Under the pieces are notes generated by a model that searched no databases, was not told the origin of the DNA, and saw nothing but the letters and a program-made list of their open reading frames with translations. The translations under genes were made by a program, and so were the position numbers. Positions 1 to 47,560 of a stretch of 47,560 nt of DNA are shown in pieces. The stretch covers positions 1 to 47,560 of the IMG/VR virus record IMGVR_UViG_3300025018_000022; one strand, 5' to 3'. This DNA comes from a virus. Its lineage: Duplodnaviria > Caudoviricetes. Within the stretch, counting starts at the first letter, position 1, and each line of letters begins with the position of its first letter.

Positions 1-127
1 GCAAGGATACTACAAAAGAGGTGACCCGTATATCCAAGGAGGCGTCTGATGCACGGAGTGAGGTTGGTAGCCTTAGCGACGCTGGGGTTGATCAGCGCTT
101 GCACGACATTGGTGGATTCCGAACCGA
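1..127. repeat. Terminal direct repeat, left copy (circular assembly overlap)
   Basis: 1-127 is identical to 47434-47560. The i-spanin ORF reads in frame across the junction, so the contig is circular or permuted. Confidence 0.95.
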
Positions 128-249
128 TAAGTAGGACTTGGTGTACAGAGCTAGGTGAAAGACTAGTATACGCCAGAGAGAACAACAGTCCAGAGCAGAA
201 AAGAGAAATACTAGAACTTCAGCTTTGGTACAAGAAGGTTTGCGGGTAG
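49..249 (+). CDS. Rz1-like outer-membrane lipoprotein (o-spanin)
   Basis: Short protein with a hydrophobic leader and lipobox (LGLISA-C). Overlaps the 3' end of the i-spanin in another frame and lies downstream of the holin. Confidence 0.7.
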   Translation: MHGVRLVALATLGLISACTTLVDSEPISRTWCTELGERLVYARENNSPEQKREILELQLWYKKVCG

Positions 250-266
250 AACGGAGATAAGAAATA

Positions 267-413
267 ATGGCCCTACAAAATCCAAAGAAACCATTCAAGA
301 TTGGAGCAACACGCAAGAGTATCCTGAATACTAAGCGTAAGGACCCTTCTCGTCAGAAACCTCCTGCTCCCTCCTTCAAGCTTCGTACACGTTTGCCCAG
401 GAATGTTGGGTAA
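267..413 (+). CDS. Small basic Lys/Arg/Pro-rich protein (48 aa)
   Basis: Hand-translated MALQNPKKPFKIGATRKSILNTKRKDPSRQKPPAPSFKLRTRLPRNVG. GGAG lies upstream and the ORF fills the gap between neighbours. Confidence 0.55.
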   Translation: MALQNPKKPFKIGATRKSILNTKRKDPSRQKPPAPSFKLRTRLPRNVG

Positions 414-418
414 GGTGT

Positions 419-829
419 ATGGTGTGGACCTTTGAAGACAAAGGGTTAAGCCGGGTACTCCTAAGATTTGCTTGGGGGCCTAGGCGTGTAACTTCAAGAA
501 AAAGATACGGAACCTTGCAGAAAGCCTACCCATCCCAAGTCTCTGCTGCCCCAAGTTTATGGCTTAGATGGTGGAAAGAGGGGATCACAAATTGGCTGTT
601 CTGGCGGGTACAAATAGTTCTACCCCCTAGTAAGGCTAACGCCAGGATAACTGAAGCTCTGAAAGCTACCAACCAAATTGAGCCCAAAGAAAAGGTTGAC
701 CAAACAAAGATTGATCTTTTGACCTCTGAGAGAGAAAAGCATAGGTCTTCTAAAAATTTTATTGAAGCGGATCGTATCCGAGATGAGCTTTTAGAACTTG
801 GTGTTACTGTCAAAGATGGAAGAGTATGA
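419..829 (+). CDS. Hypothetical protein with C-terminal CysRS anticodon-binding-like domain
   Basis: C-terminus IDLLTSEREKHRSSKNFIEADRIRDELLELGVTVKD matches the pattern R..AR..K.F..AD.IRD.L...G....D of cysteinyl-tRNA synthetase C-termini. ATGA overlap with the next gene. Confidence 0.6.
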   Translation: MVWTFEDKGLSRVLLRFAWGPRRVTSRKRYGTLQKAYPSQVSAAPSLWLRWWKEGITNWLFWRVQIVLPPSKANARITEALKATNQIEPKEKVDQTKIDLLTSEREKHRSSKNFIEADRIRDELLELGVTVKDGRV

Positions 830-1050
830 AAGAAGCTTGGTACAAGACTGGTGGGGGCGACAGAGACCAGATCAAGAATGACGTAGCCCTAGGTGCTCGC
901 GCATTCGAACGACTTGAGAAGTTGCTATCAGCCAAACTTAAGAGCCCACCCAAAGATTACAGTATTTCTAATTGGGCTTATCTTATGGCAGATACCAACG
1001 GGTATAACCGGGCACTAACCGAAGTGCTAGAGTTAATTAAAGGAGACTGA
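826..1050 (+). CDS. Conserved hypothetical protein upstream of scaffold
   Basis: DY..SNWAY..AD.NGYNRAL motif, which I recall for a small pre-scaffold protein of related podoviruses. Tight operon packing. Confidence 0.7.
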   Translation: MKEAWYKTGGGDRDQIKNDVALGARAFERLEKLLSAKLKSPPKDYSISNWAYLMADTNGYNRALTEVLELIKGD

Positions 1051-1055
1051 TAACC

Positions 1056-1817
1056 ATGTCAGTGTTTAAGGAAGCCGAAACCACGGACTCCGAAGAGCTT
1101 CGTATCGACTCGTATGTACAGAAGCTTATAGAAGAGAAGGGTGATAGCTGGAGTGATCCAGAGACTATCGCCAAAGGAAAGTACGAGGCTGACCGATTCA
1201 TCGAACAGCTAAAGCGTCAGAACGAAGAGCTTAAAGCTGACCTTAGCAATTCGCAGAAGATCGACCAGTTGATGGAAATGATAAAGAACCAGAACAAGTC
1301 CCCCGCGTCTGGCGGTGGTTCGCACCAGACCGAAGTTAGCCTTTCTCATACCGAGAAGGAAGAACTTTCTGAAGAGACACTTAGAGGCTTGATTGCTGAG
1401 CACGTTTCTCAGCGCGAACAGGAAACCACACGCCAGAAGAATCTGAACGAGGTTGATTCCGTGTTGCAGAGCAAATATGGGACAGCGGCTAATTCCGTTG
1501 TTAACCAGAAAGCAAGGGAACTCGGTATGTCTCTGAAGGATTTGGAGGAGATGGCCGCTAAAACCCCTAAGGCTTTCCTCCGTCTGGTTGCTCCTGACTC
1601 TTCCACCAAAGAGAGTCCAGTCACAGTGGGTACCAGCCAGCGCTCTGAGGGCGTATCTAATCGTAAGACCGGGACGAGGGACTGGAGTTATTACCAAGAC
1701 CTCCGACGTAAGAGCAAGTCTCAGTACTACTCTTCTCAGGTTCAGCAGCAGATGCTACGGGACCTTAAGGAGATGGGTAAGGAGGCATTCTACGGACCCG
1801 GTTACAACTCTATGTAA
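1056..1817 (+). CDS. Capsid scaffolding protein
   Basis: Charged, coiled-coil-like 253 aa protein immediately before the major capsid gene. AAGGAG SD. Confidence 0.75.
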   Translation: MSVFKEAETTDSEELRIDSYVQKLIEEKGDSWSDPETIAKGKYEADRFIEQLKRQNEELKADLSNSQKIDQLMEMIKNQNKSPASGGGSHQTEVSLSHTEKEELSEETLRGLIAEHVSQREQETTRQKNLNEVDSVLQSKYGTAANSVVNQKARELGMSLKDLEEMAAKTPKAFLRLVAPDSSTKESPVTVGTSQRSEGVSNRKTGTRDWSYYQDLRRKSKSQYYSSQVQQQMLRDLKEMGKEAFYGPGYNSM

Positions 1818-1833
1818 CTAGGAGAGATGCAAA

Positions 1834-2772
1834 ATGCACACTACCGCTAATTCGCAGCTCCTTGTTCGTCAGGAAGTTTACTCTAACGAACTCAAGGAGA
1901 TTCTGCGTGATGAACTGGCTGCCATGCAGTATGTTAACTGGATGACAGACTTCCCGGATGGTAACACGTTTACTATCCCCAGCATCGGCACCGGCGATGT
2001 GGACGACTACCAGGAAGACGAGGCGATTGTGTATCGTCCTCTGGATACTGGCGAGTTCCAGTTCACCATCACCGAGTACCTGTCGAGTGGTAACTACGTC
2101 ACCGAGAAGGCGATGCAGGATATGTTCTACGCCAACCAGCTTCTGTCGAAGTTCGTTCCTGAGCAGGAGCGCGCTCTGATGGTTCGTTTGGAGGGCGATA
2201 TCCTGAAGAAAGGTCCTGATGGCCAGACTGCTGCCAGCACCAACCTGATCAACGGTGAGAAGCACCGCTTTGTCGGTACTGGTACGAGCAACACGATGTC
2301 TGTTGAGGACTTCGCCCGCGCTCGTCTTTCGCTGAAGAAGGCGAATGTGCCGGACACCAACCTGGTCGCTATCGTTGATCCGTCGGTTGAGTACACGCTC
2401 AATACCTCGACGAATCTGGTGAACATCTCGAACAACCCGCGTTGGGAAGGTATCGTCTCTGATGGTATCGCTACCGGCATGAAGTTTGTGAAGAATGTTT
2501 ACGGCTTCGACGTTTGGACCAGCAACCACCTGAAGGTTAACGCCGCAGAGACTCTTGAGTCGGTGGCCATCTCGGGCTTTGTTAACAACCTGTTCTTCTC
2601 GGCGGCTCCGGGCATCCAGCCTATTGTCGGCGCGTGGCGGCAGATGCCGAAGGTTGATAGCGAGTTCGATATGGACAAGCAGCGCACGAAGTTCGCCACC
2701 ACGGCGCGCTACGGTCTTGCTCTGTTCCGTCCTGAGAACATGGTTGTCGTTCCTTCTTACACTTCTGTTTAA
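1834..2772 (+). CDS. Major capsid protein
   Basis: 312 aa with FPDGNTFTIPSIG, GEFQFTITEY and ARYG..L.RPEN motifs. Strong codon bias and position after the scaffold gene. Confidence 0.88.
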   Translation: MHTTANSQLLVRQEVYSNELKEILRDELAAMQYVNWMTDFPDGNTFTIPSIGTGDVDDYQEDEAIVYRPLDTGEFQFTITEYLSSGNYVTEKAMQDMFYANQLLSKFVPEQERALMVRLEGDILKKGPDGQTAASTNLINGEKHRFVGTGTSNTMSVEDFARARLSLKKANVPDTNLVAIVDPSVEYTLNTSTNLVNISNNPRWEGIVSDGIATGMKFVKNVYGFDVWTSNHLKVNAAETLESVAISGFVNNLFFSAAPGIQPIVGAWRQMPKVDSEFDMDKQRTKFATTARYGLALFRPENMVVVPSYTSV

Positions 2773-2788
2773 CAAGGAGGGAATATAG

Positions 2789-3301
2789 ATGACTAACACT
2801 GTTTGGACTAATGCTGACGGCCTCCAGGTCCGCTTCGGCCAGACGCAGGCTCGGGAAACCAAGTCTCTTATGGCTAAGACCTGGGATGTAGGCCCGAAGA
2901 GCTACATGCAGGTGGACATCAACTATGATGATCTGCCTACATTTACCGCTGACCTCAACAACGACGGCACCAACGAAGCCTTCTCTGACCAGGATGCTTA
3001 TATCCCGGCTGGCTCTCTGATTACCGGTGCCTGGCTTCTGGTTGAGACTGCGTTTGCTGGTGGTACTTCGTACAACATCGGTACCTACAACCAGGCTGGC
3101 ACTGTGATTGATGCTGACGGCATTGATGCTGCAGTGGCTACGGCTGCTCTGGCGGCTAACCTGGCTGTTGTGTGCAACGGTGCCCAGGTTGGGGGTACTG
3201 CTCTGATTACCTCGGACGCTTATCTGGTTGTGGCTGCTACTGGCACGTTCACGGCTGGTAAGATGAAGCTGGTTATCGAGTACATCCAGGTTGCCCCGTA
3301 A
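2789..3301 (+). CDS. Virion structural protein (capsid decoration-like)
   Basis: Follows the capsid gene with AAGGAGG SD. W.NADGL.V.FG start, Ala/Gly/Thr-rich beta composition, ends GKMKLVIEY. Confidence 0.7.
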   Translation: MTNTVWTNADGLQVRFGQTQARETKSLMAKTWDVGPKSYMQVDINYDDLPTFTADLNNDGTNEAFSDQDAYIPAGSLITGAWLLVETAFAGGTSYNIGTYNQAGTVIDADGIDAAVATAALAANLAVVCNGAQVGGTALITSDAYLVVAATGTFTAGKMKLVIEYIQVAP

Positions 3302-3549
3302 TGGCTAACCCGGTAAAAGGAAACACCCAGCTCGCAGATAAGTCTGGCGACGGCATGATTGCTGATCGGCAGGCTGCTATCCCACTCGTTGTCGACGCCC
3401 TTGACGGGGCAGCCCTGACCGGGGCTACGTTGACTACGAGTGCTACGCCCACTGTTGATGAGCTTGAGGCTAACGATGGTGTGCTTGGCGGCAAGATCAA
3501 TGCTATCATCGCAGTTCTTGAAGCCCACGGGCTTGTAACCGCTAACTAA
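3301..3549 (+). CDS. Small virion protein (head fibre/decoration-like)
   Basis: TAATG overlap. Ends KINAIIAVLEAHGLV, typical of a head-fibre trimerisation helix. Confidence 0.6.
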   Translation: MANPVKGNTQLADKSGDGMIADRQAAIPLVVDALDGAALTGATLTTSATPTVDELEANDGVLGGKINAIIAVLEAHGLVTAN

Positions 3550-3604
3550 AGTGCCTACGGCCAGGGGGGAGCCGCTAATCCCCCCACCTAGCCCTTAGGG
3601 CACC

Positions 3605-3625
3605 GGCTCTGTGAGCCTTTATTTT
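3605..3625 (+). terminator. Intrinsic terminator after head genes
   Basis: GGCTC-TGT-GAGCC stem followed by TTTATTTT. Preceded by a GGGGGGA/TCCCCCC hairpin. Confidence 0.65.
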
Positions 3626-3639
3626 CTCAGGAGGTAGGC

Positions 3640-4920
3640 TTGGCCAATATTCAACACAATGCTCTGACTGACCCAAAGATTCACGAGCCCAAAGGGGTGG
3701 CGACAGCTTTAGCTAACAGCGTGTATGTCGCTGACGGAGCTGGGTCTGGAGATTGGACCGAGATTACCGAAAACAATATTAACCTGATCCACACCGCCTC
3801 AGACCTACCCACGGCCTCGGGCGGTGCTCGTACGCTTGCAGCTAACACTGTCTACCATATTGTAGGGCAGGTAGACATCGGCTCGGATCGCTTGATTCTT
3901 TCTAACAACACTGTAATCAAAGGTACCAACCAGGATTTCGACGAGATTACTTCGACTACTACTGGTGCTCTGATTACCCAGACTGATGTTAACGCTCGCC
4001 TGAATCAAGTCAAACTTACCTGTGCTTCTGGTACCCTCTTTGATATCGACGGCACCGGCTCTCAGACTACTGACTGGATCAGGGTTAATGCTACCTGTGA
4101 TACTATCGGAGATATCGACAACCTCGGCAACATCGACATGTTCCGTAGTTCCTTTTTTGCTACCAGTTCTGGTATGACTCTTACCGGAGCCCATGGTGAT
4201 TTTGAGATTGATGATTGCTCGGTTAGTGTTACAGCAGTAAACGGCACTTGTGTTGATCTTGGAACGGCCACCTTCAACCACGTGAGGCTGACGAATAGTG
4301 AGTTTGGGAATCCTACCGGTACTGGCTATGGGGTAGATATTGCCCCTGCTGGAGCTAACATGAATAGCACCAGGATCGGGTTTATCACTGCTTGTGATTT
4401 TGAGAGTCGAAGTAATGCTACAAATTATGTTGAGGGTGATGACAACTGGGAAATAACTGCTTCCCTCGGTGTGTCTCCTTCTACGTCAAAGGCTCAAGGA
4501 AGTGTGAATGGTAACGCGAATGCTAACGCCTTCGGTGGTGGTGTCGGGGTTCCCGAGGTAGTAAACTTCGGAACCAGCTTTGTTAGTGATATTGCGGATA
4601 AGTTTACCATTTCTACCGCAGGCAGGTTTACCTATACTGGTATCCTGGCCACTCTTGTCCGTGTTTCTGTAACCTCTTTTGTGACCATGGGTGGTGGTGC
4701 TGCCAGATTTCGGAACATGTATATCGCCAAGAATGGAACTGTTGTCACTTCCAGTATCGCTACCCAAAGGCTTGATGGTACAAACGCCGCAACCATGGTT
4801 TGCAACTCACTTGTCTCCCTGGCTACTAACGACTACGTAGAACTGTTCATCGAGGCTGAAACTGCTGTTACAGCCACCACTGTAGATACCGCCAGCATCA
4901 TTGTTGTAGAGGCACAGTAA
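3640..4920 (+). CDS. Virion fibre/spike-like protein
   Basis: TTG start with AGGAGG SD. N-terminal H..LTDP.IHEPKG motif, Thr/Gly/Asn-rich beta-helix-like middle, C1q-like C-terminus (LATNDYVELF). Confidence 0.65.
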   Translation: MANIQHNALTDPKIHEPKGVATALANSVYVADGAGSGDWTEITENNINLIHTASDLPTASGGARTLAANTVYHIVGQVDIGSDRLILSNNTVIKGTNQDFDEITSTTTGALITQTDVNARLNQVKLTCASGTLFDIDGTGSQTTDWIRVNATCDTIGDIDNLGNIDMFRSSFFATSSGMTLTGAHGDFEIDDCSVSVTAVNGTCVDLGTATFNHVRLTNSEFGNPTGTGYGVDIAPAGANMNSTRIGFITACDFESRSNATNYVEGDDNWEITASLGVSPSTSKAQGSVNGNANANAFGGGVGVPEVVNFGTSFVSDIADKFTISTAGRFTYTGILATLVRVSVTSFVTMGGGAARFRNMYIAKNGTVVTSSIATQRLDGTNAATMVCNSLVSLATNDYVELFIEAETAVTATTVDTASIIVVEAQ

Positions 4921-4924
4921 AGAG

Positions 4925-5674
4925 ATGGTAGCTATGAAAAAGACGCTGCTTGAGATTGTACAGGATGTCCTGTCTGATCTTGATGGTGACAGCGTTAACA
5001 GTATCAGCGATACAGAAGAGTCTGATCAGGTAACTGATATCGTTATCAGCACCTACTTCGATCTTATCTCTGACAGGGTGATTCCTGAGAACTTTGATAT
5101 CTTCACTCTGGATGCTTTGGCTGATAGTACACGCCCTACCCACTTAACCCTTCCGTCTAACATATCAATCATCAAGAGGTTTTGGTACAACAAGAGTACG
5201 ACTGGTGAGAAGGACTATGACGAAATCCACTATATGGACCCGCTGGATTTCCTGAGTAAGCTTAACCACAGGAACAGCGGGAGTAGCTCTATTACCACTT
5301 CTCTTAGCCTCACAGACAGTACCCCTCTGTTGGTATTCAACGACAGGATGCCTATCTACTACACCTCTTTTGATAACGAGCATATCGTCTGTGATGCCTA
5401 CGACTCTACTGTAGACACTACCCTGCAGTCCAGCAAGACTCAGGGATACGGGGAATTGATTCCTACGGTAACCCGTAGCGACTCCTTCATTTTTGATATG
5501 GAGTCAAAGTATTTCCCTTACCTGATTGCTGAAGCTAAGTCTACAGCCTTCTCTATCCTCCAGAAGACGATGAACCCTAAGATCGAACAGAGGGCTCGTA
5601 GGCACAAGAGCTTTATCCAGAAAGAGAAGTACCGGCTAGGGGAGCCAGACACCAGGAGAAACTATGGTCGTTAA
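4925..5674 (+). CDS. Tail tubular protein A / adaptor (T7 gp11-like)
   Basis: MKKTLLEIVQ.VLS..D.D.VNSI.DT.ES.QV N-terminus (start may be 4934). Size and position before the nozzle gene fit. Confidence 0.75.
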   Translation: MVAMKKTLLEIVQDVLSDLDGDSVNSISDTEESDQVTDIVISTYFDLISDRVIPENFDIFTLDALADSTRPTHLTLPSNISIIKRFWYNKSTTGEKDYDEIHYMDPLDFLSKLNHRNSGSSSITTSLSLTDSTPLLVFNDRMPIYYTSFDNEHIVCDAYDSTVDTTLQSSKTQGYGELIPTVTRSDSFIFDMESKYFPYLIAEAKSTAFSILQKTMNPKIEQRARRHKSFIQKEKYRLGEPDTRRNYGR

Positions 5675-5984
5675 CGAAGACTTCGACAACAAGGTTTTGG
5701 TGGTAACCAGCGAGAAGAGAAAGAGGCAGCTAAGAGTTTTTGTTCCGAAGTTTGGTAACTACTCTTTCTGGCGCATCACCTACGAAGACGGAAATCACGT
5801 ACCAGGGTTAGAGGGTGTCTTCCTATCCAGGAGAGAAGCTTTAAGGGCAATAGAACTCTGGGAGAATAATACCAAGGTCTCAAGGGAAGTCTACCGAGAC
5901 GAGATATTCGGCCCCGCCAATCCTCCGGTCCTCAAGAGAAAGAATATCAAACGTGCCTCAGTCGATAAGCCAGAAGCCAGTTAA
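5664..5984 (+). CDS. Hypothetical protein
   Basis: AGGAG SD. Overlaps both neighbours in the tail operon. Confidence 0.6.
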   Translation: MVVNEDFDNKVLVVTSEKRKRQLRVFVPKFGNYSFWRITYEDGNHVPGLEGVFLSRREALRAIELWENNTKVSREVYRDEIFGPANPPVLKRKNIKRASVDKPEAS

Positions 5985-8136
5985 CACCTTTGTAGGGGGC
6001 CTTGTCACTGAGGCATCCCCTCTCACGTTTCCAGAGAATGCTTCTGTAGACGAGCTTAACTGCGACCTGAAGAGGACCGGTGTCAGGTCCAGGCGTCGTG
6101 GTATCGAGTTTGAAGAAGACTTTACACTTAGCTCTTTCACAGTAGCAAAGGGCTCTCTGGTCCACGAACTAACCTGGGAGAATGTTTCCAAGGAGACGGG
6201 CGTAGAATTCTTGGTCCTGCAGGTAGGAGCTATCCTATACTTCTACGACAAGTCTTCTGTGCCGCTGTCTGGTGGAGTCAAGTCCTCTGTTGTAAACCTT
6301 AATTCTTTCTCTGCAGGAAATGGGTTGGTTGTCTCTGAGCACCGTATTTCCGGTAGCAGTATTAACGGCCAGTTCGTACTTTGTTCCCCTGCCATCGAGA
6401 CTATTGTTCTTTCCTTTGACACTACCACAGAGGTTATCTCTTCTCAGCAGATCAACCCGAAGATCAGGGACTTTGAATGGCAGGGAGATACGACTACTTA
6501 TAACGTCTCTGTTTCAGCAGCCTCTGTTACCGACGCGAGGAAGTACGACACTCATAATGCAGGGTGGATTAACAGCAAGGCTTCGAAGGGGGTTCTTTCG
6601 GCTGTCACAGGGCTAGCTTATCCTGCCCTTACTCATCCGTGGTTTACCAGTAAAAACTCTGATGGTAATTTTGACTACGGTGGTTGGCTTAAGATTGGCG
6701 CTGGCAACACGTTGATCGGCAACGGCCACTTTATCCTGGACTTGTACAGCAAGGATCGTACTGCAGCTCTTGCTAGCAACCCTGACTCTACTGCTACTAT
6801 ATCTCTGCCTGTCGAGACTGAGACAGCCAGGTTCTCTACTGTAGCTGCCTTTGCAGGTAGGGTATGGCTGTCTGGTTTGAGTAGCACCAAGAACGGTTCT
6901 CGTGTATTCTTTTCTAAGGTTATCGAGAACGACTCAGACTTTGACAAGTTCTACCAGGTGGCTGATCCTACAGCAGAGGATATTAGTGATCTTATTGATA
7001 CGGATGGTGGTGTTGTTAACATCCCTGAGGCCAACAAGATTACAGCCTTATTCACTTGGTCTAGCTCTATCCTCGTATTCGCAGAGAACGGGGTGTGGGA
7101 GATCAAGGGCATAGACAACGTATTCAAAGCAACAGAATTTGCTGTTGCACGTGTTCGTAACACAGATGGACTGACTAACCCTGCCGCTCTTGTTAACGTA
7201 GAGGGCACTCCGCTTTGGTGGGGTAGAACTGGAATCTTCACTGTTGTAAGGGAGGATATCAGCCAAGGTCCTGACGGAAGAGACCTCACCAAGGATACAA
7301 TCCAGACCTTCTGGCAAGACATCGGAGCCAGCTTTCGGGCTGAGGCTAAGGGTGTGTATGATGCGCTGAATAAAAGGATATTTTGGCTCTACGGTAGTGA
7401 CTCTGTGACTGCCAACAAGTTTAACAACGTGCTTATCTTTGATATTACCCTTGGAGCCTTCTTCCCCTGGGCATTCGAAGACGAAGCCTCTAACACTAAC
7501 TACGTTGTAGGGGCCACATACTTCGAGGGCTTTGGCGCTGCGGATACAGTACTCGACGTGTTCGCTGATACAGACGATGTGGTACAAGATGCGGATGATG
7601 TAGTTGTAACTGTCTCTTCAGCAGTCTTTAACGACCAGACTGAAGTAAAGTTTATCGTCCGTGACGGAACCTCTGGTAAACTGACCTTTGCTACCTTGTC
7701 CAACACAGACTTTCTTGACTGGGGAACCGAGAGCTATTCCAGCTATGCTGAGGCTGGCTACGATTTTACGGGTGACCTTACAACCTATAAGAACTCTATC
7801 TACATCACCTGTTATTTTAATGTTACCGAGACTGGATTTACAGGAAACGACACTACTGGATATAACGCGCTTAACCCTAGTGGATGCTTCCTGAAAGCCT
7901 TTTGGGATCAAGACTCTTCTGCTTCCAGCAACAGGCAGGTCTACCGGTTTAACAGACCTATCACTGTAGATACAGGCAATCTTGGTTCCTTCAACTACCC
8001 TAACGCTTCTGTCGTGACCCGTAACAGAATACGGGGGCGTGGAAGAGTTCTGAAGCTGCGATTTGAAAGTGAAGAGGGTAAAGACTTTCAGTTGCAAGGC
8101 TACGAGGTGATCAATGCCAAAAACAACGGGTTTTAA
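5953..8136 (+). CDS. Tail tubular protein B / nozzle (T7 gp12-like)
   Basis: 727 aa beta-rich protein. N-terminal NTFVGGLVTEASPLTFP, C-terminal RGRGR.LKLRFESE.GKDF. Position fits. Confidence 0.78.
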   Translation: MPQSISQKPVNTFVGGLVTEASPLTFPENASVDELNCDLKRTGVRSRRRGIEFEEDFTLSSFTVAKGSLVHELTWENVSKETGVEFLVLQVGAILYFYDKSSVPLSGGVKSSVVNLNSFSAGNGLVVSEHRISGSSINGQFVLCSPAIETIVLSFDTTTEVISSQQINPKIRDFEWQGDTTTYNVSVSAASVTDARKYDTHNAGWINSKASKGVLSAVTGLAYPALTHPWFTSKNSDGNFDYGGWLKIGAGNTLIGNGHFILDLYSKDRTAALASNPDSTATISLPVETETARFSTVAAFAGRVWLSGLSSTKNGSRVFFSKVIENDSDFDKFYQVADPTAEDISDLIDTDGGVVNIPEANKITALFTWSSSILVFAENGVWEIKGIDNVFKATEFAVARVRNTDGLTNPAALVNVEGTPLWWGRTGIFTVVREDISQGPDGRDLTKDTIQTFWQDIGASFRAEAKGVYDALNKRIFWLYGSDSVTANKFNNVLIFDITLGAFFPWAFEDEASNTNYVVGATYFEGFGAADTVLDVFADTDDVVQDADDVVVTVSSAVFNDQTEVKFIVRDGTSGKLTFATLSNTDFLDWGTESYSSYAEAGYDFTGDLTTYKNSIYITCYFNVTETGFTGNDTTGYNALNPSGCFLKAFWDQDSSASSNRQVYRFNRPITVDTGNLGSFNYPNASVVTRNRIRGRGRVLKLRFESEEGKDFQLQGYEVINAKNNGF

Positions 8137-8587
8137 GGTAAGAGCCGGAACTAAAGACGATGCGTTCGACCTAGCCCTACTCGCTAAAGAATTTATAAAT
8201 GAATCAGGACATATAAAAATTCTAGGATTCAACGCCGAAAAAACAGTAAAGCTTATCGAGAGAATGGCTACAGAAAACATCTTTTATCTTAGTGTGTTGG
8301 AGAACGAGGATGGTCATATCGTAGGTGCTCTCGGCGGTTTGCTAACAGAATGCATGTTTTCTTTCTCTTTGCAAGCTACAGAACTCATGTGGTATGTAAC
8401 ACCTAGTGCTCGTGGAACAAAGGGTTCAATACAACTTCTGCTTGATTGGGAGCGTTGGGCCAAAATGAAGGGGGCTAAGGTCATAAGTATGATGAACCTT
8501 GAATCTGTGTCTCCAAGAGAAGTAGAGAAACTGTACGAGAAGATGAACTACAGTAAGACTGAGAATACTTTCACGAAGGAGTTATAA
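8114..8587 (+). CDS. GNAT-family acetyltransferase-like protein
   Basis: VRAGT.DD start, ELMWYVTPSARG motif, LYEKMNY..E end. Sits at the T7 gp13-like position. Confidence 0.75.
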   Translation: MPKTTGFKVRAGTKDDAFDLALLAKEFINESGHIKILGFNAEKTVKLIERMATENIFYLSVLENEDGHIVGALGGLLTECMFSFSLQATELMWYVTPSARGTKGSIQLLLDWERWAKMKGAKVISMMNLESVSPREVEKLYEKMNYSKTENTFTKEL

Positions 8588-8590
8588 GCC

Positions 8591-9082
8591 ATGGCTGTTG
8601 CAGCCGCTATCGCAGTCGCGGGTCTAGTTCTTAGTGCCGTAGGAACATTCCAATCCGCTAAAGCCCAGAAGAAGGCCGCCAAGAAGCAGGACAAGCTTAA
8701 TGCCCTGCAGGCCCAGAGGGAGCGTAGGCAGTCTATTCGAGAGGCCAGGATTCAGAGGGCTCAGGTATTGAACTCTGGTGTACAGGTTGGGGCCGGGGAT
8801 AGTTCTTCTGTAGCAGGAGGTATTTCTTCTGTAGCATCACAGCTAGGGAGTAACCTAGGCTTCAGTAACCAGACTGAAAAGCTGGGGAAGGCTATCAACA
8901 AAGACCTAAGGAGTGCTTCCAACTTTAGTGCTTTGGCAGGCTTTGGTGGTGCCTTGACTAGTTTCGGGTTTGGTGCAGGTGCTTTCCAGCCCAAGGCCAA
9001 TCCTGGGCCAGCCCCTAATCGGCCTCCTATCGGGGTTAATGCCGGTACTAGCCAAGGACCAGTAGCAGGAAGGCCGTTTTAA
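8591..9082 (+). CDS. Internal virion (ejection) protein, T7 gp14-like
   Basis: Hydrophobic Ala/Gly N-terminus followed by a Q/A/K/R-rich helix. Precedes the large internal proteins. Confidence 0.7.
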   Translation: MAVAAAIAVAGLVLSAVGTFQSAKAQKKAAKKQDKLNALQAQRERRQSIREARIQRAQVLNSGVQVGAGDSSSVAGGISSVASQLGSNLGFSNQTEKLGKAINKDLRSASNFSALAGFGGALTSFGFGAGAFQPKANPGPAPNRPPIGVNAGTSQGPVAGRPF

Positions 9083-12000
9083 GTGGCAGACCCTCGTGAC
9101 TTCGAGTTAGAGGAGGCAGTTCCAGCTTCGGACTTTGAGCTCTTTGACTCCAAGAGGGTTGTTGAGCCTTCGGATGATCTGAAGGAAGCCTTCATCGCGC
9201 TCAAATCGGTAACTACCGGGGCTGGTGTGGACGAGATTCGTTCGCAGCTAGAAGGATTCCCTATCGCTCCTCTCGAAGGGGAAAGCCGGGCTAACGCTTT
9301 GGGTACCAGCGACCAGAAGACTAGGGTTGCCCTTATAGACCAGGTACAGCAGGCTGGGGACTCTGAAGAGATAAGACGCCTTGTCCTGCAGGCTGAGCTT
9401 GAGAAGGAAGACATCCAGTCTACTCTAGCCCCTGAAGTTTATGATGTAACTACCATGGCCCCAGGAGCTCTGTGGGACCGCAACAACAGGCAGCTTGCTG
9501 CCAGGCGGCAGAGCCTTGCTAAAATCTTGGATAAGGCTTACCAAGAGGCTGAGGTCTCCGTAGGGTCGGTTATCTGGGATGTTCTGGACCTTGTTCTTTC
9601 TGCTCCGCTGGATGGTCTTACCCTAGGTGGGTTTTCTCGTGTGGAAAAAGCACAAGAGATAAGGGATTTGATCGCGGATACCACTATCTCTGACGAGGAA
9701 TTCCAGGCTAGGGCCGGGGATGCTCTCAGAGAGATGGCAGATGCTGGCTGGCTGACTCAAGACAACTTTCTTTTCCTCACAGGAGGGATCGCTAACATAG
9801 CTGAAGGTGGACAGGGCTTCTCTTCTTTCCTTGAGCAGGCTGGAGGTGTTGCCGATTTGGTCGGTGGTGTTGGCTTGGCTTCCAGGTTGCTTAGGGGGGC
9901 CAAGAATTCTACTGCTTTGGTAGGTATTCTGTCTGGTTCTGGTGATGCAGAGAACGTACTCAGGGCTGCAGCCAAAAATCCTGACTCTGTAGAGAGTATT
10001 TCTGGTGGTGTAGCCCGTCAGACCAGCCCTTCTATCCTACGACACCCCGAAAATGGTGGGGTTGAGTTTGATTGGGTGGCTCCTGGGGCTAAAATTGCTA
10101 ACGAGCTAGCCACAGAGAACTCTTTCCTCAATTTTATCCAAGATTTGGCGTGGTCTAAGAACGTAAACATTGACAAACTACAGGAAGCTACCCCGGCATT
10201 GATGGAAAAGCTGGCTGACTCTGTGCTAAAGAAGCAGAGAACGTCTCTTCTTGATATTCTTCCCATCCAGACAGACAAGAGTGGTAACATTTTTGGTATT
10301 CTCCGCTTTGGCACCACTAAAGGGCATCCTTACAATAATCTTCAAAAGGCAGAGCAGCGAGCTAAAGAGCTTGATGGGCGAGTAAGGACTATTATTGTTG
10401 GGGGGGAAGAGAAGTTTGTTGTTGATGTGCAGAGAAACCTCAGTGGTGCTGGTCTGGTTGACCCTCTCAATCTCAACGAGATCAGCGACAATCTCCTAAG
10501 AGCCTTCAGCTCTACTTTCCTGTCTGTGCCTAACCGTCTCCGTGAACTTGCAGTAAGAGGGGAAAGTGTTGGGTCTATCGTCGCTGAAAAGGCCAGGTCA
10601 GTCTTCAAAGAGGCCCTGAAGGGGGTCAAGAAGGAAGAGGTAGAGGGGGTAGAAGCTATCTTCTACGAGATGAGGGACGGGGCTAAGTTTGCTGAGTCCC
10701 GGCAAGCTCTGTCTCTCCCTGAGTTCAGGTCTGAATGGTATAACAGATTCGAAACTACTCCTAGTCAGAAGACAGAAAACTTGTACCTTACAATTCAAGA
10801 GATGAACGATGCTGTCTACTTCTTGATTGCTGATCCTGTCTTTAAAGAATACGTTGATCGTGGCATCGAGATGCTCTCCCTCCGCTTTGTCCGAAAGACA
10901 AGAGAAGTGGATAACGTCTCTGTGCCTGTGCAGAAGGTAAACAGGGAGGAACTTCCTCCTGGCACTCTTGTTCACAACCCTATCTCTGGTGTTGACGAAG
11001 CAATCGAGAACGTAACCAAGAAAGACCAGGTATTCTCGGTTCCTGGTGGGTATGCTATTCAAGGTAAGAGGGCTAAGTATATCAGTGTAGAGTCTCCGTC
11101 CTTGCGCAGGGTGTATCACTCGGATGTTCTAGGCTATAACCCTGGTGGTCCTCGCGTCTATAGTACTGTAAATCACTACGTGAAGCAGGAGACAGAAATT
11201 CTGTTTACTGATGGTACCAGAGCTAAAGGTACTCCTAAGACTGTGATGGGTACGTTCTCAAGACAGCAGGCTGTGGCAGCAGTAGACGAGATGAATGAGC
11301 TGTTCAAGGGCCTCGGAAATCTTGTTGGCGGGTCTTTCGCAAAGATGCGGAAAGCTAACGCTATCGACGCTATAGCAGCTCTCAGGTCTACCCCTCTTGC
11401 AGAAGACCTTGTTGTTCGGCTGACCAAGTGGAACAAGAATATCGGTAGTATCGACGATCTTGTTGACTTTCTGCGTAAGCAAGAGATCGACCCGACCAAA
11501 CCATTCGGTGTGGCTGGTAAGGATGATCTACTAGCTCTACCAGATGAGGCTGGTGAACTCTCCTTTGGCCTTGGTCGCAGTAGCACGTTCGAAGATGGGT
11601 TTGTTCATTCTCTTAACTCCCCGAGGAATGGGCCTCGCAGGGATGAGCCTTTGCTAGCCTACGGTGGAGACTTTGCGGAGACTGTTTCTCCTATTCGTAC
11701 AATGCAGAACGATTTCCTCAAGGCTGTACACCAGCGTTCTTTCCAAGCCTTCAACCTTCAGGCGGTTAATGCTTGGTTGAAAGGTGCAGAGAAACATATC
11801 CAGAACCTTGTAGATATTCAAGGGCTGAGACCTTCTGCAAGGATGGCTCGGGCTGACTTTGGTCCTAACCCTTCTCCTGATGCCAGAAAATATATCGATG
11901 CTCGTAGTGCTATCCAGCGTACTCTTGGTGCCCGTAATGAGTCTGATATGAAGTGGGAAAAGATTGTACAGAGGGTCGCAGAGTTTGTATTTGATAAGGG

Positions 12001-13534
12001 TTTTGAGAGAATAGCTAGGGTAATCAACAACTCTGACTTTATCAAAAGCCCGTTCCAGTGGCTGAGGGCTATGGTCTTCCACGCCAGACTTGGGATGCTG
12101 GACCCAGCACAACTTATCGTCCAGAGTTCTCAGTCGTTTAATATTATGGCTATCTCTGGCAGGCCCTTTGAGTGGCTTCAGAATAGTGCTATGCACATTC
12201 CTCTTCGTCTCTCTCTTCTGACAGACGACCCAGCCAAGATTAACGAGGTTGCCCGCAGGGTTGCCCCCTTCATCGGTATGCAGCCTGAAGAGTTTGTCTC
12301 GTTTCGGCAGTGGGTGGTAGATAGTGGGAGGCTTAATGTAGGCTCGGAAGTTATCGAAGTCAACGCTACCTCGCTAAACCTTGCCAAGAGTATGGTTGGC
12401 CGGGCTGCTTCTGCCGGTCGTATATTCTTTGATGAGGGGGAAAAGTTCCCCAGGTCTGTGTCTCTCGCCACAGCTTGGAAAGAGTATAAGCGTAAATTTC
12501 CTACCTCTGATCCCTTTAGCGAGCACGGGCTGAACTGGATTAGCGGGAGGAGTGACACTCTCACTAATGGCATGACCAGGGCGTCCTCCGCTCCTTGGCA
12601 GAAGGGTCCTCTTAGTGTCCCCCTCCAGTTTATGACCTACTCTGCCCGTATGATGGAGGCTCTCTTTGTTGGGGGTGGCAATGTTCTAACCAGAAACGAG
12701 AGGATTCGTCTTGGGCTGGCCCAAGTTGCCTTCTGGGGTGCTAGCGGTCTTGGTATTCGGCACTTTACCGATCAGTACTTCCTGAACCAAGGCATCGAAC
12801 TAGACGATACTCAGTACACCCTTGTCAGCTACGGTGTGCTGGATGCTCTACTGCAGGCTAGCACAGGCACACAGGCTGTCTTTGGTGGTCGTATCGCTTT
12901 TGCTGAAGGCTTTACCCAGCTTGTGCAGGATATGCACGAGAAGACCTTGTTTGAGGTTATCGGTGGGCCTGGGGGGCAGCTAGTCGGTGATGTTGGCCAG
13001 TCTGTGATGGAAGGATTTGTCAACATGGTGAACGGAAGGTTCTCTCTTGCTGACAACGACCTGACCAAGTTCCTCCGCAACTTCACTACAGGTAACAAAG
13101 CGTATAATGCTTGGATGATGTTTACTGTTGGTGACTACCTGAGCAGGAATGAGGATGTTATCCTTTCCGGGGTGACAGATACGGACGCCTTACTGCACAT
13201 CCTTGGTGGTCAGCTAAGAGACGCCAACATCGCTTTCTCCAGGCTAGAGCTTATGAAGGGGCAAGACGAGTTCCTGAAGAAGCACGGCCAGCGCATCAAG
13301 GTAATGATGAACGAGGCCAGGAAGGCTACTGCTGAGGAGAGGTGGGACGACGTAGACGAGTTGTCTGGCCAGATTTCTATGGCAATCGGAATTCTTCCGG
13401 TGTGGCAGAGGGAAAAGGTTATCAACTTTCTCCGCCCTGACTTTGATAGTCTTGGCGTGGATATGTTCAATAAAGCTGTTATTGACCGCAGAGGCTCTTG
13501 GCTCTCTGGATTTAAAGAAGAGGAAGATAGGTAA
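9083..13534 (+). CDS. Large internal virion protein (1483 aa)
   Basis: Largest ORF, helical composition, located in the ejectosome module. GTG start. Confidence 0.75.
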   Translation: MADPRDFELEEAVPASDFELFDSKRVVEPSDDLKEAFIALKSVTTGAGVDEIRSQLEGFPIAPLEGESRANALGTSDQKTRVALIDQVQQAGDSEEIRRLVLQAELEKEDIQSTLAPEVYDVTTMAPGALWDRNNRQLAARRQSLAKILDKAYQEAEVSVGSVIWDVLDLVLSAPLDGLTLGGFSRVEKAQEIRDLIADTTISDEEFQARAGDALREMADAGWLTQDNFLFLTGGIANIAEGGQGFSSFLEQAGGVADLVGGVGLASRLLRGAKNSTALVGILSGSGDAENVLRAAAKNPDSVESISGGVARQTSPSILRHPENGGVEFDWVAPGAKIANELATENSFLNFIQDLAWSKNVNIDKLQEATPALMEKLADSVLKKQRTSLLDILPIQTDKSGNIFGILRFGTTKGHPYNNLQKAEQRAKELDGRVRTIIVGGEEKFVVDVQRNLSGAGLVDPLNLNEISDNLLRAFSSTFLSVPNRLRELAVRGESVGSIVAEKARSVFKEALKGVKKEEVEGVEAIFYEMRDGAKFAESRQALSLPEFRSEWYNRFETTPSQKTENLYLTIQEMNDAVYFLIADPVFKEYVDRGIEMLSLRFVRKTREVDNVSVPVQKVNREELPPGTLVHNPISGVDEAIENVTKKDQVFSVPGGYAIQGKRAKYISVESPSLRRVYHSDVLGYNPGGPRVYSTVNHYVKQETEILFTDGTRAKGTPKTVMGTFSRQQAVAAVDEMNELFKGLGNLVGGSFAKMRKANAIDAIAALRSTPLAEDLVVRLTKWNKNIGSIDDLVDFLRKQEIDPTKPFGVAGKDDLLALPDEAGELSFGLGRSSTFEDGFVHSLNSPRNGPRRDEPLLAYGGDFAETVSPIRTMQNDFLKAVHQRSFQAFNLQAVNAWLKGAEKHIQNLVDIQGLRPSARMARADFGPNPSPDARKYIDARSAIQRTLGARNESDMKWEKIVQRVAEFVFDKGFERIARVINNSDFIKSPFQWLRAMVFHARLGMLDPAQLIVQSSQSFNIMAISGRPFEWLQNSAMHIPLRLSLLTDDPAKINEVARRVAPFIGMQPEEFVSFRQWVVDSGRLNVGSEVIEVNATSLNLAKSMVGRAASAGRIFFDEGEKFPRSVSLATAWKEYKRKFPTSDPFSEHGLNWISGRSDTLTNGMTRASSAPWQKGPLSVPLQFMTYSARMMEALFVGGGNVLTRNERIRLGLAQVAFWGASGLGIRHFTDQYFLNQGIELDDTQYTLVSYGVLDALLQASTGTQAVFGGRIAFAEGFTQLVQDMHEKTLFEVIGGPGGQLVGDVGQSVMEGFVNMVNGRFSLADNDLTKFLRNFTTGNKAYNAWMMFTVGDYLSRNEDVILSGVTDTDALLHILGGQLRDANIAFSRLELMKGQDEFLKKHGQRIKVMMNEARKATAEERWDDVDELSGQISMAIGILPVWQREKVINFLRPDFDSLGVDMFNKAVIDRRGSWLSGFKEEEDR

Positions 13535-15879
13535 TGGCGGGTCTTTTCGCTCCTGAACTCGGTGGGATTAACTCGGCTGCCAGAGATACTATTATCCCTG
13601 ATAGCCCCCTGAATGTTGCTACCAATCTGGTTAATACTGCTACCTCGTTTCTAGGCTCTCGTGGTGGGGCAGAGAAAGAAAATAAAGATGAAAGGGATAA
13701 CCGCATCCTCCGCCCTATCGCTGAGGAGTACCAGAGGTTGTCTGATCTTAGGTCTAATGGTGGAATTTCAGAGACTGCCTTCAAGGCTGAGCTGAACCAG
13801 AAGACCTCTTCTTTCTTGGTTGAGCACCCTGAGTTGAGGAACGATATCCTTGACTTGGGAGGAGACATCACCAAGGTAGAGCTAGGTGTTAGGGATGTTA
13901 ACGCTATAGATGAAATCTCTAACGTGATCAACGAATCTTTCAAGACTGATCCTATTCTCACATCTCAACTAAACACTATCCTTCTCGCTTCTCGTGATCC
14001 AAAGACAGGAGAGATTAACGCAGAGGTAGCTCAGCAGATGATGAACCGGGCCTTCTTCGAGAACCAAGCCAGGGCGGCTTCTATCGCTCTTAACAACCAA
14101 GAACTCGAAGCTCTGGAAAAGCAGAACAAGTTGAAGGATGCCAGAGCACTACAGATTCTTGATGATGTTACTGCAGACCAGAGCAAAAGGGCCAGAGAGC
14201 ACGTGTCTGGACTGTGGGGCTCTGTCGCCTTGACTGGTAACACTTCTGTTGACGCAGTGACTGCGAAGACTGAGCTACTCAAACTAAAGGCCCAAGCCGC
14301 TGCTCAGTTTGAAGCAGAAGCAAGGGCTGGTGGTCTATTTCGTCTTGAGGGTTACAGCCTGGAAAAAATCCTGCGCCCTTACGATGATGCTTTGGTTGTT
14401 ATCGACGCTACAATTCAAGAGCCTGAGAAACTGAATGAGATTCTGAGGGCTCAGAACAGTGTTAAGGTTATTGAGTCGCTGAACAAGTTCGGTCTTCCTG
14501 CTACCCCTGAGACTCTGGAGATGTTTGGTCAGTGGATCGCTCACAACAAGGTGGGTACTATGGGCAGGGTTGTGGATGATCTAACTACTACCTTGCAGGG
14601 TCGGTCTGTCCAGCTTGACACACCTGAGTCTCCCGAGGTATTCACTCTGGAGGGGGATATCAACGCAGAGGCTGTATCCGCTGCCAAGAGTATGACTCCT
14701 GAGATGAAGAAGGCTAAGGTTAACAGCGTAAACAAGATGATTGAAATCTACGGTGCCTCTACGGATGTGAACAACCAAGAGCAGCGTGTGATGATTGCTA
14801 AGGAGTTTGGAAAAGCTATCGCTGTGATGATGAGCGAAGACAAGATTATGGGTGGCACCACCTTCGACGCTACCTACAACGACAAGTTCATCTCTGCATA
14901 CAGCAAGATTACCGCCGCAGATACCGATGAGTCTCGTGCCTTCCAGAACAACGTGGCCACTCATCTTTCGTCTACCATTCTGGGGGTCAAAAATCGTATT
15001 GACCAGACCATCCAGAACGAGTTCTCGGAGTTCTTCTCTGGTTCAAAGGTGGATGGGGAAAACGGAAAATTCAAGGTTACACTAGGCGAGGCTTCTTCTC
15101 CGAGGGGAGAGCAAATCCTTCTGGCACTGAAGGAGAAGGGCCTGGAGGCTACGACTGCTGGAGTTAGGGAGCTTCTTAAGGACAGAACCTTCAACGTAGG
15201 CACTAATCCCGCTGCCTCTACTGCTAAGGAGATCGCTGGACTTGTTGTCAAAGACCTTGAGTATGTAAACAGGGTGGCTGCCTTCGCTTCTCGTCTACCT
15301 GGACAGGAGCCTATCATCCCAGCCTCGTTCACCACAAATCCAGACCCTGCTAGTACTCCACCCGAAGACAAGAGAATTTCACAGGAGGACTCTGAGGTGC
15401 TTGTCAAAGACGTGCTGAACTTTATCGGCTCCAAGGAAGCACCCAGGGGGTATGTTGACTACTTCCGTGGGGTTACTGTAAAGCCACCTAAGCTTCTGAC
15501 AGAGATGACTATCAACGAAGTTCTGGACTGGCAGGTTGAGGCTAATCCTCCGGGTCCGGGTACAGCAGCTGCTGGTAAATACCAGATTATCAACAAGACT
15601 CTTAAGGATTTGGTTGACAAAGCTGGGCTTACTGGTGAGGAGTTGTTTAACGAGGAGACTCAGGATAGGCTAGCCATGATCCTCCTCAAGAGGAGAGGTC
15701 TGGATAAGTTCTTGGCTGGTAGTATTACCCAAGAGCAGTTCGCCAACAACCTCGCTAAGGAATGGGCATCCCTACCTGTTGTTTCTGGGGCTAAGAAGGG
15801 TAAGTCCTTCTTCGACGGAGACGGGATTAACAACGCACAAGCCTCAGTAGAAGAAGTTCTCGGACTTCTAGAGCTTTAA
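13534..15879 (+). CDS. Internal virion protein with C-terminal lambda-lysozyme-like muramidase domain
   Basis: After a Pro-rich linker: FIGSKE..GY, TINEVLDWQ, AAGKYQII..TL, QDRLA..LL..RG and LAKEWASLP motifs. Confidence 0.8.
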   Translation: MAGLFAPELGGINSAARDTIIPDSPLNVATNLVNTATSFLGSRGGAEKENKDERDNRILRPIAEEYQRLSDLRSNGGISETAFKAELNQKTSSFLVEHPELRNDILDLGGDITKVELGVRDVNAIDEISNVINESFKTDPILTSQLNTILLASRDPKTGEINAEVAQQMMNRAFFENQARAASIALNNQELEALEKQNKLKDARALQILDDVTADQSKRAREHVSGLWGSVALTGNTSVDAVTAKTELLKLKAQAAAQFEAEARAGGLFRLEGYSLEKILRPYDDALVVIDATIQEPEKLNEILRAQNSVKVIESLNKFGLPATPETLEMFGQWIAHNKVGTMGRVVDDLTTTLQGRSVQLDTPESPEVFTLEGDINAEAVSAAKSMTPEMKKAKVNSVNKMIEIYGASTDVNNQEQRVMIAKEFGKAIAVMMSEDKIMGGTTFDATYNDKFISAYSKITAADTDESRAFQNNVATHLSSTILGVKNRIDQTIQNEFSEFFSGSKVDGENGKFKVTLGEASSPRGEQILLALKEKGLEATTAGVRELLKDRTFNVGTNPAASTAKEIAGLVVKDLEYVNRVAAFASRLPGQEPIIPASFTTNPDPASTPPEDKRISQEDSEVLVKDVLNFIGSKEAPRGYVDYFRGVTVKPPKLLTEMTINEVLDWQVEANPPGPGTAAAGKYQIINKTLKDLVDKAGLTGEELFNEETQDRLAMILLKRRGLDKFLAGSITQEQFANNLAKEWASLPVVSGAKKGKSFFDGDGINNAQASVEEVLGLLEL

Positions 15880-15897
15880 TCATAAGGAGATACAATT

Positions 15898-16251
15898 ATG
15901 GCTACTCTTGCTGTTACTGCTACCCGTAAGGGAGCTTGGCTAACCTTCACTTGGGCTGCTGCTACTGGCGCGACAGATACTTTCACCCCTGTATACGTGA
16001 ACGAGAATATCTCTGACGTCTTTATCGAGGCTAGTGGTACCTTTGATGGTTCTGCTGTCACCTTGAACGGGTATGTTACAACCTCTACTGCAGCCTCCGC
16101 TCTGGTGGATACCGATGGTACCGCTATCTCGTTTGCTGCTGCCGGTTCTAAGGCTATCCGAGAGGTGTGGCCGTGGTTCCAGCCTGTGACTGACGCTGTT
16201 GGTACCACCGAGGCTATCGTGGTTACTATCTACGCCAAGGTGGTGAAGTAA
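15898..16251 (+). CDS. Virion structural protein
   Basis: TAAGGAG SD. Thr/Ala-rich beta protein with SGTF.G..VTL.G motif. Confidence 0.65.
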   Translation: MATLAVTATRKGAWLTFTWAAATGATDTFTPVYVNENISDVFIEASGTFDGSAVTLNGYVTTSTAASALVDTDGTAISFAAAGSKAIREVWPWFQPVTDAVGTTEAIVVTIYAKVVK

Positions 16252-17760
16252 ATGAGGTATCGAGGGCCGGTATCCTGGGGAAACCACAGGTACATAGATG
16301 GTGGGGGCAACGGTCTAGACCCAGCGGTTGTTGAGGAAATTGACGTTGCTGCTTTCGCTGGGAGCGCAACCATCGATATTACCACAGTTGACGGCATCGC
16401 TGTTGACCAGTTCACCCACATCCAGATTTCGCTGGTGGACTTGGTTCGGTCGACGACTGGTTCGCAAATGGAGATGGAACTTCGCCGCCAGGGTGGCTCA
16501 TTCACCGATGAAAACTACAGATGGCAGAGCACTTCTAGCTTAAATGTAAACCCGGTTACAGGAGACTTCGAGCTTACGGATAATACCGGGGTAACCACAC
16601 AAGATTCCATTATTTTTCTGTCGTCGGTCAACCAGCCATGCCCAACAACTATCAAGGCATCTAATCTTAGGGTAGGAGAGTCAGTCCCAGCCTTTCACCA
16701 GGGTCTGACTACAGGTGCTTTCGTCCACGATGCAATCCGGTTCATCGCTGGTGCGTCGGCAACTTGGGTCTCCGGCACCATAGTCATTACCGGGTATCGT
16801 TGCAAGGTGGGGGCACTATATACCACAGCGTTCTCGGGTCAGAGCGAGGTGTTGATCGACTTGGCACCAGGTGAGGTCATCGCAGATGTGGCGTTCTCGA
16901 ATGTCGGTCTGTCGGCGGCGGTGAATGTCAACATCACAGTCGGCACCGGGGACAGCTATGTTACTTCCGGCTACAGGTTTTCAGTTCTTGACTCCATCGG
17001 GACAGGAACAGGGACCGCACCCAGCATTACTGTCCTGTCGTCTGGCGGCGCTGCTGCGGCATCCTACGGTCTCATGCAGTTCTACAACCTGCAAACCGCC
17101 GCGCCTGTCTGCGCGCAGGGCCAGAATTTGCAGGCGGACGGAACCGATACGAGCGTACAAGATATCCGCTCGTTTATCTTGCCCGGTACCACTGCGTATG
17201 ACCAGCTTCGAGTTGCTACAACTTCAGGCACCCTCAACTCCGGCACGCTCTACATCCAGACTTATAAGCCACGACGGACCATCCTCAAGGCGCAGGACCT
17301 GACAGGATTCGGCGCGGCAAATGTTGATGTGACCGGTCTGAAGAAAAACAACGCATCATTAATCGTGGTGGCAAGTACGGATGCGGCGACGGCGACGAAT
17401 TCGAGCCAGTCAAATGTGCAGTTCGGCACCAACAGCGGTTTCGACGCCGGGGCGTCGGATTACCGGGACCTCAGTGTTGATGAGGGATTCGATAATGTAT
17501 TTCTTGGGGGTGGAGTGGGGATCACCGACTTTGTAAGTGGTGGTAGAACTGGGAAGGCCACACTGGTGGTGATTGCCGGACTTCCACAGAATACCCAGAC
17601 GCAGGTTATCCTGGCACAGGACATGACCAACGGCCTCACTAGTGCGGTTTTGGCCCATTCCGGTAGGCGCAACGCCACCCAGGTAGAGAACCGGCTGCGG
17701 GTGCTTACCGTAGAAAATTTCTCTGCTGGAACTCTTTATTTTGTAGGGTATAGTTTGTAG
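16252..17760 (+). CDS. Fibre/adhesin-like protein with three tandem ~150-aa domains
   Basis: Three segments ending SGTIVITGY, SGTLYIQTY and AGTLYFVGY. Last gene of the late arm. Confidence 0.65.
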   Translation: MRYRGPVSWGNHRYIDGGGNGLDPAVVEEIDVAAFAGSATIDITTVDGIAVDQFTHIQISLVDLVRSTTGSQMEMELRRQGGSFTDENYRWQSTSSLNVNPVTGDFELTDNTGVTTQDSIIFLSSVNQPCPTTIKASNLRVGESVPAFHQGLTTGAFVHDAIRFIAGASATWVSGTIVITGYRCKVGALYTTAFSGQSEVLIDLAPGEVIADVAFSNVGLSAAVNVNITVGTGDSYVTSGYRFSVLDSIGTGTGTAPSITVLSSGGAAAASYGLMQFYNLQTAAPVCAQGQNLQADGTDTSVQDIRSFILPGTTAYDQLRVATTSGTLNSGTLYIQTYKPRRTILKAQDLTGFGAANVDVTGLKKNNASLIVVASTDAATATNSSQSNVQFGTNSGFDAGASDYRDLSVDEGFDNVFLGGGVGITDFVSGGRTGKATLVVIAGLPQNTQTQVILAQDMTNGLTSAVLAHSGRRNATQVENRLRVLTVENFSAGTLYFVGYSL

Positions 17761-17763
17761 CCT

Positions 17764-17794
17764 AAAAGAAAAGGGGAGCCGAAGCCCCCCTCTC
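17764..17794 (-). terminator. Intrinsic terminator between the convergent arms (probably bidirectional)
   Basis: Minus strand GGGGGGC-TTCG-GCTCCCC-TTTTCTTTT. The plus side has a weaker TCTCT tail. Confidence 0.85.
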
Positions 17795-17798
17795 TAGT

Positions 17799-19559
17799 CT
17801 AATCGCAGGTCCTGTTACCCTGCTCATCTATAAAACAAGCGCCTCCTGTTTCGGCTGGGGGCGTTTTCTTTTGCATTACACCCTCCCTCTTACCACCGTA
17901 TTCAGCAGGTCGGAAGGTAGTAAGGCCACTAGCTCCCCCACTAAAGGCTTGGAGGTAGATATCCTTGAACTCGGAGAAGGTTACCCCAGGGCCTACGTTG
18001 CATGTCTTAGAAACACTAGAGTCAACAAGAGAAGAACACAACTTCAGAACCTCAACATGATCTTCTAGCGAGCATTCATCGCTGCTAACACCACGAACAC
18101 CGTACTTACCCTCAGCATAGTCCACAAGATTGAAAGAGCTAACACTACCATCAGGGTTATAGATGTTACGACTATATCCACCACTTGTAAAGGGGGGTTC
18201 GATACCAGAAGAAATATTTCCAGCAGCGAGGCTGATACTACCAGTAGGGGCAATGCTAAGTAGGTGGCTATTCCTGATACCATTCTTCATAATCTCCGAC
18301 TTGATGTCCTGAGGGAGGGTGTGGATAAAGGAATTGTTCCCAATCTCAGGCCAGTAAGTGTAGTACTCAGGGGAGAACAGGCTAAACGGCCCCTTCTCTG
18401 CAGCAAGCTCTACAGAAGAAAGGTATGCTGTGTCCCTTAGTAGCATCAATACTAATTCTGTGAACTCCAGCATCCCTTCTGAGCCGTAGGGGTGTCCAAG
18501 GATTTCAGCAGTGTTAGCAAGTCCCGTGATGCCGAGACCCATCCTTCTTTTACTCTTTGCCTCTCGCTCTTGCTCATGTAGAGGGTAGATGGCGCGATCC
18601 ACAACGTTATCCATAGCACGTACCACTGCGGGAATGTCATGCTTGAATTTCTCCCAGTTAAAATGGTAAGAGGTTTTGGCTATACCATCGTATTGGCCAT
18701 AGATATACTTAGTCAGATTAAACGAGCCGAGAAGACAGGCACCGTAAGGAGGGAGGGGTTGTTCACCGCACGGATTGGTGGCCCTGATAGACTCACAATA
18801 CCAGAGATTATTTTTCCTGTTGATGGTGTCAAGGAAGAGCACTCCGGGTTCGGCGTAGTCCCATGTGGATCGCATAATTTCATCCCACAGGTTTCTAGCT
18901 CGTATTGTTTGGTAGACCCGTCCTCCAAAAGAAAGGTTAAAGCTAGAGTCATCCTCCACTGCTCGCATGAATTCATCAGTAACTCCGACTGATACGTTGA
19001 AGTTAGTCAGTCTTCCTGGTTCTCTTTTGGCCCGAATGAAATGTCGGATATCCGGGTGGTCCACCCGAAGAACAGCCATTTGAGCGCCTCTACGATGCCC
19101 AGCAGAAGCAATAGTTGCACAACCAGCATCAAACATATCCATAAAACCCCTATGACGGTGCTGGTCGCCCACGGGTCCACAACTACTGCTGTCCAAAGAA
19201 CGTATGAGTTCGCCAGAAGGGCGTAGAGTACTAAAATCATAACCAATCCCACCACCGAGACGCATCGTCTGTAGAGCGTCGCGATGCGCATCAAGAATAC
19301 CGGCCATAGAATCTTCAATCGTACGCGAAACATAGCAGTTGTAAGGTGTAGTCTCACGAACAGCCCCAACCGCAACCTGAATACGGCCTGCCGGAAGGAA
19401 TCTCTGATCCAGTAAGGCATCTCTGAACTCCCTGAAGTGGTGCTCCGAGTCCTGTAGAGCACCAGCGATACGTGTCATCCCCTCTTCAAAGGACTCTCCT
19501 GCCTGAAGATACTTAGTACGGTAGACAAAGTCTGAAACTTCTTTATTCTGGTGTTGCAA
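17799..19559 (-). CDS. nrdJ: Class II (adenosylcobalamin-dependent) ribonucleotide reductase
   Basis: FLPAGR, TPYNC, GGGIG.DFS.LRP, RRGAQM, TNPCGEQ, IAPTG motifs and a C-terminal Cys pair. No beta-subunit gene is present. Confidence 0.88.
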
Positions 19560-20163
19560 TTTTCTTTCCCATCAATTCACAGATAACTTCAGAAGGAACA
19601 ACGATAGACATAGGGGTGAACGGGTTGAACCCACCAACAAGGATACCAACAAGAGAACCATCAAGCCTGAAGACAGGGCCACCACTATTCCCTGGGGCCG
19701 CAGCTACGTTACCAAAGATAAACCTGCCCCACAGATGGCGGTCTTTCTTGGTATCGCTAGCAACCTTACCAAAGGTGTAGATATCTGTCTCGCCAAGAGG
19801 ATCACCCACCACAACCAAGTCTTCACCAATCTTAGGGGTGGCACAGACAAGCTTGGCTGAAGGGTGAGCGAAGCTCTCGTCAGTCATCTGCAGCAGGGCA
19901 ACATCGTACTCTTTGTTGTTCCACATAAGAGTAGGGGGTACCTCCCACTTGTTGACAAGAATAGGCTTCTTGTATCGTTCAGCCGCCTCTACACAGTGGG
20001 AGGCAGTAAGGATATAATTCCCCCCGATGTGTACACCGCTACAGGAGCCGTAGCCAAGACTGAGACTAACCTTAGCCCCACCATACGAGGAGGGATTTGG
20101 CACAGAAGGAGGAGAGCAAGCGATAACAAGCACGGCAGTCAGGATACTAAGATACCATTTCAT
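19543..20163 (-). CDS. Trypsin-like serine protease with lipoprotein signal
   Basis: Catalytic triad LTASHC / YDVALL / GNSGGP. Leader MKWYLSILTAVLVIA-C. Confidence 0.85.
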   Translation of the reverse strand: MKWYLSILTAVLVIACSPPSVPNPSSYGGAKVSLSLGYGSCSGVHIGGNYILTASHCVEAAERYKKPILVNKWEVPPTLMWNNKEYDVALLQMTDESFAHPSAKLVCATPKIGEDLVVVGDPLGETDIYTFGKVASDTKKDRHLWGRFIFGNVAAAPGNSGGPVFRLDGSLVGILVGGFNPFTPMSIVVPSEVICELMGKKIATPE

Positions 20164-20321
20164 TCTTCTTCCTCTTCTACAATACGAGTAGCTTCTTGAA
20201 CAGTAAGCTTCTCTGGTTCTTCAAATTTCTTGGAGATGATTTTTCTCTCCTTGTAGTAGTTGTCCTCTAGCATCCTCTGAGCTATACGGTTACGAAGTTT
20301 AGGTGTTACCTTTCTGATCAT
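20160..20321 (-). CDS. Hypothetical protein (53 aa)
   Basis: Hand-translated MIRKVTPKLRNRIAQRML...IVEEEEE. ATGA overlaps at both ends. Confidence 0.6.
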   Translation of the reverse strand: MIRKVTPKLRNRIAQRMLEDNYYKERKIISKKFEEPEKLTVQEATRIVEEEEE

Positions 20322-20860
20322 CCCCACTGCTCCGCCATAGCTAGAGCCACACCGTCATATGTTTCGCTACGATCCTTAGCTCTACTGTCCGATGGACCCA
20401 TCTTCCATATCCTCTGTTCCCTACCTTCTACAATGTTCGTAGGTTTAAGAGGTGGCAAACCTACCAACCAAAGTCCTGTTTTCTTTGTCTCTCCATGACC
20501 AAACATCCAAGGCTGGATGTACTGATCAGGAGGGCGTATCCTTGAGGAGATAACACCAACAGGGTTCTCAACACAAATACGTTCACAGTCAAGAGTGAGA
20601 AATCTGCGAAAGAATTCTACAGCCTCTTCTCTTTCTTTAGTTCCTGAGTACCACCTGTTCCCAGACACACACAAAGCGGTACACGGAGGGAAGGCTATAA
20701 CCATATCCCAATGAATATGCAGGGTGCTGAGCACATCCTTCTGCAGGTGGGGGCCGGGCCTGTCACTAGGTAGCAGGTCACAAGAAACAGCGTTGTGCCC
20801 CTTAGTTATAAAAGCATCCCGAACCTTACCACTTACCTCACAAGCTATCAGGATATTCAC
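20318..20860 (-). CDS. Phage DNA cytosine methyltransferase-like protein
   Basis: LIACE.SG.VRDAF, SCDL, AFPPCT and ENP motifs. Likely GTG start at 20860 behind a purine-rich SD. Confidence 0.78.
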   Translation of the reverse strand: MNILIACEVSGKVRDAFITKGHNAVSCDLLPSDRPGPHLQKDVLSTLHIHWDMVIAFPPCTALCVSGNRWYSGTKEREEAVEFFRRFLTLDCERICVENPVGVISSRIRPPDQYIQPWMFGHGETKKTGLWLVGLPPLKPTNIVEGREQRIWKMGPSDSRAKDRSETYDGVALAMAEQWG

Positions 20861-20888
20861 TAGTCTTCTTCCTCTTCTATAAATTGTA

Positions 20889-21056
20889 CTATTTCCTAAA
20901 AGTGAACTCAATTCTCTCTTTACCCAGGTTAACCTCTGAATCCACAAGAGAGTGCTTACCAAAAAGTTCTTCTAGTGTCTTGATATACTTAATGAGTGCG
21001 TCTTGGTCGTTGTTTATAAGATCAAACGTTATGAAAAAAGCGAAGAGGTTATCCAT
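20889..21056 (-). CDS. Hypothetical protein (55 aa)
   Basis: Hand-translated MDNLFAFFITFDLINND...EFTFRK. GAGGA SD, overlaps the upstream stop. Confidence 0.5.
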   Translation of the reverse strand: MDNLFAFFITFDLINNDQDALIKYIKTLEELFGKHSLVDSEVNLGKERIEFTFRK

Positions 21057-21216
21057 CTTCTTCCTCTATGTCTGCATAGAAGTAATCGTCTATGTCAATC
21101 AAACCATTCAAGTGTAGGCAGCGAAGGACTTCCTCGCAGGTCAGGTCGTTCTGTTCCAAGATCAGATCAAGGCCGTACTCCTCTGCAAGGATAGTGTATT
21201 TATCTAGCAGGTTCAT
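21049..21216 (-). CDS. Small acidic hypothetical protein (55 aa)
   Basis: Hand-translated MNLLDKYTILAEEYGLDLILEQNDLTCEEVL...IEEEDG. AGGA SD. Confidence 0.6.
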   Translation of the reverse strand: MNLLDKYTILAEEYGLDLILEQNDLTCEEVLRCLHLNGLIDIDDYFYADIEEEDG

Positions 21217-21505
21217 CTTTTTCTTTCCTTCTGTTAGCCCTACTTTCTTTCTCCCTTTTCTTCTGGGTTTGCCTACAAATCTTAAGCATCTTATCCAAAT
21301 CAGAAGGAGATAGACTCCAATCGTCTACTACGTGGCCGTTAGAAAAAATAAACACGTAGTCATCTTGGTAGTAATCGCAGTCTAATGAGCCAAATCCAGA
21401 GAAGTCAAACTCGGATGTCAACCCACAGTATACGTTAAACCTGGAGTAAGAGGATAGCAGAGCCTGGTTTATAGTTTTCAGATCAGTAGGCTCAACCATA
21501 CTCAC
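21200..21505 (-). CDS. Hypothetical protein
   Basis: Fills the operon gap and overlaps its neighbours. Confidence 0.5.
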   Translation of the reverse strand: MSMVEPTDLKTINQALLSSYSRFNVYCGLTSEFDFSGFGSLDCDYYQDDYVFIFSNGHVVDDWSLSPSDLDKMLKICRQTQKKREKESRANRRKEKDEPAR

Positions 21506-22253
21506 GCCTCAGTTGATCAATAGAGATGAATTGTGGATCGTAGACCCCGCTCTCGACGTTTCGTTTGACGACGACTCCTCGCCACCAGAGCTTGTTGATT
21601 TCTCCGGCCCACTCTGAACTATAGTCCTGAAAAACTCCAGCGACGCATCCCAGAATCTTCCTGCCATCCACAGTCGTACGCATAGCAAAGTCAGCGGTGT
21701 GGATATGGCCACAAGTACAAGAAACGAACTCTTTAGTGAGGAGAGAGTAAGCGGGGTGTTCTCCCCCCACGGGGCGGCCCATAACGCCAGACACAAAGAA
21801 ATGAGCGTAATGCACCCCGTCCACACTGTGAATACTCGGATAGTTTCCTTCATACTCCCCAACATAGTCATAAGTATCGTTGAGTCTAAGATGATCAAAG
21901 GAGACTGCTCCGTCGAGTTCGGGTCGTTCGTTAACTGCTCGCTTGATTCTGTGGTCATGGTTACCTTCCATATACACCCTGTAGGGTAGCTTCTTCTTGG
22001 CTCTTCGGACAGGCCCCCACAATCTGTCTTCGAACTCCAGGTGGGCGTTGATATCCTTGCTGTAGTTTCTGCCGATAAACGATTTAGTCCCTCTGTCAAA
22101 GCCGCTGAGGCTTGGCATATCAGGCCCATCCCCAAGGTTAACCACCACGTCAGGCTTGATGTCCTTGATCAGCTTTGCTAGCCAGTCCGCCCTCTCGTTA
22201 GAGAAGTCTGGATGGGCGTGAGGGTCTGGGATAACAAGATGGGTCTTACTCAT
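21492..22253 (-). CDS. Calcineurin-like metallophosphoesterase
   Basis: DPH, GD..D, GNHD, AH and GHIH metal-binding motifs. Confidence 0.88.
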   Translation of the reverse strand: MSKTHLVIPDPHAHPDFSNERADWLAKLIKDIKPDVVVNLGDGPDMPSLSGFDRGTKSFIGRNYSKDINAHLEFEDRLWGPVRRAKKKLPYRVYMEGNHDHRIKRAVNERPELDGAVSFDHLRLNDTYDYVGEYEGNYPSIHSVDGVHYAHFFVSGVMGRPVGGEHPAYSLLTKEFVSCTCGHIHTADFAMRTTVDGRKILGCVAGVFQDYSSEWAGEINKLWWRGVVVKRNVESGVYDPQFISIDQLRREYG

Positions 22254-22434
22254 GTTCTACCACCAGTCCTTCCATGTTGTTGTTTACCTCTTTCACAAAT
22301 TGACGGGCTGCTTCTTCTGTGTCAAAGAGAAGAGTTAAATCTTGCGTACTCACACCGTCATCCTCAGACAGCCTTACTACTACCGCCCACTCATCGTCCT
22401 TTCGAGAAACCCCAAAGGCCCAGTAGACAATCAT
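22246..22434 (-). CDS. Hypothetical protein
   Basis: 62 aa with overlapping start/stop coupling to both neighbours. Confidence 0.55.
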   Translation of the reverse strand: MIVYWAFGVSRKDDEWAVVVRLSEDDGVSTQDLTLLFDTEEAARQFVKEVNNNMEGLVVEHE

Positions 22435-22589
22435 ACCAGCAGACCGCTGTAGACAACACCAGAGGACTTAACCTTGTTCTTCTTCCTGTCGTCAAGCTTC
22501 TTGATGAGCCGCTTAACCCTCTCCAACTCCTCCTCTAGAAGGATAATCTTCTTCTCGATTGGTAGGTCATCAGACCACATAGCAATCAT
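22431..22589 (-). CDS. Small coiled-coil hypothetical protein (52 aa)
   Basis: Hand-translated MIAMWSDDLPIEKKIILLEEELERVKRLIKKLDD... ATGA overlap with the next gene. Confidence 0.5.
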   Translation of the reverse strand: MIAMWSDDLPIEKKIILLEEELERVKRLIKKLDDRKKNKVKSSGVVYSGLLV

Positions 22590-22594
22590 AAAAC

Positions 22595-22936
22595 CTATTC
22601 CTTTTCCTCTATCTTGTGGTAAGAAACCTTAGGTCTCTTGCGGGTAAAGTACTTTAGCACTCTCTTGATCTTGTCTACATCATCCCGCAACCACCTTGAA
22701 ATCATACTATTACAATGCTTACAAAGCAACCCCCGGATTTCTCCAGTTGTATGATCGTGATCGACACAGAGGTTGTGCTTGTATCTTTTGGAACTAAATT
22801 GTCTAGGGTCTCTTTGGCAAATGAAACACACCCCGCTTTGTCTTTGAAGTAAGCCCCTGTACTCTTCCTCTCGTATTCCATAAAGCTTTTCTAACCTCCT
22901 GTAGTTAGGTGGGCCTAGCTCCTTAAGCTTTCGCAT
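22595..22936 (-). CDS. Recombination endonuclease VII-like nuclease
   Basis: YGI..EEY..L...Q.G.C.IC, VDHDH.TG.IRGLLC..CN motifs. Confidence 0.88.
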   Translation of the reverse strand: MRKLKELGPPNYRRLEKLYGIREEEYRGLLQRQSGVCFICQRDPRQFSSKRYKHNLCVDHDHTTGEIRGLLCKHCNSMISRWLRDDVDKIKRVLKYFTRKRPKVSYHKIEEKE

Positions 22937-23171
22937 CAGTCTTTTGCCACAACCTCACTTCGAGTGAGACAAGGTTAGTATCAAAGATGCTAGACTCTAC
23001 ACTCTTGGAGACAAAAAACAACTCAAGACCATAAAGAACAACAGCAGCTCTAATGTCGCTGATGTCGTTACTCATCTTGATCTGGTCTGCGTATTCTTTC
23101 AGGTTATACTCGGTAGTGTACTCAAACACCTCGGTAAAATCATGGTCTTCAATCTTCTTAAGTAGTGCCAT
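22923..23171 (-). CDS. Hypothetical protein
   Basis: 82 aa, packed into the operon. Confidence 0.5.
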   Translation of the reverse strand: MALLKKIEDHDFTEVFEYTTEYNLKEYADQIKMSNDISDIRAAVVLYGLELFFVSKSVESSIFDTNLVSLEVRLWQKTDAKA

Positions 23172-23175
23172 ACTC

Positions 23176-24027
23176 TTATGCCTCTGCTTTAATTTCTGGT
23201 ACGTTAGGCTCTCTCTCTACATGAGTGAGGAAGACAGGTTTGCTGGAGTAGAGGAAGGTTCTCAGCTCTGGCCAACAGGTAGCTTTGAACTCACAGTAGG
23301 AACAGTGGGTTCCAAGCTTTTTGTTTCCTGACTTTCCTTCAGCTTCTGGTGCAAATGCTCGTTCAGGGCACTCACCTCTTTCTGCAACATCTTTGTTTGA
23401 GAGTATAAGTCCTGATACCTCTGCAAGATATACGTCATCGAACTCGTGGATGTCAAGATGGATTTCCCCAGTCTCTTTGTTGATTACAAGGAAAGCTGCT
23501 CGGCTTGGGTCAATTCCGCCTTCTCCTCTAAGAGAGAGTAGGTAACCTCCCAACTGCTGGATGTATCCGAAGGGATCATCTTCAGCCCGAAGTCCACCCT
23601 TGAATTTCTTAAAGGAGAAAGAGCTGGCAGATTTAACATCAACGAGAACTCCGTCGATAACAGCATCAATACGTCCTGTGATGCCATTCCACTCAACTCG
23701 TTCCTGTTCTCTTTCGACCACGTGCCCAGCCTCTCTAGCAAGGCTGAGAAGCAGTTCTTCAAGGATGTCTCCGTAGAGGAACTTAACTCTGGTACTAGGA
23801 CGTAGAGGTTCAGCACTAGCAGGAGAGTGAAGTTTGTACCATAGTTTACGGGTGCATGGACCTCCAACATTAGAGAACCAGACTCTGGAAGATGACTTGT
23901 TGTCTCTAGGGTACAGCCCGCGTTCAAGAACACCACGCGACCTTTCGCCAAATACAGTTCCTTCACGGACTTCTTTCCTTCCTTCAATAACTAGTTGTTC
24001 AATATCCTCAACTAAGGTTTCAATCAT
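23176..24027 (-). CDS. PD-(D/E)XK Cas4-like exonuclease
   Basis: S..G.PC.RKLWY, GRIDAVIDG.LVDVKS, Q...Y and C-terminal C.YC.FK..C motifs. Confidence 0.85.
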   Translation of the reverse strand: MIETLVEDIEQLVIEGRKEVREGTVFGERSRGVLERGLYPRDNKSSSRVWFSNVGGPCTRKLWYKLHSPASAEPLRPSTRVKFLYGDILEELLLSLAREAGHVVEREQERVEWNGITGRIDAVIDGVLVDVKSASSFSFKKFKGGLRAEDDPFGYIQQLGGYLLSLRGEGGIDPSRAAFLVINKETGEIHLDIHEFDDVYLAEVSGLILSNKDVAERGECPERAFAPEAEGKSGNKKLGTHCSYCEFKATCWPELRTFLYSSKPVFLTHVEREPNVPEIKAEA

Positions 24028-24093
24028 CTAGGAGCCAACTCATAAAGAGGAAGCCAGCCCCGAAGAGAATCATAATATATAAAATCTCACTCA

Positions 24094-24624
24094 TCAGAAC
24101 GGCATCCCTTCTGGACGATCAGAGTCTTCCTGTCCCTCATCACTCTGGGTATTCTCCGGTTTATACTCAACCCACTCGTCAACTCGTACACCATCCAGAC
24201 GAACGGTTGTGTAAGCCTGAGAGTCAGCGTTGATACCCTTGAAGACAGAGAGCTTGAGAGTGCAGATAGAACCGTTACCGATCAGGCCACGTCCATCCCA
24301 GTCCTTGTTGTTAGAGTCAACAACACGAGGGGGGCCACCCCATTCAGTGATCTCAGTACCGTCCCGCTTGAGAACAACATTCTTCCGCTTGAACTGGAAG
24401 TAATCAAGATCAGGGTCAACACCCTCATCATACGGGGCCTTATACTCCTTCTCGGAGTAGCGCTTGTTCCAAGACTTGATAAGCTTCTTGTCGTCTTTGT
24501 CCACACCCACGTCGATGGTGTACTGTCCACCCTCTGGTGCGTACTGGCCTTTATCAAGGTTACCGGGGAAGACCTTGGCAAACATGATCGGCCCCACAAT
24601 ATAATAAACCTGCTCCTTACTCAT
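24094..24624 (-). CDS. Single-stranded DNA-binding protein (T7 gp2.5-like)
   Basis: FAKVF..N.D, IGNGS...L.L, RL.GV.V motifs. Acidic tail ending GMPF. Confidence 0.78.
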   Translation of the reverse strand: MSKEQVYYIVGPIMFAKVFPGNLDKGQYAPEGGQYTIDVGVDKDDKKLIKSWNKRYSEKEYKAPYDEGVDPDLDYFQFKRKNVVLKRDGTEITEWGGPPRVVDSNNKDWDGRGLIGNGSICTLKLSVFKGINADSQAYTTVRLDGVRVDEWVEYKPENTQSDEGQEDSDRPEGMPF

Positions 24625-24781
24625 TCAAAGTAAACTCCTCTATCCCAAAATCGTATATAGTAGTATTCTTAAGCTCTCTCATTGCTATCTTGCGTCTAAA
24701 CTTTGCTTGCTTTTCATCAGAGTAGACACCAAGAACTTCGTAGTCTCCAAAAAGTTCTTTCAAAACATAAACAACCAGCAT
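24617..24781 (-). CDS. Small hypothetical protein (54 aa)
   Basis: Hand-translated MLVVYVLKELFGDYEVLGVYSDEKQA...IEEFTLNE. GGAG SD. First gene after the 24.9-kb promoter. Confidence 0.65.
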   Translation of the reverse strand: MLVVYVLKELFGDYEVLGVYSDEKQAKFRRKIAMRELKNTTIYDFGIEEFTLNE

Positions 24782-24814
24782 CGCCTCTTCTCCTAATTTG
24801 TTACTAGTCTAGTC

Positions 24815-24961
24815 CAGCCCTCTTACGGGGCTGACACGAGGTAACCTGAGCTACGCTCCTACACGCTACTACGTACAAGCTTCGCGCTAGCTAAGAGTTA
24901 ACCTAGTGTATTATCATCCGTGTTATACATATATTATACCCACAAATGCCCTGGTTGTCAA
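24815..24961 (-). promoter_or_regulatory. Consensus sigma70 promoter plus conserved leader (copy 1)
   Basis: TTGACA (24961-24956), 17-nt spacer, TATAAT (24938-24933). 36-nt and 48-nt blocks are identical to the 41.45-kb copy, followed by a CAGCCC/GGGCTG hairpin. Confidence 0.9.
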
Positions 24962-25242
24962 GCCTTTTGTTTGTCCTCCTCTGAATTCCCCTTGTCTTGG
25001 TATTCAGCAAGCACCTTCCTAACCAATTCGCAAGCCCCAAGTTTCCTTACGTGGTGAATCCCTTCCATCGTATCAACCAGTTTTCCATCTTCCCCATAGA
25101 CGTCTACGCTGTAAATGTGTACACCACGCACGAAGAGGTTAGGAGGAACAAGCCCACAATTTGAGATATCAAATCTAAACAGCTCTCTCTTAGCACCCTC
25201 TGCCCCAAAAGGAACAATCTCAATCGTTGCTCTCAGTGTCAT
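24958..25242 (-). CDS. Hypothetical protein
   Basis: MTLR.TIE.VP.G.E...R, I.H.R..GA..LV motifs. ATGA overlap. Confidence 0.65.
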   Translation of the reverse strand: MTLRATIEIVPFGAEGAKRELFRFDISNCGLVPPNLFVRGVHIYSVDVYGEDGKLVDTMEGIHHVRKLGACELVRKVLAEYQDKGNSEEDKQKA

Positions 25243-25484
25243 TCCAGAGTTCCTCCAAGCTTGTTAAGGTACCACTTAGCTTTCTCGATGTCCTGCCTCT
25301 GCCTCCCCTTGTATTTGTACCTCCACAAGTACTTCATAACATTACCCTTAAGGTATCCTTGGTACTCCTCCCTTCCCATACTGGCCTCGATAGCCTCGAT
25401 AGCCTCTATACCATGTTTGTTCAGCTTGTAGTGGGCTGGTGAGTTAACCTCTTCGTCTTCAGTAGTACAGGTCATCGTCGTCAT
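25239..25484 (-). CDS. DUF3310 / T7 gp1.7-like nucleotide kinase family protein
   Basis: VN.P.HY....IE.I.AI, GYLKGN..KY.WRY..KG...D..KA.WYL motifs. Confidence 0.85.
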   Translation of the reverse strand: MTTMTCTTEDEEVNSPAHYKLNKHGIEAIEAIEASMGREEYQGYLKGNVMKYLWRYKYKGRQRQDIEKAKWYLNKLGGTLE

Positions 25485-25671
25485 CCCCTCGTTCTCTTAT
25501 CAACTCAAGCTCATTCTCTGCGTAGCATAAGTATATGTCTAAAGTATACGGGTACTTAGCCTTTGGGGCTACATCAACAACCACACTAATCTTACCTTCA
25601 CAAGGTGTGTAGTACTGGTACCCCTCTACAGGGGTAATCACCCTGACGACATCTCCAATCTTGAATTTCAT
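25459..25671 (-). CDS. SH3/KOW-like small protein, LYY-tail family member 1
   Basis: MKFKIGDVVRV...YPY...ENELELI. Ends GDDDDDLYY. Confidence 0.75.
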   Translation of the reverse strand: MKFKIGDVVRVITPVEGYQYYTPCEGKISVVVDVAPKAKYPYTLDIYLCYAENELELIRERGDDDDDLYY

Positions 25672-25675
25672 ACAC

Positions 25676-27601
25676 TCAGTGTGTTTCATACCAGTTCCTA
25701 CCTATCTTGGATTCTCCAGCAAGGGCGACCGTCATACCTAGTTCTTCTCCTGCTCTCTTGATAGCCCCACACTGCAGCACTCCGATTCTCTTAGCTTCCT
25801 CCAAGTTATAAGCCTCTGTCTGCCATTCGTCGTGGACAAAGTCTACCTGCCTGTACCTTACGCCCTCCTTCTCTACCTCTTTGCGCCACAAGATGTTAGC
25901 ATGTTTCATCACGCAAGCTTCTCCATTCTGAAGGTAGCCCGCGAGCATGATATGCTGATTATAATTGATAACCTTTCGTCCGTCAAGGCCGATGAAATAA
26001 CCTCGTTCTGCATCAGACGGGATGACAACTCGCTTAAGGTTGTCGATTCCAGGTACACTAGACATGAACTTTGCAACAGCAGCTTTCGCCGCATCCCGTG
26101 TGCAAGAGAGGATTTGTGCAATCTTGTCCACTCCTGCTCCGAGAAGCCAAGCGTAGATGAAAGTCTTTGCGTCGTCTCTAGAACGACAGACGCTTCCGAG
26201 GAGCGAACGGTTAACTGAATGTACATCTGTTCCAAGGTCCTTGTTCCCTTCTACAATTGTCCTAGCGTATTCCTTGTTGGCTACATAGTGAGCGAACACC
26301 CTCATCTGTATCCCCTCAGCGTCGGTGCCCACCAGGTAAGCGCCTCTCTCCGCTTTCCACAGTCCTCGCAGGACCCCGTTGTACTTAAGCTTAACCTCCT
26401 CTACCTGAGTAGGAACCTTGCCACGACACTGGTCAGTAGTGAAGGTAGAGAAGATGTTCCCTTGGTTTGGCCTGACGTGAGACATCCTGTGTGTCCACGA
26501 ACCAATACCGTTGAATCCTCCGTGTATCCTGCCTGTGGCTGGGTTAAACGCAGACAGCCATTCAACCAAGTCCCCTCTCCTACCCTCAAGGGTAAGCCAC
26601 TTGGCTAACAGGTGAGCCCCTCTGGGAGCCTGAGGGGGTAGTGTCTCCAGGTTGGCCTCTGTGACCTGCCATCCGTACTCTTTAAACCTCAATAACCTAT
26701 CATGCAGCTCTTTGCTTACACGGTTGTTCCTCTCTGCCTTTCGGTATTCTCTCTCACATTTCAGGTGGCCTCTGGTTTTATCCACCGGCTTCCACCCTGC
26801 TTTATTCAGGTACTCAACCCTTTGCTTTGCTGACCCTGGGTTAAAGGGCTCGTAGTGAAATCTGTAAAACTCTGATCCATCAGTTATACCTCTGATGTGG
26901 CCAACAATCCTAAGGGTCCCTTTAGCTGGCTGCCCATCCTTATTTACCTTTAACTTAACACCCCCGTCTTGGACTAGAACAGGGGGGATATCCCTGTGTA
27001 TCTCCTCCTCAACACCCCTCATCTCTTTCTTGATAAGAGAAAGGTACTCCTCAGCCTTAGCCTTGTCGAAGGAGAATCCATTCTCGCGCATATCCCGGCA
27101 GATGTAGGCCATATCGTGCTCTACCCTGAGAGCCTTAGCCCACGCTGGATCATAGATGAACCGCTCTAGCTCCTTGTAGATACGGTGCTGGATTTCTACG
27201 TCTACCTTGCACCTTTCAATATACAAGTCGATAAGCTTTGGGTTGTTCCAGTCATCAACCTTTACCTTCTGCTCTAGATGGGGCCACTGTTTACCCCAGT
27301 TCTCTACACTGTGCCCACCCACCTTAGAAAAATTGACAAGCCTAGACACAACAAGTGTATCAATACAGCCACGCCAATCAATTTCAGCGCCATCAACCAG
27401 TCTATTGATGTTAGGGATATCATAACCAATAATATGATGACCAATGAAACAAGAGCCATCAGGGAAAGCTCTACTAAAAATTCCGATATTGTCCTGAGAA
27501 AAGACATGTACCACTCCACTTGCTACCTCCTTACAAACGATGCACCAAATCTTAGTGGGATTCTCGAGAGAATTAAACTCAGCGTCTATGATTACTTTCA
27601 T
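25676..27601 (-). CDS. Family A DNA polymerase with 3'-5' exonuclease
   Basis: Exonuclease motifs DAE, GHH..GYD, Y..RC..DV. FNPGS..Q, motif A TDAEGIQMR, motif B AKTFIYA, motif C VHDEWQ. Confidence 0.95.
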   Translation of the reverse strand: MKVIIDAEFNSLENPTKIWCIVCKEVASGVVHVFSQDNIGIFSRAFPDGSCFIGHHIIGYDIPNINRLVDGAEIDWRGCIDTLVVSRLVNFSKVGGHSVENWGKQWPHLEQKVKVDDWNNPKLIDLYIERCKVDVEIQHRIYKELERFIYDPAWAKALRVEHDMAYICRDMRENGFSFDKAKAEEYLSLIKKEMRGVEEEIHRDIPPVLVQDGGVKLKVNKDGQPAKGTLRIVGHIRGITDGSEFYRFHYEPFNPGSAKQRVEYLNKAGWKPVDKTRGHLKCEREYRKAERNNRVSKELHDRLLRFKEYGWQVTEANLETLPPQAPRGAHLLAKWLTLEGRRGDLVEWLSAFNPATGRIHGGFNGIGSWTHRMSHVRPNQGNIFSTFTTDQCRGKVPTQVEEVKLKYNGVLRGLWKAERGAYLVGTDAEGIQMRVFAHYVANKEYARTIVEGNKDLGTDVHSVNRSLLGSVCRSRDDAKTFIYAWLLGAGVDKIAQILSCTRDAAKAAVAKFMSSVPGIDNLKRVVIPSDAERGYFIGLDGRKVINYNQHIMLAGYLQNGEACVMKHANILWRKEVEKEGVRYRQVDFVHDEWQTEAYNLEEAKRIGVLQCGAIKRAGEELGMTVALAGESKIGRNWYETH

Positions 27602-27617
27602 AAATTTTGTATGTCCT

Positions 27618-27860
27618 CTAGTAGTAAAGGTCTTCGTCGCGGCTTGTCAAAAGCTTTAGCTCTTTCGCAGAAAAGTAGGTACCACCCCCTATTGCAAAAT
27701 GAACAAAGACAGGATAGGTGGAGAAAGGTCCGGGTAATACACGTTCTACCACTCCAATACTTTTTCTCCTAGGTGAGTGGATATAATTGTGGACTTGGAC
27801 TGTATCACCCACCATAAGCTCTTCACCCCTGCGAGTAATAGCCCTGCTATTATTAGTCAT
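27618..27860 (-). CDS. SH3/KOW-like small protein, LYY-tail family member 2
   Basis: VGDTVQV...IGVV...YPVFVHF...FSAKELKLL. Ends RDEDLYY. Confidence 0.78.
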   Translation of the reverse strand: MTNNSRAITRRGEELMVGDTVQVHNYIHSPRRKSIGVVERVLPGPFSTYPVFVHFAIGGGTYFSAKELKLLTSRDEDLYY

Positions 27861-27873
27861 CTGTGCCTTCCTT

Positions 27874-28095
27874 CTAGTAGAAAAGGTCCTCGGTATCTTC
27901 TGGTATCTTTGCTATGTGGTCATCTGAACCAACCCAATAGCCGATACTAATGCATACCTTAGACATACTTGGAAAGTAACACTTGGCATAAATTCCACGT
28001 TTAGGGGTTGATAACACCTTACCTACATCACCAACCCTGACACCCCCACCGTTCTCCTTGATACAGACTACAGTATCACCTTTCTTAACCTTCAT
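27874..28095 (-). CDS. SH3/KOW-like small protein, LYY-tail family member 3
   Basis: MKVKKGDTVVCI...VGDVGKV. Ends EDTEDLFY. AAGGAG SD. Confidence 0.78.
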   Translation of the reverse strand: MKVKKGDTVVCIKENGGGVRVGDVGKVLSTPKRGIYAKCYFPSMSKVCISIGYWVGSDDHIAKIPEDTEDLFY

Positions 28096-28106
28096 GTTCT
28101 TTCTCC

Positions 28107-29759
28107 TTAAAATGGTAGCGGCTTCTCTGGTTTACCAAGTGCTTGGGATTCATCTATACCTGCCACAGGCTTCCCACCCCTCTTGGCTTCTGTCTTATTC
28201 CAGTCTTGGTGGAACCACCCCTCACAGATAGTCGAGGTCTTCTTGTCCCAGTAGTAGGTACCCGCTGGACCAGTGGTAGAGAACGGCCTGTTCTTTGTTA
28301 CCTTGATCCAAGTGTGGTTTCTGTCTACCTCATCAACAGCTTCCAGGTCCCTCTGAAGATCAATACGGATACTCGAAGCTTTCCCAATCATCCTGCTGTT
28401 TCTGGTCTTGCCGTCGTCTGTAAGATGAGCTGTCCATACCACACCAACAGGGTAGTGTTGCACAAAAGCCTCCACCTTCATGGCCAGCATGTCTAGCAGT
28501 TCAACTCTGGATTCATCTTTGTCTGGGTGGAACTGGTTAACCGGGTCGATAAAGATATACTCAACATCACACACAGTAACCAAGTACTTAAACTGTTCAA
28601 GGATCATTTCGACTGTAGGCTCAGATTTGAATTCAAACAGGAACAGGTTCTTGTACCCGTCTGTTAGGTCGTACAATTCCTTACTTATCTTATCGTTCTC
28701 AACAGGATTATCCGGGTCTCTAACATCCTTATCCATACTGAACCCAGCAAGATTTCGGAGTAGAGTTTTCTTCGTCTCTTCCATATGCAGGACAGCGATC
28801 TTCTTGCCGATAGCCAAGGCATCACACTCCAGAGACCTGAGGATTTCAGTCTTACCAATCCCTTCTTGTCCGGTGATAAGAGTGATGTGGTTTGTAGGGA
28901 TGCCCTTGATAACCTCGTTAAGAGAATTGTTGCTGGTCTCGAAGTAGGACTCTGTCATCTCGTCTGCTAAGATAGAACTGAAGTCTTCTTCTGTGTGGTA
29001 CACGTTGTCTACTGTCATTATAGCAGCGTTGTTCCACGCCTGTACCCACTCCTTATCATCCCCAGCCTCAAGGTACGCGTTAGCATCCTTGTGCTTAGTC
29101 ATAGACACCTTGCGGACCTTAGAAGGAAGCATCTCTGCCAACAGGGCGGCTGCCTCTTGACCAGGACCATCGTTATCCACAGCCAGCTTGACAGTTTCGA
29201 AGGTTGATAGGTAGTCGTACACCTCCTTCTTACTGAAGTTTGCAGAGGTCAGAGCTACAACAGGCTGGATAGTCTTCTTACCGTAGTTGAGCATCTGGTA
29301 AGCAGCCGCCCAATCCTCCTCCCCCTCCACTACAGTGACGTAGTGGGCACTACCTGCGTTGAATAGATTGGTGCCGACCAGGCCCTTAGGGTACTTGCCC
29401 TCGATAAAGAAAGCTCCCTTCATCTTGTTCTGCTTTCGTACCACATCCCTGAATTTGCTGCCTGTAGGGGTGCGGTACTCCCGGAACATCACGTTCCCAG
29501 CCTCGTCACAGTAACTGTGGATGCCCAAGATTTCACATACTGCGGCTTTGATACCCCTGAATCCCTCGTGAAAGACAGGCTCTCCGTAGTCCTTGGGCTT
29601 TTTGGCGAAGTCCTCAGGGAACCAGCTACACCCGCAAGAGAAGCAGTGGCCATGCTTGTCACCGTAGAGGGTGTACGCATCTGTACTCCTCTTCTCTGGG
29701 TGCTTGCACCCTCCGACGTGGTCAGGGCAGGGAAGCCCGCTCTTGTCACCCTTAGCCAT
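28107..29759 (-). CDS. T7 gp4-like primase-helicase
   Basis: Zn finger (CP...C, HCFSC), TOPRIM VEGEED and DNDGPG, Walker A GQEGIGKT, FIDP and KNR motifs. Likely start is MAKGDK at 29759. Confidence 0.93.
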   Translation of the reverse strand: MAKGDKSGLPCPDHVGGCKHPEKRSTDAYTLYGDKHGHCFSCGCSWFPEDFAKKPKDYGEPVFHEGFRGIKAAVCEILGIHSYCDEAGNVMFREYRTPTGSKFRDVVRKQNKMKGAFFIEGKYPKGLVGTNLFNAGSAHYVTVVEGEEDWAAAYQMLNYGKKTIQPVVALTSANFSKKEVYDYLSTFETVKLAVDNDGPGQEAAALLAEMLPSKVRKVSMTKHKDANAYLEAGDDKEWVQAWNNAAIMTVDNVYHTEEDFSSILADEMTESYFETSNNSLNEVIKGIPTNHITLITGQEGIGKTEILRSLECDALAIGKKIAVLHMEETKKTLLRNLAGFSMDKDVRDPDNPVENDKISKELYDLTDGYKNLFLFEFKSEPTVEMILEQFKYLVTVCDVEYIFIDPVNQFHPDKDESRVELLDMLAMKVEAFVQHYPVGVVWTAHLTDDGKTRNSRMIGKASSIRIDLQRDLEAVDEVDRNHTWIKVTKNRPFSTTGPAGTYYWDKKTSTICEGWFHQDWNKTEAKRGGKPVAGIDESQALGKPEKPLPF

Positions 29760-29778
29760 CTTTGTCGTCCCTTCCTTT

Positions 29779-30021
29779 CTAGTAGTACAAGTCTTCGTCT
29801 GGCTCGGATACCATCTCAAGGTCTTCTGGGAAGTGGTAACTTAAAAATGTTTCTTCATCCCAAAGTACCTTGTACTTCAAAGAGCTCCTCTTGTCAAATT
29901 CCCAGTAAAAGGACTTAAGGATTGTTCCTGGCCTATCCCTGTTGTGCAGAGGAAAAGTTACAGCAAGAGGCATTTGTGCTTTCTTTGATAAGCGAACTCT
30001 AGTCCCCGGTCGCAGGGTCAT
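29779..30021 (-). CDS. SH3/KOW-like small protein, LYY-tail family member 4
   Basis: LRPGTRVRL...GTI...YKVLWD...FPEDLE. Ends EPDEDLYY. Confidence 0.78.
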   Translation of the reverse strand: MTLRPGTRVRLSKKAQMPLAVTFPLHNRDRPGTILKSFYWEFDKRSSLKYKVLWDEETFLSYHFPEDLEMVSEPDEDLYY

Positions 30022-30172
30022 CTTCCTTATCCTCTTCTGGGTCCTCGAAGTCTTGTAGTGTATCCAGGATTACCTCCTCACAAGTCTTACAGGTGTCCTC
30101 TCCTGAGTGGAAGAAGTGTAGGTTAGATTGGCTGTCGTCAAACATCTCATCACAAATCCTGCAGCGTTTCAT
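29999..30172 (-). CDS. Small Zn-ribbon protein with acidic tail (57 aa)
   Basis: Hand-translated MKRCRICDE...TCKTCEEVILDTLQDFEDPEEDKEDDPATGD. AAAGGA SD. Confidence 0.7.
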   Translation of the reverse strand: MKRCRICDEMFDDSQSNLHFFHSGEDTCKTCEEVILDTLQDFEDPEEDKEDDPATGD

Positions 30173-30198
30173 CTAAGTATCCTTTAATTACTCTTGGC

Positions 30199-31038
30199 CT
30201 ATGGTACATCTATAAAAGGTAGATCGTAAGTATCGTTGATCTTGTCTGGGTTCAAATCAAACTTGGTGGCAAAGTGTTTGAAGTAGTTGACAGCAGTAGT
30301 ACCCGCTAACCCAGGGGCTGTATTCACCTCAAGCACACAGGCTCTGTTGTTCCTTGCATTGTACACTACATCTACCGCCCCAAAATCCAATCCACATACT
30401 CGGACAGCTTCGACCGCGTTTCTTGTGACACTTTCTGGGGGATCAACTTCACTCCGGCAGAATACGAAACCGTTGGCCAAGTTTCGAATTCTGTAGTTGA
30501 CTTCTTCAAGAGGGGTTTCCTTCTTTTTCCTTTTCTCTTGGACATCGATAACCATCCCGTCTGCTATGTGGACTCTGTACTCGTGCTTCTTTTTAACATA
30601 CTCAACAAAGAGTGTGCCTTCTGGTAGCTGTCTGACCCCATCAGATGTCCCCACTTCCACAATCCCATCTCCACCGCTTCCCGTAAGCTTAGTCCTTGCA
30701 AACAGTAGGCCGCAATCTGCGAGGATATCTTCCGCCTCAGCCCTTCGAACAGTGAATCTCGGGAGTTCAACCCCTCCTGTCTCTCTGCATAGTTCAAAGA
30801 ATCGTCTCTTGTTTGTTGCATTTCCTACAGCTTCCGGTTTGTTTTCAATGTGTGCTCCTTTCAACTCGTATGGGAAGTTGCTGGAGCCCCAGTTGATAAC
30901 AACTCTATGCTTTCCACCAGAAAAAGCAGAGCCCTCTGTCCGTATGATCCTCACACCTAGAGACCTGGCCAGCAACTTGCCACCTTGAGACGCCCTATCG
31001 TGCCGATACAGGAATACATTCTTCTCTTCCAAAGCCAT
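30199..31038 (-). CDS. ATP-grasp ligase (RimK-like, phiEco32 type) 1
   Basis: INWG, NK..F, GSGG.GI, EYRVH, GLDFGAVD, LEVNTAPG motifs. Confidence 0.9.
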   Translation of the reverse strand: MALEEKNVFLYRHDRASQGGKLLARSLGVRIIRTEGSAFSGGKHRVVINWGSSNFPYELKGAHIENKPEAVGNATNKRRFFELCRETGGVELPRFTVRRAEAEDILADCGLLFARTKLTGSGGDGIVEVGTSDGVRQLPEGTLFVEYVKKKHEYRVHIADGMVIDVQEKRKKKETPLEEVNYRIRNLANGFVFCRSEVDPPESVTRNAVEAVRVCGLDFGAVDVVYNARNNRACVLEVNTAPGLAGTTAVNYFKHFATKFDLNPDKINDTYDLPFIDVP

Positions 31039-31049
31039 ATCAGTCCCTC

Positions 31050-31313
31050 CTAGTAGTACAAAACTTCGTCCAGCTCAGACAATACTTCAAGTTGGTCTTC
31101 ATAGAAGTTACCTAAAAATTTTCCTTCGTCCGAGTATAACTTACACAGTAGACCCCATACGGTAGGTTGAACATAAGCGACTGTTCCTTCCTTAAATACG
31201 CTAATCGAAGGGCAACGCCTACGCATAAAATTGCGCTCCTTCGCTGCTAAACGAACTCTAGCCCCTGGTAGCAGCTCCATCTTCCTTGGCCTCTTCTGGG
31301 TTCTCAAAGTCAA
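31050..31313 (-). CDS. SH3/KOW-like small protein, LYY-tail family member 5
   Basis: LLPGARVRL...EGTV...FYEDQLEV. Ends ELDEVLYY. Exact start uncertain. Confidence 0.72.
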   Translation of the reverse strand: MTLRTQKRPRKMELLPGARVRLAAKERNFMRRRCPSISVFKEGTVAYVQPTVWGLLCKLYSDEGKFLGNFYEDQLEVLSELDEVLYY

Positions 31314-31319
31314 TCCCTC

Positions 31320-31505
31320 CTAGTAGAACAAATCCTTGTCGTCTTCTTCCACCTTAACCCAGTTACGCTTACTACAGTACCAGTAAATAGGCAGGAACAC
31401 TTCAAACCCGTGTGCTCCTCTGGGTTTTGCTTCTACAACCACACCTACTGGGAAAAACTCATCCCCAATACAACCAGTCGATCTGATCTTCTGGATTAAC
31501 ATCAT
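31320..31505 (-). CDS. Small beta protein, LYY-tail family member 6
   Basis: MLIQKIRS...FPVG.VV...WYCS...W. Ends EEDDKDLFY. Tandem paralogue of the adjacent gene. Confidence 0.75.
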   Translation of the reverse strand: MMLIQKIRSTGCIGDEFFPVGVVVEAKPRGAHGFEVFLPIYWYCSKRNWVKVEEDDKDLFY

Positions 31506-31514
31506 CAGTCCTTT

Positions 31515-31715
31515 CTAGTAGAGCAAATCCTCACCCATATCTTCTTTGGCTACCTCAGCCCAACTGTGCTGGCTGCAATACCATCCTTGGGGTAGACCCT
31601 TCCGGGGAAGAAGCCTGTGCCCGAACCTTCCAACGATATCTACCTTTACAACTGTACCTATCGGGAAAAGTCTATCTGATACCAAACCACCTGATCTGAC
31701 CTTCTGGATTAGCAC
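31515..31715 (-). CDS. Small beta protein, LYY-tail family member 7
   Basis: MLIQKVRS...FPIG.VV...WYCS...W. Ends EDMGEDLLY. Confidence 0.75.
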   Translation of the reverse strand: MLIQKVRSGGLVSDRLFPIGTVVKVDIVGRFGHRLLPRKGLPQGWYCSQHSWAEVAKEDMGEDLLY

Positions 31716-31716
31716 T

Positions 31717-32550
31717 TTACCACTCCTCTGTAGAATAGGCTATGTCTTGGGCCAGCCTTGCCCCTCTCCTCAGTATAGATGTAGCCTCAGGGTGAACCAA
31801 GAAGGAGCCAGCTTCCTCTGGCCCGAGGATATGCCTTACGAATTCAGCCTCCCCTCCTTCGCTAAAGTTCAAAACAACTTGCTTTGGGTCTTTGAACAAC
31901 CTGGAATTCTTTACTACGGAATCAAGAATGTTAACCCACCGAGTAATGTACAGGTTATCCAGGGAACCACGCAAGGCTCTGAACTCTACTGTCCCATACT
32001 TGAACAGGCTAGTAAGGTTCAAGGCACAGTACCTGATAGTGTTGTTGCCGAGGTATGTCCCGATGAATCTTCCAGTCCTTACCTCTTCTGAAAGGGTATG
32101 GATAACCCATTCTGCATCTACAGCCCGTAAGCAGAAGTGGTTACCTTGCCTGCCTTCTCCAAACTGGGAGGACAATAGTTCTTCGAGGGTGTACCACACA
32201 CAGAGGAAGGTGTAGAACTCTTTGACTGAGAGGTTGGACACGTCGTAGTGGATGTGTGTCCCTGCTCTAACTGAGTCCATTACTTGTGTGTTACTTGACT
32301 TGATTATACCCTTCAGCTCAAGTAGTACCTCGTTTACTTTACTAGTTCTTACAGGGGCACGAAGGACAAACTCAGCAGAATCTGCCCCCCTAAGTGAGCC
32401 ATCAATCTGCTTGGACCAGCGCGAAGTATCGAATTCTCCCACACCAGGCATAGGGCTTGAAGACTCAAGTTCGATCTCGATGCCCACCCCCTTAGGGCTC
32501 TTTTGTTTTGCACCCACCATTTGGCCAACCGTAGTCTCAGGACACGTCAA
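31717..32550 (-). CDS. Putative amidoligase (glutamine synthetase/GCS2-like fold)
   Basis: GIEIELE, DGSL, EFV, GTHIH, RY.ALNL, GTVEFR motifs. Confidence 0.85.
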   Translation of the reverse strand: MTCPETTVGQMVGAKQKSPKGVGIEIELESSSPMPGVGEFDTSRWSKQIDGSLRGADSAEFVLRAPVRTSKVNEVLLELKGIIKSSNTQVMDSVRAGTHIHYDVSNLSVKEFYTFLCVWYTLEELLSSQFGEGRQGNHFCLRAVDAEWVIHTLSEEVRTGRFIGTYLGNNTIRYCALNLTSLFKYGTVEFRALRGSLDNLYITRWVNILDSVVKNSRLFKDPKQVVLNFSEGGEAEFVRHILGPEEAGSFLVHPEATSILRRGARLAQDIAYSTEEW

Positions 32551-33115
32551 GATTAACCTCCTCTTTGATCAGCTCTTTCAGCCACATGTTCTTTTCAGGA
32601 ACCTTTAATAAACCGTTCTCGTTATTAAAGGAACCGACAGGAAGGTAGCACTTGTAAACAAGAGTGTAGTTCTCGGATACACTAAAGTTTCTGGAGATAG
32701 CAACTGATTTGTAGGCATCTTCAACCTTCCCCAAAGCCTCTTCCACTTTAGAGTACTTACAAAAAATAGGCTGGGCTAGAGAGAAAAGGTTAAAGGTTAC
32801 ACTCCGCTCTATTCTTCCTTCCTTCAGGCAGACAATATTTTTAGCCCTAAGACCCTGTCTCCAGTCGTCCCTTAGAGGGACACGGGACACAAACATAGCC
32901 TCCCCGTCGAAGTCTGTATTACCTAAGGCAGGGGAGCTAATCCTTACCTCCTTTAGGGGTACTACAGCAGTCTTAAGAAGTGTCCGACCCTCGATAAACT
33001 TATCAGGCCTTACTGCTTCCACGTAGATCATCCCGTCAGAGGGTGGATAAACTAAGAAGGTTTTCTCCAGCCTGCTTTTAACATAGCGAAGGTCAAACTC
33101 CTTATCGTCGTACAT
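32537..33115 (-). CDS. Hypothetical protein within the ligase cluster
   Basis: 192 aa. LGN..., SR.P.R..WRQGL and A.SR.F motifs as I recall from phiEco32-like clusters. Confidence 0.7.
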   Translation of the reverse strand: MYDDKEFDLRYVKSRLEKTFLVYPPSDGMIYVEAVRPDKFIEGRTLLKTAVVPLKEVRISSPALGNTDFDGEAMFVSRVPLRDDWRQGLRAKNIVCLKEGRIERSVTFNLFSLAQPIFCKYSKVEEALGKVEDAYKSVAISRNFSVSENYTLVYKCYLPVGSFNNENGLLKVPEKNMWLKELIKEEVNLDVS

Positions 33116-33116
33116 C

Positions 33117-33992
33117 TCATACTGCCTTGTTGTCTAGGCTCGGATGAATAAGAGGTAGGTACTTACCCTCTGGGCCAACAGGAATGTGGTCTCTTCCGTT
33201 GTTGACGATCCAACTAAACGCTTTTGCCACACATTCTTGCCGGTAAGGAGAGGTCTGAGACGGCGCTGAGTTTATCTCGATAATGAAGGGTCTACCGTCC
33301 TCGTCAATTATTACATCGACACCACCAAAGTCAAGACCACTGTGGTTAAAGGCTTCAATAGAGGCCCTAACAGCAGAGAGTGGCCACTCACCCCACCTTA
33401 CGTTGTCAAACCTTCCCCCTTGGGCTACGTTCCAAGCGATATCTTCGGGGTTTCCCGGTGTTTTTCTGGCAACCCAGACTGCTCGCCCACTACAAACGAA
33501 CACTCGGTATTCAGCCACCTTGTTGATGAGCTCGCTGATATAGTAGTTACCCTCGCCTAACTCCTCACATTTTTCAAACAGGTTATCTTCGTCTTCTCCG
33601 TCATCCCCCAATTCAAATACCCACAGGTCCCGCCCTTGGGAGTGTGTGGCAGGTCGGACAATCACTGTTCCTACGTCTGGGTAAGAGAAAGAATCGGCGG
33701 CATCCACAGCGGAGAACCACGTCCTTGGGGTAATCTCTGGGCTACGCTGGGCCATTAACCCACGAAATAATTTCTTGTTTCCAGCAAGGTGGATAGCTGA
33801 AGCCTGGTTGATCACATTTAATTTCCTAGGTAGGTTAGACGTGCAACCCCACCGGAATACGTAGTCAACTTTGTCTGGCCACGGATCGTCCAGCCAATTA
33901 CGAATGACAACAGCCTCCTCCATGTTTGCTGCGATGCCCTCAGTGCTTGTCTTGCCAAGCTTCTTCCGCCTTAGAAAAACTGACGTTGACAT
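33117..33992 (-). CDS. ATP-grasp ligase 2
   Basis: RWGCT, NK..FR, VIVRP..H.QGR, EYRVFV, GLDFGGVD, IEINSAP motifs. Confidence 0.9.
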   Translation of the reverse strand: MSTSVFLRRKKLGKTSTEGIAANMEEAVVIRNWLDDPWPDKVDYVFRWGCTSNLPRKLNVINQASAIHLAGNKKLFRGLMAQRSPEITPRTWFSAVDAADSFSYPDVGTVIVRPATHSQGRDLWVFELGDDGEDEDNLFEKCEELGEGNYYISELINKVAEYRVFVCSGRAVWVARKTPGNPEDIAWNVAQGGRFDNVRWGEWPLSAVRASIEAFNHSGLDFGGVDVIIDEDGRPFIIEINSAPSQTSPYRQECVAKAFSWIVNNGRDHIPVGPEGKYLPLIHPSLDNKAV

Positions 33993-34005
33993 TGTATCCC
34001 TTTCT

Positions 34006-34848
34006 TTACTCGGTTACGTTGTAAGTCTTAGCCCAGTCTACAGCAAGTTTAGTCTTGCTGTTGTTGATGATATCTACTACGTCTGGTGTGTGGATAAGCT
34101 TGTGCTTCATACAGTTTGAGAGTGCTGTTTTGATAGCGTCAAACACCTTGACCCTGGCCTCAGGGTTTCCAACCCACACGTTAGAGGGAACCCTATACTC
34201 CAGACCATAAGGCTTAGGTCTGAATGCCCCAGCCTTGCCATACATCTGTCGGCGCTCCTCGTTAGGGTCAACGATAACACTTACAATACCTACGGTAGCG
34301 TCTAGTTCCCTGGCAACCAGAGAGCACAGCCTCATGTGTCTGAGACTACCCACCGCCAGGTTCTTGCCCCACCCAATATGGATGTGCCCCGCACCAGTCC
34401 TCATTGTCTCTTTCGGGGGCTTGGGAACATCGTTCTGGCTTTCTGTCCAAGCGTTGAAGTCGGGGTCACAACCTAAAACCTTATCCTTCTCTGGAATCTT
34501 GGACCAGTAGTCCTTGTCGAACTCAACAACAGGTCTGAACGTTAGCTTATACCTCCCGATACCCCCTTGCTTTTTGGTGTGGCTGTCTATAAACTCCTGC
34601 ACACACCTGATCGTACTGTGTAAGTCGTTACTACCGGTAAGCGAAGACTTAACAGGGGCAGGGGAGGTGTTGAACTCCAAGGCCACCCCATCCCTTTGGA
34701 CCCTAACACCACTTGTGATACTGTAGGGGTTCTTCTTGGTGCCGAGAGGCCACATATAGGAAGGGGCAAGAATCCTCTCTTCCTTCGTGTCAAAGATAAA
34801 ACCCTCTGGGTCAAACCCTACAAGGAAGTCGTGACCATTCACTTGCAT
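34006..34848 (-). CDS. phiEco32-like COOH-NH2 ligase (type 2)
   Basis: G.DPE.F, Q.DG.A.EFN, GCDPDFNAW, RT..GHIHIG, RR.MYGKAG.FR.KPYG.EYR.PSN motifs. Confidence 0.88.
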   Translation of the reverse strand: MQVNGHDFLVGFDPEGFIFDTKEERILAPSYMWPLGTKKNPYSITSGVRVQRDGVALEFNTSPAPVKSSLTGSNDLHSTIRCVQEFIDSHTKKQGGIGRYKLTFRPVVEFDKDYWSKIPEKDKVLGCDPDFNAWTESQNDVPKPPKETMRTGAGHIHIGWGKNLAVGSLRHMRLCSLVARELDATVGIVSVIVDPNEERRQMYGKAGAFRPKPYGLEYRVPSNVWVGNPEARVKVFDAIKTALSNCMKHKLIHTPDVVDIINNSKTKLAVDWAKTYNVTE

Positions 34849-34850
34849 GG

Positions 34851-35894
34851 CTAGTTAACCTTTCTGTCGTTCTTAGATGTAGTCGCACAAGTCTCACAAG
34901 CAGGCGACTCGGAGTCTACCCATTGCACACTCTTCCTGTCTTCCCACTTAAGCTTATCCCCACAAAACACACAACCATTTTCTACTAGTCTGGCCCACCT
35001 GCTCTTGTGTACCATCTGGCCATGCACTGTATGTGCGTAGTCCTCGATGAACTCAACTTCTGAACCAGCAACACTTCGATACCCCGGCAAAAGCTTAGAC
35101 AGGTTCCACTTATTAAAGTATGCTGCTGGCTTAACGGGCGGGGTATACTTAAACTTGAAGGGCTTTGTTGGTACCGAGCTGAACAACACCACCTTCCCGT
35201 CCTTCACCCCCCACCTGTGTACCTTGTCGGGCAAGACAGACCGTACACCAGACTCCTTGTTATACTCCACACCAGTACGGCCTAGTGCAACGTGTAGCAT
35301 CCAAGCTTCGCTGGCGTAGAAGATAGTCTTCTCATCCTTTGTCTTGACCACAAACAAATCTCTCTTGTCGTTCCTTGCCAAATACAAAGTGTCGTCGGTT
35401 AGGTCGTGCCACACAAAAGCATACTGCCCTCGGATATCTTCGAAGGCATCCTCTGGGTTATCAAACGAGTCGATATACCTAAGGCAAATCTCGCTATCTG
35501 TCAACCCTTGCTTGTACGTCTTAAGGCTAGAGAACACTTCTTTCGGTATCGTACCGTTGTGCATTCCAACCAGCTTATCACTCAAGAAAGGGTGAGCGTT
35601 GTCGATGCTCACCTCACCAACAGTCTTTGACCTGTGGTGGGACAAGATAGAGATAGGGGAGAGGATTCCGTCGATAGTCTTTCTCTTCATAGAGAAAATA
35701 CTTTCGTGGGCTGTCATAAAGGACTCAACCCCACCTAAGGACTTGCGAATATCTACATCGTCCTTTGTATTCTTTGGAATTATAGCCACCCCTGTCGAGT
35801 CAGACCCTCTGAGTTGAGAGAACACCATCAGGTGAACTAGGGCTTGCTTCTCTTTGAAGCTGATATCTCCGTAGACTCCGCACAATCCGCACAT
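34851..35894 (-). CDS. Class II (Ntn) glutamine amidotransferase
   Basis: N-terminal MCGLCG, RG.DSTG, H.R..T.G, NAHPF, HNGT, TDSE motifs. C-terminal CxxC...CxxC. Confidence 0.9.
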   Translation of the reverse strand: MCGLCGVYGDISFKEKQALVHLMVFSQLRGSDSTGVAIIPKNTKDDVDIRKSLGGVESFMTAHESIFSMKRKTIDGILSPISILSHHRSKTVGEVSIDNAHPFLSDKLVGMHNGTIPKEVFSSLKTYKQGLTDSEICLRYIDSFDNPEDAFEDIRGQYAFVWHDLTDDTLYLARNDKRDLFVVKTKDEKTIFYASEAWMLHVALGRTGVEYNKESGVRSVLPDKVHRWGVKDGKVVLFSSVPTKPFKFKYTPPVKPAAYFNKWNLSKLLPGYRSVAGSEVEFIEDYAHTVHGQMVHKSRWARLVENGCVFCGDKLKWEDRKSVQWVDSESPACETCATTSKNDRKVN

Positions 35895-35898
35895 CAGT

Positions 35899-36609
35899 TC
35901 ACACTCCTTCCTTAAAGGCCAAGTTTTCCAAGGCTGAGAAGTACCACGCTTGGCAAGAATCTCCCGGCCCTACATACTCTGGATGGGGCTGGTAGCACAG
36001 ACTCCTGGTCTTGCTGTAGTACACACACTCCACATCCTTGGACTTACCAACAACACAACGAACCTCACCGTCCCCACTTCTCTTGTACATCGAGATACTG
36101 GAGGTAAGCAGGACGTTGCCGTTGCCACAAACAGGAATCTTCATCATCTGGTGGTGGGTGGATGTCACCTGAAACCTACCATCCTCACTCTTGGTGGCTG
36201 ACTTTAGGTTCTTGTTCTGGTAGTCATCAAGCCAAACGTTCTCTTCGAATACTGCCTCGTGATTTCCAAGGTGCCCATCCACATCTTGCCACAGCCTGCC
36301 TCCGTTCATAACATGAAGGAACTGGCCTCCTCTACAGATACCAGCCGTCGCCTTACCTAGAGATAGGGCTAAGCTGAAGATGTCTCTTTCGTAGATATCC
36401 CTCTCTGTGTTTACGTTCGTAGTGGGCAGACTCTTCTCGTTGTACAACATAGGGCTCACATCTGCCCCACCTGTGAACTGAACCAGATCAGCATCTTCGA
36501 TGTTGTCAACCAACCACCATTTGTTCCTCTTCCTGAACATCTCCTGGCATCTGATGTCCCCCCCTACGACGTAGACTGTCTTGATATTCTCGGTAACCCG
36601 ACAACTCAT
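35899..36609 (-). CDS. Class I glutamine amidotransferase / peptidase C26 family
   Basis: FTGGADVSP..Y, GICRGGQ, STHHQ, QPHPE motifs. Confidence 0.9.
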   Translation of the reverse strand: MSCRVTENIKTVYVVGGDIRCQEMFRKRNKWWLVDNIEDADLVQFTGGADVSPMLYNEKSLPTTNVNTERDIYERDIFSLALSLGKATAGICRGGQFLHVMNGGRLWQDVDGHLGNHEAVFEENVWLDDYQNKNLKSATKSEDGRFQVTSTHHQMMKIPVCGNGNVLLTSSISMYKRSGDGEVRCVVGKSKDVECVYYSKTRSLCYQPHPEYVGPGDSCQAWYFSALENLAFKEGV

Positions 36610-37532
36610 GCTGCTGCCTTTCCTTCTGGTTTAACAGAGGCTTTTACCTCTGCGTATAGGTCGTCAACCAACCCCCTCAAAACTTCGAAGTGGTTGGGTC
36701 CTTTCTCTCTGTTTACAAACAGCTCTGGCAAGAGATTAAAGGGGTTAGGATCAACCTCTAACTTCTTATCCCCCTGAAAAACAGAGAAAGATTTGTGGTC
36801 GCCAAGCCACGTTGTAAGCCTGTTTTCTGGGGTTAGCTCCTGTGTATTCCAGTAACGAGGAACACCATCATATCTGTTAACCTCGTGCATCTCTGTAAAC
36901 CTTTTTGGTTTCCGATAGTTGCAAAAGTTATACAGAGCTTCCTTAACCAAGAAGTTAGGGTATATTGTTACGTGCCCAGTCTCGATTATGTTGTGTATAG
37001 AGTTGTCCTCCTTTACTTGGAACATAAAGGACAGGAAGAATGCCTCATCCTCTGAGAACAGACCGGAAGAAACCAGAGAGATGAAACTGGAAACAACCCT
37101 GGGCTTCTCCCAAGTATGGCGTATCGCCTTGCAGGCCATACCGCTTATCTGTTGGGGGTTGTCGTAGCAAGACACAGCAATGCCACAAGTGTACACCGAG
37201 GCCGCAGACTTTGTAAGGTAAGCATCCCTGAACGGACTCCTGTTGAACAGGTAGTCGTAATACACTCTTGCATTCTTCTTTGAGAACCGCTCCTCAGCAT
37301 CTGAGTACTCTGTGTTTACAGAATGAATAACATACTTGGAGCCACCTTTCCTGCCGTAGCCTGAGGCGATATCAGCATGACAAGGAGCCCCGTAGCTACG
37401 ATCTACAATCCGTGTATTGGCCTCACTTACCATCACGTAGGATACCGTAGCCTTCTTGCTCCAAGACTTCTGAGCCTTGTAGAATTCTGTGGCCTCGGCG
37501 AGAAGTTCTTTGTTCGGCAACCTTTCAACCAT
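36606..37532 (-). CDS. Hypothetical protein within the ligase cluster (308 aa)
   Basis: Long ORF coupled to both neighbours. No family recognised. Confidence 0.7.
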   Translation of the reverse strand: MVERLPNKELLAEATEFYKAQKSWSKKATVSYVMVSEANTRIVDRSYGAPCHADIASGYGRKGGSKYVIHSVNTEYSDAEERFSKKNARVYYDYLFNRSPFRDAYLTKSAASVYTCGIAVSCYDNPQQISGMACKAIRHTWEKPRVVSSFISLVSSGLFSEDEAFFLSFMFQVKEDNSIHNIIETGHVTIYPNFLVKEALYNFCNYRKPKRFTEMHEVNRYDGVPRYWNTQELTPENRLTTWLGDHKSFSVFQGDKKLEVDPNPFNLLPELFVNREKGPNHFEVLRGLVDDLYAEVKASVKPEGKAAA

Positions 37533-37953
37533 GCTTCACCCTTTCCGAAACATTAAGACGCCTTACTGACTCAGGCCAGTAGAGCACCCCGTTAGAGTCA
37601 GGCTTGTGCTGCTCACCAACCACAGACCTGCCACTCACCCAGTGGTACATCTCTACCTTGTCACCAGAGAACAAAGCGATAGGTGTGGGGGTTCTCCGGT
37701 AAAAATTAGGGTGCCCCTCCAGCCTGTCCAACCTGGGCAGCACACTATCACTAACTTCCCATACCTCACCGGCCACCCTACCCACAAACTCATCCGAATC
37801 CTCTTCCTCAGCAGGCCGGGCAAGAGGGAACCCCCTACCAAACATAACAAAATCTTCCAAGGTACACGCCTTGTATAGCATACGAGACTCACCCATCAGG
37901 TGGTTGTTAGCCTGCCCCTTCAACAGAGTACCGTAGACAAATACTAAGTTCAC
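37525..37953 (-). CDS. Gamma-glutamylcyclotransferase (AIG2-like)
   Basis: VFVYGTL..G..N, V.GEV.EV, LD.LEGHP..Y.R motifs. GTG start at 37953. Confidence 0.9.
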   Translation of the reverse strand: MNLVFVYGTLLKGQANNHLMGESRMLYKACTLEDFVMFGRGFPLARPAEEEDSDEFVGRVAGEVWEVSDSVLPRLDRLEGHPNFYRRTPTPIALFSGDKVEMYHWVSGRSVVGEQHKPDSNGVLYWPESVRRLNVSERVKHG

Positions 37954-37972
37954 TTTGTTGTCCTTCCCTTCT

Positions 37973-38251
37973 CTAGTAGTACAGTTCTTCGTCACGATTT
38001 GCTAAAAGCTTTGGCTCTTTCGCAGAGCAGTTTGTTAGAAGCTTTAACTCCTTTGCAGAAAAGTATTTATACCCTTTCCCTTCCCCAAAATTAACATAGA
38101 TAGGGTACCCGCCACGAGCTTGGTGTAGCACAGACACTACCACACCGATCTCTTTTCTCCTGGGCAAGTGAGCATAATCACAGACTTGGACTGTATCACC
38201 AACCATAAGTTCTTCGCCCATACGGGTGGTAACACTGCTGTTATTAACCAT
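37973..38251 (-). CDS. SH3/KOW-like small protein, LYY-tail family member 8
   Basis: Clear paralogue of 27618-27860. Ends RDEELYY. Confidence 0.78.
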   Translation of the reverse strand: MVNNSSVTTRMGEELMVGDTVQVCDYAHLPRRKEIGVVVSVLHQARGGYPIYVNFGEGKGYKYFSAKELKLLTNCSAKEPKLLANRDEELYY

Positions 38252-38266
38252 CTGTGCTTCCCTTCT

Positions 38267-38488
38267 CTAGTAGTACAGCCCCTCTTCTAAGGCAGCTTTC
38301 CTGACAAACCTTGAGTATTTAACAGGTGTATTACACACCCAAACAATACCATTGTGGACCTTCTCAACTTTATATGTTTCACCCTGCTCGAAATACCAGC
38401 CCTCCACACAAACAACTTCTTCCCCCTCTACTAGAGGTGGATCAAGAAAATCAGCTCTGAATAGTTCATCCTCCTTATTATAGGACAT
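38267..38488 (-). CDS. SH3-like small protein, LYY-tail family member 9
   Basis: GEEVVCV...GETYKVEKV...SRF. Ends LEEGLYY. Likely start MSYNKE at 38488. Confidence 0.72.
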   Translation of the reverse strand: MSYNKEDELFRADFLDPPLVEGEEVVCVEGWYFEQGETYKVEKVHNGIVWVCNTPVKYSRFVRKAALEEGLYY

Positions 38489-38558
38489 ACCACAGCCCTC
38501 CCCAGAACAGGGCACAAAGAGTGACAACAACCACCCACACCTTGCCTCGATAACTCAC
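38478..38558 (-). CDS. Tiny membrane peptide (26 aa)
   Basis: GTG start overlapping the upstream stop, GGGAGG SD. Sequence MSYRGKVWVVVVTLCALFWGGLWYVL. Confidence 0.45.
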   Translation of the reverse strand: MSYRGKVWVVVVTLCALFWGGLWYVL

Positions 38559-38719
38559 GACAGCCTCCCTTCTCCTGAAGTTATAAGAGTGAACACACTC
38601 TCGATGACCAGGTACAGGGTAGAGTAGACCTCCACCATCATACCACCAAACACCACCCACCAGAAGGCAGATAGCAGGATCGTTCCGACAATAACCCGCT
38701 TGTCAAGCAGCCTAGCCAT
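38555..38719 (-). CDS. Small membrane protein
   Basis: Hydrophobic VIVGTILLSAFWWVVFGGMMV. GGAG SD before MARLL. Confidence 0.55.
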   Translation of the reverse strand: MARLLDKRVIVGTILLSAFWWVVFGGMMVEVYSTLYLVIESVFTLITSGEGRLS

Positions 38720-38936
38720 AGCTTCTCCCCTTCCCATGCTTTTCTTCTATTGTCTCAGCCAAGACAACAGCTTCTTCAATCGACCAGCACACCCTCAAGG
38801 TGGAGCCTGGATAGACACCATAGATTTCGCAAGCATAGTGAGGGGCTTCGAGCCTCACTCTATCCTCCCTGTCTGTTGGGGTAATCCTCCACCCCTTACT
38901 CTTGATAGCATCAAGCCTCTTGGCCAGGCTATCCAT
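38712..38936 (-). CDS. Hypothetical early protein
   Basis: GAGGAG SD before MDSLAKRL. Confidence 0.6.
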   Translation of the reverse strand: MDSLAKRLDAIKSKGWRITPTDREDRVRLEAPHYACEIYGVYPGSTLRVCWSIEEAVVLAETIEEKHGKGRSYG

Positions 38937-38938
38937 GC

Positions 38939-39106
38939 TTACTTCTCCTCTATAGTCTTGATGCACCCGATAACCTCGCCTTCTTTGTTCACGATAGACC
39001 CATCCTCTTTGATGTGGTCAGACCCAAGGCTATCGTAGATGAAAGGGAGAAGGACTTCAGCCTTCCACTTCTTTCCTTTATCGTTGTATTCCACAAACCT
39101 TATCAC
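38939..39106 (-). CDS. Hypothetical early protein (~55 aa)
   Basis: Hand-translated ...EYNDKGKKWKAEVLLPFIYDSLG...IEEK. GTG start uncertain. Confidence 0.45.
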   Translation of the reverse strand: MIRFVEYNDKGKKWKAEVLLPFIYDSLGSDHIKEDGSIVNKEGEVIGCIKTIEEK

Positions 39107-39134
39107 AGTTTATACCCCTGTTTACTTTTGGTTA

Positions 39135-39162
39135 GTGAGTTGTTGTTGCTACCCCTTGCAAG
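39135..39162. repeat. Inverted repeat arm (partner at 39848-39874)
   Basis: GTGAGTTGTTGTTGCTACC (19 nt perfect) plus TGCAAG extension. Confidence 0.85.
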
Positions 39163-39177
39163 CTATTCAGTGTCAGG

Positions 39178-39804
39178 TCAGGCGACCTTCGAAGTAGTGT
39201 TAGTAACACTACCCACAGGCAGGTGGACCTTGTGCGCGCCCTGGAAGAGCGGCTTGTCGGCCTTCGGTTGCGGCTTGTCGAGGTCCTTGCTGATCTCCCA
39301 CTTGTCGAGGATGCCCTTGATCAGAGCCTTATCCTTGGCGTCCATCATGATGGGGCGTTCCTTGAAGTTCTCGGGATACTCCGAGTACTCAGCAGCGATC
39401 TTGTCCGACTTCGACAACAGGCTCTTGAGCCTGCCGTACTCGTTGAACGTCTTCGCATCCTGACCAGTCTGCCCCATCGCATCCTCATCAGCGTAGTAAG
39501 GCGAGGACAAAGCCTTGTCGAGGTCGATAGTCTCACGCTTGGCACCATCCTTCATCTTGAAGGTAGCGCCGTCAGCCTGAAGCTTCATGCGACCCCACTT
39601 CTCGAACCACTGGATGAGGCCGCGACGATGCGAGCCTTTGCCCTTCAGTTCGGTAGTCATCATCGAGCAAAGCGACGTGTCACCATGCTTGATGTAGTGT
39701 TCGAGGCACCATCCTGCGCAGCGAGCCGTCCTCACTGACAACTTCTCCTGCGCTGCGGCGATAGCCTTGATTTCCTTGCGGATAGTCTCTGCGTTACGTG
39801 CCAT
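39178..39804 (-). CDS. Conserved early podovirus protein of unknown function, probably highly expressed
   Basis: I..I......L......A..CL.H...HGD..L, R..L..WF..G pattern common in podovirus early regions. Strong C/G-ending codon bias. AAAGGA SD. Confidence 0.85.
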   Translation of the reverse strand: MARNAETIRKEIKAIAAAQEKLSVRTARCAGWCLEHYIKHGDTSLCSMMTTELKGKGSHRRGLIQWFEKWGRMKLQADGATFKMKDGAKRETIDLDKALSSPYYADEDAMGQTGQDAKTFNEYGRLKSLLSKSDKIAAEYSEYPENFKERPIMMDAKDKALIKGILDKWEISKDLDKPQPKADKPLFQGAHKVHLPVGSVTNTTSKVA

Positions 39805-39809
39805 CTCTT

Positions 39810-40228
39810 TACTTTCCTTTCTGGCCCTTCGGCCTAGGTTCAGATGACTTGCAGAGGTAGCAACAACAACTCACAGTGCTTAGCCCACCCGGTGCTCTGA
39901 CACCAGGCAGGCTATCACACATCAGACCCTTTCGGGTCTTTAATTTCCCCAGCTCCTTCCCTCTAGGAGATGTCTCACTCCTATGCGGTGGCAGGCTGCT
40001 ACCCTGCTAGGCTGGCGTCTCTTACTCTCAACCCAGGTTAAACCTGTTAAGCTGCGCTTCCTTGGTTAGCAACCACTACTGGTTGCAGGTTAAAGACCGC
40101 TCGCAGAGTTAGCAGAACTCCGGCGCATACTCATTCCCATTTCCAGCCTTGCGGCTGAAGCTGTTGGGCTGCGGAAAGGATAGCATCTCGCATATCCTTC
40201 CGGTCAGAGTGCAATGACCTAACGAATA
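39810..40228 (-). ncRNA. Putative structured non-coding leader RNA (~420 nt)
   Basis: No long ORF, directly downstream of a promoter. Many hairpins with GNRA loops and G-U pairs that work only on the minus strand. Confidence 0.5.
39848..39874. repeat. Inverted repeat arm (partner at 39135-39162)
   Basis: Reverse complement reads GTGAGTTGTTGTTGCTACCTCTGCAAG. Confidence 0.85.
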
Positions 40229-40233
40229 CAGGA

Positions 40234-40262
40234 AGCATAAAGCAACGCGCTCCCTCTGTCAA
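40234..40262 (-). promoter_or_regulatory. sigma70-type early promoter
   Basis: TTGACA (40262-40257), 17-nt spacer, TATGCT (40239-40234). Flanked by 16-bp direct repeats. Confidence 0.75.
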
Positions 40263-40291
40263 CACAAAATTACCTAACGAATCCAGGTAGT

Positions 40292-40314
40292 AAGAGGAAA
40301 GGCACTTGCGTGCC
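40292..40314 (-). terminator. Probable intrinsic terminator
   Basis: GGCAC-GCAA-GTGCC followed by TTTCCTCTT, right at the stop of the upstream gene. Confidence 0.55.
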
Positions 40315-40796
40315 TAACCTTCTATCCTCTGTACCACGATGTTAGACCGATCAACATTAGAGCGATCTTTGATCGGGTTGCGGCAAGCTAGGGCATCATC
40401 AGCGCTCTGGTAGTCTGCAACAAAGCGCTGTGTCCCATCTGGATGGACCAAGTATCTCCGCCAGACCCCGTTGATCGGTTTAACCCGAACACCATGGCCT
40501 GTTTTCGGCGGTGTCTTAAGCCTCGGTGTTGCTTGAACCTTAACAGCATTCTTGCGGATGCTGTCGGGCTCAGTAAGACCGTTTGGTCTCAAGCCCTCAC
40601 CTTGGACACTCTCTAACCTACAGCCTATGTTCCTGCGAACAATCGGACTATCGGTCGTCGGCTTGCGTGTGCCCCATTCGCTGAAGGCATCGCGGCGGAT
40701 ATACTCGCGCCATGCTTTGCGGGTGGTGAACAGTTTGCCGCTGTAGGTGTCCACCCAGTATTTGCCGCCCTTTACGTGAGCGAGACGATCAGTCAT
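40314..40796 (-). CDS. Basic hypothetical early protein (160 aa)
   Basis: GAAAGGT SD before MTDRLAHV. The ORF-track 5' extension is probably spurious. Confidence 0.65.
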   Translation of the reverse strand: MTDRLAHVKGGKYWVDTYSGKLFTTRKAWREYIRRDAFSEWGTRKPTTDSPIVRRNIGCRLESVQGEGLRPNGLTEPDSIRKNAVKVQATPRLKTPPKTGHGVRVKPINGVWRRYLVHPDGTQRFVADYQSADDALACRNPIKDRSNVDRSNIVVQRIEG

Positions 40797-40868
40797 AGTG
40801 TTACCTTTCTTTCCGTCGGTTGACCCACTATTGCAGCGCCGCAACGCTGCAAGAATTGATCAATCGTT

Positions 40869-41021
40869 TCAGTACTTGGGTCGGCTGAACAACATGACCA
40901 CGGCCTTGAGCGTGATGCAGGCGATCGCAGGGATCAGCGCCACGGTCAGCGCCACGGAGAGCAGGTTGACGACCAGCTCCAAGTCCGGGAGGAATTCAAC
41001 AGTCTGCGCGGGATCGAGCAT
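40869..41021 (-). CDS. First early gene: single-pass membrane protein (50 aa)
   Basis: Hand-translated MLDPAQTVEFLPDLELVVNLLSVALTVALIPAIACITLKAVVMLFSRPKY. GAAAGGA SD, GC-rich codons. Confidence 0.65.
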   Translation of the reverse strand: MLDPAQTVEFLPDLELVVNLLSVALTVALIPAIACITLKAVVMLFSRPKY

Positions 41022-41065
41022 GGGTTGTTCCTTTCATCTGCCCGGTCTCTGCCGGGAACAAACTG

Positions 41066-41109
41066 AATATGCGCCTTGCTCACCAGATAATCAAGTAACA
41101 AGATGTTAC
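41066..41109 (-). promoter_or_regulatory. Putative early promoter with adjacent palindrome
   Basis: (C)TTGATT, 17-nt spacer, CATATT, resembling alphaproteobacterial CTTGAC-N17-CTATAT promoters. GTAACA-N3-TGTTAC palindrome at 41095-41109 abuts the -35. Confidence 0.5.
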
Positions 41110-41430
41110 AGAATGTTTCAAAGAGTAACGTAAATGTTTGTTGTATGTGTGCAACAGGTGAGACTAAAGTGGTGTCAAGAGAAGAGATAGGGTTGACAAG
41201 AAAAAAGCCAGGTAGTGTGGTGTTTTAGCCACAGTAGGGGAGTTTGGGGACAAATCACGTTTTTTGATGGGTTCAGGGCCAAGCATCACAATCCGTGATA
41301 CCGGGGCAGGGGGGGTCGGGGTGCCTTATATTTAGTACTATCAGGTGATAAAATTTTCTAGCAAAATTCCGCCCTGTGGAAAAAGTGTAAAAAAAGTTTA
41401 CCTCATAAGCCTTCTTACTGCATTTTTTTC

Positions 41431-41602
41431 TTGACAAGCATCAAGAAATCGGATATAATATATGTATAACACGGATGATAATACACTAGACTAACTCTTA
41501 CTCTTCTCTTAGGCTAGCGCGAAGCTTGTACGTAGTAGCGTGTAGGAGCGTAGCTCAGGTAGACGTTAGTCCTAGGTTACTCCGTATCAGCCCCTAGGGC
41601 TG
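41431..41602 (+). promoter_or_regulatory. Consensus sigma70 promoter plus conserved leader (copy 2), heading the late arm
   Basis: TTGACA (41431-41436), 17-nt spacer, TATAAT (41454-41459). Blocks 41454-41489 and 41513-41560 are identical to the 24.9-kb copy. Hairpin at 41588-41602. Confidence 0.9.
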
Positions 41603-41669
41603 TAGTAGGCCGGTAACACATAGATAGGCCGAAGGCCAGATTAATCCTTTAAGGAGCCCGCCCCTCAAT

Positions 41670-42227
41670 ATGCAGACAGACACCAGCAGCAATACCGGAA
41701 GCTCCTTCGAGGTTTCCAAGAGCAGGCTTCTTAATGCTTCGAATACCAGGCTTGGTAGAGCCTTGTTCATCGAGTTTGACAACATCTATGATACCAGGTT
41801 GGCTGTGTATTCCCTCTCCAGAGAAGATAAGGTGGTAGACGGAGTAACCTATCCCTCTTTGTACAAGCTGTATCTGGCTACAGAAGATATCACCGAGGCT
41901 GAGTTTGTAAACCTGTACATGTACGACCTGAAGCAGTGGGAGCAGCTCTGTGAAGCCCCCTTCTTCCGCGAGGAGATTGCTCAGTGGCGAAAGGAACTCA
42001 GGCTGTATAAGCTTAGCCAGATGGTCGCCACTCTGGAGGAAGACGTAGCCAGGGATACCAAGACTGCTACTTCCTCTGCCAAGTTCCTTATCGAGAAGGT
42101 TTATAATACTTCGGGTAAGGCGGCGGGCCGTCCGGCTAACAAAGGGCGTGCAGAAAAAGAAGACTCTTCCCTCTTCTCCTCCACTACTGAAGAGCTACGA
42201 AGGGTGTTGAACGATGGGGCTGCCTGA
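41670..42227 (+). CDS. Terminase small subunit (putative)
   Basis: SLYKLYL...E.EF......W..LC...FF...I..WR.EL pattern. First late gene, with TAAGGAG SD. Confidence 0.7.
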   Translation: MQTDTSSNTGSSFEVSKSRLLNASNTRLGRALFIEFDNIYDTRLAVYSLSREDKVVDGVTYPSLYKLYLATEDITEAEFVNLYMYDLKQWEQLCEAPFFREEIAQWRKELRLYKLSQMVATLEEDVARDTKTATSSAKFLIEKVYNTSGKAAGRPANKGRAEKEDSSLFSSTTEELRRVLNDGAA

Positions 42228-42405
42228 CAAACAAAACGTTGTACAAGAGGCTTTGGATACAGCCAGCCTGGGGGCAGTCATAGCAACTCTAGCCGAGGTT
42301 ATCCCTCTCGTCTTTGGCTTCCTGGCTGCTGGATGGTATATCCTGAGATTCATGAACTGGTACCGGGTTAACTATCAAGGAAAAGAACCTTGGGAACTAA
42401 GATAA
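42214..42405 (+). CDS. Small membrane protein (holin-like)
   Basis: 63 aa with a hydrophobic core (LGAVIATLAEVIPLVFGFLAAGWYIL) and a charged tail. Confidence 0.55.
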   Translation: MGLPDKQNVVQEALDTASLGAVIATLAEVIPLVFGFLAAGWYILRFMNWYRVNYQGKEPWELR

Positions 42406-43655
42406 GCTTTAACAACATCACAGCCTCCTTCCAGAGTGCTGATGCGATGAATGCTATCTTCGATCTTATCGAAGGTGAGTTCGACAAGTGTCTCTATAGG
42501 GATGGTACCTCCCCTAACCAGATGACTGCTGATCTGGATATGAACAGCAACGACATCCTGAATGTGGGCACCATCTCTGTTGACGACATCCTTGTTGACG
42601 GACAGGCTCTTGGAGTTTCTGTTCTGGCGGCGGCTACCTCAGCTTCTGATTCTGCCGACTCTGCTGCAGCTTCTGCTGCTAGTGCTGCTGAGGCCGCAGC
42701 CTCTGCTCTTGCTGCCGCTACCAACGCTTCCTTCCTCGGTCTGGATGACACCCCGGCTACCTACGTTGGACAGTCTGGCAAGTTCCTGACGGTTAACGTA
42801 GGTGAGACTGCGCTTGAGTTCTCCACCTCTACAGGCTCTGAGCCTTCTGACGGGGACAAGGGGGACATCACGGTTTCCTCCTCCGGGGCTGTGTGGACTA
42901 TCGACGACGGTATCGCCGTAACATCTTGGAATCTTACTACCCCGACGATCACCACCAACTTCACCTTTGACAGTGTTATCGTGACCGGCCTGACTGGTGT
43001 GGATGTGTCCCTGGTCTCAGGTACAGCAGGTACTGCCAGCAACCTGGCTATGTGGAATGCCGACGGTGATGTGGTTGACTCTACCTTCTCTGTGATCGAC
43101 GAGGACAGCTTTGCCTCTGACAGCGCAGTCAAGGTTCCTACCCAGCAGAGCGTCAAGGCTTACGTGGACGCGCAGGTTGCTACCACTTCTGATGTCTTTG
43201 GCTCTGCCCTGCTCCACCTCCAGGACCAGCAGGCCTCTGGTGCTAGCGGTGGCACGTTTACATCAGGAGCTTGGCGGACAAGAACTCTGAATTCAGTTCT
43301 TACAAACGAGATTACAGGAGCTTCACTAGCTACCAATCAAATTACACTTCCTGCTGGAACCTATTGGATCGAGGCTGAAGCACCTGGCCATAGAGTAGAC
43401 CCTCATAAAGCAAAGTTGTACAATGTAACAGACGCCAGCGATACTCTCATTGGTTCAAGTGCGGATTCTGGGGGTGATGCGTCTTTTGTTCAGACGTATA
43501 GTACTATAAAAGGACGATTTACTATAGCCGCTCCAAAAGTTTTTGAAATTCGTCATAGGTGTACGTCTACCAGGTCAACAAATGGATTAGGGTCGGCTTC
43601 GTCTTTTGGAGTAAACGAGATTTACTCTGACCTGAGGATTTGGAAGATTGCTTGA
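42390..43655 (+). CDS. Tail fibre-like protein
   Basis: TTG start. N-terminal L.RDGTSPNQM.ADLDMNSN.ILN anchor, Ala/Ser stalk, DGDKGDITVS and PTQQSVKAYVD shaft motifs, C-terminal ITLPAGTY domain. Confidence 0.75.
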   Translation: MGTKISFNNITASFQSADAMNAIFDLIEGEFDKCLYRDGTSPNQMTADLDMNSNDILNVGTISVDDILVDGQALGVSVLAAATSASDSADSAAASAASAAEAAASALAAATNASFLGLDDTPATYVGQSGKFLTVNVGETALEFSTSTGSEPSDGDKGDITVSSSGAVWTIDDGIAVTSWNLTTPTITTNFTFDSVIVTGLTGVDVSLVSGTAGTASNLAMWNADGDVVDSTFSVIDEDSFASDSAVKVPTQQSVKAYVDAQVATTSDVFGSALLHLQDQQASGASGGTFTSGAWRTRTLNSVLTNEITGASLATNQITLPAGTYWIEAEAPGHRVDPHKAKLYNVTDASDTLIGSSADSGGDASFVQTYSTIKGRFTIAAPKVFEIRHRCTSTRSTNGLGSASSFGVNEIYSDLRIWKIA

Positions 43656-43878
43656 TATCTTTCTTCATGTTGCTGCTGCTGCCTTTCTGACTGGGGGCTT
43701 TGTCTTCGCCTCTACACCCTGGAAGTTTATGGCTGTATCTAACGCCTTATTCTGGATTGGTAGAGAAGCTGCACAGCATAACTGGAAACTGAGGTGGGAT
43801 TTTGAATGGATCGCGCCAGCTCTAACCGGAGTAGTAATCGCCTATGCAGTCCACAGATATCTCGTCAAAGCTGGATGA
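43648..43878 (+). CDS. Small membrane protein
   Basis: Three hydrophobic stretches and a W.GRE.AQ motif. TTG start. Confidence 0.5.
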   Translation: MLDIFLHVAAAAFLTGGFVFASTPWKFMAVSNALFWIGREAAQHNWKLRWDFEWIAPALTGVVIAYAVHRYLVKAG

Positions 43879-45397
43879 AGTCAGAGAACTAGCTGAGGCT
43901 AACCTGTCTGCCTTCATCAGACTTGTAGACAAGAACAGACTGCTAGGGCATGTCCACGAAGACGTAATTTCATGGTGGACAAGGCCGGACGCCAAAAGCC
44001 ACCAGCTTCTTCTTCTCCCCCGTGACCACATGAAGAGTGCTCTTGTAGCCTTCAGAGTGGCCTGGGAGATCACGAAAGACCCTACGCTTCGCGTCTTGTA
44101 TATCTCTAGCACAAGCAATCTTGCTATAAAGCAGCTTGGGTTCATCAAGAGTCTTTTGACTAGCGAAGTCTACAGGAAGTACTGGCCTCTGCACGTACAC
44201 CCGGAGGACGGTAAAAGAGAAAAGTGGACAGAGAGTGAGATTGCTCTGGACCACCCACTCCGGAAAGAACATTTTGTTAGAGACCCTACGATATTCACAG
44301 CTGGTCTTACTACCTCTGTTACTGGTCTTCATTGCGATATCGCTGTTCTCGATGATGTAGTTGTCTTCGAGAATGCCTACACCAGAGAGGGCAGAAACAA
44401 GGTTAAGTCGCAGTATTCTCTCCTCGCCTCTATCGAAGGAGCTGATATGAAAGAATGGGTGGTGGGTACTCGTTACCACCCTAAAGACCTGTACAACGAT
44501 ATGTTGGAGATGTACGAGGATGTCTACAACAACGAAACAGGTGAGATTGCTAACTCGCGACAAATTTATGAAGTCTACCAAGCAGTCGTTGAAGAAGACG
44601 GCAACTTCCTCTGGCCGAGGCAAAGGAGGTCGGATGGTAAGTGGTTCGGGTTTGACAGGGCGATCCTCGAAAAGAAGAGGGCACAGTACTTAGACAAAGT
44701 TCAGTTTCGCGCACAGTACTACAACGACCCTAGTGACCCGGAGAACCGACCCATTGATTATGACAAGTTCCAGTACTTCGATCCCAACCTACTCAAGCTT
44801 CGTGGAGGAGACTGGTATTACAAAGACAAACGACTTAACCTTGTGGCAGCAATTGACTTTGCCACTTCTGTTTCCAAGCGAGCCGACTACACCGCCATCG
44901 TCGTTATCGGAATTGATTCAGAGTCGAACATTTTCGTCCTTGACGTCAAGCGGTTCAAGACTGACCGTATATCCGACTATTACAAAGAACTTCTGGTTCT
45001 CCTTAACAGGTGGAGCTTTCGTAAACTACGAGCCGAATGCACAGCCGCTCAAGCAGCCATCGTCAAAGAGCTGAAAGAGATGTATCTCAAGCCTAATGGT
45101 ATCGCTCTGAAGATCGACGAGCATCGCCCTAACAGATACGATGGTTCCAAGGAAGAGAGGATGTCTGCCATTCTGGAACCCAGGTATGAGAACAGGATGG
45201 TTTACCACGGTCGTGGTGGCAACTGGCAGCTTCTGGAAGAAGAACTGGTTTCGAACAACCCAGCTCACGACGACATCAAAGACGCCCTTGCTGCAGCCAT
45301 CGAGATCGCAGTAAAGCCTTCTCATTCGGTAGCCAAGAATCTCTTTCAGGACAACAACGTAATCTATCACCCCAGGTTTGGCGGGAGGTCGTTTTAA
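43844..45397 (+). CDS. Terminase large subunit
   Basis: PRDHMKS Walker A, TGLHCD...LDD Walker B, GTRYH..DLY, AIDFA, DYTA and HDD..DAL nuclease motifs. Confidence 0.93.
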   Translation: MQSTDISSKLDEVRELAEANLSAFIRLVDKNRLLGHVHEDVISWWTRPDAKSHQLLLLPRDHMKSALVAFRVAWEITKDPTLRVLYISSTSNLAIKQLGFIKSLLTSEVYRKYWPLHVHPEDGKREKWTESEIALDHPLRKEHFVRDPTIFTAGLTTSVTGLHCDIAVLDDVVVFENAYTREGRNKVKSQYSLLASIEGADMKEWVVGTRYHPKDLYNDMLEMYEDVYNNETGEIANSRQIYEVYQAVVEEDGNFLWPRQRRSDGKWFGFDRAILEKKRAQYLDKVQFRAQYYNDPSDPENRPIDYDKFQYFDPNLLKLRGGDWYYKDKRLNLVAAIDFATSVSKRADYTAIVVIGIDSESNIFVLDVKRFKTDRISDYYKELLVLLNRWSFRKLRAECTAAQAAIVKELKEMYLKPNGIALKIDEHRPNRYDGSKEERMSAILEPRYENRMVYHGRGGNWQLLEEELVSNNPAHDDIKDALAAAIEIAVKPSHSVAKNLFQDNNVIYHPRFGGRSF

Positions 45398-47140
45398 TTG
45401 GTTGATACTCTAGACATCGAAAGTCTAATCCGCCCTGAAGCCGAGGCTGTGGGTATCGCGAATAACTGGCGTGAGTGGTCTAGTGCACGGCGTCCCAAGA
45501 TCGACGAGTGGAGGGAGCTTCGTAACTATCTTTTTGCCACAGATACCAAGACGACTTCGAACAGGAAACTCCCGTGGTCTAACTCTACTACTACTCCTAA
45601 GCTTACCCAGATCAGGGATAACCTACACGCTAACTACTTTGCGGCCTTGTTCCCCCAGGTAAAGTGGTTTCGGTGGCAGGCTGACGACCAGGACTCTTCC
45701 TCCAGGACTAAGCGTAGCATCATCCAGAACTACGTGCAGACCAAGGTAGACCAGAGCGGTTTTATTGATACCGTCTCCAGGTTGGTCCTAGACTGGATTG
45801 ATACTGGTAACGTATTTGCTATGGTAGAGCACGTAGCTGACTACGTACAGCACGGAGACGGAGACCTTATCACTACCTATATCGGGCCTAAGCTTCGCCG
45901 CATTTCACCTTATGATATCGTCTTCAACCCTTTGGCAGAAGACTTTGCGAAGACCCCTAAGATCATCAAAGAACTCGTGACTGTTGGTGATCTTAAGAAG
46001 AGGATTGCGCAGGACCCGTCTAACGCTTGGATGGAGGGTGCCTTTACTGAGATGGAGGCTGTTCGTGGTCACGTCTCAGAGATGGACTCAGAGTTTGACA
46101 AGAGCGACGGGTTTATCGCAGATGGCTTCAGTTCCCTCACTCACTACTACGAGAGCGGGTACGTAGAGCTTCTTCACTTCTTTGGAGATATCTATAACCG
46201 TCTTACCGGAGAGCTGCAGCTCAACAGGATTATCACTGTTGCTGATCGTAGCCGTGTTCTTCGTAACATTCCTAACCCTAGTTGGCTAGGCTCTGGTGTT
46301 ATTCGCCATACCTCTTGGAGGCAGCGCCCTGACAACCTGTATGGTATGGGCCCTCTTGAGAATCTTGTCGGCCTGCAGTATCGTATTGATCACCTTGAGA
46401 ACCTGAAGGCTGATGTCTTTGATCAGATTGCTTATCCGACCAAGAAGATCAGAGGGGATGTACAGGAGTTTGGTGAAGGACTAGGTGAGCGTATCTACCT
46501 CGGTGAAGAGGGTGATGTCACTTATCTTGTCCCGGACTCTACTGCTCTGAATGCTGACTTCCAGATTCAGGACTTGTCGAACAAGATGGAAGAACTAGCT
46601 GGTGCCCCGCGTAATGCTATGGGTATCCGCACCCCAGGGGAGAAGACAGCCTTTGAGGTTCAGACTCTGAACACCGGGGCCAGCCGCATCTTCTCCCACA
46701 AGGCTGGTCACTTTGAACGAACCTTCGTCGAACTCTTGCTGAATGATATGCTTGAGGTTGGCCGTAGGAACTTGAACGAGTCCGAGGTTATCCGAGGAAT
46801 CGATCAGGCTACCGGTGTAGAACTCTTCAGGACTATCACTCGTGAGGATATTACCGCACGTGGTAAGCTTCGCCCGATGGGTGCCAGGCACTTTGCAGAG
46901 AGGGCACTAAGACTCCAGAACCTCCAGACTCTGATTCAGATCAAGGCTACTGATCCTACTGTTGGTGTTCACTTGAGTGGTAAACTTATCGCCCAACTTC
47001 TGGCTCAAGAGCTAGATGAAGAGAACCTGTTTGGTGAAAACATCTCTCTATTTGAGCAGATGCAAGCCCAGCAGATTGCAGAAGAACTGCAGATCAACGA
47101 AGAAGAGAGACAGCAGGTTGCTGCTGAGGAAGGACTTTAG
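45398..47140 (+). CDS. Portal protein
   Basis: 580 aa after TerL. LPW.NSTT.PKLTQIRDNLHANY, RPDNLYGMGPL, G.RTPGEKTAFEVQ motifs. Confidence 0.88.
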   Translation: MVDTLDIESLIRPEAEAVGIANNWREWSSARRPKIDEWRELRNYLFATDTKTTSNRKLPWSNSTTTPKLTQIRDNLHANYFAALFPQVKWFRWQADDQDSSSRTKRSIIQNYVQTKVDQSGFIDTVSRLVLDWIDTGNVFAMVEHVADYVQHGDGDLITTYIGPKLRRISPYDIVFNPLAEDFAKTPKIIKELVTVGDLKKRIAQDPSNAWMEGAFTEMEAVRGHVSEMDSEFDKSDGFIADGFSSLTHYYESGYVELLHFFGDIYNRLTGELQLNRIITVADRSRVLRNIPNPSWLGSGVIRHTSWRQRPDNLYGMGPLENLVGLQYRIDHLENLKADVFDQIAYPTKKIRGDVQEFGEGLGERIYLGEEGDVTYLVPDSTALNADFQIQDLSNKMEELAGAPRNAMGIRTPGEKTAFEVQTLNTGASRIFSHKAGHFERTFVELLLNDMLEVGRRNLNESEVIRGIDQATGVELFRTITREDITARGKLRPMGARHFAERALRLQNLQTLIQIKATDPTVGVHLSGKLIAQLLAQELDEENLFGENISLFEQMQAQQIAEELQINEEERQQVAAEEGL

Positions 47141-47142
47141 AA

Positions 47143-47328
47143 ATGTTTACTAGTGTTGACAAGGCTATCGTAGCTATCATCAGCGGCTTCCTTACCGTTG
47201 CTACTATGGTGTTTGGGGTTGACCTGAACCTGTCGCCGGAGCTTATCGCGGCTGTTGGTTCTGTCGTCTCGGGAATCCTGGTCTACCTTGTGCCTAACAA
47301 GGAAGTCCCTGCTGAGCCCGCTGAGTAG
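47143..47328 (+). CDS. Holin
   Basis: 61 aa with two transmembrane segments, KAIVA start and VYLVPN end. Precedes the spanins. Confidence 0.7.
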   Translation: MFTSVDKAIVAIISGFLTVATMVFGVDLNLSPELIAAVGSVVSGILVYLVPNKEVPAEPAE

Positions 47329-47330
47329 GT

Positions 47331-47560
47331 ATGAGTTCTAACCTTATCATTCTTGGTGTGTTGGCCCTTCTTATTCTGGCTCTCGCTCTTGCAGCCAGAA
47401 AGTGGGGGGTTAGCTCTACCAAGCAAGAGGTTGGCAAGGATACTACAAAAGAGGTGACCCGTATATCCAAGGAGGCGTCTGATGCACGGAGTGAGGTTGG
47501 TAGCCTTAGCGACGCTGGGGTTGATCAGCGCTTGCACGACATTGGTGGATTCCGAACCGA
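47331..47560 (+). CDS. Rz-like inner-membrane spanin (continues across the circular junction to TAG at 132-134; 78 aa)
   Basis: MSSNLIILGVLALLILALALAARKWG N-terminal TM followed by a helical periplasmic region. Overlaps the o-spanin. Confidence 0.7.
   Translation, partial: MSSNLIILGVLALLILALALAARKWGVSSTKQEVGKDTTKEVTRISKEASDARSEVGSLSDAGVDQRLHDIGGFRT
47434..47560. repeat. Terminal direct repeat, right copy (assembly overlap)
   Basis: Identical to 1-127. Confidence 0.95.

Follow-up and report, generated by a model that had tools for sequence, protein, structure and literature searches.

The window, by which we mean the whole stretch of 47,560 nucleotides analysed here, is the complete 47.6 kb genome of a Zobellviridae-like podovirus, an uncultured bacterial virus. 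The original prediction listed nine minus-strand open reading frames of 61-92 aa ending in an acidic-L[Y/F/L]Y-stop tail, and all nine are present with those stops and tails. Gene 1 (25459..25689; 76 aa, or 70 aa from ATG 25671) ends in GDDDDDLYY-TGA, and its tail overlaps the start of a DUF3310 gene in a different frame. Gene 2 (27618..27860, 80 aa, RDEDLYY-TAG) lies directly before the DNA polymerase gene, gene 3 (27874..28095, 73 aa, EDTEDLFY-TAG) between the primase-helicase gene and gene 2, and gene 4 (29779..30021, 80 aa, EPDEDLYY-TAG) directly before the primase-helicase gene. Gene 5 (31050..31280; 76 aa from ATG 31280, 87 aa from TTG 31313; ELDEVLYY-TAG) directly precedes ATP-grasp A, and genes 6 (31320..31505, 61 aa, EEDDKDLFY-TAG) and 7 (31515..31715, 66 aa, EDMGEDLLY-TAG) are adjacent small genes, gene 7 following the amidoligase gene. 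Gene 8 (37973..38251, 92 aa, RDEELYY-TAG; repeats D5 and D7) directly precedes the gamma-glutamyl cyclotransferase gene and contains a 33-nt internal duplication just before its tail, and gene 9 (38267..38488, 73 aa from ATG 38488) ends in LEEGLYY-TAG. All except genes 6 and 7 encode predicted SH3-like proteins. The likely starts of genes 5 and 9 were revised to ATG 31280 and ATG 38488, each preceded by a purine-rich RBS-like stretch. The tail thus ends in LYY in six genes, LFY in two (27874 and 31320) and LLY in one (31515). The bodies had been described as mostly unalignable, but six of the genes form three paralog pairs (27618/37973, repeats D2 and D7; 29779/31050, repeat D6; 31320/31515, 42% identical), which with the three single genes leaves about six independent bodies. 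PADLOC profiles of known anti-phage defence matched none of 12 proteins. Four of the nine tail genes adjoin polymerase or primase.

The same strand encodes a peptide-ligase cluster of the phiEco32/PA11 type. ATP-grasp ligase A (30199..31038) is RimK-like, of the PA11/PaP3 type (phrog_2599, E 6e-73), and the rest of the cluster (31717..37995) comprises an amidoligase (31717-32550), a 192 aa protein with no assigned function (32537-33115), ATP-grasp B (33117-33992), a COOH.NH2 ligase (34006-34848), GAT-II (34851-35894), a C26 amidotransferase/peptidase (35899-36609), a 308 aa protein with no assigned function (36606-37532) and the gamma-glutamyl cyclotransferase (37525-37995). COOH.NH2 ligase, amidoligase, ATP-grasp, GAT-II and cyclotransferase, the set that marks a phiEco32-type operon, are all in this one cluster, and the full complement of the peptide-bond (gamma-glutamyl amide) operon of phiEco32, LUZ24, PA11, phiRIO-1 and phiM6, including two ATP-grasp ligases and the C26 protein, is likewise found. 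Profile searches returned no solved relatives of the 308 aa and 192 aa proteins; in the window we saw no tRNA gene, no clamp gene and no cleaved N-terminal tag. The ligase module and its proposed peptidoglycan-modifying role have been described (PMC6256558, PMC4819975); the available parts of these two texts contain no demonstration of the operon's substrate and no mention of small genes with a shared tail, though phiM6 has twelve.

We modelled one head, the 25459 protein (pLDDT 77.6), which has strands at residues 8-11, 28-34, 42-44 and 55-59 and a turn before the last, and which is arranged as a five-strand SH3-like barrel with a 3-10 turn before the last strand; the tail (residues 60-70, low confidence) lies outside the barrel. 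The best fold match was PsaE (Z 7.6, rmsd 1.6 over 55 residues), and the matches to PsaE, NusG/Spt5 KOW, SPbeta YorP and the Mind bomb repeat span Z 7.6-6.4, with rmsd 1.5-2.0 over ~55 residues for PsaE and KOW; Z values below 8 show arrangement, not function. The nine proteins gave no direct Pfam match to KOW, YorP or SH3 (0/9), and relatives found by profile match SH3_15, KOW, PsaE and DUF1918, mostly through summed weak repeats. From this one model, the heads are predicted to be SH3-like barrels. The window head profile also found phage tandem SH3-repeat proteins of the MKFKVGDKV type, which lack the tail. As the window-type tail occurs in none of the 73 outside profile matches to the heads, it appears to have been added to a domain common among phages. 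An HMM built from the window heads found 28 outside ORFs among 4,691, of which 19 (counted by eye) carry a different tail belonging to their own lineage. Taken with the fold of the modelled head, these observations uphold the proposed division into a variable head and a constant C-terminal handle. With the 27618 protein as query, a word-index search gave no match other than the query, and the atlas look-alikes of the heads are viral clusters at 0.90-0.91, which we treat as a lead only.

The tails that other lineages attach to related heads include LEDY, YEELYT, LENK and FKGNK, and parallel families are found in the cultured phages phiM6 (tails of 13-15 residues on 12 genes), CW02 and Klyazma, while phiRIO-1 has two small genes (gp11 and gp20) with a common end. 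The original prediction knew of no description of the family, and we found none of shared tails in the literature searched. Other phages show the same, recurrent architecture, of which the family in the window is a single example. The LYY version itself has no outside replicate, since no second LYY family was found in any fetched locus, and the 10 viral contigs matched by an exact pattern of the tail DNA carry no such family. On a primase tree (FastTree, excluding L003, L019, L030, L098 and L185, which have no full primase) the tail label needs five changes, forced by well-supported branches and each with a different motif; the weak families L115, L185, L075, L259, L263, L267 and L291 were not scored as positive. 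In six longer records, tails were seen only on small early or middle genes. Tails occur almost exclusively on SH3-type small genes (8/9 vs 0/14), many other coupled genes being tail-free.

The tail far exceeds chance expectation. It had been claimed that no other gene ends this way, and L[YFL]Y indeed terminates none of the 52 other hand-listed genes; across all six frames the sole other such end belongs to a 13-codon plus-strand segment without a start. Given the residue frequencies of minus-strand genes, a set of 61 genes should contain 0.03 such ends by chance, and even when only six independent lineages are counted the probability is ~7e-13. The variable Leu codon (CTG in three, CTT in two, TTG in four) had been taken as a sign of selection on the peptide, and this is only partly so, as the last two codons and the stop vary less than constraint on the peptide alone would predict. 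At codons -5, -4 and -3, however, residues of one class are retained although the silent positions differ: over 33 non-paralog pairs, identity is 0.27 and 0.24 at third positions and 0.39 at the first position of the Leu codon. This indicates constraint on the acidic and Leu codons at the peptide level. Six of seven other large tail families show no excess of silent-codon identity over the genome expectation at P 0.05. Outside the window, 55 of 142 tails (13 sets) lack GGAG, GAGG or AGGA in their last seven codons, and in eight of the nine window genes the RBS-like stretch sits after the stop, so overlap with a ribosome-binding site is not the sole cause of the tail. Contigs from three DNA runs held no tail variants; the differences listed were a paralog aligned to the wrong copy. 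We consider that the tail is probably a selected handle of some kind.

The same tails are also conserved as DNA. The third base of the penultimate codon is C in 9/9, the last codon is TAC in 9/9 and the stop is TAG in 8/9 compared with 6/32 other genes; CTACTAG occurs eight times on the minus strand, each time at a tail-gene stop, and silent sites in the window tails are more alike than expected (78/124, expected 0.44, P 0.005). Repeats of 31-35 nt with 69-86% identity span tail, stop and spacer. The cassette before the primase (29757..29799, minus strand) and that before the cyclotransferase gene (37951..37993, minus strand; the reference copy of repeat D3) share one spacer behind non-paralogous heads, the 22 nt after the stop of gene 4 nearly matching those after gene 8 (score 11, against at most 6.5 among 435 control pairs). 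The invariant CTAC, the prevalence of TAG and a spacer common to unrelated genes point to spread of the tail as a tail-stop-RBS cassette, which on this nucleotide evidence is probably how it moves. A stricter reading makes the tail a side effect of a mobile DNA junction, composed of the last codons, stop, spacer and RBS, through which new small genes are recombined into the operon, and leaves the peptide itself little to do. Besides the features above, it is favoured by the 71 of 142 outside tails that contain the RBS of an overlapping or coupled next gene, and by the 'EED' ends of L036, which are plain GAGGAC-TGA and were dismissed as an RBS artefact. The silent variation beneath conserved residues at codons -5 to -3 argues against it, as do the background-level silent identity in most other families, the motif's retention in tails without an RBS word, the length of the phiM6 tails and the near-restriction of tails to SH3-type small genes rather than other coupled genes. 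We regard this reading as unlikely, while giving it more weight than the alternatives that follow.

Other readings assign the peptide a different reader. The SSB tail DDDIPF consists of an acidic run followed by hydrophobic residues and a terminal aromatic, and the window tails, in all nine of which an acidic run leads through Leu and one more hydrophobic residue to a final aromatic, could mimic it; the heads would then dock in the pockets for SSB tails on the phage polymerase or primase, or on host DNA-repair enzymes, at replicating phage DNA. The phage's own SSB ends in EGMPF and its primase in KPLPF, many relatives' SSBs end in IPF, LPF or VPF, and the neighbours of several tail genes noted above fit as well; but the penultimate Pro is absent from all nine, and most other lineages' tails lack a terminal aromatic and vary in their last residue, so the proposed SSB-type likeness fits this lineage only, cannot be a general rule, and strikes us as rather unlikely. 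The clamp-type tail suggested alongside it fails, as the beta-clamp motif QL[SD]LF has a Gln four residues before the aromatic and this Gln occurs in none of the nine. That the tail is a turnover signal for a host protease or unfoldase, either as a degron or as an adaptor dragging bound host proteins to degradation, is improbable. In the window the tail always stands at the free C-terminus, Lon has known aromatic C-terminal degrons and host-specific proteases could explain lineage-specific tails; acidic residues beside the chain end, however, usually hinder recognition by ClpXP and Lon, and the tails of gammaproteobacterial phages (LENK, LEENV) are unlike known degrons of those hosts. The proteasome-opening HbYX motif has an invariant penultimate Tyr, whereas here that position is Tyr in six, Phe in two and Leu in one and the invariant Tyr is the last residue, so that the HbYX pattern put forward for LYY fails in three of nine. 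Least probable is a capsid-loading signal by which variable anti-defence proteins would be injected with the DNA. The logic of a constant tag on a variable body is that of the T4 internal proteins, and several tails show a short amphipathic pattern; but the T4 targeting sequence is an N-terminal, cleaved tag on proteins found in the virion, the window tag is C-terminal, and the motif is on no virion-arm protein in the window or six longer records. The phiRIO-1 virion census, in the available part of the text, names only gp8 and scaffold as traces and not gp11 or gp20, weak evidence from a two-member pair (PMC4819975).

The original prediction also named the co-encoded ligases as candidate partners, and here a positional link exists that is not obligate. 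All 15 loci with a strong tail family on GD.V-type heads hold ligase genes; they were fetched with ligase queries, and their ligase content is therefore ascertained. ATP-grasp A comes after a tail gene, as does the cyclotransferase, and neither was seen in the examined DNA of three tail-less sister loci. On the other side, no tail family was detected in 58/68 and 71/76 ligase loci, among them PA11, PaP3 and the three nearest relatives (L038, L040 and L047), so that tail genes are not a constant part of the phiEco32-type operon; tail families occur in 10/68 ligase loci vs 2/39 without ligase (Fisher P 0.20), and in 0/17 vs 2/38 when only loci fetched by polymerase are counted. A complete relative without the ligase cluster, G003, has about a dozen small genes with a common PxxLxxW end, though the motif floats and the GD.V signature occurs in 0-1/12 of its heads. 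No cluster gene tracked with the tails, and tails of opposite charge (FKGNK, KCSTL) adjoin homologous ligases. Substrates of RimK and tubulin-tyrosine ligase end in Glu, and the tails end in Tyr in 9/9, which does not fit the suggested C-terminal ligation; side-chain ligation on the acidic residues of the tail may still occur. Graspetide precursors have a conserved Thr/Ser/Lys donor, which the tails lack, and this reading was rejected. Joint co-folding of the 25459 protein, polymerase and ATP-grasp A scored 0.14 (mark 0.32), too low to count either way.

We tentatively favour the explanation that the nine rapidly diverging, predicted SH3-like barrels use the acidic L-x-Y tail as a docking handle for one partner encoded by the phage, most likely a protein of the ligase cluster. 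That the reader is phage-coded at all we hold with the same reserve, and a ligase-cluster protein, ATP-grasp A or another, is the leading candidate but, taken singly, a doubtful one. The heads would bind different host targets and the tail would tie them to one hub, so that the set would serve a protein-modifying machine as exchangeable adaptors or as substrates. New members could arise when a head recombines onto the ~30-40 nt tail-stop-RBS cassette, after which selection would keep the tail peptide; a reader co-evolving with the tail would explain why each lineage has its own tail sequence. At its most speculative, and we think it unlikely in full, this would amount to an E3-like adaptor system in Zobellviridae-like podoviruses, in which swappable SH3-like heads are plugged by a lineage-specific C-terminal peptide into the orphan peptide-ligase cluster (or an AAA+/vWA pair in ligase-free lineages) so that many host proteins are covalently modified or remodelled; the library would grow by recombination onto the cassette, and tail-reader pairs would have been invented several times.

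Acidic-aromatic docking tails are known from bacterial SSB-Ct, T7 gp2.5 and T7 gp4, where many clients share one pocket type. Like the window tails they run from acidic residues to a terminal aromatic, but they sit on core replication proteins, whereas the window tail is on nine accessory paralogs and lacks Pro, and other lineages' tails are unrelated. T4 internal-protein capsid targeting, T4 gp45 clamp-binding tails and poxvirus ankyrin-PRANC/F-box adaptors likewise join a constant short module and a variable body to one hub; they differ from the window tails in position, sequence and in having a known partner. Small early genes of these podoviruses are many and mostly unannotated, and a common handle reduces nine unknowns to one question, the identity of the tail's reader, which one pull-down could answer. 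Parallel families exist in cultured phages whose hosts are tractable (phiM6 on Sinorhizobium meliloti, CW02 on Salinivibrio), so such a test is feasible now. If the adaptor reading is true, the heads would amount to a ready-made catalogue of host-takeover or anti-defence factors, with the cassette explaining how phages recruit new ones.

Further features of the junctions were inspected. No sigma-70 promoter was found on the tails, and a general RBS-hiding hairpin was rejected because, judged by eye, it suits no junction but the one at 27874. Read-through of amber stops into tandem arrays is unlikely, as the window has no tRNA gene and other lineages use TAA or TGA; tail-to-tail junctions are in frame in three of four cases and TAG tail-to-enzyme junctions in none of four.

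The record is a whole virus genome of 47,560 bases with direct terminal repeats of 127 nt, and its polymerase is closest among cultured phages to that of Roseobacter phage CRP-4 (43%) and those of other Zobellviridae. Its minus-strand arm carries a phiEco32/PA11-type cluster of two ATP-grasp ligases (A at 30199..31038, B at 33117-33992), an amidoligase, a COOH.NH2 ligase, GAT-II, a C26 enzyme, a gamma-glutamyl cyclotransferase and two unknown genes; no tRNA genes were found in the window. Nine minus-strand ORFs, with stops at 25459, 27618, 27874, 29779, 31050, 31320, 31515, 37973 and 38267, end in the predicted acidic L[YFL]Y tails, and the proposed restriction of the tail to these nine also held, none of 52 other hand-listed window genes ending in L[YFL]Y. 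By chance, 0.03 such ends would be expected among 61 genes (six or more, P about 7e-13). The nine comprise three singles and three pairs of paralogs. Each is on the coding strand and situated between core genes, and upstream of most of the proposed starts there is a purine-rich stretch; both features support the tail ORFs as real, if predicted, genes. Just before the primase region (29999-30172, minus strand) lies the gene of a small Cys-x2-Cys protein whose end is acidic; relatives both with and without tails have look-alikes in the corresponding position, and the 3' end of its gene is duplicated together with the 29779/31050 pair. A two-part inverted repeat (24844-24961 and 41431-41560; 48 nt at 100%, 50 nt at 94%) is joined to perfect TTGACA-17-TATAAT promoters, of which one points towards the SSB/exonuclease genes and the other towards the late arm; it is a duplicated promoter element that brackets the whole replication and ligase region. 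A 22-nt inverted repeat (95%; 39135-39156 and 39853-39874) lies either side of a 208-aa early gene (39178-39804).

The variable bodies preceding the tails, here called heads, gave no Pfam match in any of the nine proteins and only weak PHROG matches (best E 0.002). A profile built from seven heads and searched against 1.84 billion representatives returned 79 matches, six of them the window's own; the remainder were mostly proteins in which a common MKFKVGDKV-type domain occurs once or as several repeats, a few top matches being unrelated repeat proteins, Calx-beta arrays for example, and none of the 73 outside matches had the tail at its C-terminus. The model of the 25459 protein, made from 8 sequences, is a small beta-barrel (mean pLDDT 77.6, falling to 57 over the last ten residues) whose best fold match was PsaE (Z 7.6, rmsd 1.6 over 55 residues), followed by Spt5/NusG KOW, HERC2 and Mind bomb repeats and YorP, values of Z below 8 indicating a common arrangement only. 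The barrel with its low-confidence end, together with the tail-less outside relatives, suggests that the tail is appended to a common phage SH3-like domain and lies outside it; the fold is predicted for this one head. At the syntenic place in L038, one of the three nearest relatives, a head that looks SH3-like by eye is fused to DUF3310 and lacks a tail. Three of the four tail-to-tail gene junctions (31050-31715, 37973-38488) are in frame across the TAG, against none of four TAG tail-to-enzyme junctions; read-through at the former would yield tandem SH3 arrays like those among the profile matches.

Signals at the peptide and at the DNA level are both present in the window tail. At codons -5 and -4, third-position identity is 0.27 and 0.24 (33 non-paralog pairs) while acidic character is mostly retained, and the invariant Leu is encoded by three different codons, as expected if the peptide is under selection. 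In contrast, the tail genes hardly vary in their last seven bases (third base C and TAC each in 9/9), the stop is TAG in 8/9 tail genes versus 6/32 other genes, and all eight minus-strand occurrences of CTACTAG fall at tail-gene stops; silent identity in the tails is 78/124 against 0.44 expected (P 0.005). The 22 bases 3' of the stop are nearly identical between 29779, before the primase, and 37973, before the cyclotransferase (score 11; maximum 6.5 in 435 control pairs), despite unrelated heads and unrelated downstream genes. The matching spacers and the nearly fixed last bases lead us to infer a cassette of tail, stop and RBS spacer that has moved as a unit. That the tail is just a passenger of this DNA junction is possible but unlikely. 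Silent identity in seven other large families is close to background, mostly slightly above it (P 0.03 in L012, then 0.06, 0.09, 0.14, 0.15, 0.17 and 0.82). In 13 other sets with 142 tails in all (some not independent), 71 tails hold the RBS of the overlapping next gene and 55 have no RBS word; an RBS is therefore not required, although tails picked by motif give no measure of tail decay rate.

Related loci were fetched with ATP-grasp B, polymerase and ATP-grasp A as queries, genes were called by a simple greedy caller, and ends common to 48-135 aa ORFs were scored against internal segments; a star of at least 8 above its null counted as positive. Tail families were found in 12/107 loci of one set (window included) and 5/76 of another, and the motif differs by lineage: YE[ED]LYx in L003, L[ED][ED][YFW]x in L012, L016, L019 and L030, LE[ED]M[LM] in L074, a basic KxC[FST][ST]L in L098, GFGKFIKRIE in L015 and L018, LENK in L236, LM[ED]EYL in L238, a basic FKGNK in L245 and L254, PxLLEENV in L270 and a floating PxxLxxW in L117 and L118. 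No second LYY family occurred among the fetched loci. An HMM of the window heads matched 28 outside ORFs among 4,691, 19 of which bear their own lineage's tail; judged by these matches, related heads appear to carry unrelated tails across lineages. On a FastTree primase tree (73 rows, nine with tails, one being the weak family L115) the tail label needs five changes, each imposed by branches with good support; the three rows closest to the window (L038, L040 and L047) have ligases and no tails.

The tail is most likely a short docking peptide, maintained by selection and dispersed as a DNA cassette, and it would plug variable heads into one co-evolving reader, the heads presumably binding host targets. 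A phage-coded reader would best explain the strong motif differences between lineages. The leading single candidate is the ligase cluster, itself doubtful. Five of the nine window tail genes flank it. Two cluster genes that directly follow a tail gene, ATP-grasp A and the cyclotransferase, did not turn up in the available DNA of L038, L040 and L047. Every strong family on GD.V-type heads sits in a ligase locus, a content biased by the ligase queries with which those loci were fetched. The cluster does not need tails, because 58/68 and 71/76 ligase loci were negative, although some families may have been missed in fragments or by the crude gene caller. Tail-positive loci numbered 10/68 with ligases versus 2/39 without (P 0.20), and 0/17 versus 2/38 among polymerase-fetched loci; across the fetched loci, no gene of the cluster follows the distribution of tails. 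In the complete record G003, tblastn with 27-102 homologues per family found no ligase-cluster gene beyond one marginal match (E 9e-4; control G006 strong), and a CobS/CobT-like AAA+/vWA pair stands in its place. About a dozen small G003 genes have a common end despite the missing cluster, an imperfect counter-example in that the motif lies at a variable distance of 0-6 residues from the end and the heads lack the GD.V signature. Such a pair takes the cluster's place in L115 (2832-6504), L117 (2901-7237) and L118 (2543-6273; Pfam was run on L115 and L118), where small genes with a shared end surround it and the polymerase is split in two. Within the window's cluster, a 308-aa protein (36606-37532, minus strand) without a solved relative by profile has Cys51, Arg138, Glu142 and His187 invariant over 22 homologues, which suggests a candidate undescribed enzyme.

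The window tail also resembles the SSB C-terminus, and mimicry of that tail at the replisome would fit the ends of the window SSB (EGMPF; 24094-24624, minus strand) and primase-helicase (KPLPF; 28107-29759, minus strand). The L038, L040 and L047 primases also end in [IL]PF, like a host SSB tail. Most other lineages' tails do not fit the SSB pattern, however, and we regard this reading as quite improbable. A role as a degron is very unlikely, and one as a capsid-loading signal scarcely credible; in six longer records, the only genes with tail motifs at their ends are small ones of the early/middle arm. The docking peptide stays the favoured reading.

The shared-tail architecture is real and recurrent, and undescribed in the literature searched, while its logic, a short docking tail on a variable body, is of a known type. 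In full text, from which most subscription papers were closed, no description of such tail families was found, including passages of PMC4819975, PMC7824862 and PMC6209634; the word 'C-terminal' is absent from passages of PMC9960094. The phiM6 seven-gene peptide-bond segment has been described with a peptidoglycan proposal (PMC6256558), the main text of which does not describe the phiM6 tails. Among small annotated genes of the fetched stretches, 12 in phiM6 end in Y[KRL][IVA]DQE..EE.L-type tails, 8 in CW02 in P..L[ED][ED]N[VILA] (plus three further variants) and 10 in Klyazma in LENK (two variants besides); three in HP1 and two in phiRIO-1 have another shared end, and Vibrio phage 1.262.O has none. 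These cultured phages make the docking idea testable. In L003, a 56-aa ORF (785-955) ends in DLRVVK, resembling the ClpX-binding tail of SspB. L015 and L018 each have about eleven small proteins with the GFGKFIKRIE-like end, which looks like an amphipathic membrane-targeting helix of the MinD type.
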